64,000 nucleotides of DNA. Source: Octopus vulgaris (taxonomy: Eukaryota). Shown piece by piece: positions 1 to 64,000 of the stretch. The stretch covers positions 57,846,001 through 57,910,000 of the forward strand of contig OX597816.1 of the NCBI GenBank assembly GCA_951406725.2. Reading direction: 5' to 3'. The notes under the pieces were generated by a model. That model did no database searches. It was not told where the DNA came from and worked only from the letters and a program-made list of their open reading frames with translations. The position numbers and the translations under genes were made by a program. How positions within the stretch are numbered: position 1 is the stretch's first letter; every line of letters begins with the position of its first letter.

Positions 1-160
1 GACTCATCGTAGACGCGCGCTAATACTCAGACGGGCTCAATATGAATCACGACTATAAGATACCCGAATTTGGTTAAACTGCACCGCAAAATGTGGGAGT
101 AGTTAGAATCTAAATCGAAGGGGACAGACACTCACACAACTACAGTTTTATATATATAGA
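1..160 (-). mobile_element. 5' end of a non-autonomous Helitron-like element (continues out of the window)
   Basis: Minus strand reads A|TCTATATATATAAAACTGTAGTTGTG... and is closely similar to the start of the complete copy at 9595-9977. Confidence 0.7.
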
Positions 161-347
161 TATATATATATATACGTATGAGTATATGGAGTTTTCCACT
201 GTTGTCGGGCGTATACACGTATCATATCTTAGGCTGTTGGTTTGGGACTTCGTTATTTTGATACGTAACTAGTATGGGTCTACATTTAGTATACGTTGTT
301 TATTTTGGATAAATATATATATGTATGTGTATGTATGTATATATATG

Positions 348-1400
<1,053 letters not shown>

Positions 1401-1412
1401 CATGTATATATA

Positions 1413-2685
1413 CGAGGGACGTTCAATAAGTAATGCCTCTGACCCACTTGCAGTTGTTTGATCTAGCTGAAATTTTGCATGTGCAATCATTTATATCTCA
1501 TTTATATCTCTGAATTAATTGTGGTTTCTGATTTACAGGTGTTTGAACCGAGTCAAGTGTGAAATGGAGCCTGTTGAGTGTCGAGCAATGATCCGGTTTT
1601 TGTATTTGAAAGGACGCACACCACGGGAGACTTTTGATGAAATGAAAGTAACTTATGGTGATGATGCCCCATCATATGACCTTGTAAAACGCTGGCATCG
1701 TGAATTCAAACATGGTCGGAACTCTGTGGAAACAGCTCCCAGATCTGGTCGCCCCTTCTGCCATTGATGAGGCATCTGTCCGTCAAGTTGAAGCTGCCAT
1801 TTTGGAAGATCGACGCATAATTATTCGCCAAATAGCCCATGAGGTCAAGATTAGTACCGGGTCTGTGGAAACTATCATTCATGATCATTTGCATATGCAA
1901 AAGGTGTCTGCCAGATGGATTCCCAGGTTGCTCACGCCTTTCCAGAAGCAAGAACGCGTCGAGTGCTCGAGGGTGAATTTGGAGATGTGCCAAGAAGATG
2001 AGTAAAAATTTTTCAAAAGACTGATTACACAGGATGAAATCTGGGTCCATCACGATGATCCAGAGACCAAAGCCCAGTCAATGCAGTGGAAGCACCGTGA
2101 CTCACCCCCTCCAAAGAAGGCAAGGGTGCAGCCCTCCGCTGGCAAGGTCATGCTCACAGTCTTCTGGGACCAGGACGGAGTAGTGATGACAGATTTCCTT
2201 GCAAAGGGTACCACAATTGCAGGAGCCTATTATGCTTCACTTTTGAGGAAATTAAGAGAAGTTATCAAAATCAAGAGGCGGGGCAAGATCAGCAAAGGCA
2301 TCCTCCTCCTGCAGGACAACGCTCCGGTCGACAACTCGCTTGTCGCCAGATCAGAAGCACAGGCGTATGGCTATGAACTCCTCCCCATCCCCCTACTTTC
2401 CTGACCTTGCACCCTCTGATTTTCACCTCTTCCCAATCATGAAGTTGTTTTTGAAAGGAAAGCGTTTCCCAGATGATGCAGCCTTGATTTCTGAAGTCAC
2501 GTTCAGGTTGGAGGACCAAGCTGGGGTCTTCTACAAAAACGGTCTCCAGAGCTGCATCAAACAATGGGAGAAATGCGTAACTCTGGGTGGTTGCTATGTA
2601 GAAAAAGACTAATAACTGTGCCAAGTTTCGTTGCTCTACTGCTATGGGAAGTGGGTCAGGGGCATTACTTATTGAACGTCCCTCG
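1413..2685 (+). mobile_element. Mariner (DD34D) transposon, full length, inactive
   Basis: 37-bp TIRs CGAGGGACGTTCAATAAGTAATGCC(T/C)CTGACCCACTT with TA on both sides. Confidence 0.95.
1564..2612 (+). pseudogene. Mariner transposase pseudogene
   Basis: WIPRLL, QDEIW, LQDNAP and PYFPDLAPSDF motifs; frameshifts near 1755 and 2390, stop at 2003-2005. Confidence 0.92.
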
Positions 2686-2828
2686 TATGTACTTGCTTAT
2701 ATTTTGTGTGTATGTGTATGTATTTGTCTGTATGTATATGTATATATATGTATTTGTATATGTTTATGTGTAGGTGTGTGTATTAGTCTACACATACTTG
2801 TGTATATTTATGTGGATATATGTGATTG

Positions 2829-2895
<67 letters not shown>

Positions 2896-3086
2896 TACAA
2901 AATTAGAGAATGGAGAAACATACTTAAATCAATAAAGCATCAACTATCCGATGATACCCAATCAATACTTTAATACACCATTACATATGAGTAAAGGCAT
3001 TATACAAAATGAGATATACAGTAATAGTAAAAAGATAAAGAGATATAAGTAAAAAATTTCAAATATAATATGCAATTAAATCAAAA

Positions 3087-3194
3087 CTGACAGCTGTTTC
3101 GGCAGTGAGGGCAGTCATACCTCATTTAACCTCTAAGCCATAAAGGCAGGTATAAATGAGGCATTAACAAGGATGCCCCACGGCCTCTTCAGAG
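3087..3194 (-). ncRNA. Type I hammerhead ribozyme with ~90-nt extended stem II
   Basis: Minus strand CTGAAGA-GGC...GCC-GAAA-CAGCTG-TC (GUC site); the insert folds as a long hairpin (GTGGGGCA/TGCCCTCAC, TGCCTCATTTA/TAAATGAGGTA); stem I is weak. Confidence 0.8.
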
Positions 3195-4134
3195 AATTAA
3201 ATTAAATTTGTTATAATTGTGAAAAATATTATATAACCATATACATATAAATATAAAAATATAAAAATGTAAAATATAAAAACTTATACATCATAATGCT
3301 ACACTTATATAATATAATATTCATAGGTACAATAAAGGAAGGTAAACAGAACAAAATAAAACAAAATATATATCAGTGTATATATTAATATTAATAAGTA
3401 CCGATATTATACATATCTTCCTTGTAAGCTTTCCCATGTATTTGTTTGGCAGTCTTATATATTAAGTTCTCTATTATTATTATTATAACTATTATTATTA
3501 TTTTATTTTATTTTTTATTCATTATTTATTATTTTTTATTTATTTATTTTTATTTATTTATTTATTTATTTTTAATTTAATTTAATTTTTTTTCTCTTTT
3601 TTCTAGTTACTGGCACCTATTAAATTATGATTAATTTATATCTTACGTTTTATATTTATTAATATTTTCTGTTAGCATATTGTGAGTTCAAATGCTGGGA
3701 TTTCATTGGTTAAAATTCGAATAATTAAACTACGTTAAACTTAGAAATTACAATTTCGTTTTCAATTTGGTTTACAATTAATGTTTTCTTTTGACATATT
3801 TCTACCAGTATACGAAGTTTCAAATATTTTAGTTAATTAGAAAATTCCGTCCATGAAAAGGGAAAGATCCAAAGATCCTGTATGGATATGTATCTATATG
3901 TTCTTCGGTTGTTTGGTTATGCATGAATATATATATAGGCACAGATATATATACGTGTATATCTGTAATTTCGTAAGTATATGTGGATATGTTAACATGT
4001 GTTCATATGTATATGTAGATATATATGTATACGTATATTTATATGTATATATATATATATATCCATGGGTGGATATATGTGTATATGTGTTTTTTCTTCT
4101 TTTTTATACATATGAATACAGATATGAGTGTGTA

Positions 4135-4356
4135 TACTCTTTCTCTCACTCTTACTTGTTTCAGTCATTTGACTGTGGCCATGCTGGAGCACCGCCTTTA
4201 GTCGAGCAAATCGACCCCGGGACTTATTCTTTGTAAGCCCAATACTTATTCTATCGGTCTTTTTTGCCGAACCGCTAAGTGACGGGGACGTAAACACACC
4301 AGCATCGGTTGTCAAGCAATGCTAGGGGGACAAACACAGACACACAAACACACACA

Positions 4357-4412
<56 letters not shown>

Positions 4413-4578
4413 TACGACAGGCTTCTTTCAGTTTCCGTCTACCAAATCCACTCACAAGGCATTGGTCGGCCCGGGGCTATAGCAGAAGACACTTGCCCAA
4501 GATGCCACGCAGTGGGACTGAACCCGGAACCATGTGGTTGGTTAGCAAGCTACTTACCACACAGCCACTCCTGCGCCT
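4135..4578 (-). mobile_element. tRNA-derived CORE-type composite SINE (head, CORE, microsatellite, 3' module)
   Basis: Head GGCGCAGGAGTGGCTGTGTGGTAAG...GGTTCAGTCCC, CORE-like TGGCATCTTGGGCAAGTG, tail GGTGCTCCAGCATGGCC...GAAACAAGTAAGAG; many copies in the window. Confidence 0.85.
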
Positions 4579-4876
4579 ATGTATGTATGTATATGCAAGT
4601 GTTTGCGGATGCGGTACATGCGAGTGTATATATATATATATGGATATGGATATGTGCGGGTGTACGTATGTGTGTGTGTATGTATGTTGGTGCAGTTTTC
4701 CCATGCCTATATTTGTTTATTAGTGAAGGTCTGAGTGGGAACACAGTCGAAATTGTGGCCATCTGGTAGGTTCAACAACACGATAAATGTTTACGAAATA
4801 TACGCTGTAATTTTAATTATGTTTCTTATGCTAATAAAGTATTTCGACTGGGTATGGGTGCCTGCTTGTATGCATG

Positions 4877-5101
4877 GCGAGCTGGCAGACACGTTAGCGC
4901 GCCGGGCGAAATGCTTAGCGGTATTTCGTCTGTCGTTACGTTCTGAGTTCAAATTCCGCCGGGGTCGACTTTGCCTTTCATCCTTTCGGGGTCGATAAAT
5001 AAAGTACCAGTTTTGCACTGGGGTCGATGTAATCGACTTAATCCCTTTGTCTGTTCTTGTTTGTCCCCTCTATGTTTAGCCCCTTGCGGGCAATAAAGAA
5101 A
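4877..5101 (+). mobile_element. tRNA-derived SINE with Nin-like central domain and Tx1-like 3' tail
   Basis: B box GAGTTCAAATTCC; Nin-like GCCTTTCATCCTTTCGGGGTCGATAAA; tail TGTCCCCTCTATGTTTAGCCCCTTGCGGGCAATAAAG. Confidence 0.8.
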
Positions 5102-5539
5102 TGTATATATATTTATGGATATACGTGAGTAGTTATGTATGTAAACATATATGTGTGTATGTAAGCTAGTATTTCCTGTATTGTGATTTATCCATGTATA
5201 TATGTGTAAGCGCACATATTCGTGTATACGTATGTGAGTATTTTTAAGAAACCAACCGTAACGAAGACAATTGAAATTCAAATGCGCAGGCCAATCGCAT
5301 TGGCTGTTCGATATCTAACGATCTCTGAACTTAATGCTTTGCATATATATCAGTCCGGGTAAACGCTTGTACACCTGTGGAATTTTCTACTATGTAAATC
5401 AATGTTTTCCATATTTCTTTTTATATGTATCTGCCGATCGTAATGCTTTGCATGGTACTGTATTATTGTTGTTGTTGTTTTTGCTATTATGTTGCTAACC
5501 GCGTGATGCATATATTGTTTTGCTGGTATTAATGCCCTT

Positions 5540-5574
<35 letters not shown>

Positions 5575-5772
5575 TATTGGTTGCAATAGTGGCAATGGTA
5601 ATAGTAATGATATTAATATTAATGGCATTTTGTAACTTAATATAATGAATTATTGACTTTGTATATCTGCATTTGAATATAGATATGTGTATGTTTCTAT
5701 ATTGTAATACTTTAATATATTGTTGTGACTAACTGTAACCTTGAATATAGAACACATGTATGTATATTGCTG

Positions 5773-5819
<47 letters not shown>

Positions 5820-5920
5820 AGTATGGATATATGCACTCATATGTATGTGTATATTATATTATATATTATGGGTATGTACCCACTATTGTATTTTCATATT
5901 TAATTTAGTTTGTTCTTCAT

Positions 5921-6048
5921 AGTCTCTGAAGAGGCTTTGGGATATTTTTGTAAGTGTCTCATTTATAACTAAATATTTACCTATCACACCTGGCTAACAT
6001 GAGCATAATGAGGCACCCATATCTGCATGGCTGAAACAGCTGTGAGAT
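5921..6048 (+). ncRNA. Hammerhead motif with extended stem II, same family as 3087-3194 (GUG site, probably inactive)
   Basis: TCT-CTGAAGA-GGC...GCT-GAAA-CAGCTG-TG-AGA; downstream 6180-6250 is homologous to the reverse complement of 2895-2980. Confidence 0.7.
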
Positions 6049-6243
6049 GTAGTTTATATTTATATTTGTATTTATTTATATTCACTTATACATACTGTAC
6101 TTATTGTATCATATTACTCTTTCATGTACATTGTTTTGTTCTATATTATTATGTTTGACTTTAATGTTCATATGTAGAGGTTTAATAAATTATGTGATTG
6201 GGTATTATCTGGTAGTTGATCATTGATTAAGATGTGTTTCTCC

Positions 6244-6326
<83 letters not shown>

Positions 6327-6441
6327 CAAAGTGAAGTTGTAAGATACCGCACGAGTGGAAATATATATGAGAGAAGGTTTGAAAATGGAATTTTAAAAGG
6401 TAAATAAACACCTTTTAAAATTGCATTTTCAAACCTTCTTT

Positions 6442-6506
<65 letters not shown>

Positions 6507-7068
6507 GAAAGAAGGTTTGAAAATGTAATTTTAAAAGATGTTTATTTACTTTACCGGTTTCACTCTTTGGAGTGTTGTTATTAAATCATTGATGCATGAA
6601 GGAGAGACAAAAAGGAGAAATTCTTTTCAGTTCCACATTACTCTTCCTTCCCCCCCACTCAAACACACCTACAGTGTCCCTTGAAATAGATAATATTCTT
6701 TTACATGAACATGGTGGACAGGACAGTTTTAGCTTCCCTACTATTATAATGTAAACCTTTTTGAACTCATAATATTCTGTGTGTATACCAATATTCCACA
6801 TAATTTTTTAATAACTCCTTCTGGAAATTATCTTTTACTTTTTTTGAGAATGTTGTAATCTTTTGTCCCCAATATTTCAATGAACTTGTTAAACTTTTTA
6901 TGTTCTTAACATGCTCTTGTCACCAAAGAATGTATATATATGTATTGTAGTACTCTGTGACAACCAATATTCTGTGCGTATTTGAATATACAGATACAAT
7001 ATCAATATCCCACTCAACTTTTTAACAATTCCTTCTGGAAACTATCTTTAACATTTTCTTGATTCTCC

Positions 7069-7102
<34 letters not shown>

Positions 7103-7104
7103 TC

Positions 7105-8077
7105 ATAAATGAGGGTGAAAAATTAGATATTAATTTAATAATACCGTCAGTTTAACACCAAGTGGCCTAGCACATAAAAACCAGGGAGACTGTACAAATT
7201 TATACATAAATATAAGAGAGTTAACGTTAAGTGGTTAACTCTAGTGCTAGAAATAGCTCCTTATTCTGGTATAGCCACCGAAGTTGTTTCCACAGAAGAA
7301 ATAACATTACCTTCAACGTAAGGGAAGCGAAATAGAACGAAAAGATAGATTAATGCTGGACAATTGTTTCTTTATCAACATAATATGCAAGTATACTCAC
7401 ATATTTGTCTATAAGTCATCGGCAGCATTTGTCCTCGATACAATTTATCAGACCCTCTCGGTCGATAAATACCCCTGCGGTCTGATCGATTGCATACATA
7501 GTTGTGGTTTAGCCTCCCGCCAAAAGCATGCTAAGACTCAGTGGAAACCAATATTCAATTTTCTCACCCTTATTAGTTGATTGTAATTATATTACATTTA
7601 ATTTTGGATGTAGTTCCGTGAATTTTGGCAGGCTGTGGCAGGGGCACTTGAATTATAACAACGAATGCAATCGACTGAACTGCACGTGTGCTTATCGTTA
7701 TGGTAAAATCTAGCGTGCGGTTGAGTAAATTGTATTCTGGACGGGTTCGGCTGAGGAGCTACAGATATGTTATGTGAGTAAAATTACATAATTTATTAAT
7801 AGCGAAACAATTGTCCTGAACTAATCTGCATTTTTGTTATTTGTATTTGCCCTGTTCGTTTGCGCTAGTAGTCGTGCTAACTTTCATCGGAAACAACTCT
7901 TTGTGGCTGAAACCTAGCGGATCTATTTTTAGTGCTAGAGTCAACCACATAGTGGTTACTCTCTTATATTTATGTATAAAATTTATTGTATTTCTGGTTT
8001 TTATGCACTAAGCCACTTGGTGTTAAATGGATGTACTATTAAATTAGTATCCAATTTTCTCACCCTTATTAGTTGAG
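7105..8077. mobile_element. TA-flanked element with ~185-bp imperfect terminal inverted repeats
   Basis: 7105-7290 is an inverted copy of 7885-8075; the terminus CAATTTTCTCACCCTTATTAGTTGA recurs at 7556-7580. Confidence 0.6.
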
Positions 8078-8605
8078 TATATATATATATGTATGTATGT
8101 ATGTATGTATGGACCTCACTGGGTCCTGCTTAAGATTCAAACCCAAATCCACTAGCTCTTGTTTGTCAAACAGGTCTGAAATCCCATTGTGTTTGCATCT
8201 CCACACCAGATGATGAACATGAAACATTTGACCTCCTGGGACCTTGCTGGTCACTGAAGGGTCATTTCTTTGTTTAGGATTTGACCTACATCCTGTCCAT
8301 AGACTATGTAACACAGAGCATTTCCTTCTCTGATATATTTGGTTGGTCTAACCGATGGGCATTGAACACATATTCATGTCAACCGTGGCTAAGAGCAACA
8401 CTTCTCTTTAAATTTCTGGCAGCATTCGAAGAGCAGCTTTCGAATGGAACCCAAAAAGGACAATGCCACCTTCATCCTTTCTTCCTCTCTGTTAGCAGAG
8501 TGCAATGGTTACTCATTCTCTCTCTATCAGCAGAATGCACAACTACCAACCAGTGAGCAAAGCTTTGTCACTATCAACTATGTGCAATTACTGCTGTCTT
8601 ACTTA

Positions 8606-9032
8606 CAGAGCTAGAATAAAGACCCGTTGAGGCCCTAAGCACTTAAAAAATGTTGGTGCCCCCGTAAAAGATTATGCAATTCAAAATATAAACAATAACA
8701 AACCATAAAATAAATTTTTATTTTTCAAAACGAAACAAAACAGTAATAGGGAAAATAATGTTTATTTTTGTTTAATTCCACTTTATTTATATTTGAAAAG
8801 TTTCCTCCTACTTTTTTGAATTGCAGAGTTTTTGATGAGATCCTCAAAATTAATCTTAGGTAACACATTTGCATCTATACTCAGTAGAGAAAAGGCATCC
8901 CGAATATTATTTCAGCAAGTTTAAAGTGATTTCTTTTGTGCCGTCAACCATTTACTATTTCAGTGGTACCCCTTCCTTCTCTTGATACCATAAGCATGTT
9001 GCTTATTTTGCTTAATGGTTAATCCAGCGCTG
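8606..9032 (-). mobile_element. Internally deleted hAT (Tip100-like) element
   Basis: Ends CAGAGCTAGAATAA / TTAATCCAGCGCTG; 8-bp TSD CTTACTTA/CTTACTAA; minus-strand remnant of the hAT C-terminus (AFSLLSIDANVLPKINFEDLIKNSAIQKSRR). Confidence 0.75.
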
Positions 9033-9594
9033 CTTACTAACAACTGCTGGCAAATAGATCTATAAATATTTTATATTCTTTAGTGCTTTTCTTCATTCGG
9101 TATCTCCGATGTGAGAATCTTACACCTTCAAATCAACAAGCATTACATAATCCCGTCCCATTTGGTAACTCTGACGCAGACAGTTACCGCTACATAGATA
9201 TAGAATCTTCTTTCAGTTTCAGTCTAATCAAATCCATTCACAAGGCTTCAGTTGACCCAAGGCTATAGTAGAAGACACTTGCCCGAAGTGTCTCGCAGTG
9301 GGTCTGAACCTGGAACCATGTGGTTGGGAAGCAAGCTGCTTACCACACAGGTACGAATCAGATGGTTTTAAATTTTGTCACAAGGTCGGGGCAAGTCGAT
9401 TATATCGACCGCAGTGCTCAATTGGGATCTATGAACTCGGAACGTAAAGACTGACGTAACACCGCTAAGCATTCTTACCCCCGGCGCTAACGATGATTGA
9501 ATCAAATAATGAATCACAGTGAGACGAGAGGAAAACTCTGCAAGGGAGGTAAGTCACATGTTGGAAGGGAGGCAACTTTCTATTGGCAAATTTA

Positions 9595-9977
9595 TCTTTA
9601 TATATAAAAGTAAGGTTGTGTGTCTGTCTCCTACGATTTAGATTCCTAACTACTCCCACATTTTGCGGTGCAGTTTAACCAAAACCGGGTATCTTATAGT
9701 GGTGATTCATATCGAGCCCTTCTGGGTATTAGCGCGCGTCTCCGATGAGTCTACGATTTAAAAAAAAAATTACCATAATTTTTTTCCATTTTAATGCATT
9801 TTTCGCTATTATATAAGGGAAGTAACTCTCTAAAAATGTCTACGATGAGTCAACGATTTAAAAAAAAATTACCATAATTTTTTTTCCATTTTTAATGCAT
9901 TTTTTGGCTATAACTCTAAAAATGTTTATATAGTTATTTCCCTTATAAACCCGAGCAACGCCGGGAGATACTGCTAG
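9595..9977 (+). mobile_element. Complete non-autonomous Helitron
   Basis: Inserted between A and T; 5' TC; subterminal hairpin CCCGAGCAACGCCGGG (9950-9965); 3' CTAG; internal ~95-bp duplication. Confidence 0.85.
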
Positions 9978-10059
9978 TTTTATATAAGAATTAGTGAAAA
10001 TAACTTTAATTACATATCACCAAATAATGACAAGATACAAAATAATATTGAGAGTTGAA

Positions 10060-12102
10060 GATTTTGGCCAAAGTGTTATCGAAAAGATTGGCGCGTGTCG
10101 CGGATGGTATGATCGGGGGAGGCACAGACATGTGCCGTTCCCGTCAGAACCATTCAGGATAATCTCCATCTTATGCGGTACACTTTAGAGGGGTTTAATA
10201 GTGATTCTGGCAAAGGTGGGGCGCTGGTCCATTTAGACCAATCTAAGGCTTTTGATAGGGTTGACCATCGCTACCTGGTGTTCGTTCTGGCGCAGTTCGG
10301 CTTGGGTCTTGGCTTCCTCAGGTGGATCATTCAGATTTACGACAACATCGACTCGGTAGTTCGGGTGAACGACTTCTTATCGAAGCCGTTCAACATCAAA
10401 CTCTCGGTTCGTGAAGCGTGTCCGCTTTCCCCGCTTTTGTACGTGATGGCTCTTGAGCCATTACTGCGAAAATTGAGCGGCATCCCGAGACAGCCAGGTT
10501 GTAGAAAATCGGTGTCAGCTTACGCGGATGACATCACCATCATCGTAACCGAAGTGGATCACCTACAGAGGGTAGGCAAGGCCATAGAGGTTTACGAGAC
10601 TGTGGCAGGAGCAAAAGTTAATCGTGAAAAGTCAGTCGGCTTGCAGCTCGGCTCCTGGAGAGGCAAGTCGATGCCTCCTGACAGCGTCGTGGGACGTTGG
10701 ACGGAGGGTCCGATTAAGTTTGCTAGGGGTTTGGTTTGGACCAGACCTCCAAATAGAGAAGAACTGGGCCGAGGTATCGAGCAGGGTGGCTGCAGTAGTC
10801 AAGACCTGGTCTTGGCGGTGGCTATCCCTGAAAGGAAGGGCGGAGGTAGCCAATGTGTTTATCGCATCGGTCATCACCTACCGCCTATCCGTCGTTCCTT
10901 GCGCTGATTCATGGTTGATCAAGTTGGAAAGACAACTCTTTCACTTTTTGTGGAGGGGCTCGAAACCGCTTGTGAAACGCTCTACTTGCTGTCAACAACC
11001 GTTAAAGGGTGGGCTAGGGATGCCTTGGCTGATGATGCGCAGAGGTCGAGGCATCTGTGGCTCTACCTGGATGGTGAACGGGTGTGGTCTCCGCAGGCAA
11101 AACTGATGTTTCCCAAGTTTACTAGTTTCGGTGGATGGGAAACCTGGTTGAATCGAAGATCAAAACTGGGCACATGGTTTACGGAGTGTCGCAAGGCTCT
11201 CCTGCTATTCCGTCGCTCGGGCAACGCCTGCGGTGGGGGTTCCACTAAATTATTCTATAGAAGGCTGGTGGAGGCGGAATGTGACGATACTTTAGGGGAA
11301 ACCCTAGGTCTCGATGATAATCAGCTGGCCAGTCTGTTCCGACGTACATTCGGGCCGAAGACCCTGGACAACTTTCAGAAGTCTCTGGCATGGCAATGTT
11401 ACAGAGGAGCAATACCTGTTCGGGACAAACTCGCAAGGCATGGTGGCCGAGGCAATCCGACATGTCCAAGATGCGAGCGGTATTGGGAAACCGTCCCACA
11501 TGCTATTGTTCAATGTTCGGAGGTGTGGGTTTATGCCGAACTGTTGTCAAACACACGAAGAGTACAGCTGTCGACTGAGTCTATTGTAAAAATTGACCCA
11601 CCGGATTTCCTCTCGAAAGAAGGTAAGAATTGTTTTCTCATTGTAGTTGCAATTGCGAGAGAGGTGATTTGGAAGACGAGGCTGAAAGGTATAGAGTCAG
11701 GCAATTTCATCTCTGGCCCTGGATTGATGAATTACTTCATCTTCCACCTGAAAAGGAAAATAGGGCTGGAAAGAAAATGCCTGACTGAGAAAGTGTTCGA
11801 AAAAAGATGGAAGAATGTAGCACAGATGTTGCGTATGAATGGTACCACATAAATGTGGGACATGATGAAACCAAGGTATTAGTGGTGAGGCAGGGCTCGT
11901 GGGGTCCGAGCTAAACCCGACCCCCACTCCATCTGTAATGTCTTCCGGTCTGTTCCATCATCCGATTTTTCAATTTTATTGTGATTCGTAATTATGTGTT
12001 AAAATTTTAAAATTCATCATCTATGTAAAACCATTCGTAAATCTGACCCCAAATCAGATTGTGTTGTCCCCTCTTTGTTCGCCCCTTGTGGGTAATAAAA
12101 AA
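10060..12102 (+). mobile_element. 5'-truncated Tx1/L1-clade LINE (RT plus C-terminal zinc finger, frameshifted)
   Basis: LDQSKAFDRVDH, CPLSPLLY, AYADDIT, LSLKGR, LKGGLGM and CPRC...ETVPHAIVQC across overlapping ORFs 10173-10907, 10624-11106, 10911-11852; ends at AATAAAAAA. Confidence 0.92.
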
Positions 12103-13045
12103 CCACAGCCGCTTCAACTGAGTACTGCTGTTGGTTTATTTCTTATACAGAAAGGACTATAGCTTCAACTGCGTACTGCTTTTTGATTCACCGTAAGGTT
12201 TGTTGTTATTATTATTATTGTTTAACTATTGTTATCACGTTTGTTGGTTCCTCGTAAGGGAAACGTTGTTGTGTTGCATTTGTTAAATAATTGTAAACTG
12301 TAACCCCGCCCATTTGGGAGAAGGAGCTTTGGTTATTATTTAAAAATTGAATTGTGTCCCTGTTTATGGAAATTGACAATATTTTCACCGTTTATACGGA
12401 AGCATTTTTGTTAGAATGCCTTCGATAGAAGAAAGTCCAAAAATGAATTTTGCTGCAGCCGATGGCGAGCGCGAACTCAATAAAATTAAAATGGAAGAAA
12501 TACAAACCTATTTCGGATTGATCACCGACAAAGACGATGAATCTAGGATAACACCACCAAACGAAATAAAAAATTAAAGAAAAGACTGTTGTCTATAAAG
12601 TATACAATGTAGAGAAAAAAAAAAAGATTTGAACACCTGGAGGAAAGCACCATCGAAAAGTGTCTTGGTGCGATTATGAAAGATATCTAACCAGAGGCGG
12701 TAAATTCGCCACAATAGAAGCAAGGCTCGAGTCAACGGAGCGTGCAAGGGAGTACCTTGCAAAGTGGAAATATTTTATTTTTACCTTTATATCTGGGACG
12801 TAGGACGTCCCGGATAAAAATTTAAAATGTCCCCCCAGAAGTAGAGTAGGCTGGATTGTAGCTACACTTCTATACAAGAGGGAGGACAAGATACAATTGA
12901 TCGAAATTGCAAGAGACGGGCCTACAATTCCTTCTGTTATATATTTTGAGTATTGTTATCACTAGCGATATCAAGATATAACTTTGTATTTTGTACTTTA
13001 TGTGTAGATGTATATATATAGAAGTACATGTAATATGTTACACAC

Positions 13046-13078
<33 letters not shown>

Positions 13079-13081
13079 TGC

Positions 13082-13122
13082 ACTAGCACTATGACCCGGC
13101 AACGACGGGTCATAATGCTAGT
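13082..13122. repeat. 41-bp palindrome resembling two fused Helitron 3' termini
   Basis: ACTAGCACTATGACCCG-GCAACGA-CGGGTCATAATGCTAGT. Confidence 0.6.
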
Positions 13123-13492
13123 ATATATATATATATATGAAACTTTGAATTTAGTTTATGGATCCCAGGACTACCTTTCTGCAGTTGCCAACCATTGATA
13201 TAACCCCTTCTCAACCTATTATAATACCTCTAATAATTCCCACCAATATAACTCCTATATGCCCAATAGAATAATTTAAGTTATAATTTTTTTAGAGCTG
13301 AACACGGCGCGCAAAAAGTAAATAAAAAGACGTTTCTGCAGGTGAAAACGAAGGATAGGCAAAATTTGAAACCAGTATTAACAATTTGTTGATATAGTTA
13401 TCTCCCTTGAATAACATAAACGATTTTGTGTTCTTTATTCGAATTCAAATCCTGCTGCCGGTTCTTTTGTCAATTCAACTTGCCATCCTTTT

Positions 13493-13810
13493 ATTCTTTT
13501 ACTTGTTTCAGTCATTAGACTGCGGCCATGCTGGGGCATCTCTTTGAAGAATTTTAGTCAAACGAATCGATCCCAGTCCTGCTACCGTTTTGTTGAACTG
13601 TTAAGTTATGGGACATAAACAAACCAACCACTGGCTGTCAAGTAGTGATAAGGGACAACACACACACACACATAGATATACAACGGATTTCTTTCTACTA
13701 AATATACTCACAAGACTTTGGTCGACCTGAGGCTATAACAGAAGACACTTGCTCAAGGTGCGATGCAGTGGGACGCGAACGTCTTACCATACAGTCACGC
13801 CTCTGCACCT
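13493..13810 (-). mobile_element. Degenerate CORE-type SINE copy
   Basis: Similar to 4135-4578 throughout. Confidence 0.7.
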
Positions 13811-14309
13811 AAGTCATGATGAAAAAGTAACTGGCTGTGTCACTATGAAAAAGCCTGACAGCTTCAGATGAGATTCTTTACCATATTGGTTTCACCTCCT
13901 GGTGTTCTCACTTCAAATCCTGCTGTTGTTTAGGTGCATGGGTTATAACATCACCACATGGTCCTTGATATTGCTGTAAGGTTTCCAGTTTTGGGGATAC
14001 TTTCCTCCTCATTCTTAGACGCCCTGACAAGGGTTACAAGGGCTGCCTTTTCTCCTGACTTCATGGTACCCACCATATAAGAATAAACTCCAACTTAATA
14101 TAAACTCTGAGATTAGTTACCATAAAGCTAGTTTTCATCATGAATTAATCCTGGCCCAGTTGTTCACAAACCACAAAAGAATTAAAAACAAAGTTAACTT
14201 GGAATTTGAACCGAGATTGCAGGAATTTGCTGCAATGACCATTGTAAATTAACCATTTTCCAGGATTGCAATAAGATGTCATTAAAAAATCCAGAATGAC
14301 TGGAAATGT

Positions 14310-14790
14310 GGAGGCGCAATGGCCCAGTGGTTGGGGCAGCAGACTTTGGTTGTTGTGAGTGTTAATTGAGCAAAGAAACCTAAAGTTCCACAAGGCTCTG
14401 GAAGGGGGTGGTGCCAGATCCTGCTGTACTGAAATAGACACAGGAGTGGTTGTGTGGTAAGTAGCTTGCTTACTAACCACATGGTTCTGGGTTTGGTCCC
14501 ACTACATGGCACCTTGGGCAAGTGTCTTCTACTATAGCCTTGGGCCGACCAAAGCCTTGTGAGTGGATTTGGTAGCCAGAAACTGGAAGAAGCCCATTGT
14601 ATATGTATACATATGTATATATTTGTGTGTCTGTCTGTCCCCGCCACCATTGCTTGACAACCAATGCTGGTGTGTTTACATCCCAGTAGGTTAGCGGTTC
14701 ATCAAAAGAGACCGATAGAAAAATTACTAGGCTTGCAAAGAATAAGTCCTGGGGTCATGTTCTCCAGCATGGCGGCAGTCAAAGGACTGT
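14310..14790 (+). mobile_element. Two adjacent SINEs: GAGGCGCAATGGCCCAGTGG-headed SINE (14310-14432) and CORE-type SINE (14436-14790)
   Basis: Match to 16665-16915 / 34560-34715 and to 4135-4578 respectively. Confidence 0.75.
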
Positions 14791-15094
14791 GAATGGCACA
14801 GTGCCAGGTGCCTTTTCTTCCTTTCTGTCTAAATCTCTGTGGCATGTTACAGATTAGATTAAGATTAACCCTCCAAGTTCTGACTTTCTTGGCATGATTT
14901 AATCCAGTGTCTGGACAACAGAGCTGTTTGTGCCCAGTTCTGATGGTGATTGTTATTAATGATACACAGTCAATCTCATGACACTCTGTCAGTTACGAGG
15001 ATGAGGGTTCCAGTTGATCCAATCAACGGAACAGCCTGCTCATGAAATTAAGAAAGAGGTTTTGAATCCAACTAAGGGATAGTATCTATCCAAT

Positions 15095-16241
15095 ATACTG
15101 TTGGTAGAATACCCAATTAATACACAAGTGTTGATTATTGCGTTTTTTTTTTTCTAGTTAATTTTAATTAAATTTTCAAATCATTAAAATGGAATGCCAA
15201 GTTAAAAAAACGAGCATTTTCGACACCTTTTTGCTTTTAATCAAAGCTGCTCGCGACATTTGTGCTGTGTATGGAGAGGGTGCCATAGCTGATTGAACCG
15301 CCAAGTTCAAAAATGGAAATTTTGACCTCAAAGATCCATGTCATTCTGGCTGTCCAAATGAGTTCGATAAAGAGCGATTAAACCAACTTTTGCACGAAAA
15401 TTCTCGTCAAACGACAAGGGAACTGGCAGAGAAAATGGAATGCTCCCACACTGCTATAGAGAAGCTTCTTCACCCGATGGGTAAGGTTCAGAAGTATGGC
15501 GCATGGGCTCCGAATGCTTTAAGTGACACCAACAAAAATCAACGAACCACAATCTCTGCTGGTTTGCTTGCTAGTCACCGCTCAACTCATGGACACAAGC
15601 AACGATTTCTTTACCGAATTGTTACTGGCAACGAAAAATGGTGCCTGTACAGCAATAAGAAGCAGCGTAAGGAATGGCTTACCCCGGTAAACAAGATCTT
15701 CATCTACGTAAAATGATGTTGTGCATATGGTGGGACTGGGAAGGAATTATCCATTACGAATTGCTTGAATGGAACCAAACGGTCAATGCTGAATTCTATG
15801 TTCAACAGATAGAACGAGTCACACGGCTATCCAAGAGAAAAGACCTAATCGGCAATATGGAGTTCTTCTGCTGCACGACAATGCCCACCCTCATATCACC
15901 AATATGATCAAAGAAGCCATTCAAACGCATGGCTGGGAAGTGCTGCCAAACTCACCTGATTTGGCACCAACAGATTTCCACCTCTTTCGATATCTTTCAA
16001 ATGCTATGCGCGGAGTTTCGTTCAATACTGATGCAGAATTGAGAGCTTGGTTGGATCAATTTTTCGAGTCGAAATCGGGTGATTTCTACCGAGGCATTGA
16101 AAATCTTGTTGAATGTTGGGAAGAAGTTGTAAACAACAGGGGTGCATATATTATTGATTAATGAGTTGTTATTTTTTTATATTAAACCTTTATAAAAATT
16201 AAATTTAAAAAAACAGTGGGAACTTAGTAGCCAACCTAATA
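15095..16241 (+). mobile_element. Degenerate mariner element, transposase relic 15189-16161
   Basis: WAPNAL, IVTGNEKW, HDNA and SPDLAPTDFHLF motifs with several frameshifts; right TIR GGGAACTTAGTAGCCAACCTAATA, left TIR eroded. Confidence 0.88.
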
Positions 16242-16664
16242 CATATATATTTCTGTGAGAGTCAGAGGTTGGGAAACCAACCAAAGGATAGTGCCTATCC
16301 ATTATACTGCTGGTAGTGTACCACATTGTTCGGGGTTCTGTCCCACTGCGTGACACCACCTTGGGTAAGGGTCTTGTGAGTGGATTTGGTAGATGGAAAC
16401 TGAAAGAAGCCCATTGTGTATGTGTTGGACGGTTCAACTGGGGTCTGGGAAGCCAGAAGGCTGCACCAGGCCCAGTCTGATCTGGCAATGTTTCTACAGC
16501 TGGATGCCCTTCCTAACGTCAACCACTCCGTGAGTGTAGTGGGTGCTCTTTATGTGCCAGACGAGGCTGGCAAACGGCCACGATCAGATGGTGCCTTTTA
16601 CGTGCCACCGGCACGGGGGTCAGGCTAGGCTGGCAACGGCCATATATATACATGTATATATATA

Positions 16665-16915
16665 TCACCGTGACCGACCAGGCTTCGCATTGTTTTAGCC
16701 TTCAAATGATGCCACCCCATTGGCTAAGCGAGCAGGCTAACAGAAGAAAGAGTGAAAGGAAGTTGTGGCGAAAGAGTACAGCAGGGATCGCCACCACCCC
16801 CTGCCGGAGCCTCGTGGAGCTTTAGGTTTTTTCGCTCAATAAACACTCACAACGCCCAGTCTGGGAATCGAAACTGCGAGTCCGCTGCCCTAACCACTGG
16901 GCCATTGCGCCTCCA
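16665..16915 (-). mobile_element. tRNA-derived SINE (GAGGCGCAATGGCCCAGTGGTTAGGGC head)
   Basis: A/B-box-like head on the minus strand; further copies at 14310 and 34560. Confidence 0.75.
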
Positions 16916-16920
16916 CATAC

Positions 16921-16953
<33 letters not shown>

Positions 16954-17079
16954 TGCAGGAGTGGCTGTGTGGTAAGTAGCTTGCTTAACAACCACATTCT
17001 ACAAGACATATAGTGGTATCACAGATATTCTCAAATACCCAAGAGAAGCCCGACAGATATTAGATAGTTTCCGTTGCCT

Positions 17080-17565
17080 AAGTGACTTAATTGATGGTGG
17101 AGAAGGGTGCTCGGAAAATGTAGAATAAGAACTGGCAGGGAGGGTTCTGAGAGCTTTTACCTCTGTTCATAACAAAGGTCCTTATTCTCAGAGTAACAGG
17201 CAGATTGTATAGCGCTTGTGTATGAAGAGCTATGCTACATGGTAATGAAGTGTGGACTGTGAATGCAGAGGACATACATGTGAAGGCTTAAAAGAAATGA
17301 AGCCAGCATGCTTGGCTGGATGTGCAAAGTTAGTATGAATGTATGACAAAGTGAAAATGTGTTGAGAGAAAAATTGGGTGTATGATGTATCAGCTGTAGT
17401 AAGAGAGAAGACTATGCTAGTTTGGTCAGGTCATGTGATGCATATGGAACATGTGGAAAGAGAAGTGCCAGGAAGACATGAATTGAAGTGATGAAGAACG
17501 GCCTTCATGGAGCAAATGACATGAGATTTGCTGTGCTTGAGGAGACCCATCAAGCTAAGTAAAAT
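17080..17565 (+). mobile_element. RTE-clade LINE ORF C-terminal fragment
   Basis: Degenerate GRLYSACV...MLHGNEVW and PGRHE-type motifs; homologous to 25480-25880 and 26440-26710. Confidence 0.65.
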
Positions 17566-17924
17566 TGAGGCCATAAGTGAATATTGTCTTTAGCCCTTTT
17601 CCCCTCCTAACAGCCCTCCATTCACCTGTGTTCACCTCCTCCCATCTTCCTAACAAACCTGCACATAATCTGTCCCTGATTAATCTCTTCCTATTCCCCC
17701 TGTCCATCCCTTTCTCCTCTGTCATTTTCCATCTAAGGCAGTGATCCTCAACCATTTTTTGTCACCTTTGGTCCTCCCCGATTCTGGTTTTACTCAGGTG
17801 GAGACCCACTGCCAGTCAAAGCTTAAACAATCCACTTACAGACATTGGTTTGCTTGGGACTAGAGTAGAGGGCACCTGCTCCAGGACTGAACCTGAAACT
17901 GTGTGGTTGTTATACAAGCTTCTT

Positions 17925-18193
17925 CACCACACAGCCATCCCTTACCTCTCCAACACCACCCTCCTCACCGGCACCCATCATCGACTCCTTCACCTGCACC
18001 AATATCATCTATTGCATCTCCTGCTCTCTCTGCCATTCCCTGTACATCGGACAAACGGGACGCCGCTTGGCTGACCGGTTCGCGGAACACCTCCGAGACA
18101 TCCGCCTCGCCAATGGCACACCAGTCTCACGCCATTTCCGCTCCACCGGTCACTCCTTGCAACACCTGTCTGTGTTCGGATTGTCCTTGCACA
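17925..18193 (+). mobile_element. Penelope-like element GIY-YIG endonuclease fragment
   Basis: Translates FTCT-NIIYCISCSLCHSLYIGQTGRRLADRFAEHLRDIRLANGTPVSRHFRSTGH. Confidence 0.85.
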
Positions 18194-18454
18194 TTAAGAT
18201 AACTACATAAACTAATAGAATAAAATAATGAAGAAATGGTAAAATTATAATTACACATTAAATGATCTTTTATTTGCTTTATAAACAACTCGACTTTCCT
18301 CTTTAATGTACCCCCACCCTTATGAGTGGTCATGTCCTTTTCTAGCCCTTTTCACATTCCCGCTATCTTAATGAAAACTTTTGTTTTAATCAATTTAATA
18401 TACTTTCTGTCAACATTTGTATACCAAAATGTTTTATTCCTTTCATGAAGGTGT

Positions 18455-18973
18455 TTAAAATATATAATAGAGAAACAATTCTTAACCCTTTTCTTACCAG
18501 CCTACCTGAAAAAGTCTTTCGCTCTGTAGTACAAATGTCTTGTTTTCATAGGTTTTGAATTAAAATCTTCTTAGTCACAATTCATGTTCCTAACACTAGT
18601 TTAATGATAACTAAGTGATTTTAGTAAATTCTTTGTTATATTTAAAATTAATTGAAAGAAACACAGAGCATCTCAACAGAAATATGGTAAGAAAAGGGTT
18701 AAAATATATAATAGAGAAACAATTCTTAACCCTTTTGATAACAACCAGGCTGAAACCGCTTCTGGCTCTGTGGTACAAAAGTCTTGTTTTCATAAGTTTT
18801 GAATTAAAATCTTCCACCAAATCTTAGTCACAATTTATGTTCCTAACACTATAACTAAGTGATTTTAGTAAATCCTTTGTTATATTTAAAATTAATTGAA
18901 AGAAACAAAGAGCATCTCAAAATAAATATTGTAACAAAAGGGTTAAAATATATAATAGAGAAACAATTCTTAA
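18455..18973. mobile_element. Tandem pair of TTAA-specific (piggyBac-type) MITEs at 18486-18698 and 18730-18942
   Basis: CCCTTT...AAAGGG ends flanked by TTAA; same family as 48639-48858; separated and flanked by three identical 31-bp segments. Confidence 0.85.
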
Positions 18974-19925
18974 ATTACAATAACAATTTGTGTTTTTACT
19001 TACCACCAGGGCAACAGATGAGAAGGAAGATAAGAAGACAGACACAAAGGTGTGCCTAGGGAGAGTCATTGGACCAATATTGCTAACATACACACGCTGA
19101 CTGAATTCCACTCCTTTATTGTTAGTCAAGTGGTTAACTAGCCAACTAATTATTCAATTGTTTTGTTTTTGTTAAACAAATGACTAATTAATTGGATATT
19201 TAGCTGATTGACTAATGATAAAGAAGTGGAATTGAACCAGTGTGTGTGTGTGTTAGCAAGATTGGCGCAATGACTCTCCCAAGATGCAACAAAATTTGTT
19301 TCAACACATGAATTCACACAAAGAATCTTGCAAACCAGATGCAAAAATATAAAATAAAGATGTGCATTTACATAGAATTGAATGATTTAAATCAAAATGT
19401 ACTATATCAAAAAAAGAAAAAAAAGTACAAGCACACATGGTATAAAGTATAAAATAAAAAGAAAAAAGATGCAATCCTCCCGAAACAGGATGATCTCTGG
19501 GGCCAATTCATGAACCCCACCATCCTAGAGCAAGAACCTTCTCTCGACTCACATGTTTGAGTGGTGCTATTCATTCTTACCATTTCCACCACTTTCTCCC
19601 ACCTTCCAATAAATTCATTCGAAAACGCCTGTCCCTACCCTCACCTTCTTATCAAATCAAAACTTGAAAAATTGATGGAGGTTTTACCAAAGAGGATAAT
19701 CCTTTTACAGACCTTTCAGTCTCTGCAACCAGACTGAGGACTGCCTGGTTAAAGCAGAGTCATCGAGGGTCATCATTACTGTGGACTTGGCCAATAGATG
19801 TGGCCATGTTCCAATACATCTCCACCACCATCTATTTTTCTTTCTCATTCCTATCCCTAATGAGGCAGCCAAGTGCCTCCTCTATATGAAAACACCTGTT
19901 TTCATCTCTCTATTATACTCTAAGC

Positions 19926-22765
19926 CAGGGGTCTCCAAAGTACGGCCCGCCAAGGTTTTTAATCCGGCCCGCCGAGCTGTCCTCCAAAATTATAAAACAA
20001 ATGTCGAAAAACAAGCCTTGCCGAAATCATACAAAAACAAATATACTTTACACCCCTTTTAATACGTTTGACAAATATAGTACAGCAAATAGACGCAAGA
20101 CGACGCTAATTGATTTGCCATCAATTAATGTCTTTAAATTGCGCCGGCGAATTAAAAATTTATACACTAAACTTTAGTGTAAATATAGGTTCTTTTCTAC
20201 TCCCCCCGTTTTAACTGACCCATCAGAACCACCATAAAATGAATTAACTTCGCTATGGAGCTACCTATCATTCATCTTAGATAATAGGCGATTGTCAGTG
20301 AGATGGATGGTGCTGCTTACAATGAAGCAGAGATTCAATTTCTAGCTTTATTGATGTCGCAGAAAAGTCAACCTATTCCGTCAACTGTCGAGAGAGCAGA
20401 TACGACAAGTATGACGTTAATAAAAGTCCCGTGCCTAGTATAATAAAAGAAGACAAATATCGATTTATTGATGTTACCTACATCTCACGAGCGATGAATA
20501 GAGAGGGTTGAGCCTGACGTTGTGTGGTGGTTTCTAATCCTGGTGCAGTCGCCAATCAGCGTGGAGTAAAGTTCGATGCGCATTCCGTCAGTCAGCACAG
20601 ACTTGGCATTTTCGTTGTGCACAAGTGTGAGTCATTTGTCGTCGTCGCTGCCGAAGTGAATGCACGTATCGAGTGACCTGTGAATATTGTTTTTACTTGT
20701 TTCGTCCTTTTACATATATCGTTCGAGCAAAATCTGTCGACCCATGGTAAAAATGTTAGCTCAAGGAAGAAAACGAAAAATCGACTCTGAGTGTAGAGTT
20801 TTTAAGGAACAATGGAACATAGACTATTTTGTCATAGAGTCAAACAACAAGGCACTATGCGTTATATGCACCGACACAATTGCAGTACTTAAAGAGTACA
20901 ACATTCGGAGACATTATGAAAAAAAGCATTCATCACAGTACTACCAATTCATTGGACAGCTACGTAAAGAGAAATTTGACAAATTAAAGAAGAATTTATC
21001 ATCAATGCAGTTTGTTTTCAAGAAGAAGGCTGTAGAAAAAGAGAGAGCAACAAGAGCAAGCTTCCATGTTGCTAACCTTTTGGCGAAGAAAGGTAAGCCA
21101 TTTACAGATGGTGAACTTATTAAAAAGTGCTTGAATGAGGTAGCTAAGGAAATGTGTCCAGAAAACGTAGATTTATTTTCCGCAATTAGTCTTTCTGCGA
21201 ACACTGTTGCTCGTAGGGTTGAACATATTGAAAGAAATATTAAATCACAGCTAAAAGACAAAGCCAGCAAGTTTGTATGCTTTTCTGTTGCACTTGATGA
21301 GTCAATTGATGTATCAGACACATCCCAATTGTTATTGTTCATCAGAGGAATAAATGCCAATTTTGAGATTACTGAGGAACTTGTATCTGTGCACAGCATG
21401 CATGGAACAACAACAGGCATAGATATTTTTAGAGAAGTGGAAAAGTCAGTGGCTGAGTATAATTTGGAATGGAAAAAACTAAAATGCATAACAACAGATG
21501 GTGGCAGAAATATGTGTGGAACCAAAAAGGGCTTAGTTGGGCAAATTAACAAAGTAATTGAGAATTCCGGTGGATTGAAACCTTTGGTATTGCATTGTAT
21601 TCTTCATCAGCAAGCACTGTGTGGAAAGCATCTTGATTTATCATCTGTATTAGATCCTGTGATTTCCACTGTTAACTACATAAGATCTCATGGACTCAAA
21701 CATCGCCAATTTCGTGATTTCTTGGAGGAAATGAATGCTGAGTTTCCAGACCTACCTTACTATACTTCAGTAAGATGGCTTAGCTATGGAAAAATTCTGG
21801 CTAGATTTTTTGAGCTTCGAACTGAAATTGAAATATTTTTAAATGAGAAAAACCATTCACAGGTGTTGCTCAAAGACAGTGAATGGCTCTGGAAATTAGC
21901 ATTTTCAGCCGATTTAACTATGCATCTCAATGATTTCAACCTACGGATACAAGGTGAAACTTCACTCATCTGTGATTTGTACTCAAAGGTGAAAGCTTTT
22001 CGTAAGAAATTAATACTATTTGAAAGTCAGTTAACAAGAAGCTGCTTTACTCATTTTTCACGATGTGACAAATATAGACAGGAAGCTGCCACTCCATTTC
22101 CAAACTTGTTTGCTCAAGATGTCATTTTAGCTTTGAAACAACAGTTTGAAGAACGTTTTTCTGATCTTGATGCATGTTCTTCAAAACTAAGAATTTTTGA
22201 AAATCCATTTAACTCTGTTATTGGAGACTTACCTTCTGAGTTACAAATGGAAGTTATTGATTTGCAATCCAATGACATCCTGAAGGACAAATATAAAGAG
22301 GGAAATTTGATTGAATTCTACAAATGCCTTCCATCCGATCAATTTCTTCATTTAAGGAGGTTTGCCTGTGAATTCATTTCAGTTTTTGGCACCACATATT
22401 TGTGTGAGAAGACTTTTTCAAAGATGAAATACACAAAATCCTGCTACAGATCACAATTGTCTGATGAACATTTAAATGCATTGCTTGTTATTGGAACCAC
22501 TCATTTTGAACCTCAGTTGGACAAAATTTTGTCAGAAATGAAACAATTTCATGTTTCCCCTATTGATCAAAGTTAAAAAAAACATGTTAATTGTTACTGA
22601 TATTATATACATTGTGATTATGTACTGAATAAATAACCTTTTTTAATTATTAATTCACTATTTATTTATATTATTTTGGTAAAATAAATAATTTAGAACC
22701 TTGGCCCCCGTAGCTTTAAAAATTCAGCAATGTGGCCCTCCGCTGGAAAACTTTGGAGACCCCTG
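19926..22765 (+). mobile_element. Intact-looking autonomous hAT transposon (Buster/SPIN/GTF2IRD2-like)
   Basis: Perfect 16-bp TIR CAGGGGTCTCCAAAGT; perfect 8-bp TSD CTCTAAGC (19918-19925, 22766-22773); 2840 bp long. Confidence 0.97.
20744..22576 (+). CDS. hAT transposase, 610 aa from the first ATG
   Basis: Uninterrupted ORF: GRKRK basic motif, zinc-finger-like CVIC...RRHYEKKH, ALDES, TTDGG, CILH, VRWLS, CEKTFS and C-terminal dimerisation region. Confidence 0.95.
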   Translation: MVKMLAQGRKRKIDSECRVFKEQWNIDYFVIESNNKALCVICTDTIAVLKEYNIRRHYEKKHSSQYYQFIGQLRKEKFDKLKKNLSSMQFVFKKKAVEKERATRASFHVANLLAKKGKPFTDGELIKKCLNEVAKEMCPENVDLFSAISLSANTVARRVEHIERNIKSQLKDKASKFVCFSVALDESIDVSDTSQLLLFIRGINANFEITEELVSVHSMHGTTTGIDIFREVEKSVAEYNLEWKKLKCITTDGGRNMCGTKKGLVGQINKVIENSGGLKPLVLHCILHQQALCGKHLDLSSVLDPVISTVNYIRSHGLKHRQFRDFLEEMNAEFPDLPYYTSVRWLSYGKILARFFELRTEIEIFLNEKNHSQVLLKDSEWLWKLAFSADLTMHLNDFNLRIQGETSLICDLYSKVKAFRKKLILFESQLTRSCFTHFSRCDKYRQEAATPFPNLFAQDVILALKQQFEERFSDLDACSSKLRIFENPFNSVIGDLPSELQMEVIDLQSNDILKDKYKEGNLIEFYKCLPSDQFLHLRRFACEFISVFGTTYLCEKTFSKMKYTKSCYRSQLSDEHLNALLVIGTTHFEPQLDKILSEMKQFHVSPIDQS

Positions 22766-22898
22766 CTCTAAGCTCTCAACTGGCACAAAACCACCTCCTT
22801 CAGTGTCACTTCCTCTCTCAGTATTTAACACTGACAATTTTACGCTTTTTGTATTTTTTTTATTAAACTGAAAAAAATAAAAAAAAATTTTTTTTACT

Positions 22899-23151
22899 TC
22901 CAAATATATGCGGTGTGTGTTTATTTGGCAAAAAATAGTTTTTTTTTGTTGCCAAATATATGGTGCGTGTGTTTATTTGGCAAAAAATAAATAGTTTTTT
23001 TTTGTTGCCAAATATATAGTGCATGTGTTTATTTGGCAAAAAATATTGCTTTTTTTTTGGTTAAAAAAATAGGGTGTGTGTGTTTATTTGGCAAAAAATA
23101 AATTTTTTTTTTTTTTTGTTGCCAAATATATGGTGCGTTGTTTATTTCAAC
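22899..23151. repeat. Minisatellite of five ~52-58-bp hairpin-forming units
   Basis: Unit GCCAAATATATGGTGCGTGTGTTTATTTGGCAAAAAATA(T)nGTT with GCCAAATA/TATTTGGC inverted arms. Confidence 0.85.
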
Positions 23152-23240
23152 ATAAGATTTCACATCAGGAATCTTGCAACACATATTCATAAATAAATAC
23201 TACATTTTCAATAAATAAACTTCTAAATGGTCAGCTATTA

Positions 23241-24791
23241 TCATGACTCACTGTTGAGCAAAGTCGCAAAAAAATTTTTCACAAGAGAGCAACCTTCTTG
23301 AAATTTAACACTTGGTAAGATCTTCAATTGGCTTGGTATGTCTTCATCTTTGCTAAGAACCATTATTTTTTGACAGCCCTTATATTTCATAGATAAGATC
23401 TCTTCTATGAAGAAATTACGAATATTAAAACCCTTTGACAAACAAATAACAATAATTAAACTTTGGTTAAAAATCTTTAGCTGGGTTTTGATTTTGTCTT
23501 GTCCATAGAAATTGTCAGTGTTGTCAATGATACGTAAACCAAACTTTGGATTTTGGAACGATTCTAGCTCTTTCCTGTCGGAGAAATATTTAGTAAAAAA
23601 ACAAACATCATAGGAAAAATTTTCATTCAATTCCTTGAAGGTGATTTGTGATTTTAAAGCCAACAACTGCTTCAAGCAATGCTGACATATTTCACTATCA
23701 TTTGAGACAAAAGCAAATCTTAAAAACGACCCGATCCATATCTCTCTTTCTCTGTATTTTACATAAATATCTTTCTGCAGGATAGCTAAAATTTCCTCCC
23801 GTGGCAATGACTCAGTTTTGCTTTTAAGCATGCTTTGGGGAGAACGTGTTTTGTAATTTTGAATATGATACAGCATCATTTTTGCCAGATCTTTTAAAGG
23901 GATCGAGATTGTATTTTTCTTGGTTTGTACTAACTGTTCTTGGGCCTTCTCAAATTCATTTTTATTTATTAAATATAATGCATTCAAACAAGAGATAAGA
24001 GGATTAAATCTGTCAAGTTTAACAGCTTCTGCAATATAATGTGGTTGTGTTTTAGAAGAGATCGAAGCCAAAAAATAAAAGGACATGGGTTGAGGTCGTA
24101 TAGAATTGATCTTCTCAAGATAGATTCTAGCCTTCTCATAATCATTCTGCCTGATGAAATAATTAGCTATTTTAAGTAAAACTGATGTGTTAGTTATTTC
24201 ATCAACTGGTGTGCTAATTCTCCATTTATCTATCTCCAAGTATTCTGCTTTAATTTCTTCATCTTGTGGAAGTAATTTCGATGCTCCATGCAAATATTCC
24301 TCGTACTCTTCAATGAAATCATCGCTCAACTTTCGTTTAAGTTTAGCTATATGTAGCAAAACTTTGCCATTTTTTGAATTTGATTTTATTGACTCTTCGA
24401 AACACTCCAAAGCGCTTTCATACAGTTCTGGATGCAGACGGCTGAGGGCATAACCTAAACAGGCATAAGCTTCATCAATTCCCAAACAATCGCCTAGTTC
24501 CCTGAATGATTTTTCAGCTATTATATGACGCTTTTTTTCCAAACACCAACAAATATAGTTAATTTTGTATATAAATCTATTCTCTGGCTTTTCAAATTCC
24601 TGTTTCAAGAATTTACGAAGAGAATCATGCCAAATATTCTTTTTATACCGTTCTTCACAGCTTTCTGATTCTACTTTTTTCCTAAGAGTCTGGAAAAGTT
24701 CTTCACTGGTTTTATATAAGTCTTTTTTTTTCAAATAGTCAAATATTTTGAAATGATGAGGACACTGATCTAGTGTACACTTAAGATCCAT
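23241..24791 (-). CDS. IFIT/TTC22-like TPR protein with C-terminal TIR domain, 516 aa, single coding exon
   Basis: N-terminal LDQCPHHF; TPR helices EAYACLGYALSRL...ALECFEESIKSNSKN and VLLKIANYFIRQNDYEKARIYLEKI; TIR at aa ~392-512 (FSYDVCFF, FGLRI..D..YGQD.I, SLIIVICLSKGF...FFIEE, IPSQLK); candidate acceptor TTTCAG 9 nt upstream of the ATG. Confidence 0.8.
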   Translation of the reverse strand: MDLKCTLDQCPHHFKIFDYLKKKDLYKTSEELFQTLRKKVESESCEERYKKNIWHDSLRKFLKQEFEKPENRFIYKINYICWCLEKKRHIIAEKSFRELGDCLGIDEAYACLGYALSRLHPELYESALECFEESIKSNSKNGKVLLHIAKLKRKLSDDFIEEYEEYLHGASKLLPQDEEIKAEYLEIDKWRISTPVDEITNTSVLLKIANYFIRQNDYEKARIYLEKINSIRPQPMSFYFLASISSKTQPHYIAEAVKLDRFNPLISCLNALYLINKNEFEKAQEQLVQTKKNTISIPLKDLAKMMLYHIQNYKTRSPQSMLKSKTESLPREEILAILQKDIYVKYREREIWIGSFLRFAFVSNDSEICQHCLKQLLALKSQITFKELNENFSYDVCFFTKYFSDRKELESFQNPKFGLRIIDNTDNFYGQDKIKTQLKIFNQSLIIVICLSKGFNIRNFFIEEILSMKYKGCQKIMVLSKDEDIPSQLKILPSVKFQEGCSLVKNFFATLLNSES

Positions 24792-25139
24792 AATGACTGG
24801 CTGAAATATCCCACTGCTCTCAGTTTTTTAAAGATTTATTGGTACAGATCTGGAGTTTATATGTGCCAGCCCTGTAGTAAAGAAAAGAAAAAGTTAAAAT
24901 TAGCACAAAATGGAAAAAAACAATACATAAAAAAAAAGAAAGAAGATCCAAAAGTGAGAAAGAATTTGGTGATAGGGATTAGAGGTTTTATTAGATTTGA
25001 AGGGTTATTGGAAGGATTCTCACAGACCATGCAATGTCTAACCAAAAGATTCCTTTTCAAATCCAAAACAGACAACTTTTGTAAGAAATGAAAATATCAG
25101 TTCCAATCACCAAATTCAATCATTATCATTGTTTTATCA

Positions 25140-26280
25140 TCACCATCATCATCATCGTTTAACATCCATCTTCTATGTTGGCATGGATTGGGCAGTTTGA
25201 CAGGAGATGGCGAGGCTGGAGGACTGCCCAGGACTCCCTATTTGTTTTAGTATAGTTTTTCCAGCTGGATGCCCTTTGTAAAGCCAACCACTTTACAGAG
25301 TGCTTTATACATGGCACCAGCATCCACAAGCCTATAAGATTAACATCACTCAGCTGAGGCGGGATGTGAGGGACATGCCCATGTGCTAGGACAACCACGA
25401 TTTTACTTAACTCGACATGTCTTCTCAAGCACAACAAACCACCAGGAGTCTCGGTCCATTGTCTTCTCCTCTGTGATGCCCAATGTCTGAAGATCATTTC
25501 TCATCACTTTGTCCCCCGTCTTCCTCTTTCACATGTTCTCTCCACAATTAGAGCTTAGCCCTCGTTATGCAACTGTCTTCATCCATACGCATTACATGAC
25601 CGTACCAGTGTAGTCTTCTCTCTTGTACCCTACATTTGATGTCTTGTGTACCCAGTTATCCTCTCAAATCCCTTACACTCTTTCGTATATGCACTCACTT
25701 TACCTATCCAGCAGAGCATACTGGCTTCATTTGTTTCAAGCCTTCACATATCTTCAGTAGTCACAGCCCATGTCTCACTGTCATGCAGCATAGCTGTTTG
25801 TACACAGGCATCATACAATCTGCCTTTCACTCTGAAGGGGAGGCCCTTAGTTACCAACAGGGGTAGCAGCTCTCCGAATTATGCCCAGCCTTATTCCAGC
25901 AGTGATGCTTTTTGAACAACCTCCACCACTGCTAACTTAGTTACCGAAGCAAAGGAAACTGTCTACTACTTCTAAAGAGCCCCACTAACATTTGAAGGAA
26001 TCTGTTTTTGTACATTCCTGGTGCTTAATGTATTTACACATCTGCCACATGTAAAGACTACTTTCTCTGTTAGTCTTCCAGTGACACCACTGTACCTCTT
26101 ATGTATCCATAGCTTGCACTGGGTACACCATACGGAGGGTCTACTGACACCGTTTCTGTACATTGAGTTGGGCTGCCTCCCTAAAGGGATTTGTGATTTG
26201 TCTCTCTTCCTACTTACTAGGACTTTGGTCTTTGCTAAATTAATTCTAAAGCTCTTTGATTCCCTTGTGGACAACCTGAT
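25140..26280 (-). mobile_element. RTE-clade LINE 3' portion with (GAT)n tail
   Basis: Minus strand INLAKTKVLVS and WCTQCKLWIHKRYSG motifs, then the RTE C-terminus and 3' UTR. Confidence 0.8.
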
Positions 26281-26439
26281 TAACTATATGGGTAACTAAG
26301 CCATATCTCACTCTGTCAGATATTTTAACATTCACCTTTCCATAGTTACATCAATTGGAGACTGTTTATCAAAGCATATCCCATTCCTGTTGCTAATTAT
26401 CACCTGTTTCCAAGCAAGGATACACGACAGAGTGTAAGC

Positions 26440-26978
26440 ACCCTGAGGGAAATGTTGGTCATAAGAAGCATCAAATTTGGTGTGCAAGAGAGACGATTGC
26501 ATTGGTATGGTCATGTGTTATGTATGGATGAGTATAGCTGTGTGAGCAAGTGCCACTCCTTAACTGTGGAAGGAATCTGTGGAAGTGGTAAACCCAGGAA
26601 GACATGGGATGGGGTGGTGAAGCATGACCATTGAACACCGGGCCTCACAGAGGCAATGACAGGAGACCAAGACCTTTGGAAATATGCAGTGATTGAGAAG
26701 ACCCAGAAACTAAAGTGAGATCGCAACCATGCATGTCCTGCCCAGTTAAGAGTACCCCTAATGTGTTGGGCAATATGATATGCTTGAGAAGACCTGTTGA
26801 GTCAAGTAAAACCAGTATTGTAGCTGTGGCCAGTGCCCCCTGACGTAAAAAGCACCATCCAAATGTGGCCGTTGCCAGTAGCCACTGACAGGCTCCCGGG
26901 TTGGTTGGCACATAAAAAGCACCCGCTACACTCTCAGAGTGGTTGGCATTAGGAAGGGCATCCAGCTGTAGAAACACA
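26440..26978 (+). mobile_element. RTE-clade LINE 3' fragment (ORF end plus 3' UTR)
   Basis: ERRLHWYGHVLCMD...GKPRKTW followed by the GGCATTAGGAAGGGCATCCAGC UTR motif. Confidence 0.85.
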
Positions 26979-27014
26979 CACAGCACGCCAACTTCAAAAG
27001 ATCTCCTTTTCCCC

Positions 27015-29796
27015 TGTGGGATGACGTCAGCAGCTGGGGAGCTGACCGGAACTTGGGGCTGACCAGAAGGGGCAGGAGTGATATGCACGCAGGCAGGGCA
27101 GGATTTGGCTTTTTGTGATTGAAGTAGCCGAGGGAGTGAGACGTGTGAGCATGTTGTTAAGGTAGGGGAGAAGTAGCTGCTATTTGTGGTGTTTGGGTCG
27201 GGCTGCGTTGAAGGATCCATTACTGCTGAAATGTCTCCGTCGAGTGAAGAGAAGGTAGGTGTCCTTATTTCGAATCTCTCGCATACACCACAAGCTATTT
27301 CAGCGCTCCATATAAGATGTCACCACGATGGTAGTGAAAATCAGGATTGCCAGTGAGTTTGAAGACGAGGTGGAGAGGTGGATCGATGAAGGGGTCCTTG
27401 TCCTTTGGGAGGAGAAGGTAGTGGGTGGAGTGCTACCCCTGATGGTGGTGGTGCAGCCTACGAAGGGGAAAGTCAGACCGGTGCTGGAATTCAGGGAGCT
27501 AAACCAGCATATATCCTGTCACACGGGAGGTGAGGTGACGGACGTTTGTGGCGAGACGTTACGTGCGTGGAGACGGTCGACTAAGGCAGCGATGATTGTT
27601 GACTTGAGATCGGCATACTTGCAGCTCCATGTGAGCGACAAACTGTGGTGATATCAGCTGGTGCGGTACAAAGGCCGGACGTACAGTTTAACCAGGCTGG
27701 GTTTTGGACTGAATTCCGCTCTGAAGATCATGGCGGCAGTGCTTAAGTCCATCCTAGGGTGCCAGCCAATGAGGTAGTTAGACATCTGGAGAAGTTTGGA
27801 CTGATTGTGAAGCCACTGGAGTCGATGGAAGGAGAAGCTGCGAAGAGATAGATCGGGTGAGTTGGTGTTCTGGAGAGGGAATGAAATCCCAGAGCTGAGT
27901 TCCAGCGTCAGTAGGAGAGAGCTGTTCTCGGTGTGTGGGAAGCTGGTCGGTCACTACCCGATCGCTGGATGGCTGCGTACACTGTGCAGTTATACCAAGA
28001 GACGAGCGGAGGGGGAGAGTTGGGGCGACAAGGTGGGAGAAGGGACGGTGGCGATGATGCAGGAAATCCTAGAGAGGACGAGAGCAGAAGACCCGGTCAG
28101 GGGGAACTGGTACGTGCCCAAGACGGAATGCGGGACCGTTTGGTGTGATGCTAGCAGTATAGCGATAGGGGTTGTGTTGGTGATCGAAGGTGCTGCGGTG
28201 GAGGACATGGCCTGGCTTCAGAAAGCAGATGACTTCAACCACATCAATGTCGCCGAATTAGACGCGGTGCTGAAAGGGGTGAACTTGGCCCTGAAATGGG
28301 GGCTGCACACAATTGAAATCCGGACGGATTCAGCCACTGTGCTTGGCTGGGTAGGATCGGTGATCACCGGTGAAAGGAGAGTTTGGATGAAAGGTGCCAC
28401 GGAGATGTTGGTGAAGCGCCGTCTAGGAGTTCTAGGAGAATTGATTGCCAAGTTCGGACTGAAGCTGAACGTGGTTTTCGTACCTTCGGAGAAAAACAGG
28501 GCGGACGCACTGACCATGGTGAAAAGGGCATGGTTGGAGGAACCGGAGGAGGTTTGGAAAGGGATAGCTGCGGCATGTCGGTTGGATGACTCTGAACTGA
28601 AGAGAATGCATGCTATGCATCACTTGGGTGCGGACAGGACCCTGTATCTGCCGAAGAAAATTGATGCTGACGTCACGAGGAGAAGCATCCGGAAAGTGGT
28701 CAGGAGCTGCGACAGGTGTCAGTCCATTGACCCTGCTCTATGTGAGCATGAGCAAGGAAACCTTTCGGTGGAGCACAAATGGAAAAGGCTAGCTGTGGAT
28801 GTGACGCACTACCGTCAGGGAATGTATCTCTCCATGGTCGACTGCGGGCCAGCTGGCCATTTGGAGGGAGTTGAGAACGGGCATTGCTGACGAGATTGCG
28901 CAGATTTTGAAAGGGATATTTTTAGAGAGAAGTCCCGTGGAAGAACTGCTAATGGACAACGGGGCGGCGTTTCGTTCGGAAGCATTGAGGGATATGCTCG
29001 ACCGGTGGAAGGTGCGTTGCTTGTTCAGAGCAGCGCATAGGCTGAGCGGTAATGTGATCGTAGAGAGGCACCATCAGACAGTCAAGGCCATAGCGGAAAG
29101 AGGGTACATTCCGCAGCTTGAAGCAGTTTTTTGGTACAACTTGTCTCCCCGATCCGGACAAGCTGAAGAATCTGTGCTGCAGAGAGCTGTATTTAAATAT
29201 GAATGGAGGCACCCGAGTAAAACGCCGGAGGGCCACAAGGAAGAGAAAATAGGGGAGGAAGTCTGGGTTAAGCCACCAAAGGCGCACTGTATGTCTCAAT
29301 GGAGCAGAGAAACAGTGATGGCGGTCAATTCAAGAAACAACGTCTCCGTGAATGGAATGCCGCAACACGTCTTGGACCTTTGCAGGATTGTCGCTTCGTC
29401 GGACGACGATTGTGGAGAGGGAGAGAACGAGGTGCCTAGCCTGAGAAGATCTCGATGCACCAGGTGCCCTCCCGATTGGATGGTGGACTACGACATGGAG
29501 TAGAGAGATTGTGATCTTTAAGATCAGGGTGGCGTGTGGGATGACGCCAGCAGCTGGGGAGCTGACCGGAAGGGGCAGGAGTGATGCACGCGCAGGCAGG
29601 GCAGGATTCGGCTTTTTTCGATTGAGGTAGCCGAGGGAGTGAGACGCGCGAGCACGTTGTTAAGGTAGGGGAGAAGCAGCTGCTATTGGTAGTGTTCGGG
29701 GTCGGGCTGCGGTGAAGGATCCATTACCGCTGAAAGATCTCCGTCGAGCGAAGAGAAGGTAGGTGTCCTTATTTCGAATCTCTCGCATACACCACA
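27015..29796 (+). mobile_element. Internally deleted Gypsy-type LTR retrotransposon
   Basis: TG...CA LTRs at 27015-27292 and 29535-29796; 4-bp TSD CCCC; purine-rich tract before the 3' LTR; RT-RH-IN order; no gag or protease. Confidence 0.93.
27328..29503 (+). pseudogene. pol remnant (RT, RNase H, integrase)
   Basis: KVRPVLEFRELN, DLRSAYLQL, WCDAS, HINVAELDAV, RTDS, NRADALT, HAMHHLG...CDRC, AVDVT, MDNG, IVERHH; stops, frameshifts and an RT deletion. Confidence 0.88.
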
Positions 29797-29939
29797 CCCC
29801 CACCCCACATATATAAAAAAATAAAAACATTTTTACGGAAAGCGACGACCTTTTTCAGAAACAAACAAATACACGTGCATTTTTTTTTTTGATAATAATG
29901 TTACTCATATCGTAATTTAGCCTGACAAACAATTGCCAC

Positions 29940-29971
<32 letters not shown>

Positions 29972-30092
29972 CGGAGATGTAATTGCATAGCAAGTGACCT
30001 GATCTGAGATCGTGTGCTGGAACGAAAACAATTGCGGCGTGGAAGGTGTTTATAAGCCATTTAAGAAACACACAAAAACATTTAAATTTAAT

Positions 30093-30141
30093 TTGTCAAA
30101 ATATTTTCGTCGCTTTGAGACCGCGACCTGTTCACTGACAA
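30093..30141 (-). ncRNA. Minimal type I hammerhead variant with G3-C8 core pair
   Basis: TTGTCA-GTGAACA-G-GTCGC(GGTCTCAAA)GCGAC-GAAA-ATAT-TT-TGACAA: 6-bp stem I, 5-bp stem II, palindromic stem III. Confidence 0.65.
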
Positions 30142-30745
30142 GAGTTTGCTGGCATGGCCGAGAGAGACCCAGCGCACAATCATCAATCATATAATATACA
30201 TAGAAACATACACGAACACATACCTAGAGAGAGAGAGAGGCAGACAGTGTCAGACAGACCACAACGAATTTTTTTATCTCGCACCCTCCCTCCCAGTTGT
30301 TTTGCTTCAGACTGGTAGTTGTCTTCAAAAGTGAAACTGACATCCAATATTTGCTGTAAGTATCTACTATATCTCTCTCTCTCTCTCTTACTCTCTTTCT
30401 TTTGAGCGCCATCACCACTCCACTGTCTCTTTCCCTCTCTCTTACTTCCTGTCCTCTTCGCTCTCTCTCGTTTTGCCTCTTCTTTAAAGTGTGACGCACA
30501 CCACAAGTATTTACAAAAACAAAAAGTTAACATATTTAATATTATTGATAATAACGATAATAATAGTTCTTTTACTAACCACTAAGTGTTTACAAAAAAA
30601 AAAAAAAGAAGAAAAATTGGTTAATCTCTAGTTTAGGACCGTCACAAAAAAAATAAAAATAATGCATGCTGCGAACGGGGAAACGTACGTACACATACAT
30701 ATATACAAATCCATATATACACACATATATATATACACATACATA

Positions 30746-31135
30746 TAGGCGCAGCAGTGGCTGTGTGGTAAGTAGCTTGCTTACCAACCACATGGTTTCG
30801 GGCTCAGTCCCACTGCGTGGCACCTTGGGCAAGTGTTTTTTTTTTATAGCCTCGGGCCGACCAAAGCCTTGTGAGTGGATTTGGTAGACGGAAACTGAAA
30901 GAAGCCCGTCGTATATATGTATATATATGTGTGTGTGTTTGTGTGTCCCCCCCCCCAACATCGCTTGACAACCGATGCTGGTGTGTTTACGTCCCCGTAA
31001 CTTAGCGGTTCGGCAAAAGAGACCGATAGAATAAGTACTAGGCTTACAAAGAATAAGTCCTGGGGTCGATTTGCTTGACTAAAGGTGGTGCTCCAGCATG
31101 GCCACAGTCAAATGCCTGAAACAAGTAAGAGAAAA
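30746..31135 (+). mobile_element. CORE-type composite SINE
   Basis: Full-length match to 4135-4578. Confidence 0.85.
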
Positions 31136-31146
31136 AAGAGAGAAAT

Positions 31147-31181
<35 letters not shown>

Positions 31182-31497
31182 CATATATTCATATATATAC
31201 ATATATACACACATACATATATATACACATATATATACATATATATACACACATATATATTAGAAGGTTTGGAGATGATGTACAGGTATTAGATTTTAGA
31301 AGAAATGAGGTACTCAGAAATCTGGATGGTTTTATGTTTACAGATATTCAATGGTATGTTACATGTTTTTATACACATATATATACATGTACACACACAT
31401 TATATATATATATATCGTTATTAATGGTATTAATAAGGTGGTTAGCAAATTCACACCGTTACAGGCACAATATAAGATAAATTTAGATTTAGTAGGG

Positions 31498-31690
31498 CAG
31501 TGGTGGCCTGGCCAGGTTGCCCGATGGCAAGTGGGTCCCTGTGCCATTAGAATCCATATATAGGGGCCTGTGTTAGTATCTAACACCGAAACCGAATTTG
31601 AGAATTTTTAATTCACTCCTGGAAGAATGCATTAATTCAGCCTGGCTGTGTTTGTAGACAGTTGAAAAGAATACTTGTAACAAAAAAGAA
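31498..31690 (+). mobile_element. hAT-like MITE end fragment (second copy inverted at ~61950-62124)
   Basis: CAGTGGTGGCCTGGCCA terminus and ~190 bp shared with the reverse complement of 61950-62124. Confidence 0.6.
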
Positions 31691-31896
31691 AAAAAAGAAA
31701 AGAAAAAAGCATCATAAGTTCGACGCTCTAACCACTGAGCCATGCGCCTTCACTCCACATTATACATATATATATATATGTAATATAGTATGTGACAATT
31801 ATTCGGTTGCCATAATAAAACCCCGAATAATTGTCACATATAGATAAATTCCTCTATTTACATAATATCGAGGTCTCATTCATTCTTTTGTTGTCA

Positions 31897-31953
<57 letters not shown>

Positions 31954-32072
31954 TAAAAGCAATTCCAACCTTGTCTGATTTTCACGTTTTATTTACAATC
32001 TTATAATGATATAAGATAATATGATATAATAAAATAAAATAAAATAATAGAATGTTAAATGTTCATTCTGAT

Positions 32073-32117
32073 TGAACTAGTACTTTCATGCATTAGATTA
32101 TGCAATCTTCAGGTTCA
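32073..32117 (-). ncRNA. Minimal type I hammerhead ribozyme
   Basis: TGAAC-CTGAAGA-T-TGCAT(AATCTA)ATGCA-T-GAAA-GTAC-TA-GTTCA. Confidence 0.82.
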
Positions 32118-33588
32118 TGTAGTAGTCCCGGGGTCGATTTTCTCGACTAAAGGCGGTGCTCCAGCATGGCCGCAGTCAAATGACTGAAACAAGTAAAAGA
32201 GTATATCTATAAACGAGAAGAAAATGGATGTAAATAATGAGAAACTTGTTTTGTCTGGTACGTCTTTCATTAATTAACAAACAAGGTAGCAAACGCTTCC
32301 TTCTTCGTTAATTAAATTAAAGACATACCAGCGAAAACGACCAGTTTCTCCTTGTTATTTACATCCATTTTCTTCTTGTGTATAACCTAAACTACGGTCC
32401 TACCTACCGAACTACCTGCTACCGTACAACTTTACAAAGGACTGTACCTACCCAGTTAATAACCAGGAGCGCCTTTGGATTTAATTATCCTTTAGAGGTT
32501 TTAAACTCCTCTAACTGATACCTACACAATATATGCGCCAACGAAGGGGGTGGGGAGAGGCCTCGGAAAATTAATTCACATTCACAGAGGAGTGTGTAAA
32601 AAAAATGAGTAACCAAGAAATATTAAATAAATCACGAAAAAAGGGGCACCTCCGAAGGATTCTAGTGGAAACCCCACAAAACCACGATCATCCTGATCTC
32701 TAAAGACCAAGAGCTTTATGTTCAGGGAAAATCCCTTCACTTGAATCATATTTAACACACATCCACATTTCGATAAATTTGCAGCACTTCCCTCTTTGCT
32801 TTAGAAAAGTTGACAACGGCATGGCCAAAGATAGGAGTGTCTATCTTCGGCCCTTTCAATCTGGTCCACCACAGAAAAATAGCCAGTACCTCCTATCCTC
32901 CTCAGACAAAGGAAGGTGGTGAAAGACGGGCGATTATTTATGTCGGAGAAATCATACACAATCCTGTGGTCCATACAGCAAAAGCAGAGTAAAGAGAAAA
33001 TTGGTCACAATTTCTTTCTAATAATTAAGATATAAGCATTCAGTTTTAAGTGCCAAGAAATCCCCTTTCCCCGATATAATATTTTACTTTAAAAATCTCA
33101 ATAAAACAATAAAAAACGAGACCCAACGAAGAAAGACGAAGAGCATCTTACATGGTCATCTGGTTAAAATTTTGAAAAATGTTTTGGTTGCATATTCCTA
33201 ATTTCCGACATGTAAAAACCTAGGAATCCGAATAAACTTTATCAGAAAAATGCATTTTCCAAGGTGAGGTGCGATTAAAGAGCTCAGCTTTGAATACTTT
33301 TTGATTATCAGTGTGTTTGATGAAGTCCGCCGCCGCAACTTAAATAACAACAAACACCTCTACCTGGTCGCACGATGGGCTAGAAATAGCAACCAATAAG
33401 TGCGCCTTCAAATTACAGCCAATCAACTTTTAAAACGTGACAGTTCGTCGCAATGTATTGGTAGAAAATCTTCACGAGTGGATTGCTTTCTGATTCCATG
33501 TGACAAGAATAACAACAACAACATATTCGCCACTTCTAGAACATTCCATTAAACTTAGCGAAGAAAACTCCTTTTAATATCAATGTTT

Positions 33589-33618
<30 letters not shown>

Positions 33619-33619
<1 letters not shown>

Positions 33620-33769
33620 TGGTAAAAACGGTAAGATAACAAAAGAAAGAAAGAGACCTCAATATTATCTAAATAGAGGAAATTTATCTGTAAAATAATA
33701 TGTGACAATTATTCAATAGCCAAGTTTTATCTTGGCTATTAAATAATTGTCACATATTACTTTACAGAT

Positions 33770-33772
<3 letters not shown>
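33619..33772 (+). mobile_element. TA-associated foldback repeat (related copies at 31782-31900 and 36635-36750)
   Basis: Shared GAGACCTCAATATTAT.TAAATAGAGGAAATTTATCT block; long hairpin ATATGTGACAATTATT...AATAATTGTCACATAT. Confidence 0.65.
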
Positions 33773-34326
<554 letters not shown>

Positions 34327-34485
34327 CAAATAAACGTAGAACACAACGAGAAACGAAAACATAAAAACAAAGAGAAGCGGACTTTTTTTTAACAACGAAA
34401 AAAACAGAGTACAAGACAAACAATACAAGGAATATTCCCCTTCATCAGCTGCCCCTGGTTCGACTCAATGCCCTCCAAGTAAGTT

Positions 34486-34530
<45 letters not shown>

Positions 34531-35143
34531 TATATACATCTACACACACATACATATTAGAGGTGCAATGGCCCAGTGATTAGGGCAGCGGACTCGCGGT
34601 CATAGGATCGCGGCTTCGATTCCCAGACCGGGCGTTGTGAGTGTTTATTGAGCGAAAACACTTGTAGCTCCACAAGGCTCCGGCAGGGCATGGCGGCGAA
34701 CCCTGCTGTACTCAAACAAAGGCGGTGCTCCAGCATGGCCGCAGCCAAATGACTGAAACAAGTAAAAGAAACACACACTCACGTATATATTTATATTAAA
34801 TACATATATACATACACACGCAACGAAAATTTTAGAAATAAGTGGAAATTTTACCGGTGAGTGTGTTAAATCATTAAGGCACAAAAAGAAAATGACTCTC
34901 CCCAGACACATATGTATAATGAAACGATCGTCTTTAGAAATTTAATTATTTTATAAATAATAAAATATTTGGGAGCATTAATAGTCTGAAATAAAATAGT
35001 CATCTCAATAAAATATTTATTTACACACTAAACTCGTTACATCTTTCTCTCTCTCTCTTTATTTGTGACATGACATTTATCATCGGAAGTGTTCATTAAT
35101 ACATCATTCATCGATTATATTTCGTTCTTAAAATTATCCCCAA

Positions 35144-35306
35144 TAGGCGCAAGAGTAGCTTGCTTACCAACCACATGGTTCCTGGTTCAGTCCCACTGCG
35201 TGGCATCTTGGTCAAGTGTCTTCTACTATAGCCTCAGGCTAACCAAAGCCTTGTGCGTGGATTTGGTAGACGGAAACTGAAAGAAGTCTGTCGTGTGTGT
35301 GTGTGT

Positions 35307-35358
<52 letters not shown>

Positions 35359-35584
35359 GTGTGTGTGTGTATGTTTGTGTGTCTGTGTTTGTCCCCCCCC
35401 CCAACATCGCTTGACAACTGATGCTGGTGTGTTTATGTCCCCCCGTAACTTAGCGATTCGGCAAAAGCGACCGATAGAATAAGTAGTAGGCTTACAAAGA
35501 ATAAGTCCTGGGGTCGATTTGCTCGACTAAAGGCGATGCTCCAGCATGGCCACAGTCAAATGACTGAAACAAGCAAAAGAGTAA
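35144..35584 (+). mobile_element. CORE-type composite SINE
   Basis: Full-length match to 4135-4578. Confidence 0.85.
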
Positions 35585-35977
35585 CGTGATAACATAATCA
35601 TAAAAGACACAAATCAATGTAATTAGCAGCAAGTGAAGGAGAAACGATGAGTTTTAATAAACTAATTAAAAGATTAGAAGTGTTAGTCACATCTAATAAA
35701 TAAACAAAAAAAACAAAACAAATGGCACTTACATTTCTATTTTATCACAAAGTTCAAGAGAGAAAATTGAGAATAAACATAAAAAGGAAACGTCGACGAG
35801 TGTCAAACATCCATGTTGTGTTTTTAATAGAGTGACGGGAGGAGGGAGAGAGGGAGCAAAAAGGGAGAGAGAGAGAGAATGATAGGTAACAAAAGCCTCC
35901 CCCTCTCTTATAAACACTTGTATTCCTCTCCCTCTTTGTTTTTAAATAGAAAGATGAGATCTTTCCAGAGAAGAGGT

Positions 35978-36012
<35 letters not shown>

Positions 36013-36350
36013 AAATAAATCTCTCTCTATATATATATAAAGCTGAAGTTGTCTGTGTATGCCAGGTTAGGTAGCCTTCATCTAACACTATCTCCTCCGA
36101 GACCCTTACGAATAAACGTAGAGTTAATTAAAATCTAATAATTATATAAAAAACTACAATAACTAAATCATTACATAACAATCAGTATTTATATAAAATA
36201 CAAAATTATACAATAAGACTTATTAAAATATTTAAATTTTAAAATTTAAAAATCTTAAATATAAATATATACTTAGCTTTGCAAGGTTTTGTGATAAATA
36301 ACAAAATCACAAAACCATTTCGCAAACATGATTGGATTGTATTTAAATGT

Positions 36351-36523
36351 TTATGTTTCAACTAGTAGGTCCTTCGCGGGACATAAATGTACATTAATCT
36401 CTTTGGCGGCCGGTGGAGAGAACATGTTGAGGTATTCGTCCAACAGCGGACTAAACACATACAAAGACGATGATGTTACCTTACAGAAGGCGATAACGCT
36501 TTCGTTTATCATCAAGAGTCTCT
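36351..36523 (-). CDS. Terminal coding exon (E5) of an uncharacterised spliced gene
   Basis: Acceptor TTGTTCTTTATTCTCTGTAG; phase-1 join with E4 gives GAG (Glu); RLLMINESVIAFCK...KDLLVET*. Confidence 0.75.
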
Positions 36524-36776
36524 CTACAGAGAATAAAGAACAAAACAAAACTAATAACACAGAAAAGAGAGAGATGGATGTGATGAGCGTGCACACACAT
36601 CGAAGTTTAATTTATATATATATATATATATATTGATAAAACGGTAAGATAACAAAAGAAAGAAAGAGACCTCAATATTATGTAAATAGAGGAAATTTAT
36701 CTATACAATAATATGTTACTTTACTCGGTAGTCAAGATAAAACTGTGAGTTATATATATATATACACACACACACA

Positions 36777-36982
36777 CAGGGTGTTCAAAAAGTCTCTCCG
36801 CAGTGAGTTTCAAACCCTCCAAGATGTATGTATTGAAAATGAAGGACGACACTTTTAACACCTCTTATAAAGTTTTTTAAAGTCTTGAAAAGTCTAATAT
36901 ATTCTCTTGTAGTCTGATACCATCTTATAAATATTTATTTTTGCTATAAAATACTTACTGCGGAGAGACTTTTTGAACACCG
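36777..36982. mobile_element. Tc1/mariner-type MITE
   Basis: ~25-bp TIR GGTGTTCAAAAAGTCTCTCCGCAGT, followed by TA on the right. Confidence 0.8.
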
Positions 36983-38615
36983 TATGTGTGTGTGTGTGTG
37001 TATTTTAATGGAGGAGGCCCGATCGGTTTGGAATTCCAAAGCGCTCGGTCTCCCCAATTAAAATGTACAAACACACACACATCTCACATATACACGCATT
37101 TGCATACAAATATATATATATATATATATGTACATTCAAATAAATACGAACGTAAACATACACGCGCATATGTATGAAAGTACATACCCACACATACATA
37201 TCTACATATACAAAACAAAACACACACACAAACACATACATATTCACACTAACATAAATATACACATATATAAGCACACACACACACACACACAAACATA
37301 AACTTATTAAGAAACAAATATATTACTCTACACAATTTTTTCTACTCTGTATTTCCTCGCATTGGCTCTTTATGCTCATTCCGGAAATAAACCAAGCATT
37401 CTATAACATACATACAAAACTATACACATAGACACAAACTTTTTATGTGTGTATAAAACAAATTTCTTACATTGTTATGTATGTTTATACTTTCATATTC
37501 ACGTGTTGTATAATGACAAACCAAAATTAGTGGACCTGTACGAGCCCCCCACCCCCCACAAAAAGCGAGCTTTCGGAATTTCTTTTCTCCACGGATTCGA
37601 AAAGACTTAAAGACTTCATTCCGCACCCCACCCCCATTTTCTCCAAATCCCCCCGCCCCCCTCCAAACACCTGTTTTCGGATACAGGGATTTCGGAAAAT
37701 TGCCGAAAATCGGCATTTTTAAATTTCTTCATTTTTTTACTTTTTTTCCGTAACCCGACCCTAAAACCCTAACAGTAACTACAAAAATTTTGGAAACGTT
37801 TTTCAGAATCATAATCTCCGTGTTTTCCCACATATTTTGAGAAAAAAAAACCCACAAAAAAACAAAAAAAAAAATCCCGAAGAAAGTTAAAAATGAAGAA
37901 ATAAGGGGGGAGTGTAGTGGGTGCAGTTTACGTGCAACTGGCACAGATGCCAGAGGGGCCTGGCAATAACCCCGATCAGTTGGTGCTTTTTACATGCCAC
38001 TGGCACGGAAGCCAGTCAAGGCGGCACTGGCATCACCCACGTTCAGATGGTGCTTTTCACGTGCCAGTGGCACAGGGATCACGACTACAATTTCCATTTG
38101 ATTTTGGTTTTGATGTTTATTATTATTATTATTATTTACATTTTAATTTTCATATTCTTTACCTCATGACATCGGTTGGCATAAATTTACATGCGCTTGG
38201 CGTTAGGAAGGGCATCCAGCTGTAGAAACATTGCCAGATAAGACTGGAGCCTGGTGCAGCCTTCTGGCTTCCCAGATCCCCGGTCGAACCGTCCAATCCA
38301 TGCTAGCATGGAGATCGGACGTTAAACGATGATGATGTGTACTTGCTTTGAATCAGAATATGAAAATATACGCAGCCCTGTCTGCTGTGGTTTTGTACCT
38401 GCCTGTGTCCTGGTTGATATAAATATCCGCTATCACTCATGGAATCGATAATAGAGGCCACCATGCAAATTTCAAGGAATCTGAAAGGTTTGTTAGACTC
38501 TTTATGTAAATATTTCCAACTCAGTTCGAGACTTTGTCACCATAATTGTATAAAAGCAGCAGTTTTGGCGGATACAGCACCATTTCCACTATGACTTCCT
38601 ATCAAATTCATACTT

Positions 38616-39025
38616 AGAAAATTACTATTTTTAAATCTCACAATGTGAGATATTCAGCAACAGTATTTTGGAGTAAAGATTGTTTGCCAACATAACATGG
38701 CAGTCTTGGTTTGGGATGAATGTTGCTGTAATTTAGCCCCAGGAGACATCGTCTCCAGCTGGCTTATACAACACGATCTGTGTCCTTATATTTTTGAAAA
38801 TATCTGGTGCTACATATAAATGAAGAGAAATAACCCAGAAATTGTGATACACAGATATTGTTTTGAGCTGAGTGGGGGTGCTAGATTCCCTTGTTTGAAA
38901 ATATAAGGACATAGATCGTGCCGTATAGCCAGCTGGAGACGATGTCTCCTGGGGCTAAATTACAGCAACATTCATCCTAAACCAGGACTGCCATGTCATG
39001 TTGGCAAACAACCTTTACTATAAAA
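38616..39025. mobile_element. Palindromic MITE (second copy at 45494-45777)
   Basis: ~120-bp inverted arms (TTTGCCAACAT...CCCCAGGAGACATCGTCTCCAGCTGGC); AGAAAATTACTA terminus. Confidence 0.8.
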
Positions 39026-39174
39026 TTTGTACTTGTTTAGCAAATTCTTCTGGCCCTTCACAATTTACAGTAGCATCCAGCCATGCCAGTTTTGTTGAAT
39101 TTACGGTCCTCGCAGTGATAACAGTTTACATAAATAAACAGTGCATGCTTTAAAGCGGTTGACGTAAATATATA

Positions 39175-39340
39175 TTTCTTTATTGCCCACAAGGGGCTAA
39201 AACATAGAGGGGACAAAGACAGACAAAGGGATTAAGTCAATTACATCGACCCCAGTGCGTAACTGGTACTTAATTTATTGACCCCCGAATGGATGAAAGG
39301 CAAAGTCGACCTTGGCGGAATTTGAACTCAGAACGTAACG
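39175..39340 (-). mobile_element. Nin-domain SINE 3' part
   Basis: Reverse-complement match to 4940-5101. Confidence 0.8.
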
Positions 39341-39940
39341 GTTGATGTAAATATACGTTGAACTATTGTCGTGCACCAATTGCCGATCATGGCCGAGATG
39401 ATTAACGTCAGTGCAAGTTAGTTGCCTGATACAAAATTCGTTGTCATGGGGGTTAAAAACAGATTAAAAATCTTCAGCTTCTGCACCTAGATTATAAAAT
39501 TACATTGATACCAGTAATACTTGGTGCATTTGGTTGTGTGAGTAAATACCTTAGGAGAGAATTTGTAAAAGCTAGGGTTTATAGAAAATGAAATGACCCA
39601 CACAAAAATACGGGGCTTATCTCAAGTTCAAAGAATGACATTTTTGTTATCTACATTCCAACGATAGAACTTTGAATGTTTGTCTGAAGAGTTTATATGT
39701 AGCACCAGTATATATACACACATATATGCACAAAAAGGTCACATCAGGGTAGAATGCCCTCCCCCACTTAAAAAGCCCCAAGAAGCGCCAGTGTCTGAAA
39801 AAGAAACCGCACCTTCCCCACTGGCGAAAAACAACAGAAGAAGAGTAAGAAGGAGGAAACACAGAGACAAATGGGAAAACAGTAACAAGGAAAAGCAGAG
39901 AAAGGAAAAAAAAAGTACAAATTGTAAATGAGGCCCTCAC

Positions 39941-40061
39941 CCAACTCCCACCCTTCCTCTTCTTTGCCCATTTCATCAAGTGCTTGGTGTAACTCGTCTC
40001 CAGATGAACTCAACGTTTCATATTCCATCATCTTTTTAAGGTACTGTGTTACCCCCTTCAA
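39941..40061 (-). CDS. Coding exon E4 of the uncharacterised gene
   Basis: Acceptor TGTTCCCCCTTAG, donor GTGAGG; 121 nt; LKGVTQYLKKMMEY...EEEGWEL. Confidence 0.75.
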
Positions 40062-40188
40062 CTAAGGGGGAACACATCAACAAAACTCCCTACACATGTA
40101 TGCTTGGTATTCCTGCATTGTACTATTCAGAATAAAAGATTGAGAATACCTCCAATTATTGCATATGTATTATACTCTCTCTTTTTTT

Positions 40189-40600
40189 TACTCTTTTACT
40201 TGTTTCAGTCATTTGACTGCGGCCATGCTGGAGCACCGCCTTTAGTCGAGCAAATCGACCTCGGGACTTATCCTTTGTAAGCCCAGTACTTATTCTATCG
40301 GTCTCTTTTGCCGAACCGCTAAGTAATGGGGACGTAAGCACACCAGCATCGGTTGTCAAGCAATACTAGGGGGACAAACACAGACACACAAACATATACA
40401 CACACACTTATATATATATATTTATATATATATATACGACAGGCTTCTTTCAGTTTCCGTCTACCAAATCCACTCACAAGGCATTGGTCGGCCCGGGGCT
40501 ATAGCAGTAGACACTTGCCCAAGATGCCACGCAGTGGGACTGAACCCGGAACCATGTGGTTGGTTAGCAAGCTACTTACCACACAGCCACTTCTGTGCCT
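40189..40600 (-). mobile_element. CORE-type composite SINE
   Basis: Near-identical to 4135-4578. Confidence 0.85.
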
Positions 40601-41404
40601 CATATGGACTCTTCCTGAAGAGTTTGGCAATTACTGATCTTTTTGAGCAAGAGTGACACACCTTTGAACAGACAGTTACCATCAACCATCATCATCATCA
40701 TCATTTAACGTCTGCTTTCCATGCAAGCATGGGTTGGACGGTTCAACTGGGGTCTGGGAAGCCAGAAGGCTGCACCAGGCCCAGTCTGATCTGGCAATCT
40801 GGATGCCCTTCCTAACGCCAACCACTCGGTGAGTGTAGTGGGTGCTTTTTATGTGCCACCGACACAGGTGCCAGACAGGGCTGGCAAACGGCCACGGTCG
40901 GATGGTGCTTTTTATGTGCCACCGACACGGGGGCCAGGCGAGGCTGGCAACGGCCACGATCGGATGGTGCTTTAAAGGGGTGTATTAATAAATTAATGTA
41001 ATTGCTGAATGTTTTTCAATGAATTCAGTTAGGGACTTCACCTTCAGTTTAAAACTTAGATGGTTTTGTGAAGAGAACATGGTGGAAAATTACACCACCA
41101 AAAGGGATGTCTATAGATTTGTGAGTGAGTGTATATATGTATGTGTTAGAGAGAGTGAGAGGGAGAGACAAACAAATGGAGAGAAAGCAAGCCGAGTGAG
41201 AGAGAAAGAGATTGAAAGCATGTGCTTGTCTCTGAATGACAACTGTATTAATGTTACTATCCCACTGCCACACCTTATTTGTCACTTACACAACTCCGTC
41301 CTCCCCTTCTCTGATGTCAGTCACACTCTCTATACCACTGTGTTTCCCCTCACACTCTTTTCATCTTATCAAATAATAGCAGAATCTACCACTTTGATAA
41401 ATAT

Positions 41405-42641
41405 ACAGGGTGCAGTGAATAAACTGTTGTGTAAATTATGATGCGAAAATGAAAATAACACGGACATCTCATTTTAACAGATATATAATCAAAAATCAAA
41501 ATCAAAATCGATCAACATCAATGGAAATTGTAGCTGTGATACCAGTGCCGGTGGCACGTAAGAGAACCATCCGAACGTGGCCGTTGCCAGTGCCGCCCCG
41601 ACTGGCTTCCGTGCCGGTGGCATGTAAAAAGCACCATCCGATTGTGGCTGTTGCCAGCCTCGTCTGGCCCCCGTGCAGGTGGCACGTAAAAAGCACCCAC
41701 TACACTCTCGGAGTGGTTGATGTTAGGAAGGGCATCCAGCTGTAGAAACACTGCTAGATCAGACTGGGCCTGGCGCAGCCTTCTGGCTTCTCAGACCCCA
41801 CTTGAACCGTCCAACCCATGCTAGCATGGAAAACGGATGTTAAACGATGATGATGATTTAGCAAAATTACATAAAAATATCTTGAAATACTAAAGAGTAA
41901 ATTTATTCAATAAAATTGCCATTGGCTTCAACCATGGCCTCCAGACAAACAACTTTGGAACCCTTTGCAACTCTTCTGGAGAGTCTCCTTGAATGCTGCC
42001 ATAATCCTTGCCTTCAGTTCATTTTTGGTGTTACAAGGGGTTTTGTTGGCCTCTCACTTAACTGTGCCCCACACATTATAATCAAGGGGGTTGCAGTCTG
42101 GGGAGTTAGATGACCAGATGTTAGTGTTGATGTGGATGCAGAAATTGTCTGACAGCCATGACTAGGTTCTCCTGCTTGTGTGACATAGTACAGAGTCCTG
42201 TTGCCAGACATAGGGTCTTCCAGCAGCTACCCTCTTGACCCAGGGCAGCACTACCCCCTCCAGGCACTTGATGTCGGCCTCCATGTTGAGTCTGAGGCCG
42301 TGTGGGAAGATGAATGGAGGTGTAACATCATCATCACTAGTGATTACTCCAAACACCATGATGTTGACTGAATGTTTGATTTTTATCACTCTCGGTACAT
42401 CTGTCCTCAGATTGACACCCAAACACACCGAAATGTTCATACTGGAGCTTCTGGCATGAATGCCAAGCAGTACAGCATGTCATTTTCAAATTTCTGACAG
42501 AGTAAATTGCATCATGGTGCTGTTTTTCTCTCAGACAGTGCCCAAGTGACCCTACTATACTGTGTAGTCAACAAAATCAAAAACAATGTGCATGTGCAAA
42601 ATCAAAAATATAAAATGGTGACAATTTACCAATTGCACTCT
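41405..42641 (-). mobile_element. Degenerate maT (DD37D) transposon interrupted by an RTE-tail repeat at 41490-41857
   Basis: IMVFGVITS, YVWQQD-(37 residues)-D in SPDCNPLDY; eroded TIRs CAGGGTGCAGTGAATAAA / TTTACCAATTGCACTCT. Confidence 0.85.
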
Positions 42642-42773
42642 CTCTCTCTCTATATATATATAATTTCAATAAAAGGGTAAAATTAATTAATTAATAATTT
42701 TACCAAGTAGTTCGGTACATTAAAATAACCTTTTTAGGTAAAATTATACAAATATTCTATAATTATAAACATA

Positions 42774-43178
42774 ATGGTTCTTGGTCTCAAGCATTTGTCT
42801 TATGAAGAAAGGCTCAAGACACTCGACCTTTATTCTCTAGAAAAACGCAGCCGCCGTGGTGATCTCATTCTTGCTCACAACATCATAAGCGGAAAGTGTA
42901 ACCTCTCGAAAGAGCTGTTCTTCACACCTGCTCCAGAGCGTTGGCTGCGGGGTCACTCCGAAAAGCTCTATCTGCGACGATTTCATCTCAATCGAAGGAG
43001 AGGGGCTTTCTGTCCGGGTTGCGTATCCGTGGAATAAGCTGCCGACGACCGCTCAGTTCAAAGTCTCCCTTGCCCACAAGCGGCCTGAACTCTTTACATG
43101 AACACCACCCTGTACATAACTCCATGTCCTCCTACATGGCTTTGCTTTTTGAGCCTAAAAATTAACTAACTAACTAAC
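42774..43178 (+). mobile_element. CR1-clade LINE 3' fragment
   Basis: LSYEERLKTLDLYSLEKRSRRGDLI...RGHSEKL; (TAAC)n tail. Confidence 0.88.
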
Positions 43179-43610
43179 ATAATTATAATCAGGGATCAGC
43201 TAATTGCTTCACTACACACCGAATTTAGAAATAACAGTTAAAATGCATTTTCTGCTACCATAAAGATCTTTAAAAGGAAGTGGTTTCAGAGGAAACTGGT
43301 CGTGTAAAGTGGGAGCAGGAAGGAATGAAGTGTGCTTGTTCTGTTCGAATGATTACAGCAGCAAACTACAATAGAAAAGTGATGAAAGGAGGAAGTCATA
43401 CAGGTGAGATGTTGAGGAATGTGGGAAGTGGAACTGTGGGTAGAGGTGATGTGGGAGATGGGACTAGCGGAGAGGGGCGATTCAACTGTGAGGTACACTT
43501 AATGTTGATTGAATAATGGCAAGAGAAAAGCCACCCAGCACTTGTAAAGACATCAGAGAAGAAATTATTTCTTGAATTAAAGGAACTGAGAAGAAAAAAT
43601 AATTACTTAC

Positions 43611-43664
43611 CACAGTTTCTTTGTAAACTTGTTGAATATCAGGATCAATACGTTGCCAAATTTC
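43611..43664 (-). CDS. Coding exon E3 of the uncharacterised gene
   Basis: Acceptor TTTTGTTTTTTCAG, donor GTAAGT; 54 nt, phase 0-0; EIWQRIDPDIQQVYKETV. Confidence 0.75.
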
Positions 43665-44299
43665 CTGAAAAAACAAAAATTTTCTTAATTAACAAACTCC
43701 AAGAGAAATTAACTTTTATCTCAATATTTCACTGCCTAGGGTTTTATAATAATCAAAATTTGTGAAAGAATTATTTAAAAAATGAATTCTAATTTTTAAT
43801 CTGCTGTTTAGAACATAATGTAAAAGTTTTTTTTAGATAAAATGAAGACAGGTTTTAAATGAGATAATAATTAAAAAAAAAAAAGGTTTATCTTCCACCA
43901 GCCATGCTCTCTTCTGTTAAAACCCCTTTTATCTTTATCACTCCTAATGATCCCACATATCTAACATCCCACCCCCACTGAGCCACTCCTATATCTATCA
44001 CCATCAATTACCAGTCACCTCTCTACCATCTAACCAACTTTCCTTACATTCTTATGAAACTTACCCCTCTCCCCCCCAATGCAATCCTCTGTGTCCCTTC
44101 ACCCATTTTCTCCCCCACTGTGCCTTTGACACACATCCACCACCATCTCTCTCTTTCTCACTCTCTCCATCTCTTTCTCTACTTTCTTCTCCAACATCTC
44201 ATCTATTGGCACAAAGCCATCTCCCTCAATATTATCCCCCACCTCACCATTTGAGGGGACTTTGTCTTGCATGTTGCTTGGTGACCCTACTAGTACCAT

Positions 44300-44912
44300 A
44301 AAAAAGGGCACCCAGTATACACTGTAAAGTGGTTGGCATTAGGAAGGGCATCGGGCCATAAAAGCCACGCCAGAACAGACAACAGAGCTTGGCACAGTCT
44401 TCTGACTTGCCAACTCCTGCCAAACTGTTCAATCCATGCTGGTATGGATCAGACCCGTGCCAGTGGGACTTAAAAGGCACCATTCGAGCATGATTGTTAC
44501 CAGCGTCGCTTTACTGGCACTTGTGCCCGTGCTAGTAGGGTGCCAAGAGCACCATCCGAGTATGATCGTTGCCAGAGCAGCCAACTGGCTTCCGTGCCAG
44601 TGGCACGTAAAAGAGCACCATTTGAGCGTGATCGCTACCAACGTCGCCTTACCGGCACCTGTGCTGGTGGCATGTCTAAAAAGATTCCAGCGAGGTCGTT
44701 GCCAGTACCGCCTGACTGGCCCCCGTGCCGGTGGCACGTAAAAAGCAACCACTACACTCTTGGAATGGTTGGCGTTAGGAAGGGCATCCAGCTGTAGAAA
44801 ATCTGCCAAATCAAGATTGGAGCCTGGTGCAGCCATCTGGTTCGCTAGCCCTCAGTCAAGTTCGTCCAACCCATGCTAGCATGGAAAGCGGACGTTAAAC
44901 GATGGTGATGAT
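44300..44912 (+). mobile_element. RTE 3'-UTR-derived repeat with ~5 internal ~65-bp tandem units (representative of ~20 copies)
   Basis: Unit GTGCCAGTGGCACGTAAAA.GCACCAT..GAG..TGATCGTT.CCAG; ends GGACGTTAAAC(GAT)n. Other copies near 16420, 37905, 38195, 40683, 41490, 45790, 46428, 48875, 49178, 52170, 53763, 54345, 55555, 55813, 58530, 59990, 60225, 61555. Confidence 0.85.
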
Positions 44913-45789
44913 TGGATGACCGAACAGTGAGGTGGATTGAGATGAAAAGGGTCAAGACTAATGTATTCAGGAAGAGTCGAGGGATTTTCATTGATTTTTC
45001 AAAAGTGTGTTTGTAGGAGTTCAGGAATAATTAAATTACATCAACCATTTTCTGAACCTCCATTTCTGGTCTTTGATGTAAGCATCATGGAAAATATTAT
45101 CTTGTTTGGAAATGGGTGAATGTTGGTGGCAGTAAGAGTATCCAACTGTAGGAAAAAAATCTGCCTTAAGACCTGTGCACGTATAGAAAAGTGAACATCA
45201 AAATGATGATGATGATGATGATGACTGAGTCAAGTTATACTCACTGAATGATATGAAATAGAGAGTAAATAAGTTTCAGGAGTTAAAAAGTAAGTGTATG
45301 TTAATGTGCATAAAAGAGAACATCATGTAATGCCATGATCAACCAGATATTACTTTCTATGCTGGTCACAATGCGCTTTGCATCATGCCATCCTGCTGGT
45401 TAGGAAAGGAGGCTAACATTCCCCTGATCAGAAAGCTAATCTTTTTCAGGGTGACCCATTTGCAGCTGGGTGAACTGGAGCAACATGAAATGAAGAAAAT
45501 TACTATATGTAAGTCTCACAACGAGAGATATTCAGCAATATCATGGCAGTCCTGGTTTAGGACAAATGTTGCTGTAAATTAGCCCCAGGAGACATCGTGT
45601 TCGAAAATATAAGGACACAGATCGTGTCGTATAGCCAGCTGGAGACGATATCTCCTGGGGCTAAATTACAGCAACATTCATCCCAAACCAGAACTGCCAT
45701 GTTATATTGGCAAAAATCGTTACTCCAAAGTACTGTTTCTGAATATCTCTTGTGAGATTAACAAATAGTAATTTTCTGGGATAAGAAAC

Positions 45790-47062
45790 ATGACCTTTGA
45801 ACGTTGGGCCTCACTGAGGTGATGACTGAAACCTTTGGAGATATGCTGTGATTGAAAAGACCCAGCAAGCCAAGTGAGACCATAACCGTAGCCTATGCCG
45901 GTGCAGCATAACCAGCTCATTTAAGAGTACCCTTCAATCATTGGGCAATAAACTGCGCTTGCGAAGACCTGTTGAGGCAAGTGAGGTCGTCATTGTGGCT
46001 GACGACAGTACTGCCTGATTGGCACCTGTGCCAGTGGCAAGTAAAAAGCACCATTCAAGTGGGGTCGATACCAGTGCCAGCTGACTGGTCCTGTGCTGGT
46101 GGCAAATAAAATGCAACATTGGAGCATGGTCCTTGCCAGTGCCACCTGACTGGTTCCTGTGCCGGTGGCACGTAAAAAGCACCATTCAAGTGTGGCAGAT
46201 GCCAGTACTGCCCCTTGTGCTGGTGACACATAAAAAGCACCCACTACACTCCCAGAGTGATTAGTGTTAGGAAGGGCATCCAGCTGTAGGAACCTTGCCA
46301 GATCAGACTGGAGCCTGATTCAGCTTACTGGCTTGCCAGCCCTCAGTCAAACCGTCCAACCCATGCCAGCATGGAAAACGGATGTTAAACGATGATGATG
46401 AAATCACATGCGTTCACAAAAGTGAACATCATCATCATTTAACATCCGTTGACCATGCTGGCATGGGTTGGATGGATTGACCAGGGCTGGCAAGCTGGAA
46501 GGCTACATCAGACTCCAGTTTGATTTGGCATGGTTTCCTACAGCTGGAAGCCCTTCCTAACCCCAACCACTCCAAGAGTGTAATGGGTGCTTTTACGTGC
46601 CACTGGCATGGGTGCCATTTGTGTGACCCCGATATCTGCCAAGACTGTGATCTTATTTGGCTTGATGGGTCTTCTTCACAAGCACGACATAATACCAAAG
46701 GTCTCAGTCATTGCCTCTATGAAGCCCAAGGAGCTTTTCATGTGCCACTTTGCCCAACACTCGAAAGGTGCTTTTTATGTGCCACTGGCATGGGTGCCAT
46801 TTGTGTGACCCCGATATCTGCCACGACTGCTATTTTACCTGGCATGATGGATCTTCTTCACAAGCACGACATAATACCAAAGGTCTGTCATTGCCTCTAT
46901 GAAGCCCAAGGAGCTTTGTGCCACTGGCATCGGCCACTTTGCCCAACACTCGAAAGGTGCTTTTTATGTGCCATTGGCATGGGTGCCAGTTATGTGACAC
47001 CTGCATCAGCCACGACTAAGATTTCACTTGGCTTGATGGGTCTTCTCAAGCGCAGCATATTG
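45790..47062. mobile_element. Tail-to-tail pair of RTE 3'-UTR repeats (45790-46400 plus, 46428-47062 minus)
   Basis: Two (GAT)n/(ATC)n tails face each other ~30 bp apart. Confidence 0.8.
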
Positions 47063-47539
47063 CCGATCGAAAAGTATAACAAAAAAGAACCACATTTGAG
47101 TGAGTGCATCTGCTGCAAACATAAGCATCAAAGGTTGCATTCAACTGCAACTGTCTGTGCACTGAATACATTAAACTCAAAAAAGAACTGAAAATAAGCT
47201 GACCAAAAGAGAGTGTTTACTTTGAAGTTGCATTGACATTGGTCACTTCAAACAGTGTTTCATCTTCATCCTCCCCAGGACATTGCTGTTGTGAGTTCTA
47301 GGACCCAGAGGGCCCATTACCCAAGTACCATAGTGTGTAAGTGACCACGATCACAACATAGCCCCTGAATGGGACATCAGGCCATTGTGGGGTTGAACTC
47401 ATTTACAACTAAGTGTGGACTGGAGCAGTTTGGAATCAAGGGTTTCGCTCAGATAGCATGGAAAAACGGATGTTAAATAATGATGATGGAGTCTGTGTTT
47501 GTGTGTGAGTCTCCTTGTCTTACAGAGTTGTAAAATGAA

Positions 47540-47933
47540 TACTCTTTTACTTGTTTCAGTCATTTGACTGTGGCCATGCTGGAGCACCACCTTTAGTCGA
47601 GCAAATCGACCCCGGGACTTATTCTTTGTAAGTCCAGTACTTATTCTATCGGTCTCTTTTGCCGAACCGCTACGTGATGGGGACGTAAACACACCAGCAT
47701 CGGTTGTCAAGCAATGCTAGGGGGACAAACACAGACACACAAACACACATATATATATATACATATTTACGACGGGCTTCTTTCAGTTTCTGTCTACCAA
47801 ATCCACTCACAAGGGTTTGGTTGGCCCGAGGCTATAGTAGAAGACACTTGCCCAAGATGCCACGCAGTGGGACTGAACCCGGAACCATGTGGTTGGTAAG
47901 CAAGCTACTTACCACACAGCCACTCCTGCGCCT
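47540..47933 (-). mobile_element. CORE-type composite SINE
   Basis: Near-identical to 4135-4578. Confidence 0.85.
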
Positions 47934-48442
47934 GATTGTCAATGTTTTATAAGCAGTGTCATTCGTTTCCAATATTTGGTCAGATCATGTTGGGCCATGG
48001 GGAAATATGACAGTTGAGGATTGGTGACAGAAAAGGCATCCAGCTGTAGAGAAAATTCCTCAATAAAACAGCATCTCACGCACACAGGCATGGAAAATGC
48101 ATGTTAAAATGATGATTGTGTGTGTGGGATTTATGAGAGGAGTGCCCCTAATCTTTGTAGTTCACAATCTCAAATTCGTGACATTGATGCTGTGGTGCCC
48201 AGCTTGAACATCTGAAAGTCTGTGTCTGTTGAAAAATAGCAACAGGATCAATGGTGACAGGGGAAAAAAAGGAATTGGTTTGTATGTCTGCAACAGTATT
48301 GATTCCACTGCATACACTGAAGGACCACCAAAGGATGTGAAACCAAAGGCTTGATTTAGGAGAGAATTACCAAAACTAGGCAGACAAGATGGGTGTAGAA
48401 GTTTAAAAAATACATTAAAATGTAATTTAAAATATATCTTAC

Positions 48443-48535
48443 TGAATCAGTGGACTGTAAAATATCTACTGGGACCATAGTGATTATTTTCTTCACAAAA
48501 CTTCCAATTTTCAGGACTTCTTGCATGGTAAGAAA
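48443..48535 (-). CDS. Coding exon E2 of the uncharacterised gene
   Basis: Acceptor TTTTTCCATTTCTTACAG, donor GTAAGA; 93 nt, phase 0-0; FLTMQEVLKIGSFVKKIITMVPVDILQSTDS. Confidence 0.72.
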
Positions 48536-48638
48536 CTGTAAGAAATGGAAAAATGCATGTTTAAGTTCACCCAACGCACACACATTTTCTCTATTCCTCA
48601 TTGACAACATACTAATTGTTAAATGTGAAATGTTTTAA

Positions 48639-48858
48639 CCCTTTCGTTACCAACCTGCCTGAAACCACTTCTGGCTCTGTAGTACAAATGTCGCGTTTTC
48701 CTAAGTTTTGAATTAAAATCTTCCTCCAAACCTTAGCCACAATTCATGTTCCTAACACTAGCGTAATGATAACTAAGTTATTTTACTAAATTCTTTGTTA
48801 TTTTCAAAATTAATTGAAAGAAATAGAGTATCTCAAAATTTATACTGTAACAAAAGGG
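48639..48858. mobile_element. piggyBac-type MITE
   Basis: TTAA|CCCTTTCGTTAC...GTAACAAAAGGG|TTAA. Confidence 0.88.
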
Positions 48859-49574
48859 TTAACATTCACTTTACTGGACTGGCAAGTAAAAAGTACCATT
48901 TGAGCACAGCCGATGCCAGTGCCACCTGATTGGCACGTAAAAGGCATCATTTGAGCATGGCTGATGCCAGTGCCGCTTGACTGGCTCCCATGCTGCTGGC
49001 ACATAGAAAGTACTCACTATACTTTTAGAGTGGTTGGTGTTAGGAAGGGCATCCAGCTGTAGAAACCTTGCCAGATCTGATTGGAGCCTGGTGCAACATC
49101 CTGGCTTGCCAGTTCTCAGTCAAACTGTCCAACCCATGTCAGCATGGAAAGCAGATGTTAAATGATGATGATGATGAAGGTTGACCAGGGCTGGCAAGCT
49201 GCACCAGACTCCACTCTGATTTAGCATGGTTTCTATGGCAGGATACCCTTCCTAACACCAACCACTACTAGAGTGTAATGGGTGCTTTTATGTGCCACCA
49301 GCATCTGTCACAACTGCGATTTCACTTGGCTTGAGGGGTCTTCTTCTCAAGCACAGCATGTCGCCAAAGGTCTTGGTCATTGCCTCTGTGAGGCCCAACA
49401 CTCGAAAGGTGCTCTTCACATGCCACTGGCACGGATGCCCATTACACGACACCAACATCAGCCATGACCATGATTTCAGTTGGCTTGACCGGTCTTCTTC
49501 TCATGCACAGCATGTCGCCACATTATAGCAAATAAGCAATACAGTAAAACATTTGAGGAAAAAAAATCACTGAC

Positions 49575-49736
49575 CGTCTCACCGTGGCTGCAGTGTTTCT
49601 TCACAGATGGTGTTGCTTCAAGCAGGTGGCACTGCTTAAAAAAATCTGTTAATTTCAGGTGCATCTGTAGCAATATACTCAGATTGGTTTCATCACAAAA
49701 GACAGAGGTAATGGTATGCTCTAGTGATGTTGCCAT
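49575..49736 (-). CDS. Coding exon E1 (first in-frame ATG; exon begins at 49743) of the uncharacterised gene
   Basis: Acceptor TATTATTTCAG, donor GTCAGT; 54 codons MATSLEHTITSVFCDE...HCSHGET; may be an internal exon. Confidence 0.65.
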
Positions 49737-50089
49737 TACTATTCTGAAATAATAATAATATATAGACATGTATTTATGTAAATATATAAGGACACAGGAA
49801 AAAAATGTGTCGAAGCCATCAGGAGGCATCGATGCTTCCTAGGGCTAAACAGTGGTGGTGTAATCCCCTACTGTCAAGTTAAATTGACAGTATACAACCA
49901 TTCTATCGCCCCATAACTGTACATATCTCTATGAGATATTTAAAAATTTAATATTTCAGACATGTATTTCTTATCCTAATACAAGAATGTTGTTGACAGT
50001 AATATTCTTGTTTTGGTATAATAAATTTGTACTCAACAAAAGTATAAAGCAGTGGTTCCCAGCCTGGGGGCCCGTGAACTAAACTCAAA

Positions 50090-50138
<49 letters not shown>

Positions 50139-50290
50139 ATACGATATAGTGTATATTTAAACACATAGAGAATCCACTTATAGGGATTCTACGCGCTAGA
50201 AAGAACAGCTAAGTTCTATAACCACAAAAAATTCGGGATAAAATTCAACAGGAATAAATTTGGAAATGAAAAACATTTACCATCTAGTTT

Positions 50291-50361
50291 CCTGGACCAA
50301 TTGGTTTCTTATCTTTTAGCGAGTCATGGAGAACTCACAAGGTTTGATTTTCTTCAGCAGG
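50291..50361 (-). ncRNA. Type I hammerhead motif with eroded stem II base
   Basis: CCTG-CTGAAGA...GAAA-CCAATTGG-TC-CAGG (GUC site, palindromic stem III). Confidence 0.75.
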
Positions 50362-50799
50362 TCCAACCTAGTGATAAACATATCCACACGAGACAAACAA
50401 GGCTAGCTGTCTCGTGTTCATACGAACTAACTTTTCAAATTTACTGCACAGACGCATTCCTACGTTGGCTATAATAAAAAACCGCCAACCTGGTGGGGGA
50501 AAAGGTGTCAGGGCATACCATAAAATTTACAAGAAGTTAGATAAAGAGAGAACAGAGACTGAGAATACAGGATGGTTGGATGGACAGTCTTGTTGGAGGT
50601 GTGGTCAATGGTGAATCTCAGTTTGTGGGGGTGAAGTAAAAGAAATACAAGTGGGTTGGAAAGGTGGGGGAGGTGAAAGGCGGTAGTACATAAATGGTGG
50701 TGGAGATAACATCATCACCATCATTTGATGTTTGTTTTCCATGCTGGCATCGGTTGGATGGTTTGATAAGTGTGTATGAAAGTGAGTATGCACAAGTAT

Positions 50800-51193
50800 A
50801 GGCGCAGAAGTGGCTGTGTGGTAAGTAGCTTGCTTACCAACCACATGGTTCCGGGTTCAGTCCCACTACGTGGCATCTTGGGCAAGTGTCTTCTACTATA
50901 GCCTCGGGCCGACCAAACCCTTGTGAGTGGATTTGGTAGACGGAAACTGAAAGAAGCCTGTCGTATATATATATGTGTGTATGTTTGTGTGTCTGTGTTT
51001 GTCCCCCTAGCATTGCTTGACAACCGATGCTGGTGTGTTTACGTCGCCATCACTTAGCGGTTCGGGAAAAGAGACCGATAGGTAAGTACTGGGCTTACAA
51101 AGAATAAGTCCCGGGGTCGATTTGCTCAACTAAAGGCAGTGCTCCAGCATGGCCGCAGTCAAATGACTGAAACAAGTAAAAGAGTAAAGAGTA
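50800..51193 (+). mobile_element. CORE-type composite SINE
   Basis: Near-identical to 4135-4578. Confidence 0.85.
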
Positions 51194-51941
51194 AGTGTGT
51201 GTGTGTACGCAGAGCAAGATAAAATACACGATTAATTTCACTTACTGGAAAAAGACGACAGAGATGAACGTCTTGGAATTGTCAAGAATCACATTTGTTA
51301 TGAGATCAGATGTAAGTAAAGAATCATTGTGCAGTGACTGAAGCAAGAAAGGAAACTGTACCAAGATGTTGCCGAGAGATTCCAAAAGAAGAGGATTTTG
51401 GTAAGCCTGAAAGAAAGAGAAACATGATAAAACTTGCAGAAGAGGTATTATATGGACACAGATATTGTGTTATTAAGAAATTTGTTTTATAACCACATGC
51501 TACTGTGTGGCACCTTGGACCAAGGCCCTACATCAAACAAAGTCCTGTGACTGGAAATTGGCAGAGTGGAACAATGTGAGGGAAATGGAAGATTCTTTTT
51601 TGTTCTTAACGGGTATTTAGGGATTGTTGTTACTGAGACGGTTCCTAGTTCACAGCTATTGATGCAGGCAAAGGTATACACCAGTAAAGATACACACACA
51701 GAGGCAGATATATATATGTATGTATATATACACATTTTGTAGGCAGACACATATATATGATTGCTTGAAATGGGGAGTAGACAGACACCTGACAACTGAT
51801 GAAGGGTCATTCTTTCCATTACTTGTCTTTTTTTCTCTCGTTATTTGCGTATTTAATTCATTTGGTTTCGTATTTCTAGTTGTTTACTGTTGGTGGCATC
51901 CTCTACCCATATATGTATATATATGTGTATATATGTATATA

Positions 51942-51988
<47 letters not shown>

Positions 51989-52073
51989 ATATATATATGT
52001 CAGTCGCGTTTTTTTTCCCTCCGTTCGCCCGCTTCGGGATCTTTCCTTCTTTCTTCTTTCTTCCTTCTCTTAT

Positions 52074-52108
52074 GTTTCCGACGAAGAGCTCCGCTCGAAA
52101 CGTCATAC
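52074..52108 (+). ncRNA. Minimal hammerhead motif (U4C variant)
   Basis: GTTT-CCGACGA-A-GAGC(TCC)GCTC-GAAA-CG-TC-ATAC; same family as 57612. Confidence 0.68.
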
Positions 52109-52829
52109 CCTCCTTCTTCCATTTTTCCTGAGCGCCTAATAATAATAATACTTTAATTGTTCCACGTGTTTGACTCAGGGCTGGTGAGCCAGATGGCTGC
52201 ACCAGACTCCAATCTCATCTGGAAAAGTTTCTACAGCTGGATGCCCTTCCTAATGCCAAACACTCTGAGAGTGTAGCAGGCACTTTTATGTGCCACTGGC
52301 ACGTGGGTCAGTCAGGTTCTGGCAACGCCCATGCTCAGAAGGTGTTTTTTATGAGCCACTTGCATGGGAGCCAGTCCGGCGGCACTGGCAACAACCATGC
52401 TGGAATGTTGTTTTTCACATGCCACCGGCATATGTGCTGGTAAGGCGATGCTGAATGGACATAAATGGGTTTTGCGATTGGGTGCATGAGATAGAGATAG
52501 AAAGAAAGAGGTATAGGAGAAAGGATTTAAAAATAACATAGTGGTAAAAGGGAAAAAAATAAGTATAAAATAAAGAGGTTTCCGGAGGTTGGCAAGAGAG
52601 GTTGTCTGAGGAAAAGGCTTCTTTGTTCCAAAAATTTCAGTCTTGCAGGGCTTCATGATATACAATGTTTTTGGTTTCACTGTTGGGTGCATAGATGAAC
52701 AAATTTTCTGTATTTCCAACTCTAGAGCCTCCGACATAGAGCTATCCGTGAGAAAAAGCAGGTCCTACCACTTCCAATACTAAGAGAAGGAGCAACAGAG
52801 TATCACGCAGAGATAGGTACTCACACATT

Positions 52830-52889
<60 letters not shown>

Positions 52890-52945
52890 CAGAATGATGC
52901 ACAAAGATAGGCACACACACACACACACACATGTGCACATACCTA

Positions 52946-53335
52946 TTTCTTTACTACCCACAAGGGGACAAACAAGGACAGACAAACAGATGAGGTCGAT
53001 TATATTGACCCCAGTGTGTAACTGGTACTTATTTAATCGACCCCGAAAGGATGAAAGGCAAAGTCGACCTTGGTGGAATTTGAACCAAAAACGTAGCGGC
53101 AGACGAAATACCTATTTGTTTACTACCCACAAGGGGCTAAACACAGAGGGGACAAACAAGGACAGACAAACGGAGTAAGTCGATTATATCGACCACAGTG
53201 CACAACTGGTACTTAATTTATCGACCCCGAAAGGATGAAAGGCAAAGTTGACCTCGGCAGGATTTGAACTCAGAACATAACGGCAGACGAAATACGGCCA
53301 CGCATTTCGCCCGGCGTGCTAACGACTGCCAGCCA
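52946..53335 (-). mobile_element. Nin-domain SINE with tandemly duplicated 3' part
   Basis: Two successive reverse-complement matches to 4877-5101. Confidence 0.8.
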
Positions 53336-54117
53336 ACACATGCACACCCACACATACATACACCTCTCAGTATAGCTGCTGATCTCTCGCTGCAACATTA
53401 GAGTTACCATCGCACACACACAAATACACACACTCAGTTACTGTTACACACATAAACAAACACACGCTAATATACACCCACACGCTGCCATACATACACA
53501 TGCTTACACACATTCACATGACACCATACATACGCACACACATGCAGAGATACCAACCATTATTCACTCTCCTATCCCAGAATGCACTTTTCTTTCTCCT
53601 GTTTCTGATCGTTTAAAAAATATGACTCCACATGGACTGTTGGCAATTTGTTTTCTTCTCTCTTTCTTTTCCTTTGGACTCTCCAATGTTACTTTCTATA
53701 CATATATTGCCTTTGATATATATATACATACACATACACATACAAATACGTTATATATAAATATGTGCCAATGGCATGTAAAAAGCACCCACAACACTCA
53801 CAGAGTGGACGGTATTAGGAAGGGCATCAAGCTGGAGAAACACTGCCAGATGAGACTGGGCCTGGTGCAGCCTCCTGGCTTCCCAGACCCCAGTCAAGCC
53901 GTCCATCTCATGCTAGCATGGAAAATGGATGTTAAACGATGATGATGATGATATATATATAAATGTACTGATAAGAAAAGAAATGAAACAACAATTAACA
54001 ATTAAAAGTTGATCATTGACATTAAAAGGTCATAGTTTAATACCAATTATCTAGTTGTTAATTGTTCCATTTCTTGTCTTATCTGAATATATTAAACCAT
54101 GATTTACCATTTAAACC

Positions 54118-54217
54118 ACCGACTACTGTTAATCTTATAGGAAGGCCTATACATAGTGAGGTAACACACCAGTTGGTGTATTACCTCACTATTTAAAAAT
54201 ATAGTCACTCATCAGGT
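54118..54217 (-). ncRNA. Degenerate hammerhead motif with a near-perfect long hairpin in stem II
   Basis: ACC-TGATGA core and GTC-GGT end are present, but GAAA reads TTAA; hairpin at 54153-54192 has one G-U pair on the minus strand. Confidence 0.45.
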
Positions 54218-54344
54218 CTAAAATAATAATCAGATAAATATTGAAGAATACGTGTTTTAACAATTAATACATTAATCTCTTAGATGGTTGCATAACCTCT
54301 AACTCATAATTTTTATATAACACACACACACATATATATATATA

Positions 54345-55100
54345 ACATCATTGTCATTTAATGTATATTTTCCATGCTGGCATGGGTTAGATGGTTTGAC
54401 TGGAGACTGGCAAAGTTTCTACAGCTGGATGCCCTTCCTAATGCCAACCACTCCGAGAGGCTAGTAGGTGCTTTTTATGTGCCACCGGCTCGCGGGCCAG
54501 TCAGGCAGTACTGGCAGTGTCCACGCTTGAATGGTGCTTTTTACATGCCACCGGCATGGGAGCCAGTCAGGTGGCACTGGCAATGATCACGCTCAAATGG
54601 TACTTTTAACGTGCCAATCAGGCAGTACTGTCATCGGCCACGACATCAATTTCACTTGCCTCAACAGATCTTTGCAAGCGCAGTTTATTGCCCAATGATT
54701 GAAGGGTACTCTTAAATAGGCTGGTTGTGCTGCACTGGCATAGGCCATGGTTATGGCCTCACTTAGCTTGCTGGGTCTTCTCAATCACAGCATATCTCCA
54801 AAGGTCTCAGTCACTTTTCATTGCCTTGGTGAGGCTCAATGTTCGAAGGTCGTGCTTCACCACTCCATGCTAGGTCTTCCTGGGTCTACCTCTTCCACAG
54901 GTTCTCTCTACTGCTAGAATGTGACATTTTTTCACACAGCTGTCCTCATCCTTACGCAACACATGACCATACCAGCGCAGTCATCTCTCTTGCACACCAC
55001 ATCTGATACTTCCAACTTTTCTCTCAAGGCGCTTACACTCTGTCATGTATGCACACTGACATTACACATCCAGCAAAGCATACTGGCTTCATTCCTTGCT
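54345..55100 (-). mobile_element. RTE-clade LINE 3' fragment
   Basis: Minus strand ERXLRWYGHVLRKDEDSCVKKC...GRPRKT, then the 3' UTR repeats. Confidence 0.85.
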
Positions 55101-55754
55101 AGCTTTTGGTTTCCTGTAGCATTGCTCTCTTTTACAAACTCGGTGAACATTCATATATTTCTGATTTCAAAGAAATTTGAACAATAGATATAAAACCCAA
55201 GTTAAAAAAGATACCCAACAATTCAACTTCTCTGGTTGACTTCAAGATTCCCCCACCCCTCAAAGAGGCCTTAACTTCCACATTTTAGAAATCCACGTGC
55301 TCCATTTCTCAGGAGCAAAAACCTTTGAATAGGTTTCATAAGATTTGGATTTTGGAATCTGGGCATAAATACGAGTAATATGGGATAAATATGTCATAAT
55401 TAGAATTTTTGTTAGGTTGTGTAAAGTGGGAAAGAACCACCATTAAAATTCTTAATCTCCAATTTTGATGAAATTTGAATCATAAGTATTTCAGTTCATT
55501 ACAGAAAATATAAAAGAAAAGTCTAATTCTTCAATTCCAAGTGACAAGGGCAATGCCCGCTGTCTTGACTGGCTTCTGAGCAGGTGGCATGTAAAAAGCA
55601 CCCACTACACTCACAGAGTGGTTGGCATTAGGAAGGGCATCCAGCTATAGAAACACTGCCAGATCAGACTGGAGTCTGGTGCAGCCTCCTGGCTTCCCAG
55701 ACCTCAGTCGAACCATCCAACCCATGCTAGCATGGAAAATGGACGTTAAACAAT

Positions 55755-55814
<60 letters not shown>

Positions 55815-56048
55815 ATCATCATCGTTTAGCGTCCGCTTTCCATGCTAGCATAGGTTGGACGGCTCAACTGGGGTCTGGGAAGCCAGAAGGCTGCATCAGG
55901 CCCAGTCTGATCTGACAATGTTTCTACGTCTGGATGCCCTTCCTAGCGCCAACCACTCCGTGAGTGTAGTGGGTGCTTTTACGTGCCAGACGAGGCTGGC
56001 AAATGGCCATGATCGGATGGTGCTTTTTACGTGCCACCGGCACGTATG

Positions 56049-56090
<42 letters not shown>

Positions 56091-56212
56091 GGGTAGAATC
56101 TGTAAATTTAGGGTGAATACTTGATAAGTGTAAGCACCTCTATATACCAGATAGTGGCAGAGATGAGAGAGAATATATCAAATAAAATTAAAAACAGAAC
56201 ACAAAGGATATC

Positions 56213-56303
56213 GTGGTACACATGTTTCAAGCTTTATAAACAACCCGTTATTACATCAGTGCATTATTGACATAAAAGATGGTTTAAAGCTTTCTTCAGC
56301 CAC
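56213..56303 (-). ncRNA. Type I hammerhead ribozyme with extended stem II, plus an inverted partial copy at 56349-56428
   Basis: GTGG-CTGAAGA-AAGCTTTA...TAAAGCTT-GAAA-CATGTG-TA-CCAC; the inverted copy has GAAACACGTGTA. Confidence 0.82.
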
Positions 56304-56418
56304 AAACATTGTTAGTCCAAAGAATTACATCATAGATGTAATTCTTTACACTGATGTAATAACGGATTGTTTATAAAGCTTGAAACACGTGTACCACGAT
56401 ATCCTTTGTGTTCTGTTT

Positions 56419-56450
<32 letters not shown>

Positions 56451-56495
56451 GAAAAAATAAGTCAAAATGGTAAAATTATTTTATAAAGAACATTT

Positions 56496-56533
56496 CAGTA
56501 CCGTTTTCAGTCATTTTGAGACCTTTTCAACTG
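56496..56533 (-). ncRNA. Minimal hammerhead variant with U3-A8 core pair
   Basis: CAG-TTGAAAA-GGTC(TCAAAAT)GACT-GAAA-ACGG-TA-CTG. Confidence 0.55.
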
Positions 56534-56679
56534 TAACGATTAAATAATTAAATTTAGAAAAATTAAAAGAAATGTTTTTTTTTAAAGGAATATTTGTATA
56601 GTGTTCAAATATAAGTGGCATTTTCCTTGTTTCTGCCTTGCTCTATCTCTCTTGTTCACACTTGTGGGTTCGAGGTCGT

Positions 56680-56733
<54 letters not shown>

Positions 56734-56734
56734 C

Positions 56735-57540
56735 AGGGTCTGATGGCATCTGTGCAGAAGTCTTGAAATATGGGAGTGACAAAATCTTTGAGCTCTTAAA
56801 TATATTAATTTGTCACTGTTGGAGAACTGAGAAAGTGCCTCAGGACTGGATTGATGCCATTTTAGTTTCCTTGTATAAATCGGGGCCAAAGGATATGTGT
56901 GGTAATTTTCGTGGTATTTCATTTTTGTCTGTGTGGTTGGAAAGGTACTTGCCTGCATTTTGTTAGAACGTTTAAATATTTTTATAGTTCCAAATATAGT
57001 GTCTGAGCCTCAGTGTGGTTTTCATTCCTTCAGGGACACAGCTGATTGTATCTTTACGGTCAGACAATTACAAGAAAAGTGCATTGAACAGAATCTTGCT
57101 CTATACCATTGCTTTGTTGATTTGAGCAAAGCATTCGATACTGTTAATTGAAATGCTCTGTGGCTAATTCTAAGGAAAATAAGGTTGCCCAGAAAAATTT
57201 GTCAACATGATCAGGGTTTTGCATCAAGATATGAAGGCTAGAGTTAAGCTTTGGTGGTAGGTTCTCTGAAAATGGAAAATGGAGTAAAGCAAAGAGGCCT
57301 TGATGCACCCAGTGTATGACAGAAGGTTTGCAAATCCAACAGAGACTTCAAAAGACATTTTAAGATCCACAAAGATTAGAACTTATCTGCAGCTCTTGGT
57401 GGTCCAAATTGGATATGCAATCTATGTGAGTGTCTTTTCAGAACATTGTCTAGTTTAAAAAGCCACATCAGATGCCATGATGGTGCTAAAGTGTAGGTAC
57501 AAGAGGTGGTCAAACTCTGCATAAGGAGTAGACAACCACC
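56735..57540 (+). mobile_element. RTE (BovB-like) LINE remnant: RT N-terminal part plus C-terminal C2H2 finger
   Basis: VPQDWIDAILVSLYK, GNFRGIS, QCGF, RQLQEKCIEQ, FVDLSKAFDTVN; later ICNLCECLFRTLSSLKSHIRCH. Confidence 0.85.
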
Positions 57541-57611
57541 ATATATAAGTGCGTGTGTACCGTTGGTGATTTTTTTCCTCTATCTTCCCTTCTCTGGATC
57601 TTTCCTTCTAT

Positions 57612-57646
57612 GTTTCCGATGAAGAGCTACGCTCGAAACGTTAAAC
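57612..57646 (+). ncRNA. Minimal hammerhead motif (U4C variant)
   Basis: GTTT-CCGATGA-A-GAGC(TAC)GCTC-GAAA-CG-TT-AAAC. Confidence 0.72.
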
Positions 57647-57757
57647 CCTCCTTCTTTCCTGAGCGTCCAATAATACTATATTTGTTCCACGTCCTCGCAT
57701 TGTTGTGTTTTCTCTTTGTGTTTTCATGTTTGGATTAACTATATATATATATATACA

Positions 57758-57820
<63 letters not shown>

Positions 57821-58212
57821 CGAGCTTCTTTCAGTTTCTGTCTACCAAATCCACTCACAAGGCTTTGGTCGGCCGAAGGTTATAATAGAAGACACCTGCC
57901 CAAGGTGCCACACAGTGGGACTGAACCCCGAACCATGTGGTTGGTAAGAATGCTACTTCCCCACAGCCACACCAGCACCTATATCATACTAAAAATATAT
58001 ATACTCTGATTTAAAGTGACATTTATATATAAACAATTGACTTATTATATCTAATAAGGCAACCAAGTTGTTCTTAGGCTGAACATAACAAGATAGTTAA
58101 GTATGGAAAAAATGAAAAACAAAAGAACGGAGTAGATATCAACAAAATAAAGTGTTCATGCATGAATGCTCATGAAAAAGGCAAGTGTAAATCGCTGGTA
58201 TGAATTGATTAA

Positions 58213-58433
58213 CCCTTTAGCATTTAAACCGGCCATATCCGGCTGAAATGTTCTGCTTGTTTTATGTTCAAATTGGCCAGATGCAGCCTCTCACACAGAC
58301 CCTATAATGTCATTCTTACAAATAAACAATTGCATCATCGAAATCTTGAAGCTACATGAACATGCATGTTTAATTCAAAACAATATGCATTAATAAGCAT
58401 TACAATTGACAGAATGATCTGAACACTAAAGGG
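58213..58433. mobile_element. piggyBac-type MITE (second family)
   Basis: TTAA|CCCTTTAG...CTAAAGGG|TTAA. Confidence 0.85.
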
Positions 58434-59801
58434 TTAAACCCAACTCTACAGACAGTCACGGTATCTGGACAAAATCCCACCGAGAATAAAATTTACACAA
58501 AAATATCAACTAATCATCATCATCAACCATGTTTGGATGGTGCTTTTTACGTGCCACTGGCACAGGGAGCCAGTCAGGCGGGACTGGCATCGACTCACAC
58601 ATAAATGGTGCTTTTTACATGCTACTGGCATGGGGAGCCACTCAGGTGGCACTGGCATCGACCCACAAATGAATGGTGCTTTTTACGTGCCACCGGCATG
58701 GGGAACCAGTCAGACAGAACTGGCATTGAAACATGCACGAATGGTGCTTATTGCATGCCACCAGCACAGGTGCCAGTCAGACAGAACTGGCATTGACCCA
58801 CGCATGAATGGTGCTTATTGCGTGCCAGTCAAGCAGCACTGGCAATGGCCACAACTACAATTTCCATTTTGATTTCAATTTGATTGAGATTCTGATAGTG
58901 ATTTTGGTCTTACTTGACACAACAGGTCTTCTCAAGCATAGCGTATCAAAGGTACTTTTTAAACGGGCTGGTTATGTGACACTGGTATAGGCTACAGCTG
59001 TGATCTCACTTTACTTGCTGAGAACATTTCACTTTCCTAAAATATTTTTGTCGTAAAGAAAGAATACCCTGGTGGGATTTTGTCCTGGTACCCAGTCACA
59101 CCTGTGCATATACACAGTTATAGACACGTGTCCATATATACTTATGTACACACACACACACACATAAAAAATACATACACCCATACACATACAAATCTTT
59201 CAAAATATATACATTACACTAAATAAAGACATTTACCAGCATAAATATCATATGCATACATTCACGCCAGCATTGAAAATGGATGATTGATGATGATGAT
59301 GATGAAATATACCAAATGTTTGGGTCCTGGGACAGCAGCAGCAAGAACGGGGTGAGAAGATGGGGCTGAGGGGAAGGCTATACTGTTGCGAAGAACAATG
59401 ACACACACACACATGCACAAATATGGATGCAAACGCATGTGCACATTAGGTTACACATCATATGAGAGCAGAATGGAGTAAGTGGAGCAAGAGCACACCC
59501 GAAGAGGTCACACATGTGTGATGAAAGATTTTGGGATAATGGATGGGTTAGATTAAGAACAGTAATAACCGAGTGCGTGTGTTTCTTTGGCAAGTGAAAA
59601 AATATGACCATCCCGGAATACAATATATATTAAAAGGCAGTTTGAATCTTGCTTACTTGCAATGTTACCCAGTCAAACTGGAGCATAATGGGAAAATACT
59701 ATGAATTAACTTTACCCTGAAATGTTATTATGAATGGAATGAAACAAGTTTTGCGTGTATCAGTAGTTATTGAGATATTCGGGGTTTGGGGATATAAATA
59801 C

Positions 59802-59846
59802 CCAAAACAGTGCATAATGGGAAAATGTTCCGAATTTAACTTCATC
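59802..59846 (-). other. Candidate 45-nt upstream exon
   Basis: Acceptor CTTCTTCCCTTTCAG, weak donor GTATTT; open in two frames. Confidence 0.35.
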
Positions 59847-60410
59847 CTGAAAGGGAAGAAGCTCTAACCATTCGACGTCACATTCATTGAAAGCATGCAA
59901 ATAACCTGGAAACGAAAAAAAACCCCCACAAAACAAAACTCTTTTGCTGGGAAACTCAGTTTCCTTGTAACCCAACAGGTCACGGGTCATCATCATCATC
60001 ATTGTTGTTGTTTAACGTTCACTTTCTATGTTGGCATGGGTTGGCCAGAAGGCTGCACCAGGCTCCAATCCAATCTGGCAAAGTTTCTACAGCTGGACGC
60101 GCTTCCTAACACCAACCACTCCGAGAGTGTAGTGGGTGCTTTTTACATGTCACCAGCAACGTAACTTGATATATACCCATATATAAAATCTGTATTCATA
60201 TTCTGTTCTCACTTGGTGTTATGTAACTGGCACCTGTGCCAGTGCCATGTAAAATGCACCTCCTACTCTCAGACTGGTTAGTGTTAGGAAGAGCATCCAG
60301 CCATAGAAGCTCTACCAAATCAGATTGAAACCTGGTGCAGCTCCCAAGCTTACCAGTTTTTAGTCAAACCGTCCAACTCATGCCAGCATGGAAAATGGAT
60401 GTTAAATGAT

Positions 60411-60443
<33 letters not shown>

Positions 60444-60455
60444 GGAAGTGGGGGA

Positions 60456-60668
60456 GAGGGGCCTGAAAAGTTCCTGGCTTTGGGTAAAAGAAAACACAGG
60501 TGGATTGATTAATTATGATTTTATTTAACATATTCTCTTCTCAGATCCACACACTTATTGCGGAAGTCCTTCAGTTTTTCTAAACCCTGTAAAAGAATTT
60601 GGAAGTCGGGCCTCTAAGCAAGCCTTTCGCAAACCCCTTAAAACCAGGAACTTTTCAGCACCCCCTTG
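60456..60668. mobile_element. Mariner-type MITE
   Basis: TIR GGGG..CTGAAAAGTTCCTGG / CCAGGAACTTTTCAGCACCCC. Confidence 0.7.
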
Positions 60669-61223
60669 TGTATATATGGCAGGTTTGCTACCAAATCCGC
60701 TGACAAGTCTTTGATCAGTTCTGTGTTTTAAAAGAAGACGTGTGCCCAAAGTGCGTTGCAATGGGGCTGAATTCCAAACTCCATAGTTAGCAAGCATATT
60801 CTAAACTCCACAGACATGTTTGTGCCTAACACCTCACACATACAGAGGCATATATATAATAAGAGTAAATAATTTCTATAATGGTTTTTAAAAAAAGACC
60901 ACAATTATTTACTGGTAGAATTCGGTATGTAAATATAGCCGATTAACGGTAGGAACTTCTGTAAAGTTCAGTATATATATTGTATATAAGAAAAAGGGAC
61001 AGGCAACAGGTTGCTTGACCGCACACCGAAAAAGTAGAAATAGCAGTCAAGAATGCTTATTTCTATTTTCCAAACCACCAGACTTCGTTTGCGAGGCATA
61101 TATATATATATATATATATACACACATTTACACTTGTCTACAAAGGTGTACAGACAACAATTGTTTGTTAAAATATTATCTTTGCATTCACAGCAGAATT
61201 TATGTGGAAGTTTGAATACTTAC

Positions 61224-61283
61224 AAAGTTGAGAAGATGTTGAGCTGCAGTACTTAACAAATAAATAAAGGCAATACTGAACAC
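61224..61283 (-). other. Candidate 60-nt upstream exon (UTR or coding)
   Basis: Strong acceptor TCTGTTTATTCCACAG and donor GTAAGT; frame 0 reads VFSIAFIYLLSTAAQHLLNF. Confidence 0.5.
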
Positions 61284-63234
61284 CTGTGGAATAAACAGAC
61301 GAGAAATATTTCAAAGTAACCAATGTATTTGCAGTTATGTCATGGTTCAATCCCAGGGTTAAAACTGTATGTGTATGACATTGAAAATAGATTATTTTGT
61401 TAAGGTTATTTCTACAGAAATTATAACCAGCACTAAATTTTTGCTATAGTGTTTTGTATCGAAATGTTAGAGGTTGTAGCATGGTAGCCAGTGGCAGACT
61501 GGGTTAAAAAATATTGGTTGCCAGGAGACTAAGGTGGCCCACCTGCAACTACAATCATCATCATCATCATCATGTAGCGTCCGCTTTCCATGCCAGCATG
61601 GGTTGGACGGTTCAACTGGGGTCTGGGAAGCTAGAAGGCCGCACCAGGCCCAGTCTGATCTGGCAATGTTTCTACAGCTGGATGCCCTTCCTATCGCCAA
61701 CTACTCCATGAGTGTAGTGGGTGCTTTTTACGTGTCACCGGCACAGGTGCCAGACGGGGCTGGCAAACGGCCACGGTCGGATGGTGCTTTTTAAGTGCCA
61801 CCGGCATGGGAGCCAGGCGAGGCTGGCAACGGCCACGATTGGATGGTTTGTTTACGTGCCACCGGCACTGGTATCACAGCTGCAATTTCCATTGTTACAA
61901 TTTAATTTGTTATAATTTAATTGTTATAATTTAATTGTTATAATTTAATTTGTTTTTTTGTTAAAAGTATTCTTTTCAACTGTCTACAAACACAGCCAAG
62001 TTGAAATAATGCATTCTTCCAGGAGTGAAAAAATTCTCAAACTTGAGGGGATGGGCCCCCATATATAGATTCTAATGGCGCAGGGGTCCACTCGCCATTG
62101 GGCAAGCTGGCCAGTCCACCACTGGTTGTAGCAAAAAATGAGTACTAGCTAAAATGTCTGTCAAAATAACATTGATAAAATAATGTGAAGAGCACTGCTA
62201 ACACAGGAGGATATGGTGTTGATTTATAAAAACATTCACTATGCTTTATAGCAGTGGTTCCCAACATTTTAGCACTTGTGAGCCCTTACCCAAAAGCTTG
62301 AAACCCACGTGACCCCCTACTATTAGTAGAGCATAAAAAAATATAATTGATGAGTTGAAACTAATATTATTCCAAGCCACTTCTAGCAAGGTTATGTGAC
62401 CTCACTACTAAGGCTTCTTGGCCTCAGAGGGATCAGGAACCACTGGTAGGGAACCCCTACTTTATAGTATATTATGGTTGCATAATGAAATTCCATGTGC
62501 CTGCAAGTCTTTAATTGAGAATAGAGTCTTTCTTTATCAATTAGATGGAGACATTAAGAATATTAAGATAAAGATGTTCCAGTGGAGAAAGATGGTGCTG
62601 CCACTGTCAATGATGATGGTTGTGTGTGTGAATGAAGTTAACAAATAATTACCTTGACTCCAAAAATGGTCAGCATGGGTTCAGTCCAGGTAATGTTTCT
62701 AGTGATGTTGAAAATAATGAAAAGGTAATTAAAACACGTTTCGAAATTGTAAAATGATAATTAGGGTAGATATCAACTTTGTTTAACAGCCACTTTTCCA
62801 TGCTTCCATGGGTCACTTGGAATTGGTTAAGGTGGATTCTCTAAGACCGGATGCCCTCTCTGTCATCAACCTGCACCCGTTTCCATGGTAATATTTCTCC
62901 CATGACAAGACATGTCTTCATAGAATATTGGAAACAAAGAACAGAGCTTGCATGATGGTGAAACTTGTTTACAACTGTCAAGTGGTATCAAGGCAATGAC
63001 ACACAAACACAGCTACATGATGGGCTTCTTTCAGTTTCCACCTACCAAATTCACTCACAAGACTTTGGTCAGCCTGAGGTTAAAGCAGAAGACACTTGCC
63101 CAAAGTGCCATGCAATGAGATTGAACCCAAAACCATGTGGTTGGGGAGCAAGCTTCTTACCACACAGTCACACCTGTGCCTCCATAATTAAATTTAAAAT
63201 AGCAAACTGGCAATTAGAGTACTCTTTATTTTTT

Positions 63235-63612
63235 TTACTCTTTTTACTTGTTTCAGTCATTTGACTGTGGCCATGCTGGAGCACCACCTTTAGTCGAGCA
63301 AATCGACCTTAGGACTAATTCTTTGTAAGCCTAGTACTTATTCGGTCGGTCTCTTTTGCTGAACTGCTAAGTTACGGGGACGTAAACACACCGGCATCGG
63401 TTTGTCGGGGGACAAACACAGACACACAAACATATACACACACATGCATATATACGACGGGCTTCTTTCAGTTTCCGTCTACCAAATCCACTCACAAGGC
63501 TTTGGTCGGCTCGAGGCTATAGTAGAAGACACTTGCCCAAGGTGCCACGCAATGGGACTGAACCCAGAACCATGTGGTTTGTAAGCAAGCTACTTACCAC
63601 ACAGCCACTCCT
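63235..63612 (-). mobile_element. CORE-type composite SINE (a degenerate head copy lies at 63000-63182)
   Basis: Near-identical to 4135-4578. Confidence 0.85.
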
Positions 63613-64000
63613 ACGTAGATGTTAGAGAGAGAATATTTTCTCAAAGTCAATCCATGCGAGAGTGGAGAAGCAGACATGATAATAATTCCTAATATTGGCA
63701 CAAGGCCAGTAAATTAGTGGGTGGTGGGGCAATTGATGACACCAACCCCAGGGATGAAATGGCTCTTATTGTATTGACACCAAAAAGATGAAAGGCAAGA
63801 ATCAGCCTGAGTGGAATTGGAATCCAGAACATAAACAGCCAGAACAAATGCCACTAAGCATTTTGTCTGAGTTGTGGCCGATGCAGTCTTGAAAAGTATC
63901 GATTTGGTACTGGTAGCACAATTTAGTAACTCTATGCAGTTCTGTCACACAGCAAATAGGGATCAGACTGGCTGTCTTGAAATTATCTTTGAAGTTCTTT

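Follow-up and report, generated by a model that had tools for sequence, protein, structure and literature searches.

The window analysed here, a stretch of 64,000 nucleotides of Octopus vulgaris DNA, contains a 1551-bp ORF that translates into 516 amino acids plus a stop codon and is referred to below as P0001 (Table 1). An ORF of this length had been pointed out in an earlier note on this DNA, and it is present, but it runs on the minus strand, and the plus-strand frame over the same interval contains many stops. The three protein motifs quoted in that note were all found in the P0001 sequence. In 2000 base shuffles, the longest chance ORF reached 204 aa, compared with the 516 aa observed. 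The O. bimaculoides orthologue, an uncharacterised protein of 521 aa that begins with the same start methionine, is 80% identical, and the two are separated by 100 amino-acid differences and four whole-codon indels without any stop, a stop-free frame with a probability of 0.0003-0.003 under neutrality. Furthermore, the ORF was free of internal gaps in contigs from all four sequencing runs compared (X1, X13, X16, and X17, out of 24 runs, none of which is recorded as RNA, so that the run types are guesses). P0001 is a real gene, IFIT-related and TIR-bearing, which nevertheless fails several of the features that define IFITs. It sits just downstream of FANCA on the same strand, the FANCA gene itself (C3:57953565-57992005, minus strand, three Pfam domains in order) being located 44-82 kb past the end of the window.

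Table 1. Features of P0001, its surroundings and its paralogues. Positions are those of the window except for the C20 family.
Feature	Position	Strand	Remarks
P0001 coding sequence	23241..24791	-	516 aa, one exon; start context A at -3, G at +4
Leader	24792..24871	-	80 nt, same exon as coding sequence; in-frame stop here; 1-nt indels in relatives; AATAAA from 24840
Splice acceptor (pyrimidine tract + CAG)	24872..24893	-	score 10.9; three contigs depart from the genome here
3' untranslated region	22888..23240	-	56-bp tandem repeat with AATAAA copies
TPR solenoid, aa ~1-290	23922..24791	-	Pfam TPR_2 below cut-off; fold matches Z 13-14
IFIT-related core, aa 109-258	24018..24467	-	hhalign to six C20 paralogues; holds R118 and K154
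Divergent TIR domain, aa 390-515	23247..23624	-	Atlas model and hhalign to C20 paralogues
E464, TIR catalytic-glutamate position	23400..23402	-	register against TLR TIRs
Candidate late FANCA exon	48443..48535	-	phase-0 donor; splice-site scan; possible upstream splice partner
Further candidate FANCA exon	51248-51406	-	candidate only
hAT/SPIN-type transposase ORF	20684-22576	+	uninterrupted 630 aa; zf-C2H2_12, DUF4371, Dimer_Tnp_hAT; tail to tail with P0001
Broken LTR retrotransposon	27015-29796		in upstream intron; RNase H and integrase pieces; LTRs alike at 242/259 aligned bases
Non-LTR reverse transcriptase with zf-RVT	10113-11852	+	frameshifted
C20 family, L119-L136	C20: 8.78-8.84, 57.84-57.99, 60.18-60.21, 61.64-61.67, 73.27-73.55 Mb		single-large-exon ORFs, at least 18

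The coding sequence of P0001 is a single exon, but the gene is not intronless as had been proposed, since an intron interrupts its 5' leader. In contigs of X1, X13, and X17, which come from three studies with two organism labels, the match to the genome ends at 24871/24872 and is followed by 446, 73, and 1917 unlike letters, respectively. A contig of X16, a run of 1503 million letters that was taken for DNA, continues through this break to position 25127. Because the break falls at a pyrimidine tract and CAG that scored 10.9 in a simple splice-site scan, we place the acceptor 80 nt before the ATG; the acceptor suggested previously, 9 nt before the ATG, scored only 5.2 and is not where the contigs of three of the four runs break. 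In X1 and X13, where the leader is one base shorter, its frame is open; in this genome it is closed, and the leader deletion of X17 creates a stop (read by hand). The 80-nt leader is probably untranslated, because relatives differ in it by one-base indels, none of which occurs in the ORF. The single coding exon had also been regarded as a mark of IFIT genes, but it loses this value in octopus, where the TLRs and other TPR genes are likewise long single ORFs. For instance, L063, L065, L067, and L068, which we take to resemble kinesin light chain, Hip, and FKBP, are TPR genes with single ORFs of 291-761 aa, and single-exon coding thus appears to be common in octopus. Strict ISRE sequences had no match in the 64-kb window (0.42 expected), and no cluster of ISRE-like sequences was found near P0001.

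That the N-terminal part of P0001 adopts a TPR fold was borne out, with a TPR_2 match at aa 205-233 (E 1.1e-5, below the Pfam cut-off) among several weak TPR matches and with fold matches at Z 13-14. When P0001 was used alone, none of the sequence searches led to IFITs. PDB sequence searches returned designed and generic TPRs and no IFIT at E values up to 10; an exhaustive HMMER search of 1.8 billion representatives returned only P0001 itself and three generic TPR proteins; and direct searches for relatives gave O. bimaculoides as the sole close match, with none among longer proteins. In the Atlas, the first match was a 749-aa echinoderm cluster with TPR and TIR (0.95). Two clusters from molluscs, 752-767 aa long, were matched as well, the 752-aa one by both halves of P0001 (TM 0.52 and 0.76). 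The AlphaFold2 model of P0001 was poor (pLDDT 48.6). With this model, Foldseek placed IFIT5 at ranks 3 (E 1.5e-5) and 4, behind two designed TPRs, and IFIT entries made up 12 of the 42 matches listed, with TM values of only 0.22-0.32 and close to OGT and BBS4. VIA, run on the same low-confidence model, aligned 223 residues of IFIT5 (Z 13.4, rmsd 5.3) in a tie with OGT (Z 14.4), APC6, and PilF, and its wide search had no IFIT among the top 50, a result that excludes nothing. The structural check that had been proposed thus favored IFIT5 as the best natural protein in Foldseek, while the low TM values and the tie in VIA kept it from singling out IFITs.

The relationship to IFITs emerged from a family of paralogues on C20, which protein searches of the octopus genome and the TIR_2, TPR_2, and TPR_8 profiles had missed and which a TPR_19 profile search revealed as clusters of long single ORFs. 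Nineteen stretches were fetched, of which 18 are members of the family and one, on C13, is unrelated and was excluded; a weak match on C18 was also dropped as a chance match, since no collinear partners were found in ~107 kb. The search for paralogues that the earlier note called for therefore yielded at least 18 IFIT-related ORFs on C20, a lower bound, four of which are TPR-TIR forms of 733-760 aa, while the other 14 (329-610 aa) stop before the TIR. Two separate regions of P0001 match this family in hhalign, aa 109-258 against the first 430 residues of six C20 proteins (probability 86, E 4.7e-6) and aa 390-515 over 126 columns (probability 85, E 6.7e-6). A profile built from P0001, P0002, and six of the 18 C20 ORFs (A3, eight sequences, dominated by the six paralogues) matched IFIT5 at E 3.2e-14 and IFIT1 at E 2.5e-11, each in a single collinear stretch of ~300 residues; designed TPRs alone ranked above these two, and the next natural protein was CDC27 at 4e-6. 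In contrast, with HMMER profiles of the C20 family, some generic TPR proteins outscored P0001. Because both ends of P0001 match the C20 family, the A3 profile finds IFIT5 and IFIT1, and a TIR fold is predicted, the label of an IFIT-related TPR-TIR protein holds, and by these sequence comparisons P0001 is a shortened, divergent member of an IFIT-related octopus family. The kinship with IFITs is thus supported through the paralogues, although P0001 itself gave no direct match.

P0001 shares with the C20 family a homologous TPR core and a TIR, with 23-25% identity in A3, but it differs in being a single copy on C3 with internal deletions and no intron before the first Asp, and in being ~220 aa shorter than the full-length C20 proteins. 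All six C20 members that were checked have an acceptor immediately ahead of the conserved first Asp and lack any Met before this residue, an arrangement that fits a start in an upstream exon as in the two-exon plan of IFIT genes. In P0001, the ATG abuts this Asp. This difference is compatible with a processed copy that acquired a new acceptor afterwards, and P0001 is likely to be a retrocopy of a C20-type mRNA.

The C-terminal TIR that had been predicted was supported by two lines of evidence even though Pfam gave no TIR match for P0001. The Atlas model of aa 385-516 had TM values of 0.68-0.76 to ten entries, eight of which were aligned to or named TIR, and the alignment to the C20 TIRs is that described above (E 6.7e-6). 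A profile of 13 octopus TLR TIRs aligned with P0001 in the correct register, although the match was weak (hhalign E 0.0036, 32 columns), with a score ranking 4 among 500 shuffles, and the TIRs of the C20 paralogues matched a TLR-TIR profile at E 5.7e-5. The AlphaFold2 model of the TIR region alone was unusable (pLDDT 33). Identity between the TIR of P0001 and those of C20 amounts to only 25%, and the core of the P0001 TIR (aa 401-450) is 92% identical between the two octopus species. P0001 shares the TIR fold and a glutamate at the catalytic position with NAD+-cleaving TIRs such as SARM1, bacterial TIR_2, and the BcTir/Tpr system (bioRxiv 10.1101/2023.05.26.542521). This residue, E464, is kept in both octopus species; within the C20 family, L119 has E in this column and L124 has Q. 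In contrast to the NAD+-cleaving TIRs, the motif around the glutamate is degenerate in P0001, with the usual Trp-Cys before it replaced by Phe-Phe. Separately, four TLR ORFs on C1 (L022, L023, L028, and L029; 102.02-102.14 Mb) break at the same mid-TIR point, with a TAA inside the Pfam match.

When the RNA-contact residues of IFIT5 were mapped through the A3 profile, only some were found to be kept. K150 corresponds to R118 and W146 to Y114; R186 corresponds to K154 only if two four-residue gaps cancel, which depends on gap placement. None of R253, K257, R260, and Q288 is kept, their counterparts being L206, N210, I213, and F240, so that two of the six mappable basic or polar contact residues remain. 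The alignment of A3 with IFIT5 begins at IFIT5 residue 92, and the N-terminal contacts E33, residue 37, and Q41 precede it; the first 100 residues of P0001 are basic (pI 9.1). In addition, ~95 residues are lost in P0001, and two stretches of the IFIT scaffold, the counterparts of IFIT5 ~229-245 and ~325-387, are deleted. It has been reported that K150 and R186 of IFIT5 contact the triphosphate (PMC13197388, in part) and that the IFIT1 equivalents of K257 and R260 are required for RNA binding (PMC3950709, in part). Since R118 and K154 are kept in both octopus species, P0001 may have retained an inner phosphate site, but its outer channel is eroded. With the other four contacts and ~95 residues lost, IFIT-type RNA binding is doubtful, and the deletions argue against an intact three-subdomain clamp. 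The earlier proposal of an IFIT-like RNA receptor coupled to a TIR output is therefore weak for P0001, in which two of the six contacts are kept and two scaffold stretches are deleted.

Compared with vertebrate IFIT5 and IFIT1 (PDB 3zgq, 4j0u, 5udi, 5w5i), P0001 has, through the family profile, a collinear TPR scaffold with basic residues at the positions of K150 and R186, and nearly all of its coding sequence is contained in a single large exon that follows an intron. It differs in the added TIR, in the absence of R253, K257, R260, Q288, and two stretches of the scaffold, and in the position of the ATG, which lies 80 nt inside the large exon instead of in exon 1 as in the IFIT two-exon plan. 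IFITs have been described as limited to jawed vertebrates, with invertebrate candidates rejected, and as effectors that lack a signalling domain (PMC3688568, in part). An IFIT-related, TIR-bearing family in octopus challenges both views. The point of surprise thus lies at the level of the family, which offers a testable route to virus sensing in molluscs, and P0001 is a divergent offshoot with a weaker claim to RNA sensing. P0001 is of interest because it is strongly diverged, lies at an independent location, was missed by Pfam and by direct searches, and carries signs of rapid N-terminal change; with its channel eroded, it contrasts naturally with the full-length paralogues for assays of RNA binding and TIR function. 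The C20 family itself may be covered by the ecTIR-DC catalogue of Gerdol from 2017. The combination of TPR and TIR in one soluble protein has precedents in invertebrates, such as oyster proteins and the Atlas clusters of 749-767 aa. P0001 is ~230 aa shorter than these TIR-TPR proteins, and its TIR is too divergent for Pfam; the oyster class was compared by name only. In line with what the earlier note had suspected, TIR-TPR already has a name as a class, both in oyster (PMC4346834, Fig. 1 legend, in part) and in an abbreviation list for Aplysia (PMC9334734, in part). Passages of PMC7075850, PMC8195603, PMC5549309, and PMC6321704 contained nothing on a TPR-TIR architecture, and literature searches, with subscription journals outside their coverage, returned no link between IFIT and TIR.

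Over codons 187-516, X17 differs from the window by 7 silent and 14 replacement changes (21 of the 22 differences listed), a pN/pS of ~0.48 that is not significantly below 1 (p 0.095), so that relaxed constraint fits these data as well. With regard to purifying selection, the frame has survived 100 differences between species. In a comparison covering a different region, all 15 differences between X13 contig 13 and the window were replacements (p 0.042), 12 of them in codons 1-65, and several, such as C10Y, return to the O. bimaculoides state; the contig carries the same organism label as the runs that match the sequence best. These results, from a single contig, suggest diversifying selection on the N-terminus. 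RNA editing was rejected as the source of the X13 variation, as A-to-G changes account for only two of the 15 and X16 shares both. At residue 10, O. bimaculoides and contigs X13, X16, and X17 have Tyr where this genome has Cys, so that the Cys of CPHHF is a derived allele. Thus the motif LDQCPHHF, which had been likened to the start of IFITs, is present, but one of its letters is recent. Contigs of organisms B and C diverge from the window far more in the 5' part (24208-24872; 38 of 664 letters in X17) than in the 3' part (22 of 1107).

Taken together, we favor, at roughly even odds, the possibility that P0001 works as a cytosolic immune sensor-adaptor, a shortened IFIT-related TPR-TIR protein whose TIR would serve as a scaffold without cleaving NAD+. 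The gene would have originated as a retrocopy of a C20-type mRNA, and its role would be in immunity. The variable TPR end would bind a pathogen-derived ligand, probably in a manner unlike that of IFITs given the erosion of the outer RNA channel. Binding would be followed by clustering of the TIR, which would bring in partners as a likely non-enzymatic scaffold, a reading suggested by the Gln in the glutamate column of L124 and by the replacement of Trp-Cys by Phe-Phe. Alternatively, P0001 could sense 5'-triphosphate or cap-0 RNA ends as genuine IFITs do and thereby activate a TIR that cleaves NAD+ or signals. The conservation in both species of E464 and of R118 and K154 at the triphosphate-contact positions, together with the basic N-terminus (pI 9.1), is consistent with such a sensor. 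We consider it somewhat unlikely, as the loss of R253, K257, R260, and Q288, the deleted counterparts of IFIT5 ~229-245 and ~325-387, the need for the K257 and R260 equivalents in IFIT1 (PMC3950709, in part), and the variation of the TIR glutamate within the C20 family all argue against it. A bolder and quite unlikely version is that octopus keeps IFIT relatives in an ancestral form, sensor plus TIR, and that the P0001 retrogene would still grip the 5'-triphosphate through its two basic residues and signal by its own TIR, with an arms race at its N-terminus and expression from the last exon of FANCA transcripts. If this were true, IFITs would descend from RNA-end receptors older than interferon, and one of these would have become tied to a DNA-repair gene.

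P0001 may instead dampen the full-length IFIT-TIR proteins of C20, or act as their decoy, by pairing through TIR or TPR surfaces without any sensing of its own. Its length, ~220 aa below theirs, the loss of the channel residues, and the 92% identity of the TIR core between species are compatible with this role; furthermore, 14 of the 18 C20 ORFs lack the TIR, which points to combinatorial regulation, and IFITs are known to form heterodimers (PMC3950709, in part). We regard this role as unlikely; the TIR is only 25% identical to those of C20, and the N-terminal clustering of amino-acid variation suits a pathogen-facing surface better.

A further possibility is that P0001 is a weakly constrained retrogene that travels in FANCA read-through transcripts and has either a role outside immunity or no important one. 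FANCA is upstream on the same strand, and the end of the candidate exon at 48443, presumably a late FANCA exon by likeness, is 23.6 kb upstream of the acceptor that is used. After a putative phase-0 splice from 48443 to 24871, FANCA would stop after four residues, with an AATAAA 16 nt and the P0001 ATG 65 nt beyond this stop. The 1917 letters past the acceptor in the X17 contig and a pN/pS of ~0.5 also agree with a passenger gene. In contrast, a frame that stayed intact through 100 substitutions and four indels would not be expected of it, and the candidate FANCA exons had no Pfam or PDB match, nor was the FANCA_CTD domain found on C3; we regard this explanation as very doubtful. Finally, it is scarcely credible that P0001 joins generic TPRs to a Rossmann-like tail and resembles IFITs only through the common TPR pattern, for which the lack of a direct IFIT sequence match, the structural ties with OGT and others, and the rejection of invertebrate IFIT-like BLAST matches in a tree-based survey (PMC3688568, in part) could be cited, because two separate regions of P0001 match the C20 family in the same order and the A3 profile places IFIT5 eight orders of magnitude ahead of other natural TPRs.

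Pfam searches covering 133 of the 202 minus-strand ORFs that lie upstream within the window produced a single sub-threshold match, and those of 65 of the 173 ORFs beyond the window gave Pif1 and FANCA only. The surroundings of P0001, described before as otherwise decayed DNA, are not uniformly so, since an intact hAT-type ORF of 630 aa lies 0.7 kb away and probable FANCA exons lie upstream.

What the first reader, a model, noticed from the sequence alone, without database searches (positions are those of the whole stretch)
23241..23618. TIR domain keeps a Glu at the NADase catalytic position (E464)
Seen: LSKGFNIRNFFIEE aligns without gaps to the TIR betaC-alphaC pattern LSxxFxxSxWCxxE, placing E464 (23400-23402) at the catalytic Glu and F460 at the Trp. 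Established: SARM1, plant TNL and bacterial Thoeris TIRs need this Glu to cleave NAD+. Inference: the domain may be an enzyme rather than an adaptor. Caveat: the Ser, Trp and Cys are substituted, and many non-enzymatic TIRs also keep this Glu.
Basis: inference. Interest (0 to 1): 0.7.

Follow-up and report, generated by a model that had tools for sequence, protein, structure and literature searches.

The report
Octopus TPR-TIR gene sharing FANCA's exon
This is a real, fast-evolving octopus gene for a repeat protein ending in a very divergent immune-type TIR domain; the glutamate noticed is probably in the enzyme position but most TIR domains keep it, so enzyme activity is unproven, and the odder feature is that the gene sits in the last exon of the DNA-repair gene FANCA.

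Summary
In detail: E464 is at 23400-23402 (- strand) in a 516-codon ORF, kept in the O. bimaculoides orthologue (80% identical). Residues 394-516 are a TIR fold by Atlas structure matches (TM 0.68-0.76) and my profile test (z 6), though Pfam, HMMER and AlphaFold2 do not show it. The Ser-to-Glu spacing of 12 fits 41 of 53 bacterial TIRs, so E464 is probably the catalytic-position Glu; alignment posteriors alone are not firm. This barely supports an enzyme: the Glu is in >70% of all TIRs, including non-enzymatic TLR1/2/6/10, and the domain carries adaptor-class marks (TIRAP-like Box 1, Box 3-like FF). I put scaffold at about 0.55 and NAD+ enzyme at about 0.2. New here: the ORF lies in a terminal exon that a transcript contig joins across an 18.7-kb intron to FANCA, whose frame stops 65 nt before the ORF. 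An 8-nt element at 33159-33152 could be the gene's own first exon or a micro-exon; with the one-base-shorter sequence seen in two transcript contigs it gives a 545-aa protein or a 1,806-aa FANCA-TPR-TIR fusion. Neither form was observed.

The parts
23241..24791 (-). TPR-TIR ORF, 516 aa from the annotated Met (P0001); no intron
   Evidence: covered end to end by single contigs of runs X4 and X20
23862..24641 (-). TPR superhelix, about aa 51-310
   Evidence: Pfam TPR_2/TPR_8 E about 1e-5, below curated cut-off; Foldseek hits to CTPR, IFIT5, OGT E about 1e-5; VIA Z up to 14.4, rmsd 6.3, 230 aligned
23244..23612 (-). divergent TIR domain, aa 394-516
   Evidence: Atlas structure TM 0.68-0.76 over 118-130 residues in 10 of 10 rows; global profile z 5.97, 0 of 400 shuffles; no Pfam hit
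23400..23402 (-). E464, probable equivalent of the TIR catalytic-position Glu
   Evidence: weaker
23418..23420 (-). variable codon 458: Arg (window), Ser (X4), Cys (X20, P0002)
24872..24873 (-). splice acceptor of the terminal exon (exon starts at 24871)
   Evidence: contigs of X4 and X20 both leave the genome at 24872; splice signal
24857..24859 (-). FANCA stop codon when the 54-nt exon joins directly; 65 nt before the TPR-TIR ATG
24823..24829 (-). homopolymer where both spliced contigs are one base shorter than the window; decides whether upstream frames run into the TPR-TIR ORF
   Evidence: table 4
33152..33159 (-). 8-nt element with acceptor, two ATGs and donor: micro-exon of annotated FANCA model P0006, or 3' end of the TPR-TIR gene's own first exon
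   Evidence: not seen in a contig
33201..33622 (-). candidate own promoter/first exon (inferred): four CCAAT/ATTGG boxes, CpG o/e 1.06
   Evidence: rank 10 of 118 non-repeat windows, median 0.57; weak
43611..43664 (-). 54-nt FANCA exon joined to the TPR-TIR exon across intron 43610-24872
   Evidence: loose end of X20 maps here exactly; P0006 aa 1244-1261
48443..62698 (-). five further FANCA exons: 62698-62653, 61283-61224, 51406-51246, 49743-49575, 48535-48443
   Evidence: tblastn of P0006/P0007/P0008; Pfam FANCA domains; GT-AG sites

Best explanation
A cytosolic, probably immune-related TPR-TIR protein of the invertebrate TIR-domain-containing class. The TPR superhelix binds a ligand or partner (inferred), binding clusters the protein (inferred), and the C-terminal TIR works as a TIR-TIR scaffold of the TLR/IL-1R/TIRAP kind rather than as an efficient NADase (inferred). 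E464 is the ancestral TIR Glu, kept as in most TIRs. The ORF fills a terminal exon that FANCA transcripts also use (shown for one contig). It is most likely translated from its own first exon ending at 33152 (545 aa) or by downstream initiation at 24791 (516 aa) (both inferred).
For: Real gene: intact in two species at 80% identity, with 4 of 4 indels in frame; spliced contigs cover it. TPR fold. TIR fold. Nearest Atlas clusters by features are animal TPR(+TIR) proteins of about 750 aa from echinoderms and molluscs (score 0.93-0.95). Adaptor-class marks: Box 1 starts YDVC as in TIRAP; an FFxxL at 507 stands where Box 3 FW lies, a motif the paper says is absent from prokaryotic TIRs and seen in 0 of 53 bacterial domains. 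The FISY Tyr has no clean equivalent, and the two alphaB hydrophobic columns fall on K433/Q437 (0 of 53 each) in the best global alignment. Fast change: 27 of 32 listed changed codons against X20 are non-synonymous and 5 of 5 against X4; pN/pS 1.5 on listed sites, lower bound 0.28.
Against: No binding partner, ligand or expression pattern was tested; an immune role rests on domain type and rate only. Box 2 (RDxxPG) is only partly there. E464, an aromatic at 460, D423 and G430 are all kept, as an enzyme would need. With a two-residue shift Y402 can take the Tyr column (posterior 0.27-0.65) and a one-residue shift puts I434/L438 in the alphaB columns, so the pocket losses are not firm. No sequence-level link to any TPR-TIR family: a full HMMER scan found only P0001 itself and 3 generic TPR proteins.
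Confidence: 0.55

Rival explanations
1. The TIR is an active NAD+-processing enzyme (hydrolase or cADPR-isomer cyclase) switched on when TPR ligand binding oligomerises it.
For: E464 at spacing 12; aromatic at E-4, found in all cyclising TIRs examined (W 9, Y 2, F 1 of 12); BB-loop D423 and G430 match SARM1 D594 and G601, whose mutation lowers activity; a basic residue at E-6 occurs in active SfSTING (R78) and AbTir (K202); AbTir L177A stays active, so loss of that alphaB hydrophobic is not fatal; animals have more enzymatic TIRs than SARM1 (Raw; oyster TIR-STING listed as active in a passage).
Against: Glu is uninformative; TirB/TirD counter-examples; adaptor-class Box 1 and Box 3-like marks; position 458 switches among Arg, Ser and Cys; register posteriors are soft.
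Confidence: 0.22
2. A decaying or loosely constrained paralogue: the TIR fold is kept but no longer signals, and the TPR part does whatever work remains.
For: No Pfam TIR hit; near-neutral pN/pS on listed sites; about 240 aa shorter than the nearest animal clusters; no relative outside Octopus.
Against: The TIR region is at least as conserved as the rest (83-86% against 74-84%); all indels in frame; 22 of 60 X20 differences were not shown, so the ratio may be as low as 0.28.
Confidence: 0.15
3. Residues 394-516 are another flavodoxin-like alpha/beta domain and the motif is chance.
For: Pfam, NCBIfam, PADLOC, PDB sequence search, HMMER and hhalign give nothing significant for the domain.
Against: 10 of 10 Atlas structure rows are TIR clusters or the mollusc TPR cluster at TM 0.68-0.76; profile z 5.97 and 4.59, 0 of 400 shuffles each; five spacings fit TIR.
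Confidence: 0.08

Closest known systems
Invertebrate cytosolic TPR-TIR / ecTIR-DC proteins (Atlas clusters of 749-767 aa from echinoderms and molluscs; class named in passages of PMC6321704, PMC5549309, PMC9334734)
   Same: N-terminal TPR superhelix plus C-terminal TIR, no membrane helix; Atlas feature score 0.93-0.95, and structure match of both halves to one mollusc cluster
   Different: 516 or 545 aa rather than about 750; no detectable sequence homology; TIR below Pfam detection; gene embedded at the 3' end of FANCA. Which ecTIR-DC family it belongs to could not be checked (Gerdol 2017 seen only as a citation)
TLR/IL-1R/TIRAP/MyD88 scaffold TIRs
   Same: Box 1 YDVC as TIRAP; FFxxL at the Box 3 place; Phe in the CC loop; Glu kept as in TLR1/2/6/10; Atlas matches to IL-1RAcP TIR at TM 0.73-0.75
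   Different: no RDxxPG (only a shortened D/N-F-x-G), no death domain, no transmembrane helix, TPR instead
SARM1/TIR-1, plant TNL and bacterial (AbTir, SfSTING) NADase TIRs
   Same: Glu, aromatic at E-4, BB-loop Asp and Gly in register
   Different: no ARM/SAM or NB-LRR; FISY not intact; SARM1 group motifs absent; activity untested
Genes sharing one exon in two reading frames, or with a second ORF behind the stop (CDKN2A INK4a/ARF-type arrangement; recalled, not from a call)
   Same: two upstream exons can splice to one acceptor and enter it in different frames
   Different: FANCA uses only 4 codons of the exon; the own first exon is inferred, not observed

Membership tests
TIR domain superfamily | five-stranded flavodoxin-like TIR fold | tested here: met
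   Atlas model TM 0.68-0.76 to TIR clusters; my two AF2 models were too poor to test it
TIR domain superfamily | match to Pfam TIR/TIR_2 or related HMMs | tested here: not met
   0 families at E up to 10 for aa 385-516; also NCBIfam and PADLOC
TIR domain superfamily | end-to-end fit to a TIR profile | tested here: met
   z 5.97 and 4.59, 0 of 400 shuffles; domain start chosen by eye; local HMMER/hhalign not significant
NADase TIRs (SARM1, plant TNL, bacterial) | Glu at the alphaC catalytic position | tested here: met
   spacing 12 as in 41 of 53; posterior 0.41-0.82, lower with the column neutralised and in P0002
NADase TIRs (SARM1, plant TNL, bacterial) | aromatic residue four before the Glu | tested here: met
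   F460, kept in P0002; F is the rarest allowed
NADase TIRs (SARM1, plant TNL, bacterial) | BB-loop Asp and Gly (SARM1 D594, G601) | tested here: met
   D423, G430; posteriors 0.83-0.89 and 0.61-0.90; spacing 7 as in 34 of 53
NADase TIRs (SARM1, plant TNL, bacterial) | betaA pocket residues (FISY; SARM1 Y568) and alphaB hydrophobics | tested here: inconclusive
   K401 or Y402 in the Tyr column, K433/Q437 or I434/L438 in alphaB, depending on gap cost
NADase TIRs (SARM1, plant TNL, bacterial) | Glu inside a pocket completed by a neighbouring TIR in an oligomer | not testable with these tools
NADase TIRs (SARM1, plant TNL, bacterial) | measured NAD+ cleavage | not testable with these tools
   needs an assay
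SARM1 orthologues (group 24) | ARM and SAM domains; E(R/K)LEAG BB loop; His in alphaC | tested here: not met
   TPR, no ARM/SAM; motifs absent in the sequence
TLR/IL-1R/MyD88/TIRAP scaffold TIRs | Box 2 RDxxPG | tested here: not met
   N/D-F-Y-G only
TLR/IL-1R/MyD88/TIRAP scaffold TIRs | Box 3 FW at the start of alphaE; Box 1 | tested here: inconclusive
   FF at 507-508 in both species, YDVC at 394; no tree could be built with animal TIRs
invertebrate TPR-TIR proteins | N-terminal TPRs plus C-terminal TIR, cytosolic | tested here: met
invertebrate TPR-TIR proteins | sequence homology to the mollusc/echinoderm clusters | tested here: inconclusive
   only language-model and structure likeness; HMMER found none

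The most novel reading that the evidence does not exclude
FANCA transcripts that include the 8-nt micro-exon and carry the shorter homopolymer read straight into the TPR-TIR ORF, making a protein of about 1,806 aa that joins a Fanconi DNA-repair scaffold to a TIR that cleaves NAD+ through E464: a link between DNA-damage sensing and NAD+-based signalling in octopus. I put the fusion being made at about 0.15 and the TIR being an enzyme at about 0.2.
Probability: 0.04. Interest if true: 0.85.

Novelty: new member of a known kind. Interest (0 to 1): 0.4.

Why it matters
Only a few animal TIRs are known enzymes, and several TIR clades of molluscs and other non-model animals are uncharacterised (PMC13142454), so an active TPR-gated TIR in a cephalopod would add a mode of animal NAD+ signalling; the present evidence makes that about a one-in-five bet. 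Practically, the domain is invisible to Pfam and so is missing from octopus TIR inventories, and the gene model needs care: the start, and whether FANCA and the TPR-TIR are one transcript, two proteins or a fusion, hang on one base and one 8-nt element.

Tried and rejected
No whole genome is held for this window, so paralogues could not be counted. Search for longer or fused forms of 904-2580 aa found none among 7,997 candidates (weak evidence). PDB sequence searches gave no TIR. AF2 with 2 sequences: full length pLDDT 48.6, residues 377-516 below 50; domain alone 36.7; Foldseek on the domain model gave nothing at E up to 0.001 and is meaningless. Local HMMER and hhalign with the bacterial profile were not significant (hhalign probability 0.7%), and a free-end alignment collapsed. 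No relative in viral contigs. Pfam on 14 single upstream frames did not identify FANCA. No RNA holder is on record as RNA in the run list; run X1 gave no cover of the ORF, which proves nothing. One search had a column-index error in two rows, redone. Earlier findings of the scan: nothing for this genome or these sequences; 8 notes on other organisms, not used. Literature: no paper naming the orthologue's accessions, 1 listed for octopus + TIR domain + TPR, about Aplysia, and none relevant among 5 for FANCA + octopus. Rejected: a SARM1 orthologue; a transposon-derived ORF (the hAT element next door is separate); bacterial contamination (spliced, between octopus repeats, orthologue in a second species).

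Full report
1. Observation. The finding lies in a 516-codon ORF on the - strand, 23241-24791. E464 is at 23400-23402 and F460 at 23412-23414. The 14-residue motif is there and aligns without gaps, but by itself it is modest evidence: 2.35% of 20,000 shuffles of the ORF hold a relaxed version.

2. What the gene is. The only relative found is P0002, an uncharacterised 521-aa Octopus bimaculoides protein, 80% identical over the full length; a full HMMER scan of 1.84 billion representatives returned only P0001 itself and 3 generic TPR proteins. A protein matching the window's upstream exons at 98-100% is named Octopus vulgaris by its source, so the window is octopus. The ORF is a real gene: 4 of 4 indels against P0002 keep the frame (chance 0.012), and single contigs of runs X4 and X20 cover it and leave the genome at a splice acceptor. 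About aa 51-310 is a TPR superhelix (Pfam below cut-off; Foldseek and VIA hits to consensus TPR, IFIT5 and OGT; these are generic TPR matches). The Atlas places the protein nearest to animal TPR(+TIR) clusters of 749-767 aa.

3. Is the C-terminus a TIR? Probably (about 0.9). The Atlas's own model of aa 385-516 matches at TM 0.68-0.76 in 10 of 10 rows, 8 of them named TIR for the aligned part. I built a profile from 53 of the 67 bacterial TIR loci fetched (14 left out: 4 with stops, 1 unpublished, 9 partial or weak). End-to-end alignment scores z 5.97 for P0001 and 4.59 for P0002, 0 of 400 shuffles each, and above all 7 same-length windows of each protein's TPR part; I chose the domain start by eye, and shuffles do not keep amphipathic pattern. 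Against: no HMM library, PDB sequence search, HMMER or hhalign hit, and AlphaFold2 failed on two sequences.

4. Is E464 the catalytic-position Glu? Probably (about 0.8). In the 53 domains the distance from the betaC Ser to the Glu is 12 in 41, 13 in 7, longer in 5 and never shorter; S452 to E464 is 12. D423-G430, G430-S444 and S444-S452 also have the commonest spacings (34, 50 and 53 of 53). But posteriors with uniform gap costs give E464 only 0.41-0.82, 0.11 or less with the Glu column neutralised, and prefer a Phe three residues earlier in P0002; so part of the match is the Glu finding itself. E464 is unchanged in P0002 and in X4, whose 6 differences are all listed. For X20 only 38 of 60 differences are shown, and X16 does not cover the codon, so these two say nothing. 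With 110 of 132 domain residues identical to P0002, conservation in one orthologue is expected by chance.

5. Does the Glu mean enzyme? Hardly. Toshchakov and Neuwald (PMC7075850; sections 10 and 35 and passages read) report E75 in more than 70% of all TIRs, more than 90% in TLR1/2/6/10, not correlated with activity. Amoeba TirB and TirD keep it and showed no NAD+ cleavage (PMC13142454; abstract, section 5 and passages). For a scaffold: Box 1 begins YDVC like TIRAP, and FFxxL stands at Box 3, which the survey finds in TLR, IL-1R and MyD88 groups and not in prokaryotes (0 of 53). The FISY Tyr and the alphaB hydrophobics are lost or shifted, unresolved. The bacterial set is of untested activity and was picked by Pfam, so its 51 of 53 Glu is partly selection. 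Net: scaffold 0.55, enzyme 0.22, decayed 0.15, not TIR 0.08.

6. Rate. Of listed differences, 27 of 32 codons against X20 and 5 of 5 against X4 are non-synonymous; pN/pS is 1.5 on listed sites and 0.28 if all 22 hidden ones were silent. The neighbour FANCA is 87% identical between the two named species against 80% here. This fits an immune gene or relaxed constraint.

7. The unexpected part: FANCA. The X20 contig (5,555 nt) has 3,604 nt before the acceptor; its loose end maps exactly to a 54-nt exon at 43664-43611, across an 18.7-kb GT-AG intron. That exon and five more upstream encode the C-terminus of FANCA. In this join FANCA stops 4 codons into the shared exon (24859-24857) and the TPR-TIR ATG follows 65 nt later: one transcript with two ORFs. 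X4 leaves at the same base, but its loose end was not shown. The annotated FANCA model P0006 instead inserts 8 nt at 33159-33152, which has an acceptor, two ATGs and a strong donor, and enters the exon in another frame that stops at a homopolymer near 24823. Both spliced contigs are one base shorter there, which would open that frame for 29 codons into the TPR-TIR ORF: 545 aa from a start at 33159, or 1,806 aa as a FANCA fusion. A weak promoter signature lies just upstream of 33159. Against: no contig shows the 8-nt element; the unspliced X16 contig has no gap at that place, like the window, so allele, assembly error or something else is open (2 against 2); no fused protein was found; and P0002 is annotated from the same Met. 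The O. bimaculoides FANCA models end in yet another exon, at 26442.

8. Mechanism, by status. Shown: gene, TPR fold, splice join to FANCA in one contig. Supported: TIR fold, E464 register. Inferred: ligand binding by TPRs, clustering, TIR-TIR scaffolding, immune role, own first exon. Untested: any enzyme activity.

9. Novelty. Cytosolic TIR proteins of unknown function are a described invertebrate class (passages of PMC6321704, PMC5549309, PMC9334734), and enzymatic animal TIRs beyond SARM1 exist (PMC13455253 abstract and section 5). I found no paper on this gene or its arrangement with FANCA; subscription journals, including Gerdol 2017, are not in the library. The Glu is ordinary; the hidden TIR and the shared exon lift the interest to 0.4.

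Noticed in passing
window 19926-22765: Apparently intact autonomous hAT (SPIN-like) transposon: perfect 16-nt terminal inverted repeats, perfect 8-nt target duplication, 629-aa transposase at 20687-22576 (+); it ends 475 nt past the TPR-TIR stop.
   Followed up: partly
window 22888-23147: 56-nt tandem repeat, 4.7 copies, with internal inverted arms and an AATAAA in each copy on the - strand, in the 3' UTR region; X20's contig runs into it.
   Followed up: no
window 24823-24829: Both spliced contigs (X4, X20) are one base shorter than the window, the unspliced contig (X16) is not; allele, error or RNA/DNA difference unresolved.
   Followed up: partly
window 26442-26336 (-): Alternative FANCA terminal exon used by the O. 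bimaculoides models; the window has a stop inside it, and it lies among repeat-like sequence. The FANCA C-terminal end thus differs among three models.
   Followed up: partly
window 23418-23420: Three amino-acid states at one codon beside the TIR pocket, two of them apparently within one species.
   Followed up: partly
window 27328-29503 (+): Broken LTR-retrotransposon-like pol frames (RT/RNase H/integrase-looking, judged by eye) inside the last FANCA intron; other transposon fragments at 10173-11852, 15390-16161 and 56586-57151.
   Followed up: no
window 43485-43688 (-): The frame holding the 54-nt FANCA exon gives a weak KRAB-box hit (E 0.08); probably chance.
   Followed up: no
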